Of a DNA stretch of 64,000 nt, positions 1-64,000 are shown one piece after another. This stretch comes from Oscillospiraceae bacterium (GTDB taxonomy: Bacteria; Bacillota; Clostridia; Oscillospirales; CAG-272). Within the stretch, counting starts at the first letter, position 1; every line of letters begins with the position of its first letter. The translations under genes and the position numbers were made by a program. The stretch is taken from positions 362 through 64,361 of the forward strand of contig SVRM01000005.1 in the NCBI GenBank assembly GCA_015064785.1, read 5' to 3'. The notes beneath the pieces are model-generated. The model searched no databases and was not told the origin of the DNA. It worked only from the letters and a program-made list of their open reading frames with translations.

Positions 1-665
1 TTTTCGAGGGTGGAATCGAGCAGCGGGATATCGCCGAAGTAGGTCTTGATTTCAGCCGCGGTTTCAATGCCGAGTGCACGGATGAGAACCGTTGCGGGAA
101 TCTTTCTGTTCTTATCGATACGGACAAACAAAATGTCATTTGCGTCCGTTTCGTATTCCAGCCATGCGCCGCGGTACGGAATGATCTGTGCCGTGTAGAT
201 GCGCTTGCCGGTCTTATCGAGCATGGTATCGAAATAGACACCGGGGGAACGAACGATCTGCGAAACAATGACACGTTCCGCACCATTGATGATAAAGGTA
301 CCGTTTTCGGTCATTAACGGGAAATCGCCCATAAAGATTTCCTGTTCCTTGACCTCACCGGTCAGACGGTTGGTCAGTCGGACCTTGACACGCAGAGGAG
401 CAGCGAAGTTGACATCGCGTTCCTTACATTCCTCCACCGGATACTTCGGTGTCGGATCGATCGAAAAATCGACGAATTCGATGATCAGGTTGCCCGAATA
501 GTCCGTAATCGGAGATACGTCGCGCAGAACCTCCATCAGACCTTCATCAATAAAGTTCTGATAAGACTTCTTCTGAACCTCGATAAGGTTCGGCATTTCG
601 AGCGCTTCGTAGATCTTCTGGAAACTCATGCGGACATTCTTGCCAAGCTGTCGGGGTTTGACCAT
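1..665 (-). CDS. rpoB: DNA-directed RNA polymerase subunit beta, N-terminal part (gene continues past the left edge)
   Basis: The minus-strand frame is open to the window edge, so it is absent from the ORF track. My translation from the ATG at 665 reads [53 protein letters not shown]...[34 protein letters not shown], a canonical RpoB N-terminus. An in-frame GTG at 671 is an alternative start. Confidence 0.93.
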
Positions 666-846
666 AGACACAATCACTCCATTCTAAAAAATTGTTCCGC
701 CGGATTGCGAGGAATATTTGTAAAATCAGTACAATTTCCACACAGCAAAAACGGAATCGGATGTGCAATAAAGAGATTTTGAGCAGAATGCAAAAATTTG
801 TGTTCTTTCTCAAAAAGCATAATACGCCAGTATAATGCAGTATAAT

Positions 847-875
847 ATTATAGCACAAACTCTCTTGATTGTCAA
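847..875 (-). promoter_or_regulatory. Candidate sigma-A promoter for rpoB
   Basis: On the minus strand: TTGACA (875-870), a 17-nt spacer, then TATAAT (852-847). This leaves a leader of roughly 175 nt before the rpoB ATG. Confidence 0.55.
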
Positions 876-978
876 GTACCATCCGAGAAATTTTTCCAAA
901 GTTTTTTATTCCGAAATTTCTGTTTTCCGACAGCTTCCGACAGGACAGTCACCGCACGGACCGCAGACCGCACAGAAC

Positions 979-1012
979 AAAAAAGCGGAGACCGCAGATG
1001 CCGTCATCTGCA
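979..1012 (-). terminator. Candidate intrinsic terminator of the upstream solute-binding lipoprotein gene
   Basis: The minus strand reads GCAGATG-ACGG-CATCTGC, then GCGG-TCT-CCGC, followed by a run of six T. It lies just after the stop at 1040. Confidence 0.45.
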
Positions 1013-1039
1013 GTCCCCACGGGAATGTATGCTGTTGGA

Positions 1040-2518
1040 TCAATCCTCGTATGCTTCATAAAGCGCATCGAGATCTTTCTGAATGGTCTTTTCCTGCTTT
1101 GCGAAATGGCTCGCAAGACCTTTTGCATTATTGTTGTAATATGCATAGCTTGTGAGATAGTCGGAAACGCCGGACAGATTGCCGTAGAATGCATCCGCAA
1201 AGTCAAAATATGCCGCCTGCTGAATGATGTCAAGCATTTCTGCGGTATCGCTGTCACGGGTATACTTGTCCTTGAGCGCGACGTTAAAATAAGTCGGGAT
1301 GATTTCGTTGTAGCCAATGCAGGACAACGCTTCCAGAACGAGCGACGACTGATCGGGGTCTGCCGCCGTGATCGGAACCGATGCTACGGTAAAGCGGCGC
1401 AGAATCGAGCAGACATAGTCCTTCTGTGCCTCATCGTACTTCGGATACGGAAGAATACCGAAATCTTCTTCCATATCACGCAGCCATTCGACACCCTTGA
1501 GGACAACGCCGACCATCGCGGAACGACCGACCTCCAGCTCATAGACAACGGCATTGTCACTGTGCGCAAAGCCCTCCGGTGCCTTTTCGCGGTCAAGGAA
1601 GTACGGACTGCGAATCAGCTCCCAGACCTTGTCATAAACCTCAATATGCCGTTCCTTGGGGAAATCAATGATGTAAGTACCGTCGTCCTGCTTTGCCATG
1701 ATCGCGGTCTGCGTGGAATAGGTCAGCGGGTTGATGGAGTTGCCGTAGGCCGTAAAGCCGCGCAAGTCATTTTCGTCGATCACACTGTCGCCGTTGAGAT
1801 CGGCAGAGAAGGATTCGACCAGCCCAAGGAATGCATCCAGCGTCCATTTTCCGTCGCGGACAAGCTGATACGGATATTCGATATCATAGTCGTTGAACAG
1901 TCCCGCATGGAACAAAATGACATTGGTTTCCGTCAGTGTTGTCAGTGCATAGTCACCCGATACGGAATACAGATGTCCGTTGATGGTGGCATTGTCATGA
2001 TAACCGTCCTTCCAGTACGGCTTGGAATAATCGATGTATTTTGCATCAGCCAGATCAAGATAAATGTTCTCCGTTGCCAAAGGAAGAACGATATTCGACT
2101 GTCCGGTGATGATATCAAAGGTGCTGTCGCCGGCAAGCACGGTATTGGTAATCAGACCCTTATATTCTGCCTGGGTTGCCCACAGTCCGGGGCGTCCCAT
2201 ATAATCGAGTGTCAGATTGAAACGTTCGCTGATGGCACGGTTGCGGTCATAAACAGCATCGTCCACAGGTTCGCCCGTCTGCTCGGTATCAAACTCGTAC
2301 GCGACCTCCTCACGGTACAGAATCGTCACGCTGTCGCCCTCATAATCCATTTCCGGAAGAGCATCGTTGACGCGGTTGTCATCCACCACCGTCTCCGCCG
2401 TCTTTTCGGTCACAGCCGCCGTGGTATCGGCAGTTGTATCACCGCCGCCGCACGATGCAGTCGCCGCCGCTGCTGCCAGAAGCAAAACCCATGCAAGAGC
2501 ACGTTTGGTTAATTTCAT
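1040..2518 (-). CDS. Extracellular solute-binding lipoprotein (ABC-type SBP family 1-like), orphan
   Basis: 492 aa. Signal peptide plus lipobox (LLLAAAAATASCGG). Size and sequence are typical of sugar-type SBPs. The C-terminal half is paralogous to the partial ORF at 63216-64000 (ILPYPK.DEAQ, ..NGD...D.ND.RGF). RBS AAAGGATGGA precedes the ATG. No permease or ATPase genes are adjacent. Confidence 0.85.
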   Translation of the reverse strand: MKLTKRALAWVLLLAAAAATASCGGGDTTADTTAAVTEKTAETVVDDNRVNDALPEMDYEGDSVTILYREEVAYEFDTEQTGEPVDDAVYDRNRAISERFNLTLDYMGRPGLWATQAEYKGLITNTVLAGDSTFDIITGQSNIVLPLATENIYLDLADAKYIDYSKPYWKDGYHDNATINGHLYSVSGDYALTTLTETNVILFHAGLFNDYDIEYPYQLVRDGKWTLDAFLGLVESFSADLNGDSVIDENDLRGFTAYGNSINPLTYSTQTAIMAKQDDGTYIIDFPKERHIEVYDKVWELIRSPYFLDREKAPEGFAHSDNAVVYELEVGRSAMVGVVLKGVEWLRDMEEDFGILPYPKYDEAQKDYVCSILRRFTVASVPITAADPDQSSLVLEALSCIGYNEIIPTYFNVALKDKYTRDSDTAEMLDIIQQAAYFDFADAFYGNLSGVSDYLTSYAYYNNNAKGLASHFAKQEKTIQKDLDALYEAYED

Positions 2519-2554
2519 AAATCATCCATCCTTTTCGTTTTTGTATTTATACAC

Positions 2555-2583
2555 ATTATATCACAGCTTCCATCATCTGTCAA
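2555..2583 (-). promoter_or_regulatory. Candidate sigma-A promoter of the SBP gene
   Basis: On the minus strand: TTGACA (2583-2578), a 17-nt spacer, then TATAAT (2560-2555). It lies about 35 nt upstream of the start codon. Confidence 0.6.
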
Positions 2584-2639
2584 TCATGAAATTTTTTCCG
2601 CTCATAGATCACCGGACAGCCGCAGATACTGATAAAAAA

Positions 2640-2861
2640 TAGGCAATTGCAAAATTGCCTACCTTCATCGCCCAAAGGGCGATATATAAACAAATTGCGT
2701 CGCTTGGGCGGGTTTCCCGCCCAAAAAGACTCCTTCAAAGCGACCAAAGGGATGCCACCCGAAGAAATGCTGTGCATTTCTTCAGAAGTTGCTGTGCAAC
2801 TTCGCGGTCTTTGCGTCAGACCGAGGAAACCGATTGCAAAATGCAATTTTGCAATCGATTA
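2640..2861 (+). mobile_element. MITE-like hairpin-module repeat, copy A (about 222 nt)
   Basis: It shares a 113-nt 5' block (one mismatch by eye) and a roughly 35-nt 3' block with the inverted copy at 36704-36875. It is flanked by a perfect 12-nt direct repeat, ACTGATAAAAAA (2628-2639 and 2862-2873). The 13-nt core ATTGCAAAATTGC occurs near both ends in inverted orientation. The body is a chain of perfect hairpins (AGGCAATT-GCAA-AATTGCCT, ATCGCCC-AAA-GGGCGAT, TTGGGCGGG-TTT-CCCGCCCAA, CGATTGCAAAAT-GCA-ATTTTGCAATCG). No coding capacity. Confidence 0.7.
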
Positions 2862-2889
2862 ACTGATAAAAAACGAAAGGAATTCCGCT

Positions 2890-4308
2890 ATGCCGCCCAC
2901 ACATCTGCCCGATACCTATGCCCAATCAAAGGAAGCACTCGATGCCCTGTTTTCCTATCCCGACAATTTCGGGATTGTCCGGCGTGAGCTGACCGTCGGC
3001 GGCCGGCCTGCCGTTCTGTACTATGCCGAGGCGCTGTGCGATACCGCTGTGACCGAACGTGTTCTCGCCTTCTGCAAGGACAGCACCGACACCGCGCCCA
3101 AAGAAACCGCCGAAGCCTTCTGCGCCCAATCCATTTCCTATGCCGAAACGGAGATTTCCGATGACCCGTGTATCCTTCATGCCGGATGCATGACCGGATG
3201 TCTGCTGCTTCTGCATTCCGCCTATCCGTCTCGCGGGCTTCTGATCAAAGCAAGAAACATCCCCTCCCGCAGTCTCGAGGAGCCGGAACACGACAAGGTT
3301 CTGCGCGGTGCCCATGTCGGCTTTGTCGAGGTTCTGCCGCGCAACTGTGCCATGATCCGACGCCAGCTGCCGACACCGTCGCTTGTTATGAAGAATATTC
3401 CCGTCGGATCCGCATCCCGGACCAATGTTGTGCTGTGTTATCTGCGCGGACGAGCAGATGAAGCGTATCTCTCGTATCTGGAAAAAAAGCTGTCGGAAAT
3501 CCATACCGACAATCTGTGCATGGGAACGCAGAGTCTGGCAGAATGCCTTGTCAAACGGCGCGTCTGGAATCCGTTTCCGCGCTTCCGTTACACCGAACGT
3601 CCCGATGCCGCCGCCGCGTCGCTGTGCGAGGGCAGTATCCTTGTTCTGGTCGACGGCGCACCGCAGGCCATGATTCTGCCGGTCTCGGTCTTTTCCTTTT
3701 TGCAGGAAACCAACGATTTTTATCTGGCACCCCTTACCGCCACGTATCTGCGGATCGTGCGCCTGCTCAGTTACCTGCTCTCGCTGTATCTGACACCGCT
3801 GTGGTATGCCATTGTCACAGATACACCGCCGCTGCCGGGCTGGCTGTCGTTCCTGTCACAGACAGAGGAGGCGCGCGTCCCCATCCTCGTTCAGTTTCTG
3901 CTGATCGAGGTCGCCGTCGATATGCTGAAGCTCGCTTCCATGAACACACCGAATGCACTGTCCAATTCCCTCTCCGTCATCGGCGGTCTGATTCTCGGCG
4001 AGTTTGCAATCGAGGTCGGATGGTTCATGCCCGAAACCATTCTGTATATGGCAATCGTCTCCATCACACATTTCACCCAGCACAATTATGAGCTGGGCTA
4101 CGCCTTCAAATACGTCCGCATCGCCATGCTCTGTCTGACTGCCCTCTGCGGCTGGTGGGGCATTCTGCTCGGAACCGCTCTGCTGGTCATTCTGCTGATC
4201 ACCGCACCGACACCGGAGGACAAACAGCGGTATTTCTATCCGCTCATTCCCTTCGACGGTCCGGCTCTGGCATCGCTGTTCATCCGCCGCAGAAAGGAGC
4301 TGCCATAG
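2890..4308 (+). CDS. Spore germination protein, GerA family (GerxA/SpoVAF-like A subunit)
   Basis: 472 aa. Soluble N-terminal domain followed by a polytopic C-terminus. GerA-family stretches are present (LVLVDGAPQAMILPVSVFSFLQETNDFYLAPLTATYLRIVRLL). RBS GAAAGGAA precedes the ATG. Confidence 0.85.
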   Translation: MPPTHLPDTYAQSKEALDALFSYPDNFGIVRRELTVGGRPAVLYYAEALCDTAVTERVLAFCKDSTDTAPKETAEAFCAQSISYAETEISDDPCILHAGCMTGCLLLLHSAYPSRGLLIKARNIPSRSLEEPEHDKVLRGAHVGFVEVLPRNCAMIRRQLPTPSLVMKNIPVGSASRTNVVLCYLRGRADEAYLSYLEKKLSEIHTDNLCMGTQSLAECLVKRRVWNPFPRFRYTERPDAAAASLCEGSILVLVDGAPQAMILPVSVFSFLQETNDFYLAPLTATYLRIVRLLSYLLSLYLTPLWYAIVTDTPPLPGWLSFLSQTEEARVPILVQFLLIEVAVDMLKLASMNTPNALSNSLSVIGGLILGEFAIEVGWFMPETILYMAIVSITHFTQHNYELGYAFKYVRIAMLCLTALCGWWGILLGTALLVILLITAPTPEDKQRYFYPLIPFDGPALASLFIRRRKELP

Positions 4309-4310
4309 TC

Positions 4311-5492
4311 TCACCGCACATCCCGGCAGATGCCCTGCATTGCACGGTAGAACCGCTCGGTATCGCGCACCGCCGATCCCCATCCGACACTGACACGCAC
4401 CGTTCCTTCTTCGCTCGTTCCGAATGCGCGGTGCGGAAGCGGTGTACAGTGAAAGCCCGCACGGACGCAAATGCCCTCCGCCGCAAGCAGCTCGGCACAC
4501 CGGGTACACGGCATGTTCCGGACATTGAATGACAGCACGCACCCCCGCGCAATGCCGCCTCGATAAACCGTCACACCGGGCAGACCGTCCAGCATTTCCA
4601 GCAGTCGGCGATACAGCATGTGGCAATTCTCCCGGATTTCACCGATGCCGACCCGTCCGATATCATCGATGCCCGCGCGCAGTCCGGCAATGGCAGGTAC
4701 GGACAGCGTTCCTGCCTCCAGCGCCTCCGGCAGAAAATCCGGCATTTCCGGTGACAGCGATGCCACGCCGTTTCCGCCCTGAATCCCGGCAGCAGGAATC
4801 TGTGCCTGTTCTCCGATCAGCAGAAGACCGCTTCCCTGCGGACCGAGCAATGCCTTGTGTCCTGCCGTACACAGATAATCGATGCCATCCCGCGACATGT
4901 CAATGTCATAAACACCGGCGCTCTGTGATGCATCGACCAGAAACGGAATACGCGCCGCACGGCACAGCGCACCGATTCCGCGGATCGGAAGTACCGCACC
5001 GCAGACATTCGATGCATGACATGCGCAGACCAGTGCCGTATCCCGCGTCAGACGCGCACGGATCCCGGAAACGATCTCCTCATCCGACAGCATCCCATCG
5101 CCGCCGCCGAACACCGGGTACACATCCACTGCCACCCCGGCAGACTGCTGCAAGCAGTACAGCGGGCGAATGACGGCGTTGTGTTCCAGCTCGGAAATCA
5201 AGACCCGCTTTCCCCCCAGCGCAAGTCCGTGCAGAACCGCATTGACGGCATATGTCGCATTCGGATAAAACAGCACATTTTCCGGTGCATCGGAGCCGAA
5301 GAATTCCGCCGCCGTACACCTTGCACCGTAAACCAGCGATGATGCGCGCATGGCCAGCATATGTCCGGCACGACCCGGATTTCCGCCCGCTTCCGTCATG
5401 GCACGCAGCATCGCCGCACCGACAGCGCGGGGCTTCGGCCAGCTCGTCGCCGCGTGATCCAGATAAACCAATTCCAAACCGAATACCTCCAT
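4311..5492 (-). CDS. Class V aminotransferase / cysteine desulfurase family protein
   Basis: 393 aa. N-terminal YLDHAATSWPKP and a PLP-lysine context (CTAGHKALLGPQGSGLL) typical of the NifS/CsdA/SufS-like fold. Confidence 0.85.
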   Translation of the reverse strand: MEVFGLELVYLDHAATSWPKPRAVGAAMLRAMTEAGGNPGRAGHMLAMRASSLVYGARCTAAEFFGSDAPENVLFYPNATYAVNAVLHGLALGGKRVLISELEHNAVIRPLYCLQQSAGVAVDVYPVFGGGDGMLSDEEIVSGIRARLTRDTALVCACHASNVCGAVLPIRGIGALCRAARIPFLVDASQSAGVYDIDMSRDGIDYLCTAGHKALLGPQGSGLLLIGEQAQIPAAGIQGGNGVASLSPEMPDFLPEALEAGTLSVPAIAGLRAGIDDIGRVGIGEIRENCHMLYRRLLEMLDGLPGVTVYRGGIARGCVLSFNVRNMPCTRCAELLAAEGICVRAGFHCTPLPHRAFGTSEEGTVRVSVGWGSAVRDTERFYRAMQGICRDVR

Positions 5493-5549
5493 CCTCGTTC
5501 CAAACGGGGCTGCTGCAAGTGAAAAACACGCAGCAACCCCCGATCATTC

Positions 5550-5792
5550 CTACAACATCGGCAGCTCATCCGTCAGGATTTCGGTATAGCGGACATGCGA
5601 TTTTTGCAGAATCTGCCGGACCGCGGGAACAGTATAACCGCCGCCGACAATTTCCAGCGCAAAGGCACAGCCGCCGCGGGACACACGCGGATCCAGCCGC
5701 ACCAGTTTTACCGGTACACCGTTTGCTCGCAGAACAGCCATGCCCTTTTCCCCGTAGGTGACGGAGCCGATGGCAATCCGAATCCTTGTCAT
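5550..5792 (-). CDS. DUF3343-like small protein (putative S/Se carrier-like)
   Basis: 80 aa. It resembles DUF3343 proteins from memory in size, in the RANGVPVKLV motif and in the GCAFALE motif. It lies directly upstream of, and co-oriented with, the aminotransferase. Confidence 0.55.
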   Translation of the reverse strand: MTRIRIAIGSVTYGEKGMAVLRANGVPVKLVRLDPRVSRGGCAFALEIVGGGYTVPAVRQILQKSHVRYTEILTDELPML

Positions 5793-5827
5793 ACGCCACT
5801 CTCAGAAAGAACAGAATTATTTACGGC

Positions 5828-5863
5828 AAAAAAAACGCCGCACTACAGTATATGCAGTGCGGC
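5828..5863 (-). terminator. Intrinsic terminator after the serine hydrolase gene
   Basis: On the minus strand an 8-bp stem (GCCGCACT/AGTGCGGC) is followed by a run of eight T. It lies 9 nt after the stop at 5872. Confidence 0.6.
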
Positions 5864-5871
5864 ACGTTTGG

Positions 5872-7308
5872 TCAGAAATTTTTCTTCTGATCTTCTATGG
5901 CATCATAGAAGGTTTTGTGCAGTTTTTCAATCTCAGAGACAAGCGAGCGGATGTATTCGTTCAGATCATCGTCGTTGACTGAGAAGTCAAAATTGGTCAT
6001 CACACAGACAGCAAACGGTGCATCGCCGTATACCAGCGCCATATCGTGATACGAATCGGCATCCCATCCGTATTTGTGCGCAACAGCATACGGATTGGAA
6101 ACCGCCTGCGTTATCAGGACCTGATGATTGGCGCTCTTCATCAGATTGATCAGAACACCGCCCTCGGTCGGATATTCCTTTGCAAAATCGTAAATCGCGG
6201 CAAGATAGAGGCACGCCTCGTCTGCGGTCATATTGTTGAAGGAGGTAAAGACCGACTTCACACCGAGCTGTCTCGATACCGTCCAGAAATAATCGTATCC
6301 GAATTCATTGCGCAGAATCCGGAATGCGGTGTTGTCGGAAACCTTGATCGCATATTCGATCAGCTCAAGCACGGTAAATTCCTTGCCCGCACCGGACAAA
6401 TCCATATCCTTGATTTTTCCGGAGCCTTTCTCCACCATCGATTCCGTCACGGTAATCTTGCGCCCAAGATCGTATTTGTCCCAGATTTCCTGCGTCAGTG
6501 TCTTTCCTTTCGCAGGATCGTTGGTCGGATTTGCCGCTTTGATTTCATTGTACTGCGCAATCTGATGCAGCAGCGTGTAAATATACGGCGCCTTGATCAG
6601 ACTTGCGGAAAAGAAAACAGTGTCGCCGTGATAGGAATACGCCGTCCCGCGCTCCATATCCCGGTAGGAAACGGCAATCACCGGGAATTTGTATCCCATC
6701 GCTTCATAATCAATTTCCTTTTCCAGCGCCGCGCCGTTTTCGTCCAGCGGAGAATTGGCCTGCGCCCGGTACAGAATCTCGGTATCCTCATCGAATTCCA
6801 CGTCCTCCAGCAGCATCAGCTCTCCCTCCGGATTGACAATGTACGGAGAATGCTCCATGCTTTGCTCCAGCGCGTCAATCACCGCAAGCTGTTCGTTCAG
6901 ATCAAAGGTATAGTTCAGCGATTCCGGATCTGCCGGCGTCAGATCGCCCGGATTGAACAGGCTGTCGAGGTCAATCGGCGCCTCCGGCAGACGCTCTGTT
7001 TCTGCCTCCGTCATCGCCTGCTTCAGATCATTCAGCTCATTGCGGAGTGCATCCGCCTGCTGTTCCAGATAGGCATTTTCGCGCCGCAGATCCGCAAGCT
7101 CCGAGGTATCGTATGTCACAGCCTCGGTCTGCGCATCGTCGGTCTGCTCCGTTTCACCGGACGGCAGCACCGGATCAGCGCCTGTCGGATGCGTATCTCT
7201 GCCCGACAGATACAGCGCCGCAAAACCGGCTGCCAGTAAAATAGACAGCGCCGTCACCGCAGCAAGCGTCGCAAAGATGATCTTCCATTCTTTTCTTAGT
7301 TCATTCAT
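5872..7308 (-). CDS. Membrane-anchored serine hydrolase, class A beta-lactamase-like fold
   Basis: 478 aa. N-terminal TM helix, a coiled-coil-like segment, then SxxK (SASLIK), SDN (VSDNTAF) and an HKYGW triad-like motif. Confidence 0.75.
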   Translation of the reverse strand: MNELRKEWKIIFATLAAVTALSILLAAGFAALYLSGRDTHPTGADPVLPSGETEQTDDAQTEAVTYDTSELADLRRENAYLEQQADALRNELNDLKQAMTEAETERLPEAPIDLDSLFNPGDLTPADPESLNYTFDLNEQLAVIDALEQSMEHSPYIVNPEGELMLLEDVEFDEDTEILYRAQANSPLDENGAALEKEIDYEAMGYKFPVIAVSYRDMERGTAYSYHGDTVFFSASLIKAPYIYTLLHQIAQYNEIKAANPTNDPAKGKTLTQEIWDKYDLGRKITVTESMVEKGSGKIKDMDLSGAGKEFTVLELIEYAIKVSDNTAFRILRNEFGYDYFWTVSRQLGVKSVFTSFNNMTADEACLYLAAIYDFAKEYPTEGGVLINLMKSANHQVLITQAVSNPYAVAHKYGWDADSYHDMALVYGDAPFAVCVMTNFDFSVNDDDLNEYIRSLVSEIEKLHKTFYDAIEDQKKNF

Positions 7309-7356
7309 CGTTTTATCCGTTCAGCGGATAGACGTCCATCGGCATCCGCATCATTT

Positions 7357-7848
7357 TCAATATCCTCGTTTTCTGTGTCCGCGTCCCCGCTCAGCCGACC
7401 CGCGCAAAGCGCCGAGCCGCTCCTCACTCGCCACTCTGAACCGGCGCAGCATTTCCTCAAAATCTCCGTCGGCGGTGTGCGCCGGGGACTGTGTTCCCGC
7501 CGGCATATGTCTGCAATCCAACGTCGTTTTATGCTCACCCCGTACAGTACCGCCCCGGTACCGTGTCCCGGACAAGGCCGCGCGTTCGGCTGCCTGTGCC
7601 TCCTCTGACATTGCCTGTCTGCGGGAGAGGGCGATTCTGCCGCGTTCATCGACGGACAGAATCTTTGCCGTGCATGTGTCACCAACCGAGAGGACATCCG
7701 CAATGTCCTTCACATATCCTGCGGACACCTCGGAGATGTGAATCATCCCGCTGACCGCGCATCCGTCCGTTTCCAGTGAAACAAATGCGCCGTATGCGGC
7801 AATGCGCGTGACCTGACAAACACAGCATGTTCCGATTTCGATTGCCAT
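7357..7848 (-). CDS. yabR: S1 RNA-binding domain protein (YabR-like)
   Basis: 163 aa. The S1 fold signature (AYGAFVSL...GMIHISEVSAGYVKDIADVLSVGDTCTAKILSVDERGRIALS) is present. The position after divIC matches the Bacillus yabO-yabP-yabQ-divIC-yabR block. RBS AAGGAG. Confidence 0.8.
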   Translation of the reverse strand: MAIEIGTCCVCQVTRIAAYGAFVSLETDGCAVSGMIHISEVSAGYVKDIADVLSVGDTCTAKILSVDERGRIALSRRQAMSEEAQAAERAALSGTRYRGGTVRGEHKTTLDCRHMPAGTQSPAHTADGDFEEMLRRFRVASEERLGALRGSAERGRGHRKRGY

Positions 7849-7857
7849 CAGACTCCT

Positions 7858-8157
7858 TTAGTTGGACAGATCATTGTAAAAAATGATATCGTCCGGCATA
7901 CTGAAATTCAATTTGCTTTTTGCAATTTTCCGGATGTACGTATAATCAATCGGCGTGGCAAGCTCCCGGTTGAGCGCTTCGATCTGCGCCTGATAATACG
8001 CAATCTGTTCTTCGGTTACGGCAATTTCTTCCTTGTATTCCGTGATCTGACCATAGAGCTGAAAGATGGTGATGGCACAGAATCCGACGAAGACGAACAA
8101 TGCGACCTTCGTGAAGAAACTGGTTTTTTTCTTTGGCTGTTTCTGTTTCTTTGCCAT
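7858..8157 (-). CDS. divIC: Septum formation initiator DivIC/FtsB family
   Basis: Internal ATG (8157) of track ORF 7858-8430, preceded by RBS AAAGGAAC. The 99-aa product has a basic N-terminus, one TM helix (FFTKVALFVFVGFCAITIF) and a coiled coil (EEIAVTEEQIAYYQAQIEALNRELA). Confidence 0.8.
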   Translation of the reverse strand: MAKKQKQPKKKTSFFTKVALFVFVGFCAITIFQLYGQITEYKEEIAVTEEQIAYYQAQIEALNRELATPIDYTYIRKIAKSKLNFSMPDDIIFYNDLSN

Positions 8158-8837
8158 AATGTTCTGTTCCTTTTTTGTTGTTCCGTTTGCGTTTTGTTCT
8201 TCCGGTGAAATCGGGCGGCAAGCTGTCGGATGCCGCCGGCAATCCGATGAATCAGTGCTGCTCCCGCAAGATATCCCAGCCGCAGCAGGTAATACAGCGT
8301 CAGATTCCAAAGCGTACAGAGCGCCGCGTGTACAAGCGCCAGCACCAACGCCATGGTCCGCATCACAAGCACACCCACCGTCCGGCTGTATGCAAAAAAG
8401 CCAATGCTCCCTGCCAGCACAAGGTACCATCGCAGAATGCCGTCATTGCGCCAGTACAGAAAGACCGCGCCCAGCACACCGCACACAAGAAAATACAGAA
8501 GATCAAGAATGCACTGCATCACCTGTGCGGGAACCGGATGGGAGGATCGCCCCGTGTCATGCCGGTCTGCCGCCTTTGTCTGCCCATTCCGGACAGACCG
8601 GCATCGGCACTGCCGCAGACGCAGCATCCATTTTCCCATTCGGTTGTCCGGATGCATACCGTCCTCACACACCCCGAGCATCGCTGCCGGAATGCGGAAC
8701 AAACTGTACACCGCACCGAGGAAAACGCCGAAGAGCAGTGCTTGTGGAACCGCACTCCACGCGCCGGCATCACTTGCCTCCGCCAGAATGGCATGTTCCG
8801 TCGCAATGTCATAGGCACCCACCACCGCCGTCATCAT
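8016..8837 (-). CDS. yabQ: Spore cortex biosynthesis protein YabQ-like (polytopic membrane protein)
   Basis: 273-aa ORF with multiple TM helices. The start ATGATG overlaps the yabP stop by 4 nt. Position is between yabP and divIC. The last 142 nt overlap divIC out of frame, so the C-terminal tail is of uncertain significance. Confidence 0.65.
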   Translation of the reverse strand: MMTAVVGAYDIATEHAILAEASDAGAWSAVPQALLFGVFLGAVYSLFRIPAAMLGVCEDGMHPDNRMGKWMLRLRQCRCRSVRNGQTKAADRHDTGRSSHPVPAQVMQCILDLLYFLVCGVLGAVFLYWRNDGILRWYLVLAGSIGFFAYSRTVGVLVMRTMALVLALVHAALCTLWNLTLYYLLRLGYLAGAALIHRIAGGIRQLAARFHRKNKTQTEQQKRNRTLWQRNRNSQRKKPVSSRRSHCSSSSDSVPSPSFSSMVRSRNTRKKLP

Positions 8838-9118
8838 CGCAGAAGACGTGCAAAAAAGCCGCCCGTCTGCGCCTTGGCATCATCGGTATACAACAGTGCG
8901 CTGACCGTTCCTTCCAGTACCAGCTCCCCGGATTCCAGTGCAAGGTGTCTGACATGCAGACCTTCTCCCTCCACCGTCAGAATCCCGCGTGAGGTTCTGG
9001 CACATACCGTATGTTCATCGTAATTATCAACATCCAGTACACCGCAGATACGCAGATGCGTTCTGTCCTCCAGAGCAACCGTATGCCGTGTCTGGCGGTT
9101 CTGTTCCGTTTCTCCCAT
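8834..9118 (-). CDS. yabP: Sporulation protein YabP
   Basis: The YabP-like core (LEDRTHLRICGVLDVDNYDEHTVCARTSRGILTVEGEGLHVRHLALESGELVLEG) is present. I prefer the ATG at 9118, which has a strong RBS (GGGAGGG) 8 nt upstream. The track start at 9157 is possible but lacks a good RBS. Confidence 0.8.
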   Translation of the reverse strand: MGETEQNRQTRHTVALEDRTHLRICGVLDVDNYDEHTVCARTSRGILTVEGEGLHVRHLALESGELVLEGTVSALLYTDDAKAQTGGFFARLLR

Positions 9119-9212
9119 AGAATCTGCCCTCCCGTCATCCGATGGCTGAGACACCATCCATTCGTTCGGTTGATTCTATGCGGCACAGCTGCCGATTATG
9201 ACCGGTTATCCG

Positions 9213-9458
9213 TCAGCCCTCCAAAACCTCATACATGGAGGACGCTTCCGCTTTGCCGACATGCTCCTTGACATCGACCACACGCACGCGCAGGGTTTTC
9301 TCACCGAAGGTGATTTCCAGAACATCCCCTTCCTTGACATCATAGGATGCTTTGGCACGCCGTCCGTTGACGGTGACATGGTCTGCGTCGCAGGCATCGT
9401 TTGCGACCGTTCTGCGCTTGATGATGCGCGACACCTTCAGATATTTATCGAGTCTCAT
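9213..9458 (-). CDS. yabO: S4-domain RNA-binding protein (YabO/Hsp15-like)
   Basis: The S4 signature (MRLDKYLKVSRIIKRRTVANDA...VTVNGRRAKASYDVKEGDVLEI) is present. The ATG at 9458 has RBS GAAAGGAG. The track start at 9464 is a TTG extension. Confidence 0.8.
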   Translation of the reverse strand: MRLDKYLKVSRIIKRRTVANDACDADHVTVNGRRAKASYDVKEGDVLEITFGEKTLRVRVVDVKEHVGKAEASSMYEVLEG

Positions 9459-9569
9459 GGACAAACTCCTTTCCTGAATACATCGAACCGGGTTCTGTCA
9501 GACACCCGCAGATACAAATACGACCGCACCCGGGGGTCATTGCACAGGTGCGGTCTGCATGTATACCAA

Positions 9570-9845
9570 TTACTTATTGACGGTTTCCTTGAGTGCCTTG
9601 CCTGCCGTGAAAGCCGGATGCTTGGAAGCGGGGATTTCAATGGATTCCTTGGTAGCGGGGTTTCTGCCGATCCGTGCTGCACGCTGCTTGGTTTCAAATG
9701 TACCAAAACCGACGAGCTGTACCTTTTCACCGTTTGCGAGTGCATCTTCAATGGTGGAGAGGAATGCGTTGACAACACCTTCTGCTTCCTTCTTCTTCAG
9801 ACCGGTCTTCTGTGCAACGGCATCAATAACCTGAGACTTGTTCAT
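9570..9845 (-). CDS. hup: DNA-binding protein HU
   Basis: Internal ATG (9845) of track ORF 9570-10067. The 91-aa product reads [91 protein letters not shown], a canonical HU. Confidence 0.93.
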
Positions 9846-9954
9846 AACGTATTCTTTACCTTTCTGTGTATAAATGATAAGATTCCTTTGTCCGGATACC
9901 AAAATCGATGCCCCTTGACGGGCAGTTTTTCCGGAACATAAAATTGCATGATAT

Positions 9955-9983
9955 AGTATACCATTTCCGCTTGATTTTATCAA
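9955..9983 (-). promoter_or_regulatory. Candidate sigma-A promoter of hup
   Basis: On the minus strand: TTGATA, a 17-nt spacer, then TATACT preceded by an extended TG (TGGTATACT). Confidence 0.5.
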
Positions 9984-10116
9984 GGGTTTTCGCAAAATTT
10001 TCCCGAAAATTTTCAACTTTTTCGGAAATGAAGCACTTCCGGCAGGGTTCTTGTGCACGGATCTCATATTTTGTTCTATGAACAGACGGTGCGGGCAGCG
10101 GTTCTGCCGCCCTTCC

Positions 10117-13100
10117 TCAGAACAGCGACAGCTGGTTGGTTTCGCTCATGCCGTCCAGCACACCGCTGGTACTGAGAATTTCCATGACAGAACGGGACAG
10201 CTGTGCGCGGTCCTGAAGCTCCGATTTGGAATAAAATTCGCCGTCGCCTCTTGCATGTACAATCTTCTCCGCCGCCGTCAGTCCCAGACCGGACATCGCA
10301 ATAAACGGCATACGGATGGCACCGTCCTCCGGCAGAAACGCCTTTGCATCGGATTTGTACAGATGCGGCGGCAGATAGCGGATCCCGCGCGCCATGCTTT
10401 CCATGACAATCTTGAGCGCATCCTCAACGTCGGTTTCCTTCTGCGTCGCCTCCATACCCTTTTCGCGGATCTCGCCGATCTTTGCAACAACGCCGGACCG
10501 GCCGCGCATGACGATTTCCCCGTCAAAGCCGTCGGGTGCCGCGGTAAAGTACGCCGCATAGAATTCCAGGGGTCTGTGTACCTTGTACCACGCAAACTGA
10601 ATCGCCTGCATGACATATGCCGCTGCATGGGCTTTGGGGAACATGTACTTGATCTTCTTGCAGGAAGCGATGTACCAGTCGGGAATGTTCTGCTCCTTCA
10701 TCGCCGCTTCCATTTCCGGCGTCAGACCCTTGCCCTTACGGACCGATTCCATCGTCTTGAACGCCATCGATTTTTCGACGCCGTGATAGGACAGATACAG
10801 CATAATCGAGTCACGTGTACCGATAACCTCGGAAATCGTACAGGTGCCGTCGCGGATCAGCTCCTGCGCATTGCCAAGCCAGACATCCGTACCGTGGGAA
10901 AGCCCTGATATCTGCAAAAGGTCGGAGAAGTTCTGCGGCTTTGCTTCCTTTAACATGCCCTGCGCAAACGGTGTACCGAATTCGGGAATGCCCCAGGTGC
11001 CCAGCTCACAGCCCATGATGTCCTCCGGCTTCAGTCCGAGCGGCTTGCAGGAGGTGAACAGTCCGTAAACCTCCCGGTCAGAGGTATCGACGGTATCAAC
11101 GGGAATCCCGGTGTACCGTTCCAGAATCTTCAGCTTGGTCGGCATATCGTGCCCCAGCTCATCGAGCTTCAAAATCGTATCGTGCAGATACGTAAACTGG
11201 AAGTGCGTCGTGATGATCTCGGAGTCGGGCGAATCCGCCGGATGCTGAATCGGCGTAAAATCGTAAACATCGTATTCACGCGGCACAACGATGATGCCGC
11301 CCGGATGCTGACCGGTTGTGCGCTTGATGCCGACCATGCAGTTAATCAGACGGTCGATTTCGGCCTTGTTCAGCTTCAGATGATGCTCGTCACAGTACTT
11401 TGCGATGTAGCCGAATGCCGTTTTCGAGGCAAGCGAACCGGTGGTTCCGGCGCGGAAGACGTTTTCCTTGCCGAACAGGTCTGCGGTGTACTTATGCACC
11501 TTGCCCTGTACGTCGCCGGAGAAGTTTAAGTCAATATCGGGAGACTTGTCGCCGTAGAAGCCGAGGAAGGTTTCAAACGGGATATCGTGTCCGTCACGGA
11601 TCATGTCAATGCCGCAATTCGGACAGTTTTTCGGCGGCAGATCGTAACCGGAGCCATAAGAACCGTCGAGAATGAATTCGGAGTGCCGGCACTTCTTGCA
11701 GCGATAGTGCGGCGGCAGCGGATTGACCTCGGAAATGCCGGACATCGACGCAACGAACGACGAGCCGACCGAACCGCGCGAACCGACCATATACCCAAGC
11801 GAATTGGAATACGCCACCAGCTTCTGCGCGATCATGTACAGCACCGCAAAGCCGTGCTTGATGATCGAGGTCAGCTCACGTTCCAGACGCTCGGAAACCA
11901 CCGCAGGCAGATCGTCGGAATACCAGTCGCGTGCCTTTTCCCAGCACAGACGCTGCAATTCCTCCTCCGCACCCTCGAGGTTCGGCGTGTACGTTCCCTC
12001 GGGAATCGGACGGATCTTCTCGATCATGTCCGCGATCTTATTGGTGTTTTCCACAACAACCTCGTATGCTTTTTCCTCGCCGAGGTAGGCAAACTCCGCA
12101 AGCATTTCCTCGGTTGTCCGGAAATACAATCCGACATCACGGTCGGCATCGGAGAACTTCATCGATGCCATCAGAATTTTCCGGACGATTTCGTCATGCC
12201 GCTCCATAAAATGCGCGTCACACGTCGCGACAACGGGAATGTTCAGTTCTTCACCGAGCGCAACAATGCGGCGGTTGAGGTTTTTCAATCCTTCCTCATC
12301 GGCAACCGTACCGTCTGCAATCAGAAACGCATTGTTGCACAGCGGCTGGATTTCCAGATAATCATAGAACCCGGCGATTTCCTTGATTTCCGCCTCCGGC
12401 TTGTTTTCAAGAATCGCGCGGAACAGCTCGCCCGCCTCACACGCAGAACCGATGATCAGTCCCTCGCGGTGTTCGGCAAGAAGCGTTTTCGGAATGCGCG
12501 GATGTTTTTTGTAATAGGTCAGATACGAGGACGAAATCAGTTTATAGAGATTTTTCAAACCCACCAGATTTTTGACCAGAATGATCTGATGGTAGGATTT
12601 CAGCTTCAGCGGATCGGCTTTTTCACTCATTGCCTGCCGCATCTGATTGTATGTCTCGACGCCCTCGCGGTGAATTTTGTCGGTCATGCAGAAATAGATA
12701 CGCGCCAGCATTTCTGCGTCATCGGAGGCACGGTGATGATTGAAGTCGCCCAGTCCGAAATACTCGGCAACCAGATTCAGCTTGTGCTTTTTCAGATCGG
12801 GATTGACATACCGGCTCATCGAAACCGTGTCGAGATACGGGTTTTCAAACGGCAGACCGGATTCCTGTGCCGCCCGCCGGATAAAGCCGATATCAAAGCC
12901 GGCATTGTGCGCAATCAGCAGCTTATCTTTGCCGCCGATGAACGCAAAGAACGCTTCCAGCGCTTCCTTCGCTGACGGCGCACCGCGCACCATATCGTCG
13001 GTGATGCCGGTGAGCGCGGTGATTTCTTCCGGAATCGGACATCCGGGATCCACAAAGGTATTGAAACGATCCAGCACTTCCCCGTTTTTGATACGGACAG

Positions 13101-14568
13101 CACCGATTTCCGTGATCTTGTCCTTGAGGTTGGACAAACCGGTTGTTTCAATATCGAAGACAATGGATTCGTCTTCAAACCGACCGTCACCGGCTCCGAA
13201 CAGCGCCTTTGCCGTATCGTCGACAAAGTACGCTTCCATGCCGTAGATGACCTTCAGATCGGTCTTCTCCGCCGCCAGCATCATTTCCGGGAACGACTGC
13301 ACATTGCCGTGGTCCGTCACCGCAACCGCAGGCATTCCGAAGCGCAGTGCCGTTTTGACAAGAATATCGGGCGGAATGGCCGCATCGAGCGCAGACATGT
13401 TGGTGTGGCAGTGCAGCTCCACGCGCTTGACAGGAGCGGTGTCCTGGCGATCGAAATAGCCGATTTTCATGATGTCGTTTGGCGTCATCGACAGCTCGCC
13501 GTCGAATTTATCGGTGCGCAGATTGCCGCGGACGGCAAGGGCGATGTTGTAATACAGCACGTCCGCCGTACCGCGCTTGACCTTCTTTTTCTTTTCCGTC
13601 AGCGTTTTGAGCAGCGTCTTGCCTTCATCGACCGGCAGAACCAGCTTCATCGTAAAGGAGGAATCCTGGTCGGTCAGAAACAGCGTAATAATCGTCTTGT
13701 CGCCGTTTCTGGTTTCCTTGCTTTCCACGCCAGACAACAGTCCCAGCGCCTGCACATTCCGCTTCTGCTGTACCATATGACGGATCGGCATTGGCGAATC
13801 AATGACAAAGGATTCGCCGAAGATGCATTCGGGAGAGGATGTATCAAAGGACATATTGCCGATGTTCCACACCGTCTCCTCCGGATGGGAAAAGATCAGC
13901 TCATGGGTATCCAGCGTATTGACAATCGGCAGAACCGGATGCAGTGCTTCTTCTTCCGCCTCAGCCTGCTTTTTTGCCGCCTGTGCCTGTGCCGCACGTG
14001 CTTCGGCTTCCCTGGCAAGCGAGGCAATGTATTCTGCATTCGCACGCTCAAACGCAGAATAATCGTTTACATATCCTTCGGGGCGGCGCACCTCCACCTG
14101 CAGCCGGACACCGAACTCTCTGACAATGATATCGGACAGAATTTCCGGCGTTTTGGCACTGACCACCAGATCAATGCCGCCGTCGGAGAACGGGATTTCG
14201 AGAATCAGCGACTGACCGTTCAGCTCCCGCAGGCGGTATGCATCGAAAAATCCGCGGGAAACCGCACCCTCGCGCATCAGCTCCATAATCAGCTGCGGCA
14301 CATAGTCCGCCGTCAGATACTGCGCCGGATATGTCGGCAGAATCCGGACACCGCCGATGTCGTGCGCCAGCCGGATCTCCTCCTCCACACGGTACAGATC
14401 GCGCTTGGAAATCGGCGCATCAAAGGAGGCGCGCACCTCCACGAGCTTTTGCTCGCGGTCGATGCGCAGGCGATAGTCCCGTGCAGACAGCAGCAGCGCC
14501 ATTGCCTCGGGACCCGGTTTGTATTTATTGAATATATCAAGCAGTGTACGCTTCGGCGTCTCTGACAT
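10117..14568 (-). CDS. polC: DNA polymerase III PolC-type (Gram-positive replicative polymerase with intrinsic exonuclease)
   Basis: 1483 aa. It contains a PHP domain, a DEDD exonuclease motif (VFDIETTGL) and polymerase core motifs. RBS GAGGTGA. It sits in the conserved position downstream of ispG/rseP. Confidence 0.97.
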
Positions 14569-14585
14569 GATGTCACCTCGTTGTT

Positions 14586-15650
14586 TTACAGTAAATTGAT
14601 CTCCTCAATCAGGACACTGACCGCATCCCGTGCGGGAATTTTCTTTACAATCTCACCGTGACGGAACAGCACCGCTTCATCGCGTCCGCCGGCAATGCCG
14701 ATGTCGGCTTCCCTTGCCTCGCCGGGACCGTTGACAATACAGCCCATCATCGCCACGCGCAGCTTCTTATCTGTCGTAATTTCGCCGCGGCGTGCTTCAA
14801 ATTCATTGACCATGTCAATGAGCGGAATCTGCGTTCTGCCGCAGGTCGGACAGGAAACAAGATTGATGCCCGTCTCCTCCAGCTCCAGCGCACGCAGAAT
14901 GTTGTGCGCTTCCATGACCTCGCGCACCGGATCGTCGGTCAGCGAGACTCGGATGGTATCACCGATGCCGTCGCACAGCAGCGCACCGATGCCTGCCGCG
15001 CTTTTGATCGTGCCGATGTGTGCCGTTCCCGCCTCGGTCACACCGAGATGGAGCGGATAAGAGCATTTTTCCGCAAGCACACGGTTGGCGGCAATCATCT
15101 CGCGCACAGTCGATGCCTTGATAGAAATGACAATATCGGTAAAATCAAACTTTTCCAGCAGCGCCACATGATACAGCGCACTTTCCGCCAGCGCCTCTGC
15201 CGTCGGCGCACCGTACTTTGCAAGAATGTGCTTTTCCAGTGACCCGGAGTTGACACCGATGCGGATGGGCAGCTGCTTTTCACGGCAGGCCCTGACAACC
15301 GCGCGAACACGTTCATCGTCACCGATGTTGCCGGGGTTGATGCGAATCTTATCCGCACCTGCCGCCGCACATTCCAGTGCAATGCGATAGTCAAAATGAA
15401 TGTCGGCAACCAGCGGCACCGTTACACCGCGCTCCTTCAGATAGGAAAAGGTCTCAGCGCATTCCTTATCGGGCGCCGCCAGACGGACAATATCACAGCC
15501 CGCCGCCGCAAGCGCTTCGGTCTGCGCCAGACACGCCGCGGCGTCGTGTGTATCGGTGGAACACATCGACTGTACGGCAATCGGTGCATCGCCGCCGATC
15601 ATCACACCGCCCACGCGGACCTGTGAAGTCTTTCTTCTGTAACTGTTCAT
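14586..15650 (-). CDS. ispG: 4-hydroxy-3-methylbut-2-en-1-yl diphosphate synthase (flavodoxin)
   Basis: IspG/GcpE sequence (VGGVMIGGDAPIAVQSM ... CPTCGRTQIPL ... VMGCIVNGPGEA). The ATG at 15650 has RBS AGAGGA and lies after the rseP stop. The track start at 15704 would overlap rseP. Confidence 0.93.
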   Translation of the reverse strand: MNSYRRKTSQVRVGGVMIGGDAPIAVQSMCSTDTHDAAACLAQTEALAAAGCDIVRLAAPDKECAETFSYLKERGVTVPLVADIHFDYRIALECAAAGADKIRINPGNIGDDERVRAVVRACREKQLPIRIGVNSGSLEKHILAKYGAPTAEALAESALYHVALLEKFDFTDIVISIKASTVREMIAANRVLAEKCSYPLHLGVTEAGTAHIGTIKSAAGIGALLCDGIGDTIRVSLTDDPVREVMEAHNILRALELEETGINLVSCPTCGRTQIPLIDMVNEFEARRGEITTDKKLRVAMMGCIVNGPGEAREADIGIAGGRDEAVLFRHGEIVKKIPARDAVSVLIEEINLL

Positions 15651-15663
15651 CGTAAATCCTCTG

Positions 15664-16695
15664 TTATGACTGAATGAGTCTCGAAATATCCTGGAACGTA
15701 ACAAATACCATCAGCAGCATCAGAAGCATGATACCGACAAAATGGATATATCCCTCAATGCTGCGGTTGACGGGACGCCGGAAGATCAGCTCAATGAACT
15801 GAAACAGCAGCCGTCCGCCGTCCAGTGCCGGAAGCGGCAGCAGATTGAAAATGCCGAGATTGACGGAAATGAAAACAAACATAAAGCCGAAGTTATACGA
15901 GCCCTGTTCCGCCGCCTCCGTGATCGCCTGCGTCACGCCGACGGGACCGGACAGATCCTGTACCGTATACTCGCCGAAGACCAGATCATACAGCGAATCC
16001 CAGATCATCTGCACAGTATTCGCCGACTGCCAGAACGCCTGATGCGCAATGGACAGCGGTGTTTTTTCCACAGCATATACATAGAAGTCGCGGTCGCCGT
16101 AGACGTGTCCCGCCTCGGAAAAATTCGGGAACTGTACATCCGGCAGAACGATGGTTTCCCCATCGCGCACAACCGTGACATCCACCGGTCCGCGTGCATC
16201 GTGCATGATTGTATAGACAAGATCCGTCGCCGTATGGACGCGCGTATCGTCGATTTTGACAATGCGATCCTCCACCTGAAGACCGTAGGACGGAGAGGTC
16301 GCACCTTCAAAGAAGTCGGCAACCACCGTTCCGCCGAACGTGGAAAAGGACACAAGGATCGTCATGACAAGAAAACCGATGAGCAGATTCATTGCCGCAC
16401 CGGCGGCGGTGATGATGATCCGCTGCCAGACCGGCTTTGCGCACAGCGCACCGGGATCATCGGATTCCTCGTCCTCGCCGACCATGGCGACATACCCGCC
16501 GATGGGCAGTGCGCGCAGAGAGTAACGAATGCCGGTTTTGTCTGAGACACGGGAGAACAGCTTCGGTCCCATGCCGATGGCAAATTCGTTGATTGTCACA
16601 TGAAAGAAACGTGCGGCGGTGTAATGCCCGAATTCGTGAATAAAGATCAGAAATCCGAACATGAAAATGGCAAGCAGGATAAACAGAAAATTCAT
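15664..16695 (-). CDS. rseP: RIP metalloprotease RseP/RasP (site-2 protease, M50)
   Basis: 343 aa. HEFGHY zinc motif in the first TM, a PDZ-like middle region, and the C-terminal motif NLLPLPALDGG. Confidence 0.9.
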   Translation of the reverse strand: MNFLFILLAIFMFGFLIFIHEFGHYTAARFFHVTINEFAIGMGPKLFSRVSDKTGIRYSLRALPIGGYVAMVGEDEESDDPGALCAKPVWQRIIITAAGAAMNLLIGFLVMTILVSFSTFGGTVVADFFEGATSPSYGLQVEDRIVKIDDTRVHTATDLVYTIMHDARGPVDVTVVRDGETIVLPDVQFPNFSEAGHVYGDRDFYVYAVEKTPLSIAHQAFWQSANTVQMIWDSLYDLVFGEYTVQDLSGPVGVTQAITEAAEQGSYNFGFMFVFISVNLGIFNLLPLPALDGGRLLFQFIELIFRRPVNRSIEGYIHFVGIMLLMLLMVFVTFQDISRLIQS

Positions 16696-16711
16696 GCAAA
16701 CTCCTTTCGTT

Positions 16712-17914
16712 CTAAGCGATTGGATCAGGATATCCGTGCGTCAGGCGGCGCTGTACCGCTTCTCTTGCGGCACGGTCCGCCGCTTCCATGTCAGATAGCG
16801 TCGGATTTTCGATCTGCGCAGCATCGTCCACAACAGATTCTACCAGATCAAACATCTCGACAAAGCCGAGACGGTCATCCAGAAACGCCGCAACGGCAGC
16901 TTCGTTCGCGCCGTTGAGTACCGCCGTCATCACCCCGCCCGCCTTGACACAGCGGCGTGCCAGCGGCAGAAGTGTAAATGTTTCTTCATCGGGCGCCTCA
17001 AAGGTCAGCCGTCCGATCTTTTTGAAGTCCAGCGGCTCCAGACACGACGGCATCCGGTCCGGATATGTCAGCGCATACTGGATGCACAGGCGCATATCGG
17101 GAACGGACATCTGTGCCATGACTGCATTGTCGCAGAACTGCACCATCGAGTGAATGATGCTCTCCGGATGCACGACGATTTCCACATCATCGGGCGCCAC
17201 ATCAAACAGACGTACCGCCTCGATCAGCTCAAGTCCCTTATTCATCAGCGATGCACAGTCGACGGTGATCTTCGCACCCATCTTCCAGGTCGGGTGTGCC
17301 AGCGCTTCTCTGCGCGTTACCGAAGCCAGCTCCGCACGTGTTTTCCCGCGGAACGCACCGCCGGAGCAGGTCAGAAGCAGCTTTGTCACACGGTCGCGCG
17401 GTTCGCCGTTCAGACACTGAAAGATGGCGCAGTGTTCGCTGTCCACAGGCAGAACGGAAACGCCGTGTTCCTTTGCCTCACGCATGACAAATTCACCGGC
17501 AGTCACCAGTGTTTCCTTGTTGGCAAGCGCAACATGCTTGCCTGCGCGGATGGCATTCAGCGTCGGTGCCAGACCCGCAGTACCGATGATGGAGTTGAGC
17601 ACAACCCCGGATTCACCGGCAGATGCCAGCCACAGAACCCCCTCGCGTCCGGGCAGAACCTTCGTATCGGTGTCGGCAACGGCGACGGCAAGCTGACCGG
17701 CGGCGGCTTCATCCTCCACCGCGCACCATGTCGGATGGAACTGGCGGATCTGCTCCTCAAGCAGTGTGATATTTTTTGAACCGGCAATGCCCTCAACACG
17801 CAGTCCGTGCAGTGCGGCAACATCCATGGTCTGCCGTCCGACAGAACCGGTCGAGCCGAGTACTGTCACAGGAAGCGCACCGAGGGTATCGGATTTTTTC
17901 TTTGTATCAAGCAT
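16712..17914 (-). CDS. dxr: 1-deoxy-D-xylulose 5-phosphate reductoisomerase
   Basis: 400 aa. GSTGSVGRQT NADPH motif and VDSEHCAIFQC motif. Conserved neighbourhood cdsA-dxr-rseP. Confidence 0.93.
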   Translation of the reverse strand: MLDTKKKSDTLGALPVTVLGSTGSVGRQTMDVAALHGLRVEGIAGSKNITLLEEQIRQFHPTWCAVEDEAAAGQLAVAVADTDTKVLPGREGVLWLASAGESGVVLNSIIGTAGLAPTLNAIRAGKHVALANKETLVTAGEFVMREAKEHGVSVLPVDSEHCAIFQCLNGEPRDRVTKLLLTCSGGAFRGKTRAELASVTRREALAHPTWKMGAKITVDCASLMNKGLELIEAVRLFDVAPDDVEIVVHPESIIHSMVQFCDNAVMAQMSVPDMRLCIQYALTYPDRMPSCLEPLDFKKIGRLTFEAPDEETFTLLPLARRCVKAGGVMTAVLNGANEAAVAAFLDDRLGFVEMFDLVESVVDDAAQIENPTLSDMEAADRAAREAVQRRLTHGYPDPIA

Positions 17915-17934
17915 GGATCAATTACCTCACAGGA

Positions 17935-18762
17935 TCAGAACAGAAGTGCGAAAAACGGCGTATTTGCACACAGCAGATACAGCACCGTAGCCGTCGCCAG
18001 CACCGAGTCAAAGCGGTCAAGCACGCCGCCGTGACCGGGGAACAAACGTCCGTAGTCCTTGACGTCGTATCTGCGCTTGACCAGACTCATGAACAGATCG
18101 CCGACAATCGAAACGAGCGATACCGGCAGTCCGAGCAGAATCAGTGCGGGATAGTTTGGCGAAACATCGGCAAACAGCGAAACAATCCAGCCGTACAGCG
18201 CAAAGCCTGCCATCGCAAAGACGATGCCGCCAATGGCACCTTCCACCGTCTTCTTCGGTGAGACATCGGGAATGAGCTTGTGCCGTCCGAGGAGCCGTCC
18301 GGTAAAGTACGCAAACGAGTCGGACACCCACGCGCCGAGGAACGGCAAAAGGTACAGATACGCACCGTTGTTGATGCGGCGCAGCAGAACCATCAGACAA
18401 AAGCCCCACAGAATATAAATCAGTGCAATAAACGCCATGCCCGCCTGTTCAATCGGCAGCTTGCCGTGCGAGAACAGCGAGACGGTGAACAGCAGAAACA
18501 TCAGCACAGCCGAAAGTGAGGAAAGCAGCATGAACGCCTGCTGCGGAAGATAGAATGACGCAAACGGCAGACCGATGCCGAGCAGGACGGCGGGAATGGT
18601 AATCAACAGATTTTTATGCAGTCCGATACAGCGCAGCATCTCAAAACAGCCCATACCGGCAAGCAGTGCAATGACAATCGGAAAAACAACCGTATCGGAT
18701 AAAAATGCTGTCGGAACCAGTACAGCAGCAATGCCGACCGCGGTAAGAATTCGTGTTAACAT
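17935..18762 (-). CDS. cdsA: Phosphatidate cytidylyltransferase
   Basis: 275-aa polytopic membrane protein. The C-terminal CTP-transferase signature (SLVKRRYDVKDYGRLFPGHGGVLDRFDS) is present. Confidence 0.9.
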   Translation of the reverse strand: MLTRILTAVGIAAVLVPTAFLSDTVVFPIVIALLAGMGCFEMLRCIGLHKNLLITIPAVLLGIGLPFASFYLPQQAFMLLSSLSAVLMFLLFTVSLFSHGKLPIEQAGMAFIALIYILWGFCLMVLLRRINNGAYLYLLPFLGAWVSDSFAYFTGRLLGRHKLIPDVSPKKTVEGAIGGIVFAMAGFALYGWIVSLFADVSPNYPALILLGLPVSLVSIVGDLFMSLVKRRYDVKDYGRLFPGHGGVLDRFDSVLATATVLYLLCANTPFFALLF

Positions 18763-18780
18763 GATCTGATGCTCCGTCCT

Positions 18781-19476
18781 TTATACTCCGCCGAACCGGC
18801 GTTTTCTTGCGTAAAATGCCTCCACTGCGGCATCTACGGCAGCGTCGTCCATATCCGGCCACAGCGTATCGCAGAAATAGAATTCCGCATAAGCCGCCTG
18901 CCAGAGCAGGAAATTCGAGAGCCGCATCTCCGAACCCGTGCGGACAATGAGATCCGGCGGCGGGCAGTGTGCGGTATAGAGATTCGCGGTGATGTCATCC
19001 TCGGTGATCTCGGTTTTGCCCTGCGCAATCAGCGTATTGACCGCATGAACAATCTCATCGCGTCCGCCGTAATTGATGGCAATGTTGAGCGTCAGCGGAT
19101 GATGCGCGGTGTCACGCTCCAGCGCTTCCATGCGCGCACGGATCTCCGGCGGAAAAATCGACTTGTCACCGAGAAACACGGTATGGATATTGTATTCCTC
19201 TGCCTGTTTCTGCGCGCGTCCGAGAAACTCCGCAAAGATCGTCATAATCGCCTGCACCTCATGCTGCGGACGGCGCCAGTTCTCGGTGGAAAAAGCGTAA
19301 ACCGTCACAACACGGATGCCAATGTCACCGCAGTGGCGCACCACCCGTTCAAAGGTTTTGGCGCCGACGGAATGACCGTATTCCCGCGGCATTCCGCGCT
19401 TTTTTGCCCAGCGGCCGTTTCCGTCCATGATAAACGCAATGTGCCGCAGCCGTTCGTCCACTTGTATGTTAGCCAT
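18781..19476 (-). CDS. uppS: Isoprenyl transferase (undecaprenyl diphosphate synthase)
   Basis: Motifs HIAFIMDGNGRWA and RTGSEMRLSNFLLWQAAYAEF. The ATG at 19476 has RBS GGAGA. The track start at 19488 is a TTG extension. Confidence 0.93.
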   Translation of the reverse strand: MANIQVDERLRHIAFIMDGNGRWAKKRGMPREYGHSVGAKTFERVVRHCGDIGIRVVTVYAFSTENWRRPQHEVQAIMTIFAEFLGRAQKQAEEYNIHTVFLGDKSIFPPEIRARMEALERDTAHHPLTLNIAINYGGRDEIVHAVNTLIAQGKTEITEDDITANLYTAHCPPPDLIVRTGSEMRLSNFLLWQAAYAEFYFCDTLWPDMDDAAVDAAVEAFYARKRRFGGV

Positions 19477-19578
19477 GAGAATCTCCAATGTTTACAGTTC
19501 GTTTCCAGTTCGTTAAAAATTTCTCCCGACAGAGAAACAAGGATGACACGCCGCCATCCCTGTTTTCGGGTCGAATTA

Positions 19579-20133
19579 TCAGATTTCCATGATTTCCTTG
19601 GTCTTGGCTTCCGTGACCTTGTCAAGCTGCTTGACGTACTTGTCGGTCAGATCCTGGACTTCCTTTTCGGAGGCCTTCTGTTCGTCCTCGGTCATCGTGC
19701 CGGCCTTCTTCAGCTCCTTGCACTTGTCGTTTGCATCGCGGCGGATGTTGCGCAGTGCAACCTTGGCAGCTTCACCCTTCTTGGAGATGTCCTTTGCCAG
19801 TTCCTTTCTGCGTTCCTCAGTCAGCGGCGGGAAGGACAGGCGGAGCATAGAGCCGTCGTTCTGCGGATTGATGCCGAGATCGGATGCCTGAATTGCCTTT
19901 TCGATTGCCTTGAGCGTGGTCTTATCCCACGGGGTGATGGTGATGGTTCTTGCGTCCGGAACGGAGACCTGCGCAACAGCGGTGATCTGTGTGGGAGAGC
20001 CGTAGTAATCGACGGTGATCTTATCGAGGACACCGGGGTTTGCGCGTCCAGCACGGATTGACTTCAGTTCGTTTTCATATGCATCAATGCTCTTCTGCAT
20101 CTTTCTTTCATAATCTTTGACATCCAGTTTCAT
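19579..20133 (-). CDS. frr: Ribosome recycling factor
   Basis: 184 aa, canonical RRF (MKLDVKDYERKMQKSIDAYENELKSIRAGRANPGVLD...). RBS GGAGGTAT. Confidence 0.95.
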   Translation of the reverse strand: MKLDVKDYERKMQKSIDAYENELKSIRAGRANPGVLDKITVDYYGSPTQITAVAQVSVPDARTITITPWDKTTLKAIEKAIQASDLGINPQNDGSMLRLSFPPLTEERRKELAKDISKKGEAAKVALRNIRRDANDKCKELKKAGTMTEDEQKASEKEVQDLTDKYVKQLDKVTEAKTKEIMEI

Positions 20134-20278
20134 AACGGAAATACCTCCACAAATTAAAATTTCACATCCGGATGCCGACGTTCGTGCGCATCCGTGATTC
20201 TACCATATATTTTACTATGAAATCCTTGATTTGTAAACAGATTTCTGTAAATTTTTTCGGAATTTTCAAAAGATTTCA

Positions 20279-20312
20279 GAAAAAACACATCCCGCACACG
20301 CGGTACGGGATG
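20279..20312 (-). terminator. Intrinsic terminator of lipoprotein gene A
   Basis: On the minus strand a CATCCCG...CGGGATG hairpin is followed by TGTTTTTTC. It begins about 10 nt after the stop at 20322. It is duplicated at 23114-23148. Confidence 0.6.
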
Positions 20313-20321
20313 ATTTTCGGG

Positions 20322-22685
20322 TTATTGACGCTCTGCCAAACAGAGACTGACGCGGGACTGGATGATTTTCTGGGTTTCTTCCAGAGTGCGTACACCGCCG
20401 AGATAGGAATCGAGTTCTTCTGACAAAATCTCCATGACTGTCGTTTCCGCATAGGTCTGCATCGGTGTATTGAAAAACAGGGTTCGCAGCTGTTCTGTCA
20501 CATCCGGCACAAACGCATAACAGGTATAATACGGCTCTCCCCACACATTTCTGCCGCTCATGTATGTTTCCAGCTTCGGATCATCCGGCGCAAACGACCG
20601 TTCATAAGCGCGGCTCAGAATCACGGTTTCCGCACCGTTTGAGACAATGCTCGACGTATGATACGTATCCTCATTGACAAACAAATGCTGTGTTTTTCCA
20701 AGCTCCTGTTCCATCGCCTGCATCGTCGGCGGCAGACCGGTATTCTCCAGAGCCGCACTGTTCTGAATCAGATCGGACAGCAAAAACCGCAGATATTCCA
20801 TAGACCCGCGCTGAACGGGTGACGATGCGGAAATCATCAAATCCATATTCATCGAAGATAAATAACCGATCGATGTACCGTCAGACGGATAACCGCAGAA
20901 TGAAATGTCAATTCCGTCCAGTTCACGCAGTGCCGCTGCCATGGAAGCCATTCCGTCCAGCGGCAGGCACAGATACCGCAGCCGCCCCGATGTCAGATTT
21001 TCCGTAAGTTTTTCCGAGGTAATGCCGATACCGCCGATGCCCGACGGTGCAAAATAGCCCAGATCCGTATCATTGACCGAGGAAAGCGCTGCATAAAACG
21101 CAAGAAATTCACCGAACAGCGCACTGTCAAAACTGCATGTTCCGGCATCGTCGTCAATGAACGCTTCCACCGCACATTCCAACAGCATCCGCTCCTGATT
21201 GGGCTTCATCGAAAACAAAGCATCCCCCTCTGCAAGCGATTCTGCTTCCTCCAACAGCCGCTCCAATGTCAGCGCAGAACCGTCTGCATCCGGTGCGGCA
21301 GTCACCAGCGTATCGACCGAAATACGGAGGGGAATTGCATATAGTCCCGCATCCGCCGTTTCAAAAGCACTTTGCACACAGGGCAGAAGCTGATCTTTGA
21401 AATACGGCGACAAGTCAAGATATCCCTGTTTGCGGGAAATATCGCGGATTTCTTTCGCAAACGCATCACGGACAATCATGACATCCGGTGCGTTTCCGGA
21501 AAGTACATCCTCGCGGTAGGCCTGTATCTCCTCATCGCGCGTCAGATCAGTCTGATCTTCAGCGTAATTATGAACCGTTACATGGTATTCCGCATTCGTG
21601 CGGTTGAACAGTGCCGCACTGTTAGAAACGACATCCGCAAATCCACCGATCAGACCGACACGAATCTCCAGTTTTCCAGAATCCGACGGCGCTTTTTTCA
21701 GTATGGCAAGATCTCTTTTTTCAATAAACGGATCCGTCACCCATGCAAGGTATGTTTCCTCATCGAAAACATGAATCACATCCGTGTTTTCTGCTGATAA
21801 GAATGCATCGCCGTGCGCCATCAGAAGCACCGCTGTATCCGATGCCGCATCATATCCCCAGACACCGTCCCCGTCATGATAATACCGATCGTATCCGGGA
21901 CCGTATAAAATCGAATGGGACCGATCAATTCCCGACACCGCCGATAACGAAGCGTCATGAACCAGCTTCCCCCGTTCGGTGTCATAGACATGGTGTATCC
22001 CGCCCTGCGTCGCAAAATCAAACAATGTCACAACGACAGGGGAACCGGGCACCGCATGAAACCGCTGTACCCATCCGCCGATGGAATCGGCTGCCAGAAC
22101 CGTCAGATCGGAATCCAGATGATAAAACCATCCGCCGACCTGTACCGCAAAGCTGCCATCCTCCAATACCTGCACCGCACAGTCGATATTATCCGCGTTT
22201 TCGAGGCTGACCTCCGATTGGATCGTTCCGGTTTCATCCGACAAACGCACAACGGTCATCCCATCCTCCAAACTTGGCGAAAACAGCAGAAACGAACCGT
22301 TCGGCAGCAAATAAGACAGCGATGCCTGTACCGGAGCCGGATGAACCACCGTTTTGATATGCGCACCTGTGCGGTCATATATCCATGTTTCATCCCGCTT
22401 CGTTTCGGGATTGCTGTACTGAAAATGAATCTCATCTCCGAACACATGAACATACGGATGCAGATATGCAGTATCCATCATCAGATAATGATCCGCAGGT
22501 ATCGAGAGAAAAGAAAGCTCAAACCTGTTTTCGGAGCAGTAATACCGTTCTGCACCGGCGGTGTCCACCAATACCGCACGATCAGACGACAAGGCATCCG
22601 TATCATGCGTCAAATCATTCTCTCCGTGTGTACAGCCGTTCAAAAACAGAATCACAAGCACAAGTACAAAAAGATATTTCCTCAT
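20322..22685 (-). CDS. Large lipoprotein A: divergent beta-rich N-terminal half plus SBP-like C-terminal half
   Basis: 787 aa. Signal peptide plus Cys (VLVILFLNGCTHG). The C-terminal half has patches reminiscent of solute-binding proteins (NAPDVMIV, LDLSPYFKDQLLPCV, LYAIPL, CGYPSDG). It is a paralog of the ORF at 23179-25677, with a shared C-terminus KIIQSRVSLCLAERQ. It has its own RBS (GAGGAAG), promoter and terminator. Confidence 0.8.
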   Translation of the reverse strand: MRKYLFVLVLVILFLNGCTHGENDLTHDTDALSSDRAVLVDTAGAERYYCSENRFELSFLSIPADHYLMMDTAYLHPYVHVFGDEIHFQYSNPETKRDETWIYDRTGAHIKTVVHPAPVQASLSYLLPNGSFLLFSPSLEDGMTVVRLSDETGTIQSEVSLENADNIDCAVQVLEDGSFAVQVGGWFYHLDSDLTVLAADSIGGWVQRFHAVPGSPVVVTLFDFATQGGIHHVYDTERGKLVHDASLSAVSGIDRSHSILYGPGYDRYYHDGDGVWGYDAASDTAVLLMAHGDAFLSAENTDVIHVFDEETYLAWVTDPFIEKRDLAILKKAPSDSGKLEIRVGLIGGFADVVSNSAALFNRTNAEYHVTVHNYAEDQTDLTRDEEIQAYREDVLSGNAPDVMIVRDAFAKEIRDISRKQGYLDLSPYFKDQLLPCVQSAFETADAGLYAIPLRISVDTLVTAAPDADGSALTLERLLEEAESLAEGDALFSMKPNQERMLLECAVEAFIDDDAGTCSFDSALFGEFLAFYAALSSVNDTDLGYFAPSGIGGIGITSEKLTENLTSGRLRYLCLPLDGMASMAAALRELDGIDISFCGYPSDGTSIGYLSSMNMDLMISASSPVQRGSMEYLRFLLSDLIQNSAALENTGLPPTMQAMEQELGKTQHLFVNEDTYHTSSIVSNGAETVILSRAYERSFAPDDPKLETYMSGRNVWGEPYYTCYAFVPDVTEQLRTLFFNTPMQTYAETTVMEILSEELDSYLGGVRTLEETQKIIQSRVSLCLAERQ

Positions 22686-22729
22686 TTTTTCTTCCTCAGT
22701 TAAGATATTATGCTGTTATTTCTGTTATC

Positions 22730-22758
22730 ATTATATCATATTACCATTTTCACGTCAA
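22730..22758 (-). promoter_or_regulatory. Candidate sigma-A promoter of lipoprotein gene A
   Basis: On the minus strand: TTGACG (22758-22753), a 17-nt spacer, then TATAAT (22735-22730). Confidence 0.6.
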
Positions 22759-22829
22759 CAAATGACAAGCCGCTTATTTTTTTCTCCTGTTTGCACAAAT
22801 CAAACATACCGATTTTGTGAAATGAGCAC

Positions 22830-22863
22830 AAAAAAACGGCACAGCTGTTACACTGTGCCGTTT
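22830..22863 (-). terminator. Duplicated copy of the tsf intrinsic terminator
   Basis: Identical to 25824-25857: a CGGCACAG...CTGTGCCG stem followed by a T run on the minus strand. Confidence 0.6.
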
Positions 22864-22877
22864 CTGTAATACAAGAA

Positions 22878-22970
22878 TTACTTGTTGTTGACCATCTTTT
22901 CGATTTCAGCAGCAAAGTCTTCTTCTCTCTTCTGCATCTTTCTTTCATAATCTTTGACATCCAGTTTCAT
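22878..22970 (-). pseudogene. Chimeric frr'-'tsf remnant (30 codons) marking a duplication junction
   Basis: MKLDVKDYERKMQK is the first 14 codons of frr, carrying the frr RBS and promoter copy. It is fused in frame to REEDFAAEIEKMVNNK*, the last 16 codons of tsf. The junction lies in the 10-nt sequence CTCTTCTGCA (22927-22936), which is present in both parents (20090-20099 and 25921-25930). Confidence 0.8.
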
Positions 22971-23152
22971 AACGGAAATACCTCCACAAAATAAAATTTC
23001 ACATCCGGATACCGCAATCGTCCGTGTCCGGGATTCTACTATATTTTTTACTATGAAATCCTTGATTTGTAAACAGATTTCTGTAAATTTTTTGGGAATT
23101 TTCAAAAGAATCCGAAAAAACACATCCCGCACACGCGGTACGGGATGATTTT
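22927..23152. repeat. Duplicate of the frr 5' end, frr promoter/leader and lipoprotein terminator (original at 20090-20316)
   Basis: By-eye alignment shows mostly identical sequence. Differences cluster in the leader hairpin (20169-20194 vs 23004-23033), with a few substitutions elsewhere. Confidence 0.85.
23114..23148 (-). terminator. Intrinsic terminator of lipoprotein gene B
   Basis: Same CATCCCG...CGGGATG hairpin plus T run as at 20279-20312. Confidence 0.6.
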
Positions 23153-23178
23153 TGTGTGGTTGGTGGGGTCTGCATACT

Positions 23179-25677
23179 TTACTGTCTCTCTGCAAGATAG
23201 ATACTGACGCGGGACTGGATGATTTTTGTGACCTCGGTAAGCGACTTCACGCCATTCTGCCAATAGGACAGCTCCTCGGTAACAATCGCTTCCACAGTAT
23301 CGTCGCTGCCCGCTGACATATGGCAGTGATCGAGGAAGTACAGGAATGCATCGATATCCGCCTGCGGCAGTGCAACGCAGTATCCGGTCGGATCGCCGTT
23401 TTCGTCAAGCTCAAATGTCAGCGGCTCATCGGAAATGATCTCTGCCGACAGCGGTACAATCGGCGGGGTCGTGTCAAACGAAAGCGATGTCTCCCGCATC
23501 GGTGCGGCGGAGTTTCCGATATTGTGATATCGGTCTGCCGAATACGAATAATACCGGTTCTTTTCAAACAGCAGCCGGATGGCGTCCCGTGTGACAGGCA
23601 GATTCTGATGGGTATCCTCGGTCTGCCGCTCTGCATCCAGCAAAAATTGCAGAAATGCGATACTGCCCTCCGGCGCATCCGTATCGGCAAGCACTGCCGT
23701 ATAACCGAGAAGATTGACATACGCACCGCCGCCGTGATCCGACGGATAGCCGCACCAGACAAAATCCGTATCGCCGTACAGATGCCGCGCCATCATAACC
23801 TGCTCCGGCGAGTTTATCCACATATTCAAATAGGTCAGTCCGCCCTCACGCAGCCGTGCGGGAAGCGTCGGATTCGTATATCCACCGGTTCCGTCGGAAT
23901 GGGTTGTCAGATAACCGACGGTCTGATCGAGATAGGTTTCCGAAAGCTCGTCCAACAGCTCCATGACGGAACGGAATTTGTCACTGTCGTAGTCCGCCAT
24001 CCCTGCCACTGGGTCAAAGAAGTCCATGATGCCGTTGGCATACAGATACTGCTCTGCGCGCGGGTCGGAATACAGCACTTCCTTTCCGTCAAGAGACCTG
24101 ACACTGTCGATGAAGACATCCCATGTCAGAAAGTCCTCTGTTACCTCCGGCAGACAGAGAAACGTATAAATCTGCATATTCATCGGCACAGAATACAGCG
24201 CATCCCCCCATCTGACCGCATCCGTGACACAGCCGAGCATCTGATCGCCGATATACGGTGTCAGATCGAGAAAGGCATTTTTGTCATAATAGTCATCCAG
24301 CGTCACACGCGGGTCGATCATCAGCACATCCGGACGCGCTTGGTTCACCATACGGTCGGCAAGCAGCGCCTCTCGCTCCTGCTGTCCCATATTGACTACA
24401 TCAACATAATTGAGGTTGATCTCGTATTCCTCACTCTCACGGTTGAACGCAAGCACGGCGTCTCTGACCCAGTCGTTCACACCGTAATAGTCAAAGTCGA
24501 TGACCTGCTTGGGGTTTTCGTCGGGAACCATTTCGGTATGGATATAGTACAGTTTGGTATCGGTATAACGGTAATTTTCAATCCTTGATTTCGTGATATA
24601 AAAACTATGTTCATCTATCACCCATAAATTCCGATAATATAAATCTGCCGTTATGCCGCACTCCATCCAATCTGCCACTTTGGACGGCGGAAGATTATCC
24701 CGATACACGTACATACCAAGCATATCATACAAATAGAGATTTCCCTGTGTATCGGCAATCAGATTCATATGATCCTTGTCATCGGGCACACGGAACTTTT
24801 TATCTTCATAAATTCCGGTCTTCATATTCAGGATCGAACATTCCCCGACACTCCCGACAGGAAGCCATTTCATGTTACCGATATAGTCCATGAAAGATAA
24901 ATGCTTATTTCGATTGGTTAACTTCTGATATACTACCCGTCCGGCTTCCAGTGTCTGTGTTTCCCTGTGAAACAATACACTGAAAAAGCATGTTGATTCA
25001 CCACGATGCAGCAGAACAACATCTCCATCTTCGATTTCGCTTATCTTGAAATCACCGTGTGTCCAAAATTCAGGATAAACCTCGTCAAGACAGATTTCGG
25101 CACGAGGAGTACCGTCAGGCTCCGATATACCGAAATAGTACAGTGTATCTCCATCTTTTCGCTCACACCAGATCAGCGCAAAACATCCGTCAGACAGTAT
25201 ATACGCATATTCCGGCAATGCACCGCGAACCGACGGCACAGGAAGCTCCTCCATTCTCACACCATCTGCGTATGAATACAAAGATCTCTTATAACCGTTC
25301 TCCGTTTTCTGCTGCCCGTAAATAAATAATTTTCCATCTTTGACATATGTATTTGTGTAGTTTAATTCATAATCGCCGGAATACAATCCGGCAATCATTA
25401 CGATATCATCGGGCAAATCAGTTGTGATATCCACTACGGTATGCTTCAGTGTATATGGAACAAAGGATGGCACGGTTTCTGTGCTTTCCTCCGTCGCTTC
25501 CATTTCCGACAATTCTGTCATATCCGATGCATCTACCGTGTCAGCGGAATATTCTGTGACCGTTTGCTGTGTTATCACCGGTATCTTTGGCTGTTCTCCG
25601 GAACAGGAAGAAAGCAGCATACCGCACAGAATCAGCAAAATTACAACCAATCTTTCATAAACAGCATGACGCTTCAT
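23179..25677 (-). CDS. Large lipoprotein B: divergent beta-rich N-terminal half plus SBP-like C-terminal half
   Basis: The ATG at 25677 has a strong RBS (AGGAGGGAAGAGGG); the track start is at 25698. The 832-aa product has a signal peptide and lipobox (LILCGMLLSSCSG). The C-terminal half is alignable to lipoprotein A (ARPDVLMI, LDLTPYIGDQMLGCV, LYSVPM, CGYPSDHG, KIIQSRVSIYLAERQ). The N-terminal half aligns poorly. Confidence 0.8.
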   Translation of the reverse strand: MKRHAVYERLVVILLILCGMLLSSCSGEQPKIPVITQQTVTEYSADTVDASDMTELSEMEATEESTETVPSFVPYTLKHTVVDITTDLPDDIVMIAGLYSGDYELNYTNTYVKDGKLFIYGQQKTENGYKRSLYSYADGVRMEELPVPSVRGALPEYAYILSDGCFALIWCERKDGDTLYYFGISEPDGTPRAEICLDEVYPEFWTHGDFKISEIEDGDVVLLHRGESTCFFSVLFHRETQTLEAGRVVYQKLTNRNKHLSFMDYIGNMKWLPVGSVGECSILNMKTGIYEDKKFRVPDDKDHMNLIADTQGNLYLYDMLGMYVYRDNLPPSKVADWMECGITADLYYRNLWVIDEHSFYITKSRIENYRYTDTKLYYIHTEMVPDENPKQVIDFDYYGVNDWVRDAVLAFNRESEEYEINLNYVDVVNMGQQEREALLADRMVNQARPDVLMIDPRVTLDDYYDKNAFLDLTPYIGDQMLGCVTDAVRWGDALYSVPMNMQIYTFLCLPEVTEDFLTWDVFIDSVRSLDGKEVLYSDPRAEQYLYANGIMDFFDPVAGMADYDSDKFRSVMELLDELSETYLDQTVGYLTTHSDGTGGYTNPTLPARLREGGLTYLNMWINSPEQVMMARHLYGDTDFVWCGYPSDHGGGAYVNLLGYTAVLADTDAPEGSIAFLQFLLDAERQTEDTHQNLPVTRDAIRLLFEKNRYYSYSADRYHNIGNSAAPMRETSLSFDTTPPIVPLSAEIISDEPLTFELDENGDPTGYCVALPQADIDAFLYFLDHCHMSAGSDDTVEAIVTEELSYWQNGVKSLTEVTKIIQSRVSIYLAERQ

Positions 25678-25723
25678 CCCTCTTCCCTCCTGTTGCAAAT
25701 TATCTGTGGATTATCCTGTTACC

Positions 25724-25752
25724 ATTATATCATAATTCCGTCATCACGTCAA
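25724..25752 (-). promoter_or_regulatory. Candidate sigma-A promoter of lipoprotein gene B
   Basis: On the minus strand: TTGACG (25752-25747), a 17-nt spacer, then TATAAT (25729-25724). Confidence 0.6.
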
Positions 25753-25823
25753 CAAATGACAAGCCGCTTATTTTTTTCTTCTGTTTGCACAAATCAAACA
25801 TACCGATTTTGTGAAATGAGCAC

Positions 25824-25857
25824 AAAAAAACGGCACAGCTGTTACACTGTGCCGTTT
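25824..25857 (-). terminator. Intrinsic terminator of tsf
   Basis: On the minus strand a CGGCACAG...CTGTGCCG hairpin is flanked by AAA/TTT and followed by a run of seven T. It lies 15 nt after the tsf stop. Confidence 0.7.
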
Positions 25858-25871
25858 CTGTAATACAAGAA

Positions 25872-26804
25872 TTACTTGTTGTTGACCATCTTTTCGATTT
25901 CAGCAGCAAAGTCTTCTTCTCTCTTCTGCAGGCCTTCGCCCTTTTCATAGCGGAAGAAGTTTGCAACCTTGATGGAGCCGCCGAATGCCTTGCCGGAATC
26001 TGCGAGATACTTTGCAACGGATTCCTTGTTTTCAGCCTTGACATATTCCTGTTCGAGCAGGCAGTTTGCTTCGTAGAACTTGCCGAGACGACCGACAACG
26101 ATCTTTTCGAGAACCTGCTGCGGCTTCTTTGCGTTTGCAGGATCGTTTGCAAGCTGTGCGAGCAGGACAGACTTTTCTTCTTCGATAACGGAAGCGGGAA
26201 CGTCCTCACGTGCAATGTACGGAACTGCAGCCTGTGCAGCAACGTGCAGAGCGATGTTCTTCTTGACTTCTGCGTAGCCTTCGTTTGCAGCTGCAGCTTC
26301 GTCAGATTCGAACTTGACAATGACACCGATGGAGCCTTTGCCGTGGATATAGGAAACGAGGTCGCCTTCGATGATATCGAAGCGGCGGATGGACATATTT
26401 TCACCGATGGTGAAGATCATCTGCTTGAGCTGTGCTTCAACATTGGTTTCACCTTCATAGGTGCAAGCGAGAAGTGCTGCAACGTCAGCGGGCTTTTCGG
26501 TGATGATGATGTGGAGCAGCTGTGCAACGAATGCCTTGAAGGTATCGTTCTTTGCAACGAAGTCGGTTTCGGAGTTGACTTCGATGATGGCACCGACACC
26601 GTTTTCGATTGCGATGTCAACCAGACCTTCAGCGGCGATTCTGTCTGCCTTCTTTGCAGCGACAGCAATGCCTCTTTCACGAAGGATCTTGATTGCGTCG
26701 TCCATGTTGCCGTTTGCTTCTACGAGTGCGTTCTTGCACTCCATCATGCCGCAGCCTGTCTTCTTGCGAAGCTCAGCTACGTCCTTTGCAGAAATGTTAG
26801 CCAT
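25872..26804 (-). CDS. tsf: Translation elongation factor Ts
   Basis: 310 aa. The N-terminal UBA-like motif (AKDVAELRKKTGCGMMECKNALVEANGNMDDAIKILRERG) is canonical EF-Ts. Confidence 0.96.
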   Translation of the reverse strand: MANISAKDVAELRKKTGCGMMECKNALVEANGNMDDAIKILRERGIAVAAKKADRIAAEGLVDIAIENGVGAIIEVNSETDFVAKNDTFKAFVAQLLHIIITEKPADVAALLACTYEGETNVEAQLKQMIFTIGENMSIRRFDIIEGDLVSYIHGKGSIGVIVKFESDEAAAANEGYAEVKKNIALHVAAQAAVPYIAREDVPASVIEEEKSVLLAQLANDPANAKKPQQVLEKIVVGRLGKFYEANCLLEQEYVKAENKESVAKYLADSGKAFGGSIKVANFFRYEKGEGLQKREEDFAAEIEKMVNNK

Positions 26805-26839
26805 GTTTTTATCCTCCTGAATTTTGATGAAATCGAAAA

Positions 26840-27571
26840 TTATTCAGCTGCTTCTTCAGCTGCTTCAGCAGCTTCGGGAGCGTTCTGTTCGCCCTGCTTG
26901 CCTTCGACAACAGCGTCAGCGAGAACGGAAGCGATCAGCTTGATTGCGCGGATAGCGTCGTCGTTGCCGGGGATGATGTAGTCAGCATCGTCGGGATCAC
27001 AGTTGGTATCAACGATTGCAACAACCGGAATACCGAGCTTCTTTGCTTCGAGAACTGCGTTCTTTTCCTTCTTGGGGTCAACAATGAAGACTGCGGAGGG
27101 CAGACCGGGCATGGTCTTGATACCGCCGTAGTTGCGTTCGAGGTCGCCCATTTCCTTGATGAGCTTAGCAACTTCCTTCTTGGGGAGCAGGTCGAAGGTA
27201 CCGTCTTCCTTCATCTTTTCGAGGTTGGTAAGTCTTGCGATGGACTTCTTGATGGTCTTGTAGTTGGTCAGCATACCGCCGGGCCATCTTTCGTTGACAT
27301 AGTACATGCCGCAGCGTTCTGCTTCTTCCTTGATTGCGTCAGCAGCCTGCTTCTTGGTACCGACAAACAGAACGGTGCCGTTTTCCGCAGCGGTTTCGCG
27401 GACAAACATGTATGCTTCTTCAAACTTCTTAACGGTCTTCTGCAGGTCGATGATGTAGATACCGTTTCTTTCGGTGAAGATGTACTCAGCCATCTTCGGG
27501 TTCCATCTTCTGGTGTGGTGACCGAAATGGACACCAGCTTCAAGCAGCTGCTTAATGGTAATAACTGACAT
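26840..27571 (-). CDS. rpsB: 30S ribosomal protein S2
   Basis: [46 protein letters not shown]... The ATG at 27571 has RBS AGGAGGA. The track start at 27577 is a TTG extension. Confidence 0.96.
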
Positions 27572-27730
27572 TTTCAATGTCCTCCTGTATGGTTTTTTCC
27601 ACCACAGAGTCCCTCTCGTCCCGCTGACACGCAGCTTGCGTGAACCACGGAGGTACGGAATGCGGATCTGTGTGTGTATTTATTTTACCGCGGCAGAATG
27701 GCTCCGCGATACCGTTATATTTTACCACAT

Positions 27731-27760
27731 ATTATACTGCATTGCAAGCATATTTTGAAA
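27731..27760 (-). promoter_or_regulatory. Candidate promoter of rpsB-tsf
   Basis: On the minus strand: TTTCAA, an 18-nt spacer, then TATAAT. This leaves a leader of roughly 150 nt. Confidence 0.4.
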
Positions 27761-27786
27761 TTTCACAAATTATTTACAATTAAGCG

Positions 27787-28089
27787 TCAGGATTTCCGCG
27801 AAAACCATCGGTGCCGCCTGCGTCCGTCATCCACCCGGCATCTGCGGCAGTCCTCGTCGGACAGATCCGCCAGAACCGTATCCCTGCCGACACAGCGGAT
27901 CTTCTCCCACGGAATCACCATCCGTTCCCCCGAAAACACAGCCCCCCAGCCCCTCACCGACATCACATAAACCGCGCAGATACACCCCCGCTCCGTATCC
28001 AGCAGCAGATCACAGATACAGCCGATGCACGCCGCATCGCACAGCCGGATGACCTCTTTTGCGCGCAGCTCAGAAAACGAAACCGTCAT
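27787..28089 (-). CDS. ylmC: YlmC/YmxH-family sporulation protein (PRC-barrel)
   Basis: Internal ATG (28089) with RBS AAAGGGGGG. The sequence (MTVSFSELRAKEVIRLCDAACIGCICDLLLDTERGCICAVYV...IPWEKIRCVGRDTVLADL) matches the YlmC/YmxH pattern. Confidence 0.8.
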   Translation of the reverse strand: MTVSFSELRAKEVIRLCDAACIGCICDLLLDTERGCICAVYVMSVRGWGAVFSGERMVIPWEKIRCVGRDTVLADLSDEDCRRCRVDDGRRRHRWFSRKS

Positions 28090-28234
28090 ACAGCGCCCCC
28101 CTTTCCGCCCCATTGTATGCATACACCCGCAGCTGTACGACAAATCTGCCGAATTACAAAAAAACAGTTGCAAATACCGCGCTTATATGATATAATAAAT
28201 GAAAACATTCTATTTATCAGCAAAGGAGTTCCTC

Positions 28235-28825
28235 ATGGCTCAGAGAATCAATCAAGGACAGCACAATCCCAACAACGAATTCGGCAACTATGTAGAATAC
28301 TGCGTGGAAAAGCGCCCGGAAGGTGCTTATCGCCGCAATCGCATCCTGCTGGTGGTTGTATGCGTGCTTGTTGCCCTTTCCATCATTCCCGTTGTTACCT
28401 ATTCGGTCGCCGGCAAGTTGTTCATCACATTCGTCCCCGTCTGGATGGGTCTTTGCGGCATTGCCTACTGGTTTCTGTCACGCTTTGTCAACATCGAATA
28501 CGAATACCGCGTCATCCAGGGCGAGTTCCAGATGGATATCATCTACGGTCAGCGTCAGCGTAAAGAGCTGATGTCCTGCCGCGTCCGTGATATGGAAATC
28601 ATTCACCCGCTGGACGATGCCGGACGCACAGCACTTGCCTCCTGCGATCACGTTGACGACTGCTCCATCTCCCAGAAAAAGCCCACCCCCGATGTTTATT
28701 ACTTCACCTACACCGAAAACGGCAAAAAATACGGCGTCGTGTTTGAAGCCACCAAAAAGACACTCGATATCATGAAGTTCTACAACGCTTCGGTTCTGAC
28801 GCATTCCGATACCCTGCGTCACTGA
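28235..28825 (+). CDS. Hypothetical membrane protein (two predicted TM helices)
   Basis: The ATG at 28235 is preceded by AAAGGAG. Hydrophobic segments are ILLVVVCVLVALSIIPVV and LFITFVPVWMGLCGIAYWFL. I recognise no family. Confidence 0.6.
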   Translation: MAQRINQGQHNPNNEFGNYVEYCVEKRPEGAYRRNRILLVVVCVLVALSIIPVVTYSVAGKLFITFVPVWMGLCGIAYWFLSRFVNIEYEYRVIQGEFQMDIIYGQRQRKELMSCRVRDMEIIHPLDDAGRTALASCDHVDDCSISQKKPTPDVYYFTYTENGKKYGVVFEATKKTLDIMKFYNASVLTHSDTLRH

Positions 28826-28891
28826 TCCGCCTGTCATAATCCGCGAACTGCCGGCATATGCTCCCACAGACAATGCTTTTGGGAGGTACTT

Positions 28892-29425
28892 ATGCGCCGC
28901 AGTCCTCTGACCACTGTTATCCTGATCATCCTGTCATGTATGCTGACAGGATGTTCCCTTTCTCTGCCGCCCCCGTCACCGCAAAAACTGCTCTCCGTCT
29001 TCACGCAATCCTTCACCTGCGGTTTTTCCGTCGACGATGGAAGCGGCGGGTACAGACGTGCATCGCTTGTCCGGAGCGCGTCCGGCGATACCCTGACGGC
29101 ATACGGCGACAGCACCGATACCGTATTTTTCCATAACGGCACCCGCCTGACCCTCAAAACACGCGGCAGTGCCGATCAGCCGCCGCTGATACTCGATCTG
29201 CCCGACGGATACAGCGCGGGACTTCCCGCCTGCCTGCCGCTGTTCTCCATTCTGCCCGACGACAGCTTTTCCGCAGAACGCAGCGACGGCGGCATCACAG
29301 TCACAGGACAAAACGGCAGATACCGTGCTGTATTTTCACCGCAGGGCATACCCTGCCGCATCACACTGGACGGCATCACCGCAGTCATTGATTCCTTTGC
29401 CGTGACCGAGGTCCCCGCACAGTGA
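28892..29425 (+). CDS. Hypothetical lipoprotein
   Basis: 177 aa. Signal peptide plus lipobox (ILSCMLTGCS). RBS GGGAGGTA. Confidence 0.65.
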   Translation: MRRSPLTTVILIILSCMLTGCSLSLPPPSPQKLLSVFTQSFTCGFSVDDGSGGYRRASLVRSASGDTLTAYGDSTDTVFFHNGTRLTLKTRGSADQPPLILDLPDGYSAGLPACLPLFSILPDDSFSAERSDGGITVTGQNGRYRAVFSPQGIPCRITLDGITAVIDSFAVTEVPAQ

Positions 29426-30618
29426 AATATCCTCATTCCAAAGAGATACGGAAGATAGATCAAATCATGGAACTGTTATCAAAACAACGGAAAGCCAAGC
29501 TCGAGGCATGTATCAGTCTGGAGCATCTGGTTCACAACTTCAACGCCGTCCGTGCCGTCACCGACAGCCGCATCTGCTGTGTCATCAAGGCAGACGCCTA
29601 CGGCCACGGCGCATGGCAGTGCGCAAGAACCCTTGCCGCGGCAGGCGCTGACTTTTTTGCCGTCTCCTCGATTGCGGAAGCGGAGGAGGTCCGTCTGGCA
29701 CTCGCCGATTACGGCGATGCAATCGGCATTCTGATTCTCGGACATACCCTGCCCGCCGATGCCGATCTTCTGATCCGCTACAACATCAGTCAGACCGTCT
29801 ACTCTGCCGCCTACGCCGATGCGCTGTGCAGTGCCATCCGCGACTATAAGCTCGACGGCATTCTTCCGCCGGACGCCCGACTGAAGATTCACATCAAAAT
29901 CGACACCGGTATGAACCGCCTCGGCTTTTCCCCGGACGATACCGACGGCATGGCAGCACTCGGATCGGTCCGCGATTTCCGTGTCGAGGGTATCTTCACG
30001 CATTTTGCGCAGGCAGACACACCGTCCTCGCCGATGACCGAGGCACAGTTTGCCGCGTTCTGCGATGCACTGGATGCACTGAAGCGCCGCGGAATCACGC
30101 CGCCGCTCCGCCACGTATGCAACTCTGCCGCCATCACAAATTTCCCGCACATGCATCTGGACATGGTGCGCTTCGGCATTGAGCTGTACGGACTAATGCC
30201 GTCCGCCGATACCGCGCTTCTGCCCATCAAGCCGGTCATGACACTGAAAACCGTGATTTCTCACATCCACACCGTCCCAAAAGGGGAACCCATCGGCTAC
30301 GGCGCGGCATACATCCCTGACCGTACTCTCCGCATTGCCACACTGCCCATCGGATATGCCGACGGCTTCATCCGAGCCTATGCCGAAGGCGGCTGTGCTG
30401 TGATCCGCGGTCAAGACGCACCGATCTGCGGACGCATCTGCATGGATCAATGCATGGTCGATGTCACCGACATTCCCGCCGCCCGCATCGGTGATGAGGT
30501 GATTCTGTTCGGCGAAGGCGCACCCTCCGCCGATGAAATTGCCGCACGCGCAGGCACCATCGGCTATGAAGTGCTGTGCCTGATCGGCAAGCGGGTTCCG
30601 CGCGTCTATACAAAATAA
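29422..30618 (+). CDS. alr: Alanine racemase
   Basis: PLP-lysine motif (VIKADAYGHGA) and a typical C-terminal beta domain. A GTG start at 29422 overlaps the upstream stop. The ATG at 29467 is an alternative start. Confidence 0.92.
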   Translation: MKYPHSKEIRKIDQIMELLSKQRKAKLEACISLEHLVHNFNAVRAVTDSRICCVIKADAYGHGAWQCARTLAAAGADFFAVSSIAEAEEVRLALADYGDAIGILILGHTLPADADLLIRYNISQTVYSAAYADALCSAIRDYKLDGILPPDARLKIHIKIDTGMNRLGFSPDDTDGMAALGSVRDFRVEGIFTHFAQADTPSSPMTEAQFAAFCDALDALKRRGITPPLRHVCNSAAITNFPHMHLDMVRFGIELYGLMPSADTALLPIKPVMTLKTVISHIHTVPKGEPIGYGAAYIPDRTLRIATLPIGYADGFIRAYAEGGCAVIRGQDAPICGRICMDQCMVDVTDIPAARIGDEVILFGEGAPSADEIAARAGTIGYEVLCLIGKRVPRVYTK

Positions 30619-30626
30619 TACAGAAA

Positions 30627-30670
30627 ACGCGCCGCATCGGAACAGCTCCGTGCGGCGCGTTGGATTTTTT
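30627..30670 (+). terminator. Intrinsic terminator after alr (convergent with the PmoA-family gene)
   Basis: A 10-bp stem (ACGCGCCGCA/TGCGGCGCGT) is followed by GGATTTTTT. Confidence 0.65.
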
Positions 30671-31808
30671 ATTCAGCGGCAATCTCTGCCGGTGCGGCAT
30701 AATCGATATACATTTCGCGGATACCGGCACTTTCCGTATCACCCTCATGAATGACAATGCGGTACTTGAAGTTCAGCGCGTTTCCCGCCTCGATGATCTC
30801 CTCACCGCCGAGATAATAGCGGTTGGGCGCAAACAGACCGTAATTGCGGGAATGCCAGTAGGTCGGATACCGTTCGTTGTCTTCATTGTCAAAGACAGCG
30901 ATGCCCGCGACATGACCGCCGTCGGTCGTGCCGTAGTAATCGTTCCATGCGGAGCGCTTCATCCAGATCTCGCCCTCACCGACAGCCCCCCAGGAATTGG
31001 TCAGCGTACCGGTTCTGTCCGCACGCAGCGTTTCATCCATACGGACCGCAATCGGGCCTGCCTCCTTGGTCGCACCGAGCGTCACACGGCCGTATGCTGC
31101 AATGAGCGTCAGATCGACATCCAGCACCGTCACACCGTCCTCCGGCTGAGACATCGTCACCGTCGTCACGTCATTGCACAGCGGATTGCCGTTTTCATCC
31201 GTCCACATATTTTCTGCGGTAAAGGCACAATATACAGGACCGGACACCGTTTCGGTGATCTTCTGCGTTTTGATATAACCGTAATGCGGATTTTCGTTCC
31301 AGGTATCGACCTCATCAGAAACAAAACCGGTTTCTGCGTTCTCGACCTTGACACTGCCGTGCGAGAACCAGATGGAGCGGTGATGCGGATGCTCCTTTGC
31401 CTCAAAGTCATAGCGGGTGATGTTTTCCCCATACTTGTTGACAATCGGACCGATGTGCGGCTTGGCAAAACCGATGTTGTAGCGGTACGCCGTGTACTCC
31501 GCACCGTCAGCCATCAGTGCAACCCGTCCGTCCCCGGCAAGATCCACTGCGGCAAAGCGGTCAACGCCATCTGCATTGACCAGCGTCAGCGTGGCTTCTT
31601 CCCCTTTGGCAAGGAAATCCAGTACAAAGGACAGAACATAGCGCTCCCCAGCCTTCTTCAACTGTGCCGGGAGCGTCTTTCCGCCGTCATATCGGAGTGC
31701 AACCGCAGCAGCGGTATCAATGCCCGCCAGCTGTTCCTGCGTCAGTGATGCATGAAGCAGTGCGTTTTTTCTGGTATGCGCGCCTGCATATACTGTAAGT
31801 TTCATCAT
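30669..31808 (-). CDS. PmoA-family (DUF6807-like) protein
   Basis: Internal ATG (31808) with RBS AAAGGAA. The sequence contains EHPHHRSIWFSHG and other stretches that I recall as typical of the so-called methane oxygenase PmoA family found in heterotrophs. The upstream part of the track ORF runs into the divergent promoter region. Confidence 0.75.
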   Translation of the reverse strand: MMKLTVYAGAHTRKNALLHASLTQEQLAGIDTAAAVALRYDGGKTLPAQLKKAGERYVLSFVLDFLAKGEEATLTLVNADGVDRFAAVDLAGDGRVALMADGAEYTAYRYNIGFAKPHIGPIVNKYGENITRYDFEAKEHPHHRSIWFSHGSVKVENAETGFVSDEVDTWNENPHYGYIKTQKITETVSGPVYCAFTAENMWTDENGNPLCNDVTTVTMSQPEDGVTVLDVDLTLIAAYGRVTLGATKEAGPIAVRMDETLRADRTGTLTNSWGAVGEGEIWMKRSAWNDYYGTTDGGHVAGIAVFDNEDNERYPTYWHSRNYGLFAPNRYYLGGEEIIEAGNALNFKYRIVIHEGDTESAGIREMYIDYAAPAEIAAE

Positions 31809-31950
31809 CGGATATGGTTCCTTTCGTGAAATGGTTTTCTTCATTATATCACATTCCGCAAAAAAATCAAGAGGTTCAGAAAAAAACGGTTGACAAATTC
31901 CCATATTGTGATATAATGAACGTAACCAATATGAAAGGACGGTATCCACA

Positions 31951-32556
31951 ATGAAGCGCATTTTCACACTCCTGCTTTCCCTTTGTATGCTCTTATCCCT
32001 GTTCACACTTGTCTCCTGTGAGAAACCCAAAGAAGTCGATCCGGAATTGACACTCGCAAATTTTGTCGGTCAGGTCATCGATGTTCCCGCAGGTGATCCG
32101 CTGGTGATTACCGGCGAAACCTATGACCAGCCGCTGCTCATCAATGCGGTCGAAGGAAGCACAGTTCAATTCTCCGGCTGTACGTTCGGACAGAAAATCT
32201 ATTTCAACGGTACCAGCGGAAGCGCCGCGATTTTCAATGCAGACAACACGATCGCAGAAAACGTCAGCATCACAATGTTCAATGAAATCAAAGAGGCAAC
32301 CATCGATACAACCCTGCCGCGCGTCATTCTGCTGATGCCGATTCCGTGTGTTGCGGAGTATCAGGGTACCGTCATCGCATCGGGTATCTCCGAGCTGAAC
32401 GTTGATGGCGTCACCTACAAGATGGAAACCTGTGAACATAGCTTCGACGCGGAAGGCAATCTCATCCCATTCGATCCGAATGCCAGTTATGGTATCTTCG
32501 CTGTCGCTACATGGTGGGAAAATGGCGAAAAAGTCATCCTGAGCTTTGCCGAGTAA
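31951..32556 (+). CDS. Hypothetical lipoprotein
   Basis: 201 aa. Signal peptide plus lipobox (LFTLVSCEK). RBS GAAAGGACGG. Confidence 0.65.
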   Translation: MKRIFTLLLSLCMLLSLFTLVSCEKPKEVDPELTLANFVGQVIDVPAGDPLVITGETYDQPLLINAVEGSTVQFSGCTFGQKIYFNGTSGSAAIFNADNTIAENVSITMFNEIKEATIDTTLPRVILLMPIPCVAEYQGTVIASGISELNVDGVTYKMETCEHSFDAEGNLIPFDPNASYGIFAVATWWENGEKVILSFAE

Positions 32557-32575
32557 GAATCATCCAACAGATACC

Positions 32576-32626
32576 AAAAAGGAACTGCCGCAAGTATTCG
32601 TGGGAATACACGGCAGTTCCTTTTCT
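32576..32626. terminator. Bidirectional intrinsic terminator between convergent genes
   Basis: A 12-bp stem (AAGGAACTGCCG/CGGCAGTTCCTT) is flanked by an A run upstream and a T run downstream. Confidence 0.7.
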
Positions 32627-32641
32627 GATGCGATTTACATT

Positions 32642-33226
32642 TTAACCAAACAGAAATCCAACCGAAACGGTAAAAAACAAGACAAACGCCGGGATTGTAC
32701 TGCCGCCGAACAGCTGCGGCATCGTGTGCTGACCGGTTCTGATGCTCGACATAAAGACGGGAAGAACCAATAAAGCACCGATGATGGCAGGGATATACAG
32801 TCCGAAATACCACAGCAGGATCACCGGACCGACACTTCCGCAGGCATGACCGCTTGCTTTGATTTTCAAGACTTTATTGACAACAATCATACCGACCCCG
32901 CACAGCAGATACTGCATATACAAAAGCTTCAGCTCCGCCGGTGCCGAAAGCGCAAACGCCGCCGTCGTACCAAGCAGATAACCGACAAAGGAAAACAGCA
33001 TTGCAAGACTGCGCTGTCCTTCACGTCCTCTGCTCCTGTATTTGGGAATCCGTTTTTGCAGCGGATATGCAAGCGTCGGCAAAACGGTCAAAAAGAACAG
33101 TGCGATCATCAGATTTCCGATGCCGCCGATATAATCCGGGTGTGTTACATAAACAATCATCAGCAGTGCCGCCGCAAAGACAGGCGGTACTGTGATTCTG
33201 CGAATCATTTTACATACGTTTTCCAT
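32642..33226 (-). CDS. Hypothetical polytopic membrane protein (weak PAP2-like SGH...R...H pattern)
   Basis: 194 aa with about 5 TM helices. The KASGHACG and SSIRTGQH motifs only loosely resemble PAP2 phosphatase motifs, so the functional call is weak. Confidence 0.55.
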   Translation of the reverse strand: MENVCKMIRRITVPPVFAAALLMIVYVTHPDYIGGIGNLMIALFFLTVLPTLAYPLQKRIPKYRSRGREGQRSLAMLFSFVGYLLGTTAAFALSAPAELKLLYMQYLLCGVGMIVVNKVLKIKASGHACGSVGPVILLWYFGLYIPAIIGALLVLPVFMSSIRTGQHTMPQLFGGSTIPAFVLFFTVSVGFLFG

Positions 33227-33409
33227 AAAACCGTGAACCCTCTTTCTTTTGGTTTTGGCAGATGTCGGGCAATATACAGCGCGATGTTCTTGTGTTGCAC
33301 ATCGTTTCCTGAAGTTTCATTCATTGCTTCATCTGGTTTTCAATACTATTATACATCAATTCGCATTGTTTGTCAATGGTTTTGATTATTTTTTCGATGA
33401 TTTTTCAGC

Positions 33410-33450
33410 AAAAAAACAGCACTGCCGGGAGGATTCCCAACAATGCTGTT
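33410..33450 (-). terminator. Candidate intrinsic terminator after the 94-aa ORF
   Basis: On the minus strand an imperfect hairpin (ACAGCA...TGCTGT enclosing GGGA/TCCC) is followed by a run of seven T. Confidence 0.5.
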
Positions 33451-33481
33451 CTTATTCATATCAATTTGTTAAAAACGTCGT

Positions 33482-33766
33482 TTACTCGCCGAGTTCCTTC
33501 TTCAGCCAGACCGTTCCGATATCGAGCGCTGCGAACAGACCGTTCTTCTGCCCCTGCTTGAGGCAGGTACGCGATTCGTCGGTGGAAAGCACCTGGACCA
33601 GAATGTTATCCGGTACCTGACGTCCGTTGACTTCTTTATTGGACAGAACGAACAGGGACAAAACCGCACGTTCATTCATATCGCCCCATACATATGCATT
33701 ATCCTGACGAACGAGAGGCTTTCCCTGATACATCAGATACGTTCCGCTGACAGTTCCCTTTGCCAT
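33482..33766 (-). CDS. Hypothetical small protein downstream of murA
   Basis: 94 aa with RBS GAAGGAAA. It is co-oriented with murA and only 88 nt from it. No family recognised. Confidence 0.6.
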   Translation of the reverse strand: MAKGTVSGTYLMYQGKPLVRQDNAYVWGDMNERAVLSLFVLSNKEVNGRQVPDNILVQVLSTDESRTCLKQGQKNGLFAALDIGTVWLKKELGE

Positions 33767-33854
33767 ACTATTTCCTTCTTTCTATCATTCATCTTATATT
33801 CATCATCTTCTGCCATCCTGTCATCCACGCGGCTCCCCGCCGTATGACATGCTG

Positions 33855-35144
33855 TCAGTTTGCTTTTTCGTACAGATACGGGTCGGGAATATTGATCTTG
33901 CGGATATCCGCACCGACACCGCGCAGCTTGCCGACGATATCGTCATAACCGCGTTCAATGTGCTGGATTTCTTCAATTTCCGTTCTGCCGGACGTTGCCA
34001 GCGCCGCAATGACCATCGCGGCACCCGCACGGAGATCCACCGCACGGACCGGTGCCGGCGTCAATGCCTCAACACCTTCGACAATGGCAGTCTTTCCATC
34101 CACCTTGATCTTTGCGCCCATCCGCTTCAATTCTTCCACATAGCGGAACCGTCCGTCCCACACGCCCTCATACAGCGTGGAAACACCGTGCGCCAGACAC
34201 AGCAGTACACACATCTGCGGCTGTGCGTCGGTCGGGAAGCCGGGATACGGAAGCGTTCTGATGTTGACACGGTGCAGCACCTCTGCGGGTGATACAATGA
34301 CTGCTTCATCCAGCTCCTCCACCCGGATGCCCATTTCCTCCATCTTCGCGGAAATGGATTCCAGATGCTTTGGAATGACGTTATTGATGCGAAGCGTACC
34401 GTGTGTTGCGGCAGCAGCAATCATAAAGGTCGCAGCCTCGATCATATCGGGAATGATTGCGTAAGTACAGCCGTGCAGACGCTCCACACCCTTGACTTTG
34501 ATGACATCGGTACCGGCGCCGGAAATCTTTGCGCCGCACGCATTGAGGAAGTTTGCCAAATCGACGACGTGCGGTTCTCTTGCCGCATTTTCAATGATGG
34601 TGGTACCCTTTGCTCTGGCTGCGGCAATGATGACATTGATTGTCGCACCGACGGTATTGTTGTCAAAGTAAATCTGACCGCCGCGGACACCGTTTTCGGT
34701 TCTGCATTCAATGCAGCCGTTGTCGACGGTGACTTCGGCACCGAGCGCTTCAAATCCCTTGATGTGCTGGTCAATCGGACGGACGCCGAAATCGCAGCCG
34801 CCGGGGAAGCCTGCCGATGCACGGCCGAAACGGCCAAGCTCTGCACCGAGTACATAGTAGGACGCGCGCATTTTCCGCACCAGATCATAGGGAGCTGAGC
34901 CGCCCATGATTGCGGTTGTATCAATTTCCACCGTCGTCGGATTGAGGCGGCGGACGGATGCGCCCATTGCGCGAAGAATATCAAGAGATATGGTCACGTC
35001 GCTGATATTCGGCAGGTTTTCCAGCACACACCGATCCTCAATCAGAATCGAGGACAGGATGACCGCGACCGCGGCATTTTTCATACCGCTGATCTCAACG
35101 GCACCCATGAGCGGTTTGCCGCCGTTTATAACGATTTTTTCCAT
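33855..35144 (-). CDS. murA: UDP-N-acetylglucosamine 1-carboxyvinyltransferase
   Basis: 429 aa, canonical MurA (MEKIVINGGKPLMGAVEISGMKNAAVAVILSSIL...). RBS GAAGGTG. Confidence 0.96.
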   Translation of the reverse strand: MEKIVINGGKPLMGAVEISGMKNAAVAVILSSILIEDRCVLENLPNISDVTISLDILRAMGASVRRLNPTTVEIDTTAIMGGSAPYDLVRKMRASYYVLGAELGRFGRASAGFPGGCDFGVRPIDQHIKGFEALGAEVTVDNGCIECRTENGVRGGQIYFDNNTVGATINVIIAAARAKGTTIIENAAREPHVVDLANFLNACGAKISGAGTDVIKVKGVERLHGCTYAIIPDMIEAATFMIAAAATHGTLRINNVIPKHLESISAKMEEMGIRVEELDEAVIVSPAEVLHRVNIRTLPYPGFPTDAQPQMCVLLCLAHGVSTLYEGVWDGRFRYVEELKRMGAKIKVDGKTAIVEGVEALTPAPVRAVDLRAGAAMVIAALATSGRTEIEEIQHIERGYDDIVGKLRGVGADIRKINIPDPYLYEKAN

Positions 35145-35530
35145 GAAAGCACCTTCTGTAAAATCACGTATTTGCGGATGATTGCTTCAAAGCGTGAAAA
35201 ATACTGTTTCACGCGGGTTTTGTGGCTTTCGTTGTTTTCGGGCAACGGTTTTCCTGTGAAAAATCAGCCCAAATTCCCGAATTTCGGAACGAAATTCCAG
35301 AAAGGTAGGTTTTCGTAAACGAAAGCCATGTTGATTTCTATGTAGGGATGGGACAACTGCCCGCACATCCGTACACAAAACAATTGTATTTTGTCCAGGT
35401 TTTTCCGGAGATCAAACAAATTCAGTCAGGACGGCACTGCGGAAACCGGACAGAAGCCCGATCCCGGCATATCCTTGACGGAAAAATTCCGCTTTTCACA
35501 TCACAGAGTGCCGTACAGTATAGTATACCA
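35145..35530 (-). promoter_or_regulatory. Long structured leader upstream of murA with a candidate extended -10 promoter
   Basis: On the minus strand TTCACG, a 17-nt spacer, then TGGTATACT (-10 at 35527-35522). Downstream are two multi-hairpin domains closed by perfect stems (ACGGCACT/AGTGCCGT, and TGGCTTTCGTT/AACGAAAGCCA) and a GCGTGAAA/TTTCACGC hairpin near the RBS. No credible ORF. Confidence 0.35.
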
Positions 35531-35620
35531 TTCTTTTCCGTATCCGTGAAGAGCAATCGATAAATATTAACTTTTCGTTCATGATAAATTTACATTTCGA
35601 GGCGTTCTGACATCGGAAAT

Positions 35621-36667
35621 TCATCCCGGCAGAACCGTTTCCTGCTGCCGGACCACATTGCCCGTCAGACCGTCACAGAGTACCTCCCGCAGAATCGGTG
35701 TATGATCCTCCTGCTCCAGACGGTATCCGAGCAGCCACGACGGTCGGAGATACAGCGTTCCCGCGTCGTCCCACAGCATGTAGTACAAGCGCCGCATGGA
35801 AACCAGCTCACATCCGGCATCCGTATGCTGAAGTGCGTGGTCAAGACCGTCTGTTTCGCCTTCCATATCCAGCTGCTGATGGCGTTTCCGCTCCGAGAAC
35901 AGAATATTCAGCTGGTCCAGCTTTTTGATGCTGTACGTCTCATCCGGCAGAAACGGAACCCAGGTTCCCGCCAGCATCTGTACCGTACCGTTTGCAATCA
36001 GGACAAGCACTTCCGTATCGTAGATATCCGCGGCACTCCTGCCGGAACTGCGGTAGACGATTTCTTCCCGGAATACCGCCAGCCGCAGAGGCGCTTCTCC
36101 CGTGACGGCATAAACCTGCTCCAGCCGCGGCCGCAGACGCGCACCGGACGATTCTCCCGGTGTCAGCGCAGAAAGAAATTCCTCTGCCGCTGCTGCATCC
36201 TGCTCCGTTTCTGCCGTGTCCAGAGGCACAAACATCGGATTGTCACCGGAATATGCGGAAATCAATGCGGAAAGCCGTTCCTTATCCGCGCCGTCCCGCG
36301 TGTACATCAGATACAGATTATGATAGTATTCCACGCTGTCTCCGTTTTCAAACAGCAGGGATACACCGGAGGATGCCGGCAGCAGATACGCACTTGTCAC
36401 AGGCGAACCGATCAGCGCCGCAAAGACAGCACGATAGCCGCCGTCGGAAACCGGCACCCGGAAAACATGATCGCCGACAACTGCGGTTGGCACAACATCG
36501 GGATTCAGCGTGACATTTGCATCTGCAAGCAGCTGTGCCGCATCTTCAATCGCCGACCGGCTGATCATGTTCTCGCCGCGGTAATTGCGCCACAGCAGCA
36601 ATCCCAGCAGAAGATCTGCCAGACACAGACAAATGATCAGCAGCCATCGAACCCGGCTCCAGTTCAT
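35621..36667 (-). CDS. yycI: YycI-like regulatory protein of the WalRK system
   Basis: 348 aa. The N-terminus (MNWSRVRWLLIICLCLADLLLGLLLW) follows the YycI pattern (M.W.R. followed by a single TM helix), then an extracytoplasmic domain. It is last in the walR-walK-yycH-yycI order. RBS GGAAGGAGG. Confidence 0.6.
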   Translation of the reverse strand: MNWSRVRWLLIICLCLADLLLGLLLWRNYRGENMISRSAIEDAAQLLADANVTLNPDVVPTAVVGDHVFRVPVSDGGYRAVFAALIGSPVTSAYLLPASSGVSLLFENGDSVEYYHNLYLMYTRDGADKERLSALISAYSGDNPMFVPLDTAETEQDAAAAEEFLSALTPGESSGARLRPRLEQVYAVTGEAPLRLAVFREEIVYRSSGRSAADIYDTEVLVLIANGTVQMLAGTWVPFLPDETYSIKKLDQLNILFSERKRHQQLDMEGETDGLDHALQHTDAGCELVSMRRLYYMLWDDAGTLYLRPSWLLGYRLEQEDHTPILREVLCDGLTGNVVRQQETVLPG

Positions 36668-36703
36668 ATACCGACAACGCCTCCTTCCTGATTTTCTTTA
36701 TTT

Positions 36704-36875
36704 AATCGATTGCAAAATTGCATTTTGCAATCGGTTTCATCGGGCTGACGCAGCCCGATGGCTCCCTTTGGTCGCTTTGAAGGTGTCTTTTTGGGCGGGA
36801 AACCCGCCCAAGCGACGCAATTTGTTTATATATCGCCCTTTGGGCGATGAAGGTAGGCAATTTTGCAATTGCCTA
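36704..36875 (-). mobile_element. MITE-like hairpin-module repeat, copy B (about 172 nt), inverted relative to copy A
   Basis: It has the same 113-nt and roughly 35-nt terminal blocks as 2640-2861. It is flanked by a perfect 14-nt direct repeat, GATTTTCTTTATTT (36690-36703 and 36876-36889). The central module is replaced by a single hairpin (CATCGGGCTG-CGT-CAGCCCGATG). Confidence 0.7.
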
Positions 36876-36883
36876 GATTTTCT

Positions 36884-38539
36884 TTATTTCCCGGCAGACC
36901 GCCGCGGCAGAAGTCCGATCCAGTCCGCAGTATGAACGCCGTATGCATCAGCAGCATCACAGCACAGATATGCCATGGACAGAGGACCGATTCCCTGACC
37001 GTCCGTCTGTCCGCCGCCAGACGGCTGCTCCAGCGCCATTGCCTTCAGCGCCGTTGTCTGCGGCAGAAGATACTGCTCCTTCTCCGAAATTTCCGCATGG
37101 CACGGATACAGCTCCAGATGGGAAATGATGCCGCCGCCCGCCTTCAAAACCATTGCGCGCCGGATCTCACCGGTCTCGTCCAGCAGCGGAATCCCGCGGT
37201 AGGTGTATCCGTAGGTCAGCACAAGAGTCTCCTCCTCCGCGTCCGAAGCCATGCGCACATCGAGCAGTGAACAGACCAGCGCGTCACCGCCGAATGCGGA
37301 TTCTTCGGTTTCCAGAAGAGACAGCAAGCGGTCGGACGCACGCAGATATTCCGACAGCAGATAATCGCCGCCGATGCTGGCATATCCGAGATATTCCGCC
37401 AGATCAAGACCGCCCTCCTGCAATGCGTCATAGTAAAATGCACTGGCTGTTCCCGATACCGTCAGACGACCGGACGCATTCAGATAGATTCTGGTTCCGC
37501 TGCCGTCTGTATAATAGCTGTCCTTGTCGCGTTCCCGCATTCCGAGCAGTCCCAGCACGGCAGACAGCGTTTCCGCATCTCCGTACAATGCCGCCGCGGG
37601 ATCATACGGTGTCAGCATAATCTGCGGCATCCGATAGATGCCGTCAAGCGATGCCGCCGTTGCAGTCCCATACGGTATCAGTGTCCCTGTCTGTGCATCC
37701 GAGGTCAGCGTTTCCATGGAATCCAGATACAGATCCAGTACGCCGGTTTTCTCCTCTGCCATCTCCTGCGCATCGGTGCTGAACAGTGCAATTCCGGCGC
37801 TGTCATCCAGTCCCGTGTCTTCCGTCAGTTCCTCCGCCGGTGCCGAACTCCCCGGCATTTGTGCGGTCCCCGACATACAGTACAGCGTAACCGCACCACC
37901 GTCATCGCAGGTCAGCGCACAGACAGCATCGGTGTCATTCGACAGCGCCATCGGAAGCACGTCTGCCCACGGCCGCAGCGATTGCAGCGGGATCAGATAC
38001 AGCTCATGCAGATAAGAGGCTTCCCCGCCGGTACGTTCATCCAGAACCGCCGCCGTGGTTTCGCTGTCCTCCGCAGAATAGGTGTAAGCGCGGATCACCG
38101 ACACCGGCAGCGCTCCGTGATACCGGATATAGATACAGTCCTCCATCTGTGCACATGCCGCAAGCAGCTCGCCCCCGACCGCCGCATCCGCCGCATAGCC
38201 GACCGCACGCGAACCAAACAGATCACGCAGCAGCGGATACAGCCTCTCATACGGCTTGCCGAGTGCATCGGACGCATACAGAATCCGGAATGCACCGCCG
38301 CCGCGCCGGTATGCCAGCAGCTGCGGAGCGACACGCGCGGTATCCATTCCGGCAGCAAACATCGGCTGTGCACCGGAGGCATAGACCACCATACGGTCCG
38401 CCAGCGGCAGAGCTTCTTCCCTTGTGCCGTTCTGACCGATCATCAGAAGAACCAGCAGAACCAGCATAACCACAATCAGAATAAAAATCATCAGAGATTT
38501 GACCGCTTCCGCGGGAGAAAACACAGAATGCTGCTTCAT
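36884..38539 (-). CDS. yycH: YycH-like regulatory protein of the WalRK system
   Basis: 551 aa with a single N-terminal TM helix (LMIFILIVVMLVLLVLLMI) and a large extracytoplasmic domain. Its start overlaps the walK stop by 4 nt (ATGA), as in Bacillus walK-yycH. The call rests on position and topology. Confidence 0.55.
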   Translation of the reverse strand: MKQHSVFSPAEAVKSLMIFILIVVMLVLLVLLMIGQNGTREEALPLADRMVVYASGAQPMFAAGMDTARVAPQLLAYRRGGGAFRILYASDALGKPYERLYPLLRDLFGSRAVGYAADAAVGGELLAACAQMEDCIYIRYHGALPVSVIRAYTYSAEDSETTAAVLDERTGGEASYLHELYLIPLQSLRPWADVLPMALSNDTDAVCALTCDDGGAVTLYCMSGTAQMPGSSAPAEELTEDTGLDDSAGIALFSTDAQEMAEEKTGVLDLYLDSMETLTSDAQTGTLIPYGTATAASLDGIYRMPQIMLTPYDPAAALYGDAETLSAVLGLLGMRERDKDSYYTDGSGTRIYLNASGRLTVSGTASAFYYDALQEGGLDLAEYLGYASIGGDYLLSEYLRASDRLLSLLETEESAFGGDALVCSLLDVRMASDAEEETLVLTYGYTYRGIPLLDETGEIRRAMVLKAGGGIISHLELYPCHAEISEKEQYLLPQTTALKAMALEQPSGGGQTDGQGIGPLSMAYLCCDAADAYGVHTADWIGLLPRRSAGK

Positions 38540-40425
38540 GCTGTCGGTTCCTCCTCCTGCGCCGCCTCATCGGCAAGCGGTGAGCGGATGGGCAGAATGA
38601 CCGTCAGCTCCGTGCCGCGGCCGAGCACACTGTTCAGCTTGATTTTGCCGCCGTGCGCTTCCACCAGCTCTTTGGCAATGGCAAGTCCCAGACCGGTACC
38701 GCCGGCACCGGTTGTTCTCGATTTTTCAACGCGGTAGAAACGCTCAAACAGATGCGGCTGATCTTCTTTGGGAATGCCGATACCGTTGTCGCGCACGCTG
38801 ATTGCCACATGCGAGCGGTTTGCCGCCGCACGCAGCAGGATCTGACCGCCGTCAGGAGTATATTTGACCGCATTTGTCAGAATATTCAGAAGCACCTGCT
38901 CCACGCGGTCCTTATCCGCCGTAATCTGCGGCAGATTGTCATCCAGCCGCACAGACAGTGTATGCCGATGCTCGGCAATATCGTTTTTTACAACCTCGCA
39001 CATGTGACGGATCACCGCCTCGACCGAGAAGGTCGAAATTTCCCACTTGGTGCGGTTGTTGTCCAGGCGCGACAGCACCAGAAGGTCGCCGACAATGCGC
39101 GTCATCCGGTCGGATTCCTCCACCGCCATCGACAGAAAGCTCTCCCGCATGTCCGACGGCATATCGGGATACCGCAGAACCGTTTCCGCCGCACCCTTGA
39201 TGGAGGTCAGCGGTGTGCGCAGCTCATGCGAGACATTGGCGACAAATTCCCGTCTGCTGCGGTCCAGCTCGTACCGACCGGTGACATCGTGGATGACCGC
39301 AATGACGCCAGTGTGGTTTTCGTTGTTTTCCATATAACGGAAATTGCCCAGAGACACGTCAAACACGCGCTCACGCAGTGCAATCTCCCGCAGGACATAG
39401 CCTTCATCCCCTGTCTCCGAATCGCGCTCCAGCGCCGCACGGAAAATGGGATTGTCCTCGATGCCGCACAGCCGCAGAAGCCATGCCAGCGTCATTGTCT
39501 GCGCCTCTTCCGCATCGCCCTGCTCCGTGAGGACAGCGCCTTCCATCAGCGGCACAAACAGATCGCGCGCAGTGGTATTCTGGTGCATGACCGAGCCGTC
39601 GTCACGGAACGCAACCACGGCATCCTTGAGGTAAAAGAAGACCGTTTCGAGCTTTTTCTGCTCACCGGAAACCTGATCGATGGTGTTCTTGAGAACCGAT
39701 TTCATATGGTTGAACGTATCGGTCAGCGTACCGATTTCATCGCGGGAATGCACGTCGATTTCCTGCTCGAATTCACCTGCCGCAATCTGCTGTGCGCCGC
39801 GCGTCAGGCTCTGAATCGGTGCGGTGATGGTCTTCGCAAGGAAAAAGGACAGCAGAATCGCAAACAGCGATCCGAACAGCAATGCCTGCAAAATGATGGA
39901 GAATAGCATCCAGTTCAGATCCTGCATCTCCTCCTTGCTATCACGCACATAGACCAGATACGACTCCGTTTCCGACGCAATGCGGATACAGAAGTCCAGA
40001 CTGTCAGCACCGGCCCGCTGTTCCGAACCGCTGCCGCCGTTCATGACAGACAGGATATTCGGCGTCAGATAGACCGTCTCTCCGATATGGAACATGGAGG
40101 ATGTATCGGAGGCTGCAAGCACTGCACCGTTTTCGTCCAGAATGGCAGCGGAACGGTTGGCATCCAGTCCGAGATGACCGGAATACGCATCCAGCATGAT
40201 GACCATCGCCGCCGCACCGTCACCGCGGCCGACAACCTCCTCCAGATAGTCGTAAAGCTCCGCGCCGGGCACAAAGCTCTCCTCCATCTGTTTGCGGAAA
40301 TCCTCTGCAAAATAGGAGGAAACACCGTTGAGCAGAATTGTACCGACAACGGCCATAATGGTTGCGATAAAGATAATCAGAATCAGAATGATTTTGAAAT
40401 ACAGACTCCGGTACAATACACGCAC
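38536..40425 (-). CDS. walK: Sensor histidine kinase WalK-like
   Basis: 629 aa. Two TM helices flank an extracellular domain, followed by HAMP, PAS, an H-box (SHELRTPLTSIKG) and N/G boxes. GTG start with RBS AGGAGAGGA. Confidence 0.85.
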   Translation of the reverse strand: MRVLYRSLYFKIILILIIFIATIMAVVGTILLNGVSSYFAEDFRKQMEESFVPGAELYDYLEEVVGRGDGAAAMVIMLDAYSGHLGLDANRSAAILDENGAVLAASDTSSMFHIGETVYLTPNILSVMNGGSGSEQRAGADSLDFCIRIASETESYLVYVRDSKEEMQDLNWMLFSIILQALLFGSLFAILLSFFLAKTITAPIQSLTRGAQQIAAGEFEQEIDVHSRDEIGTLTDTFNHMKSVLKNTIDQVSGEQKKLETVFFYLKDAVVAFRDDGSVMHQNTTARDLFVPLMEGAVLTEQGDAEEAQTMTLAWLLRLCGIEDNPIFRAALERDSETGDEGYVLREIALRERVFDVSLGNFRYMENNENHTGVIAVIHDVTGRYELDRSRREFVANVSHELRTPLTSIKGAAETVLRYPDMPSDMRESFLSMAVEESDRMTRIVGDLLVLSRLDNNRTKWEISTFSVEAVIRHMCEVVKNDIAEHRHTLSVRLDDNLPQITADKDRVEQVLLNILTNAVKYTPDGGQILLRAAANRSHVAISVRDNGIGIPKEDQPHLFERFYRVEKSRTTGAGGTGLGLAIAKELVEAHGGKIKLNSVLGRGTELTVILPIRSPLADEAAQEEEPTA

Positions 40426-40456
40426 CGTCCTCTCCTGAAAATTTTATCTGACCGGA

Positions 40457-41158
40457 TTATGCCAGATAATAGCCGTAGCCGTGCTTGGAAAAAATATATT
40501 CGGGATGCGTCGGATCCGTTTCGATCTTGTTGCGCAGACGGCTGACCGTGACATCAACCGTGCGGCGATCCCCGAAAAACTCCTTATATCCCCAGACCGA
40601 TTCGAGCAGCTCCTCCCGCTTGAAGGGCTTTCCCTGATTCGCCGCAAGGAACGCCAGCAGATCATATTCAATCTTGGACAGCGCAATCGGCTCCCCGGCC
40701 TTTGTCACGCTGTATTTTTCGTTGTCAATCACAAGCTCGCGGACCTCCAGGACCGTGCTTGCTTTCGCTTCCGTCACGACCTCGTTTGCACTGCGCCGCA
40801 GATTTGCCTTGATGCGGGCGAGCAGAACATTGACGGAAAAAGGCTTTGTGACATAGTCGTCCGCCCCGAGGTCCAGACCGAGAATTTTATCGACATCCTC
40901 TTCCTTTGCCGTCACCATAATGATCGGTGTATCCAGCCGCATCCGTATGCCGCGGCAGACTGTGAAGCCGTCCATTTTGGGCAGCATGATATCCAGAAGG
41001 ATCAGATCAAAATTGCCGCGGAGTGCCTTTTTCAGCCCTTCCTCTCCGTCGGAAGCAATCTCATAGTCATACCCTGCCTGCATCAGATTGAACGCAAGTA
41101 CCTGTGCAATGTTCTTCTCATCTTCTACAATCAGTATTTTTTTCTTGCTGTCATTCAT
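40457..41158 (-). CDS. walR: OmpR-family response regulator WalR-like
   Basis: KILIVEDEKNIAQVLAFNL...DLILLDIMLPKMDGFTVCRGIR...PIIMVTAKEEDVDKILGLDLGADDYVTKPFSVNVLLARIKANLRR is closely similar to Bacillus WalR as I recall it. The ATG at 41158 is preferred; ATG at 41170 or 41191 is possible. Confidence 0.85.
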   Translation of the reverse strand: MNDSKKKILIVEDEKNIAQVLAFNLMQAGYDYEIASDGEEGLKKALRGNFDLILLDIMLPKMDGFTVCRGIRMRLDTPIIMVTAKEEDVDKILGLDLGADDYVTKPFSVNVLLARIKANLRRSANEVVTEAKASTVLEVRELVIDNEKYSVTKAGEPIALSKIEYDLLAFLAANQGKPFKREELLESVWGYKEFFGDRRTVDVTVSRLRNKIETDPTHPEYIFSKHGYGYYLA

Positions 41159-41212
41159 ATCAATCACCATGGCTTTCCGTTTGCAAGTCATTCATTCGTT
41201 GAAAATTGGGTT

Positions 41213-42499
41213 TTACGGAAACACAACCGGCACGGTTGCTTCCGTGATGATCTGCGATACCACACCGGCATCACTCAGCCGCTGAAGCAGAACAGGCAGA
41301 ACCTGCGCCGCCGTGTCCGTACAGTGCATCCGGATCACCGGATAATAGCTGGTCAGCAGCGCCGCATCGATTTTGGCAAGCACCGCGTCGGCGTGATAGG
41401 ACAAATCATGATCCATTGCAGAAATATTCCAGTCCCACAAGACATAGCCGTGCTGTGCCAGCGTCTCCTTCTGCTGCTCCGACAAATACAGCCTTCCGGA
41501 ATGCGATCCCTCCGGCAGACGCACCAGACGGGTTTTCCGCCGTACCAGCGCATACAGCAGTTCATTTTCTTCCTCGAGCGCGGCAAGGAGATCCGCGGTG
41601 TCCCGCAGCGCATACTCGTCCGCGGTCATCCCGTGCAGACCGAGCGTATGCCCTTCTGCCAGAATGCGGAGAACCGTATCGGTATACTGCGTCAGCTGTT
41701 CCCCGGTGACAAAGAACACCGCATGTGCACCAAAGGTACGCAGCGTATCCAAAAGCACCGGCGTATGGGTATCCTCAATATCCTCAAACGTCAGATAAAC
41801 GGAGGATGCGCGATAGATGTCCGGTTCACGGACAGGCGGCTCCGTCACAGGCGGCTCTGTGACAGGCGGCTCCGTCACAGGCGGTTCTGTCACGACAGGT
41901 CCCGTCACAGGCGGCTCCGTCACCGGGATCGTCTGCACCGTCGTCTCCGGCTCCGTTTCTGTCACAGGCGGCGGCATATACACCGACAGAAGCTCCTCAA
42001 AGGTCTTCTTCTGCCCGCCGTCGCAGATACGGACCGTATTAAAATCCGCCGAAATTTCAAAGGTCCAGCCGAAATACGCACACATGTCACGCATCGGCAG
42101 ATACCGTTCTCTGGAGTACAGCATGGTATGGAGGAGAATCAGCGTACTGCGTTCCGTCTGTGCATAGGTGCTGTCATTTAAGTTGAAGGACAGGTACTTT
42201 TCCGTCACCGTGTCCTGAATGATAAAAACCGTATTGTTTTTTGCGGTACCGCGCCGGACACGCATCCCTTCGATGTCCTCATAGAAGGACAGCGGGATCC
42301 AGAAGTCCTTCATCGCACCGATGGTATAGCCCAGTGCCGGATAATAGTCATCCATGACCCACACCGTATCGTTATAGAACAGGGTCGGTACCTCCGGCTT
42401 CACCGCAAGCACCCGCGGCATGATCGCCGAACCGATCACAAGAACTGCGGCAGCCAGCCAGAGCGCCGCAAAGGAAATCCACTGTTTACATCTGCTCAC
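41213..42499 (-). CDS. Polysaccharide deacetylase (NodB-domain) protein with N-terminal anchor and a repeat linker
   Basis: 428 aa. TM anchor, an unknown domain, a (TEPPV)n linker, then NodB-like motifs (LTFEDI, GHTLGLHG). The GTG start overlaps the upstream stop (GTGA). Confidence 0.8.
   Translation of the reverse strand: MSRCKQWISFAALWLAAAVLVIGSAIMPRVLAVKPEVPTLFYNDTVWVMDDYYPALGYTIGAMKDFWIPLSFYEDIEGMRVRRGTAKNNTVFIIQDTVTEKYLSFNLNDSTYAQTERSTLILLHTMLYSRERYLPMRDMCAYFGWTFEISADFNTVRICDGGQKKTFEELLSVYMPPPVTETEPETTVQTIPVTEPPVTGPVVTEPPVTEPPVTEPPVTEPPVREPDIYRASSVYLTFEDIEDTHTPVLLDTLRTFGAHAVFFVTGEQLTQYTDTVLRILAEGHTLGLHGMTADEYALRDTADLLAALEEENELLYALVRRKTRLVRLPEGSHSGRLYLSEQQKETLAQHGYVLWDWNISAMDHDLSYHADAVLAKIDAALLTSYYPVIRMHCTDTAAQVLPVLLQRLSDAGVVSQIITEATVPVVFP
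41822..41926. repeat. In-frame 15-bp tandem repeat, about 7 units, encoding (TEPPV)n
   Basis: GGCGGCTCCGTCACA-type units are visible directly in the sequence. They translate on the minus strand to TEPPVTGPVVTEPPVTEPPVTEPPVTEPPV. Confidence 0.85.
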
Positions 42500-43695
42500 G
42501 CGGCACCGTCCTCTGATGCAGGCGCCGTTTCCCCTGCCGGTTCCGCATCATCCGGCGGCAGCGCCTCTGCTTTGACAACACCGTAAAAATACGATACGGC
42601 AAGATCGACCACCAGACCGTAGCTCTTGGTTCCCTCCGTCTGTCCCTGCACCTTCAGATACGTATCGTTGACCGCATTGGAAATCTGGGCGGCGGTGTTG
42701 TCCCTATATTTTTCATAAAAGTCATTGTATGCCTGCATCTCATAGCGGATACGCATATCCAGAGAATAGAAGGTTTCCTCCCACAGCGCCCGGTCTGCCG
42801 AATACAGCGCATTGGACAGATATTCCACCAGATTGACATAGCCCGAATAGCGCGTATACGGCTGATCGGACTGGATGCAAACCAGAAAAGCAATGAAGTT
42901 TGCTTCTTTTTCGCGCGCAAAGCCGCGCTGATGTGCCAGCTCATGCGCCGCGGTAAACGGCAGGGTGTAGTCCGGGAAATTGATATTGAGATTGGATTCC
43001 CCGGTAAAGAAGGTATAGATACCGGTGATATGCGTATATGACATCGGTTCACTCAGAATGACCGGCTTGACCGACGATGAAAACTGCCAGAAAACAGGAT
43101 GGTCCCGGTGCAGGCGCTCATAGCCGATCATCAGATCGCGGCACATGCTGCCGTAATTGTCAAACGGCATGACCGATGCACCGCCGAATGCAAAGTCCAC
43201 ATCATTGCACAGGCTGTTTGCTTCGTTGATTGCCCACTGCATCGTCTCCGCCAGCTGATGTGCCGACACCTTTTCCTCGGGAAAGCCGAGCCGTTCGGAA
43301 AGCGGCGATGCCAGCGAACCGATGCCGAGCGTCGGAACAAACAGGGTAAACAGCAGACAGATCACCGACAGCAGCACACAGATGTACCGGATACCGGCGC
43401 GCATCGAATGCCTTGCGCACCGCACGGCATAGGCAATCAGCACCGCCAGCAGCAGAGGAGACGAAAGCAAAAGTCCCTCCGCCAGGGAAAACGGCAGAAG
43501 CGAGGTCAGCTTTGCCGTAATCATCCGCAGAACGCCGCCGTACCAGCGGTTGACCGCATCGGCAAACGCCGGCTGTACCCGTGCGGTGAGATAGACAATC
43601 AGCGTCAGTACAGCCGCCGCAAAGGAGATCGGCAAAATCGGCGGAACATACCGTTTCCATCGGATTTTCCATTGTTCAAGCTTTGTCTTCGACAT
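42496..43695 (-). CDS. DUF3810-family membrane protein (putative zinc metallopeptidase, HELAH motif)
   Basis: N-terminal TM helices and the stretch TAAHELAHQRGFAREKEANFIAFL. The ATG at 43695 has RBS GAAAGGACGG. The track GTG at 43701 is an alternative start. The gene overlaps the pseudouridine synthase gene's 3' end. Confidence 0.8.
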   Translation of the reverse strand: MSKTKLEQWKIRWKRYVPPILPISFAAAVLTLIVYLTARVQPAFADAVNRWYGGVLRMITAKLTSLLPFSLAEGLLLSSPLLLAVLIAYAVRCARHSMRAGIRYICVLLSVICLLFTLFVPTLGIGSLASPLSERLGFPEEKVSAHQLAETMQWAINEANSLCNDVDFAFGGASVMPFDNYGSMCRDLMIGYERLHRDHPVFWQFSSSVKPVILSEPMSYTHITGIYTFFTGESNLNINFPDYTLPFTAAHELAHQRGFAREKEANFIAFLVCIQSDQPYTRYSGYVNLVEYLSNALYSADRALWEETFYSLDMRIRYEMQAYNDFYEKYRDNTAAQISNAVNDTYLKVQGQTEGTKSYGLVVDLAVSYFYGVVKAEALPPDDAEPAGETAPASEDGAA

Positions 43696-44617
43696 GCACA
43701 CGCGCCGTCCTTTCGTTAAAATATGGCATCAGATCAAGAAAATCCGCAGGCAGTGCCGCATACAGCGTCATGCGTGTTCCCGAGACAGGATGGTCAAACG
43801 CCGTCTTGCGGCAGTGCAGTGCCTGACGGGCAATCAGCGCATCGTTTTCCTGTCCGTACAGAAAATCACCGAGCATCGGACATCCGAGATGCGCAAAATG
43901 GACGCGGAGCTGATGCGTTCTTCCGGTGACGGGCTGTGCCGCACACAGGGTCAGCGCACGACCGTCCGGTGCTTCTCCGTACGCCAGAACGCGGTAACGT
44001 GTCAGCGCCGGCGCACCGTCCTCTTCCGTCACAATCCGCGTGATGACGCTGTCCTCCTGCCGCCGGATGCAGCCGGAAATCTCGCCGACCGCAGGCTCCA
44101 GATGCCCGACCAGTACACAGAGGTATTCCTTTTCCACCGATCCCGCCGTGTGTGCGCGCTGAAACTGATATGCCGCAGCACGGGTCTTTGCCACCGTCAC
44201 AAGCCCCGAGGTATCACGGTCAAGCCGTGAGCAGGAACGGAACACAAACGGCGTTTTCCGCTGTGCAAACAGATGCGCAAGCCCGTTGGCAAGCGTATCG
44301 GTGTAATGTCCGTGCGACGGATGCGTCGGCATAAACGGCGGCTTGTTCAAAACGATGATCGCGTCGTCCTCATAAAGAATATTCAGCGGCATGGGAGTCG
44401 GAACAATGTTGTCCGAGGAATCCTCATCCCGGTCGGCAAGCGACAGCGTATCGCCGATTTGCAGAACATACCGCACCGTCACGTGCGCACCGTTGACCAG
44501 AATCCCATGTGGATCCTGCTTGAGTGCTGTAATCTGTGCGCCGGACAGACGAAGGATCGTGCGCAGGTATGCTTTCACGGTGGTTCCGTGCTCATGTTCC
44601 GTTATGCGATAATCCAC
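43676..44617 (-). CDS. RluA-family 23S rRNA pseudouridine synthase (RluD-like)
   Basis: 313 aa. N-terminal S4-like domain, catalytic motif (SRLDRDTSGL) and a C-terminal HQLRVH. GTG start with RBS GGAGGGAA. Confidence 0.88.
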   Translation of the reverse strand: MDYRITEHEHGTTVKAYLRTILRLSGAQITALKQDPHGILVNGAHVTVRYVLQIGDTLSLADRDEDSSDNIVPTPMPLNILYEDDAIIVLNKPPFMPTHPSHGHYTDTLANGLAHLFAQRKTPFVFRSCSRLDRDTSGLVTVAKTRAAAYQFQRAHTAGSVEKEYLCVLVGHLEPAVGEISGCIRRQEDSVITRIVTEEDGAPALTRYRVLAYGEAPDGRALTLCAAQPVTGRTHQLRVHFAHLGCPMLGDFLYGQENDALIARQALHCRKTAFDHPVSGTRMTLYAALPADFLDLMPYFNERTARVHVEDKA

Positions 44618-44697
44618 AGCCGATTCCCTCCGCCCACAAAAATTCTCTCTTTAGATAATATTATACAACATCTGCGCCTGTTTTGCAAGGGCTTTTG

Positions 44698-45456
44698 TCA
44701 GATTGCAAAGGATGTATACGAAAAAAAGCGTCCGACCGGACGGAATCCGACAGACCGCGCCACGGCTGCTGAGCCTGTATTGGTGTGATAATGGCGGTAC
44801 AGCACAATCTGTCCCTCCTCGCACAGTGCCCGCGCGAGTGCGGCGACACAGGAACGCGCAAATCCGCATCTGCGCCAGTCCTTTGCACATTCCACACCGA
44901 TCTCGACACAGTGCTCGACCTCCGAAACCCGGTTGACCGACGCCATGCAGACGATTTCACCGTTCACAGTATGCGCAAACGCACCGCGCCGGATGCAGTC
45001 GTCCGATTTCATCGATGTGTGATTCTTCATGCCGCACATTGCCTCCGTCATGCGCACAGTGCCGCAAAGGATCGCAGATACATCCACCGCCGCCGCATCG
45101 TCCTGCACAAGAGAAATGCCGTACCGCGCCCAAAACGCCGACGGCTTGTATCCCCATGCAGCAAGATACGGACGAAGCGCTGTATCAAGTGCGGCAAATG
45201 CCGCATCGGAAAACAGTGCATCCGCAGAACGGTATTTCTCAAAATGCGCCGTCATAACAGAACGTGCGCTCGGATATGCAGAAGCGATCACCGCATCTCC
45301 GACACAGGCAAATGACACCGGGACAATGATGTTGAGATGCCGTGACAGCGGTGCTTCCTCTTTGTCGGCAAGCAGAATCCCGCCGTCGGTCATCGATGCA
45401 GCATCCGCACCGTGCCGCGCACATTCGTCAAGCCATAAATACTCCGCCGCCGTCAC
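44698..45456 (-). CDS. GNAT-family N-acetyltransferase (C-terminal acetyltransferase fold)
   Basis: 252 aa. The C-terminal stretch (VEIGVECAKDWRRCGFARSCVAALARALCEEGQ...GSAAVARSVGFRPVG) resembles a GNAT motif A region. The GTG start overlaps the CapA stop. Confidence 0.65.
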   Translation of the reverse strand: MTAAEYLWLDECARHGADAASMTDGGILLADKEEAPLSRHLNIIVPVSFACVGDAVIASAYPSARSVMTAHFEKYRSADALFSDAAFAALDTALRPYLAAWGYKPSAFWARYGISLVQDDAAAVDVSAILCGTVRMTEAMCGMKNHTSMKSDDCIRRGAFAHTVNGEIVCMASVNRVSEVEHCVEIGVECAKDWRRCGFARSCVAALARALCEEGQIVLYRHYHTNTGSAAVARSVGFRPVGRFFSYTSFAI

Positions 45457-46781
45457 GACGGGTTCTGGGGAAAGTCTGCGGGCAGAAATTCCTCCGCGAT
45501 CAGTCCGCGTGTATAGGCAATCAGCTCCGCCGCCGTTTTGTTGTTGGAAACAGCATAATTCTGCACGCCGTGTCCCTTGGCCAGTGCTTCGGTGTAATCC
45601 TTCTGATACAGAATGGTCTGTCCGAAAAAGGTTGTTTTGTAATAGAAAAACGTCGGTATAAACTGCACATTTTCCAGCCGTTTATCCTCGCCCTCCACAA
45701 CGAAATCAAGCGAGAGCAGACCGCCGACCATGTTCTCCGCCTTTGCCATCAGAGAAAAGAAATTGCCAAGCGAATAGGCACACAGCATTCTGTGACCGTC
45801 CCGACCCTCAATCCATTCCACCGGCTGAATCAGATGCGGATGATGCCCGACAACGACATCCACGCCGCAGTCGGCAAAAATTTCCGCAAACGTTTTCTGC
45901 TGCTCCGTCAGCGGCTGATAGCTGTCCTCGCCCCAGTGTACCGACACCACAACAAAGTCCGCTGCCTCTTTTGCTGCCGCCGTCTGTGCGCGGATCACCG
46001 CCTCGTCAAGATACGGGATAATCATATCATACCCAGCCGGCATCGAAAGTCCGTTTGTTCCATAGCAGTAAGACAGGAACGCAATATCGATATCATTGAC
46101 CGTAACAATCCGCGCGGTATTGTAATCCTCGGTGTTTTTATAGCCGCCGATCAGCGTAACCGGCTGGGTATCCCAGAAGTCAATGGTTGCGGCAAGCCCT
46201 TCTGGAAGCATGTCCATCATGTGGTTATTTGCAATGTTGACCACATCAAAGCCGGTGTCGATGAGTGCTGCTGCAAGCTCTCTCGGCGTATTGAAGCGCG
46301 GGTACGCAGAATAGCCGTATGCCGCACCCGCCATCAGCGTTTCCTGGTTGATGAACGACAGGTCATATGCGGCGATATCATCGGCGATTTCGCGGAACAG
46401 ATGTGAAAAGTCGTAATCCTCGCCCTGACCTGCCAGACGCGCCGTCTTCTGCGCTTCCATCCAGATGCCCTCATGCACAATCGCATCACCGACTGCGGCA
46501 AAGGATGCACGCAGCGGTTCGATGATGACAGGCTCCGTGATGGCTTCGGTCATCACCTCTGTTTCCGTTTCCGCCTCTGTCACAGCTTCGGTGACCGCTT
46601 CCGTCACCCATACTGTTTCCGCTGCCTCCGTTGTCTGTTCTGCCGTCTGTGTATCGGCGATGATGCCCGCCTGCGATGCTGTCGTTGTTCCGGTGTCCTG
46701 TCCGCTCACAGACCGACAGCCGCCTGCGGTCATCCCGAGCGTCAGGAGCAGCACTGCTGCCGTCATTTGTTTTACGTTCAT
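45453..46781 (-). CDS. CapA-family (PGA_cap metallophosphatase-like) lipoprotein
   Basis: Internal ATG (46781) with RBS AGGAGA. Signal peptide plus lipobox (LLLTLGMTAGGC). CapA motifs are present (VVSVHWGEDSYQP, VVVGHHPHLIQPVEW). Confidence 0.8.
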   Translation of the reverse strand: MNVKQMTAAVLLLTLGMTAGGCRSVSGQDTGTTTASQAGIIADTQTAEQTTEAAETVWVTEAVTEAVTEAETETEVMTEAITEPVIIEPLRASFAAVGDAIVHEGIWMEAQKTARLAGQGEDYDFSHLFREIADDIAAYDLSFINQETLMAGAAYGYSAYPRFNTPRELAAALIDTGFDVVNIANNHMMDMLPEGLAATIDFWDTQPVTLIGGYKNTEDYNTARIVTVNDIDIAFLSYCYGTNGLSMPAGYDMIIPYLDEAVIRAQTAAAKEAADFVVVSVHWGEDSYQPLTEQQKTFAEIFADCGVDVVVGHHPHLIQPVEWIEGRDGHRMLCAYSLGNFFSLMAKAENMVGGLLSLDFVVEGEDKRLENVQFIPTFFYYKTTFFGQTILYQKDYTEALAKGHGVQNYAVSNNKTAAELIAYTRGLIAEEFLPADFPQNPS

Positions 46782-46855
46782 ATGCGTTTCTCCTGTGTCA
46801 AAACAGGCTGCCATACCGTGTGTACAGCAGCCCTGTTTCAGAGTGTCTTTCGTTT

Positions 46856-48493
46856 TTACTTGATTTCGATCAGGGATTCGTCCCACATCTCGGGTGCCTC
46901 ATAGCCGAGCAGGTTGACGGTGGTAGCCGCAACATCGGACAGACCGAAGGATGCCTTCTGTTCCTTGACGGTATACTTGTCGGAATAGAAGTTATCATAG
47001 ATGATGCAGGGAACGGGGTTGAGGGTATGGGAGGTCTTCGCCTTGGGCGTGCCGTCCTTGTTGTACTTGACCTCACCCTTCTTGTCAAGCTCGTACATTT
47101 CGTCTGCGTTGCCATGGTCTGCGGTGATCAGCGCAACACCGCCGAGCTTGTCCAGAACCTTCAGGATTCTGCCCAGCTGCAGGTCGAGCGCTTCCATGGA
47201 GCAGCGGGTTGCGAGCATGTTGCCGGTGTGGCCGACCATGTCGCCGTTCGGGAAGTTGACGCGGTAGTAGCGGTACTCGCCTGCTTCCAGAGCCGCAATC
47301 AGCTTGTCTGCGATCAGTGCGCACTGCATCCACGGGCGTTCTTCAAACGGAACGACATCGGAGGGAACCTCCACATAGGTTTCGGATTCGTCATCAAACT
47401 TGCCGGAGCGGTTGCCGTTCCAGAAATAGGTCACATGACCGTACTTCTGGGTTTCGGAGATTGCCAGCTGTGCAACACCGGTGTCAGCGAGGTATTCGCC
47501 CATCGTGTTGGTGATTTCCGGCGGGTTGACAAGGTATGCGGACGGGATATGAAGGTCGCCGTCGTATTCGAGCATACCGGCATACTTTACCTTGGGATAA
47601 CGGACGCGGTCGAACTTATCGAAATCAGCGTCGTCAAATGCCTTGGAGATTTCAATCGCACGGTCGCCGCGGAAGTTGAAGAAGATGACAGAGTCGCCGT
47701 CCTCAATGGTACCGACGGGAGCACCGTTTTCAGCGATGACGAAAGGCGGCAGATCCTGGTCGATTGCCTTGGTTTCTGCGCGGTAGGTCTCAATTGCTTC
47801 CTTTGCGGATGCAAACTGACGGCCAAGACCGAGTACGTGGGTCTTCCAGCCTTCCTCGACCATCGCCCAGTTGGCTTCGTAGCGGTCCATGGTGATCTTC
47901 ATGCGTCCGCCGCCGGATGCGATCTTGATATCGAAGGTATCATCGCGCAGATCGGCGATGAATGCTTCAAACGGTTCGACATAGTCAAGGGCGGAGGTTT
48001 CGCCGACATCACGGCCGTCCAGCAGAATGTGGACACGGACACACTTGACGCCGTCTGCCTTTGCGTGTGCGATCATTGCCTTGAGGTGGTCGATGTGGGA
48101 GTGGACGTTACCGTCGGAGAACAGACCGAGGAAATGCAGCGTCTTGCAGTCACCGGTGAGTGCCTTCCAGGTATCGGACTCAAACATCTTGCCGGATTCG
48201 ATGGATTCGGAGACGAGCTTTGCACCCTGCGAGAAGACCTGACCGGAGCCGAGCGCGTTGTGACCGACCTCGGAGTTGCCCATGTCGTCATCAGACGGCA
48301 GACCGACAGCAGTACCGTGTGCACGGAGCGTGACCATCGGGTACTTTTCCATCAGCATATCAAGCGTGGGGGTGTATGCGTGGTAAACGGCGTTGCCAGC
48401 CGTTGCGGGAGCGATGCCGACACCGTCCATGACGATGGTCAGGACAGGACCGCGGACACCTTCAAAATTTGCGAGTTTCTTTAACTGTGCCAT
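46856..48493 (-). CDS. gpmI: 2,3-bisphosphoglycerate-independent phosphoglycerate mutase
   Basis: 545 aa, canonical iPGM N-terminus (GPVLTIVMDGVGI...MGNSEVGHNALGSG) and a C-terminal ADHGNA motif. Confidence 0.95.
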   Translation of the reverse strand: MAQLKKLANFEGVRGPVLTIVMDGVGIAPATAGNAVYHAYTPTLDMLMEKYPMVTLRAHGTAVGLPSDDDMGNSEVGHNALGSGQVFSQGAKLVSESIESGKMFESDTWKALTGDCKTLHFLGLFSDGNVHSHIDHLKAMIAHAKADGVKCVRVHILLDGRDVGETSALDYVEPFEAFIADLRDDTFDIKIASGGGRMKITMDRYEANWAMVEEGWKTHVLGLGRQFASAKEAIETYRAETKAIDQDLPPFVIAENGAPVGTIEDGDSVIFFNFRGDRAIEISKAFDDADFDKFDRVRYPKVKYAGMLEYDGDLHIPSAYLVNPPEITNTMGEYLADTGVAQLAISETQKYGHVTYFWNGNRSGKFDDESETYVEVPSDVVPFEERPWMQCALIADKLIAALEAGEYRYYRVNFPNGDMVGHTGNMLATRCSMEALDLQLGRILKVLDKLGGVALITADHGNADEMYELDKKGEVKYNKDGTPKAKTSHTLNPVPCIIYDNFYSDKYTVKEQKASFGLSDVAATTVNLLGYEAPEMWDESLIEIK

Positions 48494-48713
48494 ATTTATT
48501 GTTTCCTTTCACAGAGGTAATATTTCGGATATCTTATATAGTATACGCCCAATTTATGAACAAGGTTTGAAGAATTGCGATTTTTTGATATTTTTTTCGC
48601 AAAGTTTTTGAATTTTTTCATAAAAGAACGGAAATCGGTCACTCTCTCCTGCCGCAGCATTATAACAAGATGTAAACTTTTTTGAAAAATATGCATCTCG
48701 GGGTGATTTGCAC

Positions 48714-48742
48714 TTGAAAAATCTCCGCAGTTGCGGTATAAT
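48714..48742 (+). promoter_or_regulatory. Candidate sigma-A promoter of the dcw operon (rsmH)
   Basis: TTGAAA (48714-48719), a 17-nt spacer, then TATAAT (48737-48742). Confidence 0.6.
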
Positions 48743-48802
48743 ATAGTATCAATGCTATTTTTCATTCAAGCGGCGAAAATGCCCGCATCGGAGGCTTTCA
48801 TC

Positions 48803-49762
48803 ATGACCGATTCGCAAACGAACAGCACACCCGAATTTTCCCATTATTCCGTCATGCTCACAGAATGTGTGGACGGGCTGAACATTGACCCGACGGGCGT
48901 CTATGTAGACTGTACGCTTGGCGGCGGCGGGCATTCGCTGGAAATCGCACGCCGACTGACCACGGGCAGGCTCATCTGCATCGACCAGGATGAAGCCGCG
49001 ATCCGTGCCGCCTCGCAAAGACTGTCCGAGGTTGCCGACCGCGTCATTTTTGAACACGACAATTTTTCCAACATCCGCGCGATTCTGGACAGAAACGGCG
49101 TGGATGCCGTGGACGGTGCGCTGATCGACCTCGGTGTTTCCTCCTATCAGCTGGACACACCCGAGCGCGGCTTTTCCTACAACTACGACGCGCCGCTCGA
49201 TATGCGCATGAACCCCGATGCACCGATCTCGGCATACCATATCGTCAACGAAACACCGTTTGAGGAGCTGCGCCGCATCATCACCGAATACGGCGAGGAG
49301 CGGTTTGCCAATCAGATCGCCAAAAACATTGTCCGCGCACGTGAGGAAAAGCCGGTGGAGACGACGTTTGAATTGGTAGAGCTGATCAAAAAGTCCATTC
49401 CGCCGAAAAACCGGCAGGACGGCGGTCATCCCGCCAAGCGCACCTTCCAGGCCATCCGCATCGCCGTCAACGACGAACTTGCAATCATTGAACCGACCGT
49501 CAATGCACTCATCGATGTGCTCGCGCCCGGCGGACGGCTGTGCGTCATCACCTTCCACTCGCTGGAGGACCGCATCGTCAAGCAGACGTATCAGGCAGCG
49601 GCAAAGGGCTGTACCTGTCCGCCCGACTTTCCCGTCTGCATCTGCGGAAAGAAGCCGAAAATCGACATCATCACCCGCAAGCCGCTGACTGCAACCGAGG
49701 CAGAGCTTGCCGAAAACAACCGCTCCCACAGCGCAAAGCTGCGAATCGCAGAGAGGGTATAA
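48803..49762 (+). CDS. rsmH: 16S rRNA (cytosine1402-N4)-methyltransferase
   Basis: The ATG at 48803 follows a GGAGG RBS. The sequence (HYSVMLTECVDGL...YVDCTLGGGGHS...ITFHSLEDRIVKQ) is canonical MraW/RsmH. Confidence 0.93.
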   Translation: MTDSQTNSTPEFSHYSVMLTECVDGLNIDPTGVYVDCTLGGGGHSLEIARRLTTGRLICIDQDEAAIRAASQRLSEVADRVIFEHDNFSNIRAILDRNGVDAVDGALIDLGVSSYQLDTPERGFSYNYDAPLDMRMNPDAPISAYHIVNETPFEELRRIITEYGEERFANQIAKNIVRAREEKPVETTFELVELIKKSIPPKNRQDGGHPAKRTFQAIRIAVNDELAIIEPTVNALIDVLAPGGRLCVITFHSLEDRIVKQTYQAAAKGCTCPPDFPVCICGKKPKIDIITRKPLTATEAELAENNRSHSAKLRIAERV

Positions 49763-49944
49763 TCTCTGAAAAACAAGTATCCCCGTCTGTTTCGCATGAT
49801 GATTCAGACAGAAATCGATCCGTCGACAGGCAAACGCATCCAAGCCTTCTCCGGTGAGAGAAGGTGATCGGAAGACGGATGCGTCGTCATCCAAAGCACA
49901 GCACACAAAATCACGATCCAAAATCACGAAAGGAAGGCAGTATA

Positions 49945-51108
49945 ATGAACCAAAACAGAAATACCCCGCCGGATCCACGCGATTACGATATGTACTCGGC
50001 CTTCCGCACCAAAGAAAAAGGCGAAGCACGCAGACAGCAGCGTCAGACAAAAAAATCCTCCTATTTTGATTCTTACGCCCACCGTGCAGAAGAAGAACAG
50101 AAGGCAGCCCGTGAAGCACGCCGCCGTCAGGCACAGGCAGATGCCGCATACCGCCGACAGTACGAAGAACCGCAGAATCAGGTAAGACAGAACCCCGCGG
50201 CTCCAAATCGCGGCGGTCAGGGACAGAACCGCATCACCTACGGACAGGGACTGTCCAATCCGAGCCGTCCGCGTGTGCGTACCGAGGTTCCGCTGCCCGG
50301 AGAAACACCGGCACCGCGCCGCAGCAAAAGAAATACCGCAGCCCAGAACTATGGTACCCGTGTTCAGAACGACGGCGACGACGTATACCGCTACGGATAT
50401 CATTCCAGCTACCGTACCTCGGACGGCCGCATTCTCGACGGCTTTGACGCGAAGGGACGTCCGATCTACCGCGAGGAAACTGCATCGGGCGGCGCCGCTG
50501 TGGTCCGCCGCACAGAATTTGCACCGGAAGCCGCGGATGATTACCGTCCGCCGCGCAGAATCCGCGTTGAAACCCTGGCCGATACCGATACCAAACCGTT
50601 CCCATTCAAAATCGTCCTGACGGTCGTATTCTGTACGGCACTTGTCATGGCAGTGCTATATTCCTACATGCGATTGAACGAATACACCAATACCCTCTCG
50701 TATCTGTCCTATCAGCTCAGTGGTCTCCGCTCGGAAACCAATACCCTGCAAGCGGAGCTTGTCCGCCGCGAGGATCTGCTGTCCATCGAACAGACTGCGG
50801 CGGAAATCCTCGGTATGGTCAAAACCGATGTCCTGACCAAAAAGTATGTCACCATCGAAAACGAAGATAAAACTGAGGTTGTTTCCAAGCTCGAGGAAGA
50901 AGCCAAAAAACGCACCTCCGTCGAAATCGATCTCAATACCGGCAAGCCCATCAACCCGCAGGAAGGCGGAAGCGGCTATATCCCGCCCAAGCCCGTCACC
51001 CCGGAAACCGAGGCGCCTGTCACAGAAGTCCCCGAGACCGATGCACCGACAGAGGATACCGCCCCCGCGGATACCCAACCCGCAGATACAACAGAGGAAA
51101 ACTCATAA
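49945..51108 (+). CDS. ftsL: Cell division protein FtsL-like with a long disordered N-terminal extension
   Basis: The ATG at 49945 follows AAGGAAGG. About 215 aa of Arg/Gln/Tyr-rich low-complexity sequence is followed by one TM helix (IVLTVVFCTALVMAVLY), a coiled coil and the stretch IEQTAAEILGMVK typical of FtsL. The tail is Pro/Thr/Glu-rich. The gene sits between rsmH and the PBP gene. Confidence 0.7.
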   Translation: MNQNRNTPPDPRDYDMYSAFRTKEKGEARRQQRQTKKSSYFDSYAHRAEEEQKAAREARRRQAQADAAYRRQYEEPQNQVRQNPAAPNRGGQGQNRITYGQGLSNPSRPRVRTEVPLPGETPAPRRSKRNTAAQNYGTRVQNDGDDVYRYGYHSSYRTSDGRILDGFDAKGRPIYREETASGGAAVVRRTEFAPEAADDYRPPRRIRVETLADTDTKPFPFKIVLTVVFCTALVMAVLYSYMRLNEYTNTLSYLSYQLSGLRSETNTLQAELVRREDLLSIEQTAAEILGMVKTDVLTKKYVTIENEDKTEVVSKLEEEAKKRTSVEIDLNTGKPINPQEGGSGYIPPKPVTPETEAPVTEVPETDAPTEDTAPADTQPADTTEENS

Positions 51109-51160
51109 TTTCACCGATCCTCCGATATACTGAATGCAAAGAAAGGAGACGCCGTACCGT

Positions 51161-53458
51161 ATGTTCATAAAACCGGATCCCATTATCATGAAACGCGGCT
51201 CGTTTGTTCTCGGCGGTGCCATACTGCTGTGGCTGCTGCTGATTGTCCGCCTGTTCTGGCTGCAGATTGTCAGCTACGACGAATACCACCGTGTCGTCAT
51301 CGAAAATATCACGTCCCAGTCGCAGATTGCCGCCCCGCGCGGTGTCATTTACGACTGCAACATGACCGAGCTTGCGATCAATACTACCGTACAGCGCGTG
51401 TTTATCGCACCGAATGAAATCACGGAAAAGGAATACAAAAAAGACGACGAAACCATCACTGTAACCGTAGAAGAACAGAAGACCCAGGCGGCACGATATC
51501 TGTCCGAGCTGCTCGAGGTCGACTACGACACGATCATGGAAAAGGCGGATAAGAGCTGGCGTGCGGACGAAACCATCAAGAATTACGTCCCCAAGGATAT
51601 CGCCGACCAGATCCGCGTCTTCATCGACGAAAACGACTTTGACTTCATCCATCTTCAGGATCAGACCAAGCGCTACTATCCGTTCGGCTCGCTTGCGTCC
51701 CATGTCATCGGCTTCACCGGTACCGACGGCACGGGCCTTTATGGGCTCGAGCTGGAATACAACAACTATCTGACCGGTGTTGCGGGCAGAATCATCACCT
51801 CGACCAATGCCCGCGGCGGTTCGATTCCCGCCAAGTACGAAAGCTATACCGAATCCGAATCCGGTTATAACCTTGTCACCACCATCGACTATAAAATCCA
51901 GGCAATGCTCGAACAGCAGGTCATGGATACCTTCTATGACAACAACTCCATGAATCGCTGCTGCGGCATCGTCATGGATGTCAACACCGGCGCCATCCTC
52001 GCCATGGCAACCTACCCGACCTACGACCTGAACAACCCGTCGCAGCTTGACGACTGGTCGCTGTCCCAGCTGACCGCTTATGTCCCGGGTTCCGAGGAAT
52101 ACAACATGGCCGTCTCCAACCTCCGGCAGCAGATGTGGAACAACAAGCCCGTTACGACGCTGTACGAGCCGGGCTCCACGTTCAAGATCATCACAGCGGC
52201 AATGGGTCTGGAAGAAAACTGCTTTGAGGACACGACGCTCTTCACCTGTACCGACCCGTTCTACGTATATCTGTCAGACACCTATAAAACCGAAGTCAGC
52301 TGCTGGCACTACGGCGGTCACGGTACCGTCACCTTCCGCTCCGGACTTCAGCAGTCCTGCAACCCGACGCTGATGCAGGCATCGTGGCTCATCGGTGCAG
52401 AACGCTTCTATAAATACCTACAGGCATTCGGCTTTACCGCGGTCACAGGCATCGATCTGCCGGGTGAGTCCAAGGGTATCTTCCATACGCTTGCCAACCT
52501 CAACATTCTGGAGCTTTCCACCTCCTCCTTCGGTCAGACCTTCAAAACCACGCCGATTCAGGAGCTGACCGCCATCGCCTCCGTTGCCAACGGCGGTACG
52601 CTGATTACCCCGCACGTCGTCACGCGGCTCGTCGATGATGAAGGCAATACGATCGTCGATACCACGCCCGAACCCAAGCGCGTCGTCATCAGCGAAAGCA
52701 CGGCAAAGCTCATCAACGAAATTCTGGAGGAAGGCGTTTCCACTGGCGGCGCGGCAAAGAACGCTTACGTCAAGGGCTACAAGGTCGCCGCAAAGACAGG
52801 TACCTCCGAGAAAACGGATATCCGTAACGAGGAGGGCGAAACCTACCTGCGTATCGGTTCCTGTGTCGCTTATGCTCCGGCAGATGACCCGCAGGTCGCC
52901 TGCATCATCATCTGCGACGAACCGAACGTGGAAAACGTCTTCGGCTCCGTCACGGCAGCACCGTACGTTGCTAAGACAATGGATCAGGTACTCCGCTATA
53001 TGAACATCGACCCGGTTTATTCCGAAGAAGAGCTCGCCGAAATGGAAGTCACCGTCGGCGGCTATACCGGTCTTCCGCTCGTCGATGCCATCCAGCTGCT
53101 CAACGAAAAGGGACTGTCCTATGTGGTCCGCGGCGACGGCAATACCGTCACCCAGCAGGTTCCCAAGAGCGGTACCGTTGTCATTCAGGGTACCGGTCAG
53201 GTGGTTCTGTACACCGGAACCGAAACCCCGCGTGAAAACATCACCGTTCCCGATCTGACAGGATTTACGATCACAGGCGCCACCGACATTCTCGTCGGTA
53301 AGGGTCTGAATATCATTCTGGAGGGTGCAACCCAGTCCTACTCCTCCACCGATTCTTATGCAGTCGCCATCAGCCAGTCCATTCCGCCGTACACCAAGGT
53401 CACACCCGGTACGGTTGTCACAGTCGAATTCCGATTCACCGACGCACGCGACGGCTGA
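51161..53458 (+). CDS. Class B penicillin-binding protein (FtsI/SpoVD-type) with two PASTA domains
   Basis: TM anchor, dimerisation domain, transpeptidase motifs (STFK, SCN, KTGT) and two C-terminal PASTA-like repeats. The ATG at 51161 follows AAAGGAGA. Confidence 0.9.
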   Translation: MFIKPDPIIMKRGSFVLGGAILLWLLLIVRLFWLQIVSYDEYHRVVIENITSQSQIAAPRGVIYDCNMTELAINTTVQRVFIAPNEITEKEYKKDDETITVTVEEQKTQAARYLSELLEVDYDTIMEKADKSWRADETIKNYVPKDIADQIRVFIDENDFDFIHLQDQTKRYYPFGSLASHVIGFTGTDGTGLYGLELEYNNYLTGVAGRIITSTNARGGSIPAKYESYTESESGYNLVTTIDYKIQAMLEQQVMDTFYDNNSMNRCCGIVMDVNTGAILAMATYPTYDLNNPSQLDDWSLSQLTAYVPGSEEYNMAVSNLRQQMWNNKPVTTLYEPGSTFKIITAAMGLEENCFEDTTLFTCTDPFYVYLSDTYKTEVSCWHYGGHGTVTFRSGLQQSCNPTLMQASWLIGAERFYKYLQAFGFTAVTGIDLPGESKGIFHTLANLNILELSTSSFGQTFKTTPIQELTAIASVANGGTLITPHVVTRLVDDEGNTIVDTTPEPKRVVISESTAKLINEILEEGVSTGGAAKNAYVKGYKVAAKTGTSEKTDIRNEEGETYLRIGSCVAYAPADDPQVACIIICDEPNVENVFGSVTAAPYVAKTMDQVLRYMNIDPVYSEEELAEMEVTVGGYTGLPLVDAIQLLNEKGLSYVVRGDGNTVTQQVPKSGTVVIQGTGQVVLYTGTETPRENITVPDLTGFTITGATDILVGKGLNIILEGATQSYSSTDSYAVAISQSIPPYTKVTPGTVVTVEFRFTDARDG

Positions 53459-53530
53459 TCCCGCTGTTTCCGGTCAAAAAAGAAAAGGATGTCAAAACCC
53501 CATACAAAACAAGGAAAGGGTGTTTCTGAC

Positions 53531-55009
53531 ATGACGGTAACAGATCTGTTTGATCCTCTGGCTGATACCGACCTTCTCCGTTTCTCCGATCCTGCGCTGT
53601 TCTCCCTTCCCTGTGCCGCACCGAGGCGGGATTCTCGTCTGGTCGGCGCAGGTGATGTCTTCTTCTGCATCCGCGGCCGTACACACGACGGTCATGCGGC
53701 TATCCCGACTGCTGCCCGAAACGGCGCGGTCTGTGCGGTTCTCGATGACCCCGCCGCAGTACCGCTTGCCGCAGAACATGCACTTCCGTGGATTCTCATC
53801 CGGGATACCGCCGCGGCATTTTTGCCGGCATGTCTGTCATATCACGGTCATCCGGAGCGCGGAATGCAGCTGTATGCCGTGACAGGCACCAATGGAAAAA
53901 CCTCCGTCACCTACCTTTTGGAGGCAATCTTTTCCGCCGCTCCGCAGCACAGCCCCTGTGCCGTGTTCGGCACCGTAGAAAACCGCATTGCCGGGATTCC
54001 GTCCCGCAGTGAAAACACCACACCTGCCCCTGAGGTCACTGCAGCGCTTCTGTCGCAGGCAAGGGATGCCGGCGTGAAAAATGTCCTTCTGGAAGCCTCC
54101 TCGCACGCACTCACACAAAAACGGCTGTCGGGACTGCGCTTTGCCTGCGGGATCTTCACCAACCTGAGTGAGGATCATCTGGACTACCATCTGACGCTGG
54201 AGGACTATTTTCTGGCCAAACGGTCCCTGTTTTTCTCCTGCGACCGGATGCTGGTCAATACAGACGATGCTTTCGGGATGCGGCTGTACCGGGATCCGGC
54301 GTTCCGTTCCGGAATGCATTCCTTTGCACTGTCCGATCCTGCGGCAGACTATCCGCCTCTGTTTCTGCCCCGTGATCTCACGGATACCCCGTGCAGCTTC
54401 ATCGCCGCCAACCGTCTTGCCGCCGCCGCGTGTGCATCGATGGCCGGCGTACCGCAGGAGACCGTCATCCGGGCAATCCGTTCCATGCCGCCGATCCCCG
54501 GCAGAATGGAATGTGTACGTCAAACACCGTTCTCCGTCTATATTGATTATGCGCACACGCCGGATGCACTCCGCCGTGCGCTGACAGGGCTTGGCAATCA
54601 GCTCCGTCAAAAATCGCCGGGAGGACATCTGCACGTCGTCTTCGGCTGCGGCGGTGACCGTGAACGCGAAAAACGCCCGCAGATGGGTGCCATTGCCGCA
54701 TCACTTGCCGACCGCATCATTCTGACCGCAGACAACAGCCGCTCCGAGGATGTCCACGATATCATTGCAGACATTCTCGACGGCATTCCGAATACCGCCC
54801 TTGCAAAAACCGCCGTCATCGAGGACCGCCGCCAGGCCATCCGCCATGTACTGCACACAGCAGAACCCGGCGACACCGTTCTTCTTGCCGGCAAAGGACA
54901 CGAAACCTATCAGACCGACCGGTCGGGAACGCATCCGTTTTCCGAGCGGGAGATCATTCAAGCCTTTTTCACGGCAGAACCACACAACCCCCGATCATCA
55001 CCGAAATGA
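53531..55009 (+). CDS. murE: UDP-N-acetylmuramoyl-L-alanyl-D-glutamate--2,6-diaminopimelate ligase
   Basis: Mur ligase P-loop (VTGTNGKTSVTYLL) and the MurE position in the dcw cluster. The ATG at 53531 follows GGAAAGGG. Confidence 0.9.
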   Translation: MTVTDLFDPLADTDLLRFSDPALFSLPCAAPRRDSRLVGAGDVFFCIRGRTHDGHAAIPTAARNGAVCAVLDDPAAVPLAAEHALPWILIRDTAAAFLPACLSYHGHPERGMQLYAVTGTNGKTSVTYLLEAIFSAAPQHSPCAVFGTVENRIAGIPSRSENTTPAPEVTAALLSQARDAGVKNVLLEASSHALTQKRLSGLRFACGIFTNLSEDHLDYHLTLEDYFLAKRSLFFSCDRMLVNTDDAFGMRLYRDPAFRSGMHSFALSDPAADYPPLFLPRDLTDTPCSFIAANRLAAAACASMAGVPQETVIRAIRSMPPIPGRMECVRQTPFSVYIDYAHTPDALRRALTGLGNQLRQKSPGGHLHVVFGCGGDREREKRPQMGAIAASLADRIILTADNSRSEDVHDIIADILDGIPNTALAKTAVIEDRRQAIRHVLHTAEPGDTVLLAGKGHETYQTDRSGTHPFSEREIIQAFFTAEPHNPRSSPK

Positions 55010-55069
55010 CAGACCTTTGCGGGACTGCCTTCCAACACTCGTGATTTCTGAAAGGACCGTCACTCTCCT

Positions 55070-56518
55070 ATGAAAACACAATTTGATACCTTATCTCATT
55101 CCACGTCCAGTCTTGCCGCAATCATCGGCGGCACCGTCATCCGTGAGAGCAGCGCCTCTCACCGTGGGCTGGTCACCGACTCGCGCATTGTAGAGCCCGG
55201 CAATATCTTCCTCGCCCTGCGCGGCGAAAATGCGGACGGACACAACTTCATAGGAGGTGCCGTTGTGCGCGGCGCTACCTGTGTCATTGCCGAACGGGTC
55301 GCAGAGGAAACCATGCGCGCCATGACGGAGGGCTGTGCCGTGATTCTGGTTCCGAATACCCTCTCTGCACTCGGCGCACTCGGACGCTGGCATATGCTGC
55401 GCACCAACCCTTATGTCATCGCCGTCACAGGCTCCGTTGGCAAGACAACCACCAAGCAGATGATCCACGCGGTACTCTCCGCCGCACATCCGACGATGCG
55501 CACCGAGGGCAACTACAACAACGAAATCGGTCTGCCGCTGACGCTGATGCAGCTGCGTGAGAACGACCGCATTGCCGTTCTGGAAGCGGGCATGAGCTAT
55601 CCCGGCGAGCTGCACCGCCTGTCCCTCATTTGTACGCCCGATACCGTTGTCATCACCAACATCGGTACGTCTCATATCGAAAATCTCGGCTCGCGCGAGG
55701 GCATCCGCGACGCAAAGCTTGAAATGCTCGACGGCATGAAGGCCGGCGGCACGGTCATCCTCAACGGCGACGAGCCGCTGCTCATGGAAAAGCGCGGGGA
55801 GATTCTCGCCCGCGGACTGATCCCCGTCTATATTGCAAAGACAAACCCCGATGCGGATTATCTGGCCGAGAACATCCGCATGACCACACAGGACTGCACC
55901 TTTGATATGCGCTGTACGGCGGACGACACCGTCATCCGCGATCTGCACATTCCCGTTACCGGTGAACATAACGTCTCCAACGCCATGGCCGCCTATCTCT
56001 GCGGTCAGGCACAGAACATGACCGATGCGGACATCCGCCGCGGGCTTGATGCCTTTGAAAACACCGGTATGCGCCAGAAAATTTTCGACTGGAGAGGCAT
56101 CACCGTCATCGAGGACTGCTATAACGCCAGCCCCGAATCCATGGAAGCCGCGCTGCGCGTGCTTGGTACCTTATCAAAGGAAACGAACGGCGGCAGATCC
56201 GTCGCTGTCCTCGGCGACATGAAGGAGCTCGGTTCCTATGCGCCGCGTCTGCACAAGCGCGTCGGACGCTTCCTCGGCGAGTCCGGCATCGACGATCTTG
56301 TCACCGTCGGTGAAGAAGCCGCAGACATCGCCGCAGGTGCGGTCATCGGCGGTATGGCAGAGGAACACATCATGCAGTTCCCGGCAGCCGGCGATGACAG
56401 CATTCCCGCCATTGCCGATTATCTCCGCGCACATCTTGTCCCCGGCGATACGGTTCTCTTTAAGGCAAGCCGCGCCATGGCACTGGAACGCATCGTCGAT
56501 GCATTGATCGCAGAATGA
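55070..56518 (+). CDS. murF: UDP-N-acetylmuramoyl-tripeptide--D-alanyl-D-alanine ligase
   Basis: 482 aa with P-loop (VTGSVGKTTTKQM). Typical MurF order after murE. Confidence 0.92.
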   Translation: MKTQFDTLSHSTSSLAAIIGGTVIRESSASHRGLVTDSRIVEPGNIFLALRGENADGHNFIGGAVVRGATCVIAERVAEETMRAMTEGCAVILVPNTLSALGALGRWHMLRTNPYVIAVTGSVGKTTTKQMIHAVLSAAHPTMRTEGNYNNEIGLPLTLMQLRENDRIAVLEAGMSYPGELHRLSLICTPDTVVITNIGTSHIENLGSREGIRDAKLEMLDGMKAGGTVILNGDEPLLMEKRGEILARGLIPVYIAKTNPDADYLAENIRMTTQDCTFDMRCTADDTVIRDLHIPVTGEHNVSNAMAAYLCGQAQNMTDADIRRGLDAFENTGMRQKIFDWRGITVIEDCYNASPESMEAALRVLGTLSKETNGGRSVAVLGDMKELGSYAPRLHKRVGRFLGESGIDDLVTVGEEAADIAAGAVIGGMAEEHIMQFPAAGDDSIPAIADYLRAHLVPGDTVLFKASRAMALERIVDALIAE

Positions 56519-56636
56519 TTGGATTATTGTCCCTGTACTTGCAGAGGCAATTCACGAATCGTCCATTTTTCATAGAAGATCAAATGTAAAATGTCATATA
56601 GAAAATTGATGAACCCCTAAAACAAAGGAGCCCAAA

Positions 56637-57701
56637 ATGAATTTTCAAGTCTCCCACGCATTTCTGATCATGACAGCGGCAGTGTTTCTGTTCACTGCCG
56701 TGATCTGCCGTTTTCTCATCCCGAAGCTCAAATCCCTGAAAATGGGTCAGAAAATTCTCGATATCGGTCCGCGCTGGCATAAAAATAAGGAAGGAACACC
56801 GACGATGGGCGGTCTGTCGTTCATCGCGGCATCCCTGATCGGTACCGTCATCCTCTGGATCGTTCTCTGGATCGTTTCCGGATCACCGCTTGCGATTCTC
56901 CGCGCCGGTGAATTCCTGATTACGCTGCTTTACGCCGTGGTTTCGGGTCTGATCGGTGTCATCGACGACTCGGTGAAAATCCGCAAAAAACAGAACGGCG
57001 GTCTGACAGCCGCGCAGAAATTCCTGCTTCAGGTCGGCTCGGCGGTCCTGTATGTATTTGCCATGCATCAGTGCGGCTTTATCGATACAACCCTGCGCAT
57101 TCCGTTCTTCGGCTGGGAGTGGGAGCTTGGCATTTTCTATTATGTCATTGCCGTCATCCTGCTCACGGGCGTTGTCAACTCCGTCAATTTAACCGACGGC
57201 ATCGACGGTCTTGCCGCAACGGAAACCTTCGTTGTCGGTGCGTTCTTTGCAATCGTTGCCTTCTTTGCGGAAACGAGCTTCTTCACCGCGCTCGGCGGCT
57301 ACAATCTGTCTCTGGCACTCGGTGCGGCAACCGCCATCGGCGCGTCGCTTGGATTCCTTGTCTACAACTTCTATCCGGCACGGGTCTTCATGGGGGATAC
57401 AGGTTCCCTGTTCCTCGGAGCGCTCGTCGTCGGCTGTGCCTTCATGGCGGACAATCCGCTGATTATTCTGTTCGCCGGTCTGATGTATATCATCGAAACC
57501 GCGTCTGTCATGCTCCAGACCACTTATTTCAAGATTACCCGTATCCGCTTCGGCGAGGGCAGACGCATTTTCAAAATGTCGCCGATCCACCACCACTTCG
57601 AGATGTGCGGCTGGAACGAGATCAGGATCGTTTCCGTCTTCGGCATCGCAGCCCTTCTGTTCTGTGCAGTCACCTATCTGCTGGATTACATGGTTCTCTG
57701 A
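56637..57701 (+). CDS. mraY: Phospho-N-acetylmuramoyl-pentapeptide transferase
   Basis: 354-aa polytopic protein with motifs NLTDGIDGLA and MGDTGSLFLG. RBS AAAGGAG. Confidence 0.96.
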   Translation: MNFQVSHAFLIMTAAVFLFTAVICRFLIPKLKSLKMGQKILDIGPRWHKNKEGTPTMGGLSFIAASLIGTVILWIVLWIVSGSPLAILRAGEFLITLLYAVVSGLIGVIDDSVKIRKKQNGGLTAAQKFLLQVGSAVLYVFAMHQCGFIDTTLRIPFFGWEWELGIFYYVIAVILLTGVVNSVNLTDGIDGLAATETFVVGAFFAIVAFFAETSFFTALGGYNLSLALGAATAIGASLGFLVYNFYPARVFMGDTGSLFLGALVVGCAFMADNPLIILFAGLMYIIETASVMLQTTYFKITRIRFGEGRRIFKMSPIHHHFEMCGWNEIRIVSVFGIAALLFCAVTYLLDYMVL

Positions 57702-57765
57702 TCCGACGGTCAGCACGGAACCAACCGACCACCCTCTGAATGTCTGAAAGAAAGGAGAATACTCC

Positions 57766-59178
57766 ATGGACTCCAACAACACGGATTACCGCCGCAGAAC
57801 CGCCCGACAGGATGCCGGACAGCAAAATGTCCGAAGACAATCTGCCCGACAGCAGCCGCCCCGGCAAGGACAGCCCACGCAGAACAGCACTTCCCGCAGG
57901 ACCGCACAGCAAAATCCCGGACGCCGGAATGCCGCACAAACCGGCGCACCGCAGTCCACGGCACAGCCGCGCAATGGGACACAGCAGCCCCGCCGTCCGC
58001 AGAGCCGCCCCATGCGTACACCGCCGCCTGCCGCAAAACCGATCAAAGAACACAACGATCAGCCGACGGAAACCATCATCCGTCTGCGCGGCTCGGTTGA
58101 CCGTCCTTTTCTGATTCTGGTCATCATTCTCGTTCTGATCGGCTCTGCCATGGTTTTCTCCGCAAGCTACGCTTATGCGGAATACCACTTCGGCGACAGT
58201 CTCTACTTTATCCGTTCTCAGCTGCGCTGGGTCGTCGTCGGCTTCGGCTTTATGTTCATCGCTATGAACTTTGACTACCGCTGGTTCCAGAAGCTGACCA
58301 TGCCCGCGTTCTTCGGCACATTTGTGCTTCTGTGTCTTGTGCCTGTCATCGGTAAAACCGTTAAAGGTGCCACGCGCTGGATCGAAGTCGGTCCGATTCA
58401 GATCCAGCCGTCGGAAATGATGAAGCTGGCGCTGGTCATGGTGCTGGCACTTTACATCGCCGCAAACCGCGGACAAATGGGAAAATTCCGATACGGTATT
58501 CTGTTCCCGTATACAATCATCGGTGCTGTCTGCTTTGTCACGGCGCTGGAAAAACACCTGTCCGCGACCATGATTCTGCTGATGATCGGTACGCTCGTTA
58601 TCTTCATCGGCGGCGCCCCCGTCAAATGGCTCGGCATCTTCATGGGCTCCGGTGCAGGTCTTGTCGCACTTGCAATCGCCTTCTTTGACTACGCAAGACG
58701 CCGTGTCGAATACTGGCTTGTTCCCGAAAATGACCCCGGTTCTGCCGGATACCAGCTTCTGCAAAGTCTGTATGCCATCGGCTCGGGCGGTACGCTCGGC
58801 ACTGGACTTGGCAACAGCCGGCAGAAATACCTGTATCTGCCGGAATCGCAGAATGACTTCATCTTCGCTGTCATCTGCGAGGAATTCGGCTTCATCGGTG
58901 CTGTCACCATCATCGTCCTGTTCGGACTGCTTCTGTGGCGCGGCATCGTCATTGCGACCCATGCCCCCGATACCTACTCCTCCATTCTGACGATGGGTAT
59001 CATTTCCCAGATCGCCATGCAGTGCATCATGAACATCGCCGTCGTCACAGGCTCCATGCCCGTTACCGGCGTTTCCCTGCCGTTCTTCTCCTACGGCGGC
59101 TCCTCCCTCATCATGCTGCTCGTTGAAATGGGCATGATTCTGTCCGTTTCACGCTACTCCTATCAGCAGAAAAAATAG
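57766..59178 (+). CDS. ftsW: SEDS peptidoglycan glycosyltransferase FtsW/SpoVE with an Arg/Gln/Pro-rich N-terminal extension
   Basis: 470 aa. The first roughly 105 aa are low complexity (RRRTARQDAGQQNVRRQSARQQPPRQGQP...). The SEDS core follows (GATRWIEVGPIQIQPSEMMKL...LPESQNDFIFAVICEEFGF...SYGGSS). Confidence 0.9.
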   Translation: MDSNNTDYRRRTARQDAGQQNVRRQSARQQPPRQGQPTQNSTSRRTAQQNPGRRNAAQTGAPQSTAQPRNGTQQPRRPQSRPMRTPPPAAKPIKEHNDQPTETIIRLRGSVDRPFLILVIILVLIGSAMVFSASYAYAEYHFGDSLYFIRSQLRWVVVGFGFMFIAMNFDYRWFQKLTMPAFFGTFVLLCLVPVIGKTVKGATRWIEVGPIQIQPSEMMKLALVMVLALYIAANRGQMGKFRYGILFPYTIIGAVCFVTALEKHLSATMILLMIGTLVIFIGGAPVKWLGIFMGSGAGLVALAIAFFDYARRRVEYWLVPENDPGSAGYQLLQSLYAIGSGGTLGTGLGNSRQKYLYLPESQNDFIFAVICEEFGFIGAVTIIVLFGLLLWRGIVIATHAPDTYSSILTMGIISQIAMQCIMNIAVVTGSMPVTGVSLPFFSYGGSSLIMLLVEMGMILSVSRYSYQQKK

Positions 59179-59220
59179 CGTTTCCATCCCATAAAACCCA
59201 ACCTCAGAAAGGAAATCCTC

Positions 59221-60348
59221 ATGAGAGTTTTCATGACAGGCGGCGGCACCGGCGGTCACGTCAATCCCGCACTCGCCATTGCAAATACCATCCGTGAACG
59301 CGAACCGGACTCCGAAATCGCCTTTGTCGGTACCTCGCGCGGCATCGAAAACAAGCTCGTGCCGAAGGAAGGATACCCTCTGCACCACATCGAAATCCGC
59401 GGTCTGCGCCGTTCCCTTTCCTTACAGAATCTCAAAACCGCTGTGATGGTCATCACCTCCGTCTCCAAAGGGAAAAAGCTCATCCGGCAATTCAAGCCCG
59501 ATATCGTCATCGGTACCGGCGGCTACGCGTGTTTTCCGATCATGAAGGCGGCAGCAAAGATGGGCATTCCGACCGCCCTGCATGAGTCCAACGCTTATCC
59601 CGGCATCGCCGTCAAAATGCTGGAATCGTCCGTTGATCGCATGTTCATCAACTTTGAGGACTGCAAAAAGAACCTCAAGTATCCCGACCGCGCCATGGTC
59701 GTCGGCAATCCGCTGCGCTCCAAGCCCGGTATGATCTCCTACGACGATGCACGCAAAGCCCTGGGCATCACCGGAAAATACCGCCATTTCCTGCTCTCCT
59801 GCGGCGGCTCCATGGGCGCAGAACAGGTCAACTTTGCCATGCTGGATCTCATGAAGGAATACACCTCCAAGCATCCGGAGATTCTCCATGTTCATGCGAC
59901 CGGTGCCATTGAATACGAAATTGCCAAGAAAATGTTCGAGGATGCCGGTCTTGACAAATGCGAAAATATCCGGCTCGTCGAATATATTTACGATATGCCG
60001 CAGCAGATGGCAGCGGCAGACCTGGTGGTCGCACGTGCCGGCTCCATCACCCTGTCCGAACTTGCACTGGAAGGCAAGCCGTGCATCCTGATTCCCTCTC
60101 CGAATGTCACGGAGAACCACCAGTACAAAAATGCAAAGGTTCTCGCTGACCGCGGTGCCGCAATCCTCATCGAGGAAAAGGACATCACACCGCAAAAAAC
60201 CGTGGATGCCGTCCGCTCGGTGCTGGACAGCATGGAAACGCGCCGCGCCATGCAGGATGCCATCCGTACGCTTGCCGTCTCCGACGCGTGCGACCGCATT
60301 TATGAGGAATGCCGCCGTCTGGTTGACGCATCCAAAGCAGGTAAATAA
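59221..60348 (+). CDS. murG: UDP-N-acetylglucosamine--N-acetylmuramyl-(pentapeptide) pyrophosphoryl-undecaprenol GlcNAc transferase
   Basis: 375 aa. N-terminal GGGTGGHVNPALA motif and a C-terminal ARAGSITLSELA motif. Confidence 0.95.
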   Translation: MRVFMTGGGTGGHVNPALAIANTIREREPDSEIAFVGTSRGIENKLVPKEGYPLHHIEIRGLRRSLSLQNLKTAVMVITSVSKGKKLIRQFKPDIVIGTGGYACFPIMKAAAKMGIPTALHESNAYPGIAVKMLESSVDRMFINFEDCKKNLKYPDRAMVVGNPLRSKPGMISYDDARKALGITGKYRHFLLSCGGSMGAEQVNFAMLDLMKEYTSKHPEILHVHATGAIEYEIAKKMFEDAGLDKCENIRLVEYIYDMPQQMAAADLVVARAGSITLSELALEGKPCILIPSPNVTENHQYKNAKVLADRGAAILIEEKDITPQKTVDAVRSVLDSMETRRAMQDAIRTLAVSDACDRIYEECRRLVDASKAGK

Positions 60349-60391
60349 CCCTTGTGTATGACAAAAGTCCCAACGAAAGGTGGTGAAACGT

Positions 60392-61594
60392 ATGCCGGAT
60401 AACCGCGATATCTCCTCGTTTTTCGATGAAAATGAGGAAGCCTCGCCGACCAATCTTCCGATGGCACCGGTCTCCTCCGACGAGGATGACGACGGCATCT
60501 TCATAAACTGGCCGGGATTTGATTACGGTGACAATCCCGACCGTCCGCTGTATGACGATGAAGATACCGCCCCCGACGAAGATGGCGCGGACGCCCGGGA
60601 TGACGATCCCTTCTATGACGCTGAACCGCTGAAAAAGAAGAAAAAACGCGATAAGCAGAAGAAAAAGGAAAAGAAATCCCAAAAGCAGCAAGCCTCCGCT
60701 GATGCAGAGCATACAGACGACGGTGAGGATTATGCGTTCCGCCATGCTGCCGATTCCGACATGGAAGAATCCCGTGGAAAGCGCAAAAAGCCAAAGAAGG
60801 ACGAATCCGACAACGAAACCACCTTATCTTCCATTAAGTATTACAAGCACACCGCAAGGCTCAGGGAAATTTTCCTGCGCCGGCTTCTGCCGATCGTTCT
60901 GGTGCTTGTCTTTATCGTTGGATTTGTGCTGTATTTCTTCCGGCTTCAGCATCTGGTCTTTGACAATCTGCGCGGCTACGATGCGGAGGAGGTTTTCCGT
61001 GCCATCCATGTGCGCAAGAACCAGTTCATATTCACCATCAATGACGGTGACATCGAGCGCCGCCTGCGCGCAAAGTTCCCATACATAGAAGACGTGGAGG
61101 TCGAGCTGACACTGCCCGACACCGCACATCTGGTCTTCACCGAGGACAGCGCACGGTTTTACACGAAAATCTACGACGAATATTTCGTCATTTCCCAGTC
61201 CATGCGTGTCCTGGCGCGTTACAGCAGCACGGACGAGCTGGATCCCGGTCTGCGCGAAATTACCCTTCCCGCCGTCTCCTACGCCGTTGTCGGTCATTCC
61301 CTGCGGTTCTTTGATATGTCGTATCTGTCGTTTTTGTCGTCGTTTCTGGATACCATCGAGAATGCCGATATTTACCGCGGTATCGCATCGATGGACCTGT
61401 CCAACCGTTTTGACATCATCCTCAATTATGAGGACAGGCTTTTGGTGGAGCTGGGTGATGATGAGAACCTCGAAACGCGGCTGCTCTTTGTCCATAGTAC
61501 CATCGACGCACTCGAAGCAGATCAGCGCGGTACCCTGCATATCATCGACAACAAGCAGGCAATCTTCTCGCCCGAGGCGCGGGATGCCGGGTAA
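60392..61594 (+). CDS. ftsQ: Cell division protein FtsQ/DivIB-like with an acidic/lysine-patch N-terminal extension
   Basis: The ATG at 60392 follows AAAGGTGGTG. About 160 aa of D/E-rich sequence with a KKKKKRDKQKKKEKK patch is followed by one TM helix (LLPIVLVLVFIVGFVLYFF) and a POTRA-like domain. Position is between murG and ftsZ. Confidence 0.75.
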   Translation: MPDNRDISSFFDENEEASPTNLPMAPVSSDEDDDGIFINWPGFDYGDNPDRPLYDDEDTAPDEDGADARDDDPFYDAEPLKKKKKRDKQKKKEKKSQKQQASADAEHTDDGEDYAFRHAADSDMEESRGKRKKPKKDESDNETTLSSIKYYKHTARLREIFLRRLLPIVLVLVFIVGFVLYFFRLQHLVFDNLRGYDAEEVFRAIHVRKNQFIFTINDGDIERRLRAKFPYIEDVEVELTLPDTAHLVFTEDSARFYTKIYDEYFVISQSMRVLARYSSTDELDPGLREITLPAVSYAVVGHSLRFFDMSYLSFLSSFLDTIENADIYRGIASMDLSNRFDIILNYEDRLLVELGDDENLETRLLFVHSTIDALEADQRGTLHIIDNKQAIFSPEARDAG

Positions 61595-61712
61595 GATTCA
61601 CGGCATTTGTTTTTACAGGCTCTTTATAAATTCAGCTCCTGCCGGATTTATACAGGTTTCCCGTATTTTGGCGGAAATTCTGTAAACATTCCGTGAATTT
61701 TTTCTCAGCATC

Positions 61713-61741
61713 TTGAAAAAAACGCGAAAAAAAGGTATTAT
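61713..61741 (+). promoter_or_regulatory. Candidate promoter upstream of ftsZ
   Basis: TTGAAA (61713-61718), a 17-nt spacer, then TATTAT (61736-61741). It leaves a leader of roughly 130 nt. Confidence 0.45.
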
Positions 61742-61879
61742 ATTATATAAGGATTCCGTTTGTGTCTGCGCAGACGTTCCTCTCTTTTCTTTTTGCTTTT
61801 TTTCGCGCAGGGCACAAAACTAAACGCTATTTACAAATCATCATGCAAGATCATATTACATAAACAGGAGGATTCAGTC

Positions 61880-63088
61880 ATGGCAAATTTTGAATTTGAC
61901 GCAGGCGAAACAAGCGTTGTTAATATAAAGGTAGTCGGTGTCGGCGGCGGCGGTAATAACGCGGTCAACCGTATGATTGAAAGCAATGTCAAGGGCGTTG
62001 CGTTCATCGCCATCAACACAGACCTGCAGGCACTCGCAAAGTCCAACGCTCCCGTAAAAATCAACATCGGTGACAAGATCACCAAGGGTAAGGGCGCAGG
62101 CGCCAATCCCGATGTCGGCGCACATGCAGCTGAGGACAGCCGTGATGAAATCGTCCGCGCGCTGGAAGGCGCTGACATGGTCTTCATCACCACCGGCATG
62201 GGCGGCGGTACCGGTACAGGTGCTGCTCCCGTCGTTGCAAAGATCGCACGCGAAATGGGGATTCTGACGGTAGCCATCGTCACCAAGCCCTTCTCCTTTG
62301 AAGGCAAGCGCAGAATGGACCAGGCAGAAGCCGGCATCATCCGCCTGCGTGAAAATGTAGACTCCCTGCTGATCATCCCCAATGACAGACTGAAGGAAGC
62401 ATCCGAAACCAAGCTGACGCTGATGAATGCGTTCTCCATTGCCGACGACGTTCTCCGCCGCGGTGTTCAGTCCATCTCCGAGCTGATCAATGTCCCCGGT
62501 ATCATCAACCTCGACTTTGCTGACGTCACCAACATCATGGCAGACGCAGGTCTGGCGCACATGGGTACCGGTCAGGCATCCGGCAAGGACAAGGCAGAAA
62601 AGGCAGCCCAGATGGCAATCACCTCTCCGCTGCTCGAAACCTCGATTGCTGGTGCAAAGGGACTGCTCATCAACATCACCGGTTCTCCCGATATCGGTCT
62701 GGACGAAGCCTCCACCGCATCCCAGCTCATCACCGATCAGGCAGATCCCGATGCAACCATCATCTGGGGTGTTGCCGTTGACGAATCCCTCGAGGACGAA
62801 ATTCAGGTTACGGTCATCGCAACCGGTCTTGACGCCGACAAGAAGCTCAAGAAGCTGACGCCTGAAGAAATCGCAGAAGAAGAAGCACGCATTGCCGCTG
62901 AAGAAAAGGCAAAGGAAGAAGCAGAACGTGCAGAAGCAGAAGCGAAGGCAAAGGCTGAGGCAGAAGCAAAGGCGAAGGCAGAAGAAGAAGCACGTAATGC
63001 ACCGGTTGACCCTGTCACCGACGGCGTTATCTCCGACTCCGACTTCGATGACATCATGAAGATTCTCAAGCGCACCCGCCGCAGCTGA
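61880..63088 (+). CDS. ftsZ: Cell division GTPase FtsZ
   Basis: The ATG at 61880 follows an [27 protein letters not shown] and the tubulin signature ([13 protein letters not shown]) are present. A long E/A/K linker and a C-terminal peptide ([15 protein letters not shown]) follow. Confidence 0.97.
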
Positions 63089-63117
63089 GATTGCATCCAA
63101 TCCCAAACCAAAATCAC

Positions 63118-63148
63118 AAAAGACTGACCGATCGGTCAGTCTTTTTCT
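63118..63148 (+). terminator. Intrinsic terminator after ftsZ
   Basis: A perfect hairpin (AGACTGACCG/CGGTCAGTCT) is preceded by AAA and followed by TTTTT. Confidence 0.75.
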
Positions 63149-63151
63149 ATC

Positions 63152-63202
63152 CGCAAAAAAGAAAACCGGGGTTGCTGCAAGTAAAAAACTTGTAACAACC
63201 CC
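63152..63202 (-). terminator. Intrinsic terminator of the right-hand SBP gene
   Basis: On the minus strand a GGGGTTG...CAACCCC hairpin is followed by GGTTTTCTTTTTT. It lies 14 nt after the stop at 63216. Confidence 0.6.
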
Positions 63203-63215
63203 AATCGATTTGCAC

Positions 63216-64000
63216 TTATTCGAGAGAATTGAATGCTTCCCAAAGCTCGTCGAGCTTGGCCTGGGCCTTTTCCTCATACTTGAGGTAATTGGAAACAAAG
63301 TCGGTTTTCTTGCCCTGAAGCGGCATGGAGAACGCATTGTACAGCGGCAAGTTCTGGCAGTAGTTACCGAACGCAACCGGGAAGACGCAGGAGATGTTGT
63401 AACGGATGATATCGAGCATCTGCGCAGACTGATCATCACGCGCATACTTGACCTTCAGTGCGGTTTCGTAGTAAGCCGGAACGACATCCTTTGCGGACTC
63501 GCGGGAGAGCACTTCGAGAACGGCACCCATCGTGTCAAGCTTCGTACAGGTCATCGGAATGACACCGACATTCGCCGTATCGTGAGAAGACGTGATGTAG
63601 TTTTCCTGTGCTTCGTCCATCTTCGGATACGGCAGAATACCGATATCGGTTTCCATATCGCGGAACAGCTCCAGAGAAGAAACGCGCTGATAACCGCCGA
63701 ACAGGGAGTTGCCGTTGATGAACGCATTGGTACAAGCCTCGACACTTGCAGAGTAGTTGCGCGTACCCTCGCCATGGAAAATATCCACCAGATTGGTAAG
63801 CAGCTGGACAGAACGCTCGTTGTTCATTGCAAAGTACGGTGCGCCGTCGGATTCGTATTCCAGGAACGTAATGTCGGATGCGATAACCCACGGGATCATC
63901 GGTCCCCAGTAATTGATGGTACAGAAACCGTAACGGTCATCATCATCGGGTGCACCGTCACCGTTGATGTCCTGATATGCTTCGTTGACATAGCCGAGGA
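63216..64000 (-). CDS. Extracellular solute-binding lipoprotein, C-terminal part (gene continues past the right edge)
   Basis: The track lists 63216-63899 from an internal Met. The frame stays open to 64000 (my translation: ...LGYVNEAYQDINGDGAPDDDDRYGFCTINYWGPMIPWV...). It is paralogous to the ORF at 1040-2518. Confidence 0.8.
   Translation of the reverse strand, partial: LGYVNEAYQDINGDGAPDDDDRYGFCTINYWGPMIPWVIASDITFLEYESDGAPYFAMNNERSVQLLTNLVDIFHGEGTRNYSASVEACTNAFINGNSLFGGYQRVSSLELFRDMETDIGILPYPKMDEAQENYITSSHDTANVGVIPMTCTKLDTMGAVLEVLSRESAKDVVPAYYETALKVKYARDDQSAQMLDIIRYNISCVFPVAFGNYCQNLPLYNAFSMPLQGKKTDFVSNYLKYEEKAQAKLDELWEAFNSLE

Follow-up and report, generated by a model that had tools for sequence, protein, structure and literature searches.

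A probable recent MITE-type insertion in the YycH-like/YycI-like spacer of a WalRK-like operon in an Oscillospiraceae bacterium

The window, that is, the whole 64,000-nt stretch of DNA from an uncultured gut Oscillospiraceae bacterium that was analyzed, carries on its minus strand an operon in which a YycH-like and a YycI-like gene follow a pair of genes encoding a WalR/YycF-like response regulator and a WalK-like histidine kinase (Table 1), a pair that itself scores below the NCBIfam equivalog cutoffs. The order of genes in this operon is kept in relatives. Neither the YycH-like nor the YycI-like protein matched a Pfam or NCBIfam family at E values of up to 10, and profile searches of both proteins against PDB sequences returned nothing meaningful. 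Predicted structures point to their identity. The YycH-like model (pLDDT 75.9) was matched by Foldseek to 9a5d_B, a WalK-YycH model (E=1e-11), and to YycH 2fgt (E=1.5e-9), and the YycI-like model (pLDDT 87.5) was matched to YycI 2o3o (E=3e-6). These Bacillus subtilis YycH (2fgt and 9a5d_B) and YycI (2o3o) structures were the best or near-best fold matches, with modest TM-scores of 0.3 to 0.57, and both models open with a long helix. A sequence-only reading of this DNA had named the two genes yycH and yycI; their folds and their position after the WalK-like kinase agree with those names, but membership in the corresponding Pfam or NCBIfam families does not follow. We regard the labels as partly supported, valid at the level of modeled fold and gene context only.

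Table 1. Features of the WalRK-like operon, of the two element copies in the window, and of their flanking duplications (positions are those of the window).
Feature	Position	Strand	Basis or remark
WalR/YycF-like response regulator	40457..41191	(-)	NCBIfam resp_reg_YycF, 286 bits (cut-off 340)
WalK-like histidine kinase (HAMP, HisKA, HATPase_c)	38536..40425	(-)	NCBIfam HK_WalK best, 402 bits (cut-off 725)
YycH-like gene, 551 aa	36884..38539	(-)	No sequence-family match; fold model
YycI-like gene, 348 aa	35621..36667	(-)	N-terminal transmembrane helix; no sequence-family match; fold model
Native RBS AGGAAGGAGG of YycI-like gene	36680..36689	(-)	GGAG begins 5 nt past the end of the duplication
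Copy B, short form, 173 nt	36703..36875	(-)	Sequence reading; allele L139 (99% identical) lacks it
Target-site duplication, RBS-proximal copy, GATTTTCTTTATT	36690..36702		Single occurrence in empty allele L139
Target-site duplication, distal copy	36876..36888		Holds the YycH-like TAA stop (36886-36884, minus strand)
Left terminal inverted repeat TAATCGATTGCAAAATTGC	36703..36721	(+)	Faces the YycI-like RBS; invariant in 15/15 copies
Right terminal inverted repeat TAGGCAATTGCAAAATTGC (minus-strand reading)	36857..36875	(-)	Invariant in all copies
Hairpin H5, terminal	36704..36736		15-bp AT-rich stem including the left inverted repeat
Hairpin H4, CATCGGGCTGACGCAGCCCGATG	36737..36761		Two more hairpins here in the long form
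Hairpin H3, TTGGGCGGGAAACCCGCCCAA	36791..36811		GC-rich; neither strand with a downstream U-tract
Hairpin H2, ATCGCCCTTTGGGCGAT	36832..36848		
Terminal hairpin H1 plus T-rich duplication	36854..36885	(+)	Sole terminator-like site of the region; antisense to the operon
Copy A, long form, 222 nt	2640..2861	(+)	Orientation opposite to copy B
Flanking duplication of copy A, TTTTTTATCAGT, 12 nt	2628-2639 and 2862-2873		

Copy B, which reads TAGGCAATTGC...GCAATCGATTA on the operon (minus) strand, occupies the spacer that separates the YycH-like from the YycI-like gene. It consists of five separate hairpins in a chain and has no ORF, only a frame of 12 to 37 codons without a usable RBS being present. 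The 19-nt terminal inverted repeats are imperfect, with TAATCGATTGCAAAATTGC and TAGGCAATTGCAAAATTGC agreeing at 16 of 19 positions. The YycI-like gene starts 36 nt past the near end of copy B, behind the RBS AGGAAGGAGG. The sequence GATTTTCTTTATTT forms a perfect 14-nt direct repeat on either side (36690-36703 and 36876-36889) and has no other site in the window with one mismatch allowed; about 0.03 matches would be expected by chance. The 14th base of the duplication (T at 36703) is ambiguous. A T precedes every copy, and the element therefore most likely starts T-AATCG, which gives a length of 173 nt and a 13-nt duplication. The sequence-only reading had placed the element at 36704-36875 with a 14-nt duplication; the repeat stands, and the borders are refined to 36703-36875, with 13 nt plus the ambiguous base. 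Its statements that the duplication includes the yycH stop codon (TAA, 36886-36884, inside the right-hand repeat) and that the end terminating in ...GCAATCGATT(A) points at the downstream start codon, as it does in copy A, were both borne out.

Copy A is 96 to 98% identical to copy B, apart from an extra 49-nt module of two hairpins. Its left end (2861) is turned toward a spore germination gene of the GerA family, facing the RBS and the ATG (2890) of that gene. The same insertion is found in ENA sample L172, where the element is fully spanned; no empty allele was found for copy A, L172 being occupied. With 13 further copies in MAG RGIG3925 (JAFTLK01), at least 15 are known, at 98 to 100% identity, and the family has two forms, short (173 nt) and long (222 nt). 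The target-site duplications of seven copies are all different (13, 12, 11-12, 11, 12, 9, and 11 nt), and across the family they span 9 to 14 nt and are AT-rich in a genome with 54% G+C. The loci in the roe-deer MAG, searched for further pairs of empty and occupied sites, showed no synteny with the window. Short-read contigs often break within the element, and it accounts for broken contigs in MAGs from this lineage of Oscillospiraceae.

Comparison of the spacer among related strains, which had been proposed as a check, gave an exact empty site. Strain L139, which has 99.1 to 99.2% nucleotide identity over 7.6 kb, is missing exactly the element and one copy of the repeat, and the pre-insertion sequence that the sequence-only reading had deduced, GGGAAATAAAGAAAATCAGGAAGGAGG, is present there verbatim. 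The distance from stop codon to ATG is 216 nt in the window versus 30 nt in L139, so that the short ancestral spacer was foreseen correctly but not its length, which had been put at about 27 nt. Relatives at 66 to 84% amino acid identity have spacers of 38 to 43 nt, and the element is absent from all five of the more distant orthologous junctions examined. The occupied allele was seen in four independent assemblies and in four of the five sampled populations. Occupied and empty alleles still coexist in the species.

These alleles bear on two other accounts of copy B. Its strong and specific structure would be expected of a cis-regulatory RNA that is ancestral to the WalRK-like operon and conserved in it, with no insertion involved, an account that called for the same sequence in all relatives. 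Instead, the sequence is missing from a 99%-identical strain and from the five more distant junctions, near-identical copies lie at unrelated loci, and it is without an Rfam match. The empty sites already refute this account, and we leave it almost no probability. Misassembly, in which the repeat was mis-joined into the contig, would be in keeping with the frequent breakage of short-read contigs inside the element, but JGI, ENA, and Logan assemblies independently contain both junctions with the right flanks and duplication, and copy A is spanned in full in L172; an artefact is extremely improbable. Overall, copy B is very probably a recent insertion of a nonautonomous, MITE-type element into the 30-nt YycH-like/YycI-like spacer that is still polymorphic. 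The extra 186 bp in the WalRK-like operon would thus represent a recent mobile-element insertion and no regulatory RNA.

The consequences of this insertion for the YycI-like gene are a separate matter. The sequence-only reading had proposed that the element could attenuate or uncouple YycI-like expression. On this view, the hairpin array would attenuate or terminate transcription or be a site of RNA processing, so that YycI-like expression is lowered or uncoupled from WalK and YycH. In keeping with this, the insertion stretches the intercistronic distance from 30 to 216 nt, and the junction RNA is predicted to be highly structured when occupied (z=-6.5) versus empty (z=+0.65). One global fold would sequester the RBS with a CCUUC motif of the element: in this whole-transcript fold, the RBS GGAAGG pairs with CCUUC (p=0.61), and GGAGG is unpaired with a probability of only 0.08 with the element, compared with 0.43 without it. 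An effect of the element on translation is thus a possibility. However, mean predicted RBS accessibility across eight sites is 0.52 with the element and 0.52 without it, so that the folding predictions from the whole transcript and from the eight-site constructs contradict one another. Furthermore, none of the five hairpins has a U-tract on the operon strand, a consensus scan found no terminator there, and a scan of the region revealed neither terminator-like nor promoter-like sites on that strand. Through the duplication, the RBS again has its native 13 nt in front of it, the occupied allele is carried by four of five sampled populations, and at least eight other genes tolerate a copy placed in the same way. 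Attenuation or uncoupling of the YycI-like gene, as suggested from sequence, is not favored, and we consider it improbable.

Two further candidate effects were rejected. An outward hybrid promoter using TTGCAA at the left terminus would have its -10 on the RBS, and there is no conserved -10. A small terminal ORF (ATG AAA CCG ... GAT TAA), considered for translational coupling, has no RBS, a start codon within a hairpin, and a stop codon that hinges on the first flanking base. The natural pair of occupied and empty alleles at 99% identity would allow any effect of the insertion on YycI-like expression to be measured.

The insertion as such is ordinary. The tight association of the family with the bases just upstream of RBSs is unusual for a MITE. 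Among 13 insertions in two MAGs, the duplication ends 5 to 6 nt upstream of an RBS GGAG in at least 9, with 8 of these 9 in one orientation, and the TAATCG end nearly always faces that gene. In 8 of the 13 left flanks that are visible, GGAG or AGGA lies at +13 to +18 and precedes a start codon with an ORF of 100 codons or more; another insertion (L005 plus L014) shows this geometry in reverse orientation. An RBS is not apparent in three left flanks, for which the right flanks are not visible. This RBS configuration occurs in the background at 0.7% of all positions and at 1.2% of AT-rich positions, and the binomial probability of the association ranges from ~1e-14 (all positions) to ~7e-13 (AT-rich positions).

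Such placement may reflect target choice by a transposon family that measures its integration from the Shine-Dalgarno motif, using safe sites at which the stop codon, the RBS, and the start codon are kept, an explanation that we hold to be a real possibility of somewhat less than even chance. One strand-transfer joint would lie 5 to 6 nt upstream of (A)AGGAG in a preferred orientation and the second joint 9 to 13 bp farther upstream, so that the element would home to the last bases of 5' untranslated regions and to intercistronic spacers. The competing explanation is that insertion is random within AT-rich DNA, with no choice of target, and that selection afterward leaves an RBS-proximal, oriented distribution; such copies would persist as harmless or beneficial ones, for example, as a 5' stem-loop stabilizer or an RNase processing site. 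All of the duplications are AT-rich in a genome with 54% G+C, AT-rich intergenic stretches concentrate just upstream of RBSs, and the 8-to-1 orientation bias could come from an orientation-dependent effect of the RNA. However, the spacing from duplication to GGAG is fixed at 5 to 6 nt with a duplication length of 9 to 13 nt, a precision that fits a molecular ruler better than a survival filter, and the association remains at P ~7e-13 even against AT-rich background positions. The reverse-oriented copy with the same spacing also speaks against selection, and the 98 to 100% identity of the copies implies that purifying selection has had little time to act. We judge the selective explanation to be rather unlikely.

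A keyword search of the literature, a weak negative, found no precedent for MITEs or insertion sequences that target RBSs. If the placement is due to target choice, it would be a new way in which bacterial transposons select safe sites, and it could also be a useful natural tool for inserting cargo ahead of genes. If it is due to selection, it marks positions in compact operons that tolerate 170 to 220 nt of structured RNA.

In the favored account of the insertion, a transposase supplied in trans by an insertion sequence would make staggered cuts 9 to 13 bp apart, one of them placed relative to the RBS motif and the other more loosely, and gap repair would then duplicate the AT-rich stretch. 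The upstream stop codon would be kept because the duplication rebuilds the native sequence before the RBS. The hairpins of the element would fold on themselves and would present no terminator or promoter toward the gene. With the front of the RBS rebuilt, self-folding hairpins, and neither a terminator nor a promoter, the operon is most likely read through as one transcript. Expression of the YycI-like gene would then be little changed, and the insertion is probably close to neutral.

Mobilization in trans is inferred because the searches turned up neither a transposase nor a full-length element bounded by these termini. The window and the retrieved loci contained no further termini that could mark a parent insertion sequence, and no transposase gene was linked to the element in any sequence examined. 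Viral contigs gave 0 matches to the exact termini and chance matches only to the degenerate terminus, plasmids and phages searched with blastn yielded nothing similar, and the exact 22-nt left end had 0 matches in the metagenome contigs scanned. In the metagenome data, at least 31 units consisting of two inverted-repeat cores 120 to 150 nt apart share a 13- to 16-nt core only; they were left out of the family because they have no internal similarity. Rfam (15) gave no match in the whole window at the gathering score, and in the local region, searched at E values of up to 1, the best subthreshold match had E=0.97.

Inverted repeats, the lack of an ORF, duplications of 9 to 14 nt, and at least 15 near-identical copies identify the element as an undescribed nonautonomous transposon of the MITE type. 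It has several features by which MITEs are recognized, being noncoding, shorter than about 500 bp, bounded by terminal inverted repeats, and dispersed in copies with copy-specific duplications and an empty site. An intrinsic terminator or attenuator would have a U-tract directly after a GC-rich hairpin on the strand that is transcribed, and this combination was not found. MITEs form stable hairpins, lie in intergenic or intercistronic positions, are often cotranscribed, and are flanked by target-site duplications (see, in part, PMC3184786). IHF sites and promoters are present in Correia elements (PMC3184786). The Correia elements of Neisseria, the ERIC/IRU elements of enterobacteria, and the RUP elements of pneumococcus are, like the element described here, small, noncoding, multicopy, and bounded by terminal inverted repeats. 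These three families duplicate TA or other short targets, whereas the element here has duplications of 9 to 14 nt, no detected promoter, and a fixed distance to the RBS. The Chunjie MITE of Geobacter uraniireducens, as named in a title cited in PMC3184786, differs from it in host phylum and in sequence and is not known to target RBSs.

Sequence similarity to the element was found in none of the Rfam, plasmid, phage, and viral collections. Long, variable target duplications of ~10 to 13 bp are a hallmark of the IS4 and IS231 subgroups, which include MIC231 of Bacillus cereus as a miniature derivative, and IS4 family duplications in general are ~8 to 13 bp. By duplication length alone, the 9 to 14 nt of the element fit this range. 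IS4 family members have a DDE transposase with the YREK motif and typical termini, but no DDE transposase or matching full-length insertion sequence was found for it, and targeting relative to an RBS is, to our knowledge, not a described property of IS4/IS231 elements. A casposon-like or TA-targeting (IS630) origin was rejected, since the length of the duplications varies and the empty site is without TA.

MIRUs (mycobacterial interspersed repetitive units) are oriented relative to transcription and consist of tandem direct repeats of 40 to 100 bp with small overlapping ORFs. They lack terminal inverted repeats and target duplications, both of which are present in the single unit described here. 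The two are alike in their location in intercistronic spacers, and MIRUs were, according to a reference title in PMC3184786, first seen in a two-component-system operon. Like the element, REP/BIME sequences are intergenic repeats that form hairpins; they may lie between cistrons and can influence the stability of mRNA. REPs, however, are single palindromes of ~35 nt that are linked to RAYT transposases and lack target duplications, whereas the sequence in the YycH-like/YycI-like spacer belongs to a family of defined units of 173 or 222 nt with terminal inverted repeats and target duplications and thus falls outside the REP/BIME class.

Sequence comparison indicates that the short-form element at the junction between the genes for the YycH-like (551-aa) and YycI-like (348-aa) proteins (copy B) was inserted recently and has remained polymorphic. 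The 551-aa protein has a cluster mate that matches it at 544 of 551 residues and is encoded on Logan contig SRR29277967 (L139; 18 kb); this contig covers both genes and is 99.1 to 99.2% identical to the window across 7.6 kb. There, the junction reads GCCGGG-AAATAAAGAAAATC-AGGAAGGAGG...ATG, with a single copy of the repeat, no element, and a 30-nt spacer. This is the empty site that the sequence-only reading had proposed looking for in the yycH-yycI spacer of related strains, and it matches exactly the pre-insertion sequence inferred there. Identical 551-aa proteins are found on contigs from other samples (JGI 3300029705, ENA ERZ27248446, and Logan SRR7032240), all of which break off within the element where it occupies this junction, and four of the five populations sampled carry the occupied allele. 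Orthologous junctions in relatives at 84%, 66 to 68%, and lower amino acid identity are 38 to 43 nt long and lack the element. Because these junctions and that of L139 are element-free, the sequence is not one that all relatives carry, and an ancestral RNA at this position is ruled out. The flanking direct repeat has no third occurrence in the 64-kb window with up to one mismatch (0.03 matches expected by chance), and reading 36500 to 37100 bore out all coordinates originally assigned to the insertion as well as the location of the yycH stop codon inside the duplication.

Positions of the element copies, the neighboring genes, and other features in the window
Feature	Position	Strand	Remarks
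Direct repeat GATTTTCTTTATTT, left-hand	36690-36703
Direct repeat GATTTTCTTTATTT, right-hand	36876-36889
Copy B, short form	36703-36875	minus
Copy A, long form	2640-2861	plus
551-aa ORF	36884..38539	minus	TAA at 36886-36884, within right-hand repeat
348-aa ORF	35621..36667	minus	start 36 nt past the element's other end; ribosome-binding site AGGAAGGAGG in front
Short frame, copy B	36703-36745	minus	ends GCA ATC GAT TAA
Short frame, copy A	2765-2861		ends GCA ATC GAT TAA
Shine-Dalgarno-related motifs of copy B	36770-36860	minus
Copy A with flank	2640-2890		between divergent genes
TTGACA-17-TATAAT	2555-2583		for the minus-strand gene
Tandem 15-nt units	41817-41951		about nine, ACAGGCGGCTCCGTC and variants
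Repeated segments	20090-20369, 22722-23226, 25716-25930		48 to 215 nt, 81-98% identity
Flanks with a ribosome-binding site by the TAATCG end			window copies A and B, L007, L009, L011, L012, L013, L015

The gene names used in the earlier reading hold in part. The best hits are WalK for the kinase (402 bits; cutoff, 725) and YycF for the regulator (286 bits; cutoff, 340), so that the module is best described as WalRK-like, under the equivalog thresholds. The 551-aa and 348-aa proteins have no matches in Pfam, NCBIfam, or PDB sequences, and their homologues are confined to a narrow clade and annotated as “hypothetical proteins.” AlphaFold models built from homologue alignments (pLDDT of 75.9 and 87.5, respectively) match the WalK-YycH model 9a5d_B (E = 1e-11) and YycH 2fgt (E = 1.5e-9) for the 551-aa protein and YycI 2o3o (E = 3e-6) for the 348-aa protein, the last ranked behind an uncharacterized Eubacterium protein, 5coz. 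Given these matches, the long helix at the start of both models, and the conserved order of kinase, 551-aa gene, 348-aa gene, and aroA, the YycH-like and YycI-like labels are reasonable at the level of fold and context. Just upstream of the WalR-like gene, the tandem 15-nt units fall in a gene whose 428-aa product is annotated as a polysaccharide deacetylase and has a weak Extensin-like match (L001 and L139), and they are probably a repetitive linker. Elsewhere in the window, segments repeated about 2.84 to 2.99 kb apart flank two tandem large minus-strand ORFs (787 and 839 aa); the arrangement resembles an array of tandem paralogues whose intergenic regions are conserved.

Copies A and B, in opposite orientations, are 96 to 98% identical outside a 49-nt two-hairpin module, and copy A is flanked by its own repeat, TTTTTTATCAGT. 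Since a T directly precedes every copy, the unit is most likely T-AATCGATTGCAAAATTGC ... GCAATTTTGCAATTGCCTA, with a length of 173 nt (short form) or 222 nt (long form). The termini match as inverted repeats at 16 of 19 positions, and the interior consists of five (short form) or seven (long form) self-contained hairpins in a row. The element folds far better than shuffled controls on either strand (z = -6.5 and z = -6.3); folding of the empty-allele junction is unremarkable (z = +0.65). No match was found in Rfam, nor any similarity in plasmid, phage, or viral collections. The short frame on the operon strand, whose stop is completed by the first flanking base, spans 12 codons (short form) or 37 codons (long form); it lacks a usable ribosome-binding site and probably arose by chance.

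A scan of genome contigs with the left end of the element returned 13 copies, all of which belong to a single roe-deer caecum MAG, Clostridia bacterium RGIG3925, and many of which are at contig ends. Including those in the window, there are at least 15 copies in short and long forms, with 98 to 100% identity. The duplications at complete copies are AT-rich and all different (13, 12, 11-12, 11, 12, and 9 nt); a single insertion with an 11-nt duplication is seen from its two sides in L005 and L014. The terminal inverted repeats, variable target-site duplications, noncoding character, many near-identical dispersed copies, and precise empty site together indicate a MITE-type nonautonomous transposon by every feature that could be tested. 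No transposase gene or additional terminus was found in the window or fetched loci. Duplications of 9 to 14 bp fit the IS4 and IS231 subgroups, a candidate assignment for the element. Short-read contigs of this lineage very often start or stop inside the element (L001, L003, L005, L008 to L011, and L014 to L018), which makes the MITE a systematic cause of MAG fragmentation in the lineage. Separately, 31 units of about 155 to 176 nt on metagenome contigs (L140 to L170) have the same 13-nt core, ATTGCAAAATTGC ... GCAATTTTGCAAT, at their ends, and their interiors show no similarity to the window element. They form at least three groups, one adjoining Bacteroidales-like 'tttgcaaagatac' flanks, and could be either hairpin repeats with no relation to the element or MITEs derived from related insertion sequences with a common terminal core.

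In 8 of 13 visible flanks, GGAG or AGGA lies at +13 to +18 outward from the TAATCG end, ahead of an ORF of 110 to 593 codons whose start codon is at +26 to +36. The L005/L014 insertion shows this geometry at the opposite element end and is thus in reverse orientation; the L004 flank is ambiguous, and L006, L008, and L010 have no ribosome-binding site on the visible side. With the window as background, this arrangement occurs at only 0.7% of positions overall and at 1.2% of those that are AT-rich (binomial P of ~1e-14 and ~7e-13, respectively). Where the duplication is known, the gap from its ribosome-binding-site-proximal end to GGAG is 5, 5, 6, 5, 5, and 6 nt, while its length spans 9 to 13 nt. 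Upstream contexts vary: copy B has a stop codon there, copy A a 5' UTR between divergent genes, and L006 possibly a terminator. The downstream context is constant. In our reading, this placement reflects target choice that uses the ribosome-binding-site motif as its anchor. Selection after insertion is the main rival explanation. The copies are very young and the spacing is precise to 1 nt, both of which favor target choice. Keyword searching of the literature found no MITE or insertion sequence that targets ribosome-binding sites, which is weak negative evidence, and the behavior is potentially new. At copy A, a perfect promoter consensus lies just outside the element. The promoter of the GerA-family gene must now be >220 nt upstream of its ribosome-binding site, and thus the 5' UTR should hold the whole element.

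The proposal that copy B attenuates or uncouples yycI expression finds less favor than read-through with little change at the junction, which is the most likely outcome; attenuation or processing is possible but unsupported. No U-tract follows any element hairpin on the operon (minus) strand, and a consensus scan found no terminator-like or promoter-like site on that strand; the sole terminator-like site, formed by the terminal hairpin and the T-rich duplication, is antisense. The duplication restores the native 13 nt ahead of the ribosome-binding site and preserves the upstream stop codon, and the occupied and empty alleles do not differ in either coding sequence or in the ribosome-binding site. 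Folding predictions on ribosome-binding-site accessibility disagree between construct designs. With 80 nt of the upstream gene, GGAAGG of the ribosome-binding site pairs with element CCUUC (p = 0.61), and GGAGG is less often unpaired with the element (probability, 0.08) than without it (0.43), whereas element-plus-flank constructs at eight sites show no change (0.52 versus 0.52; inverted element, 0.49; shuffled elements, 0.48). This pairing is seen in the whole-transcript fold and is absent from shorter constructs. Within the element, the operon strand has two CCUUC motifs resembling anti-Shine-Dalgarno sequences (UACCUUCAUCG and CACCUUCAAAG), as well as one motif that is Shine-Dalgarno-like, AAAGGGAG.

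The element shares no sequence with described MITE families. Compared with Correia, ERIC, and RUP elements (see PMC3184786), it differs in its long variable duplication, lack of a detectable promoter, and ribosome-binding-site-tied placement. It lies within operons, as MIRU and Chunjie are reported to do, and it differs from MIRU in having terminal inverted repeats and target duplications.
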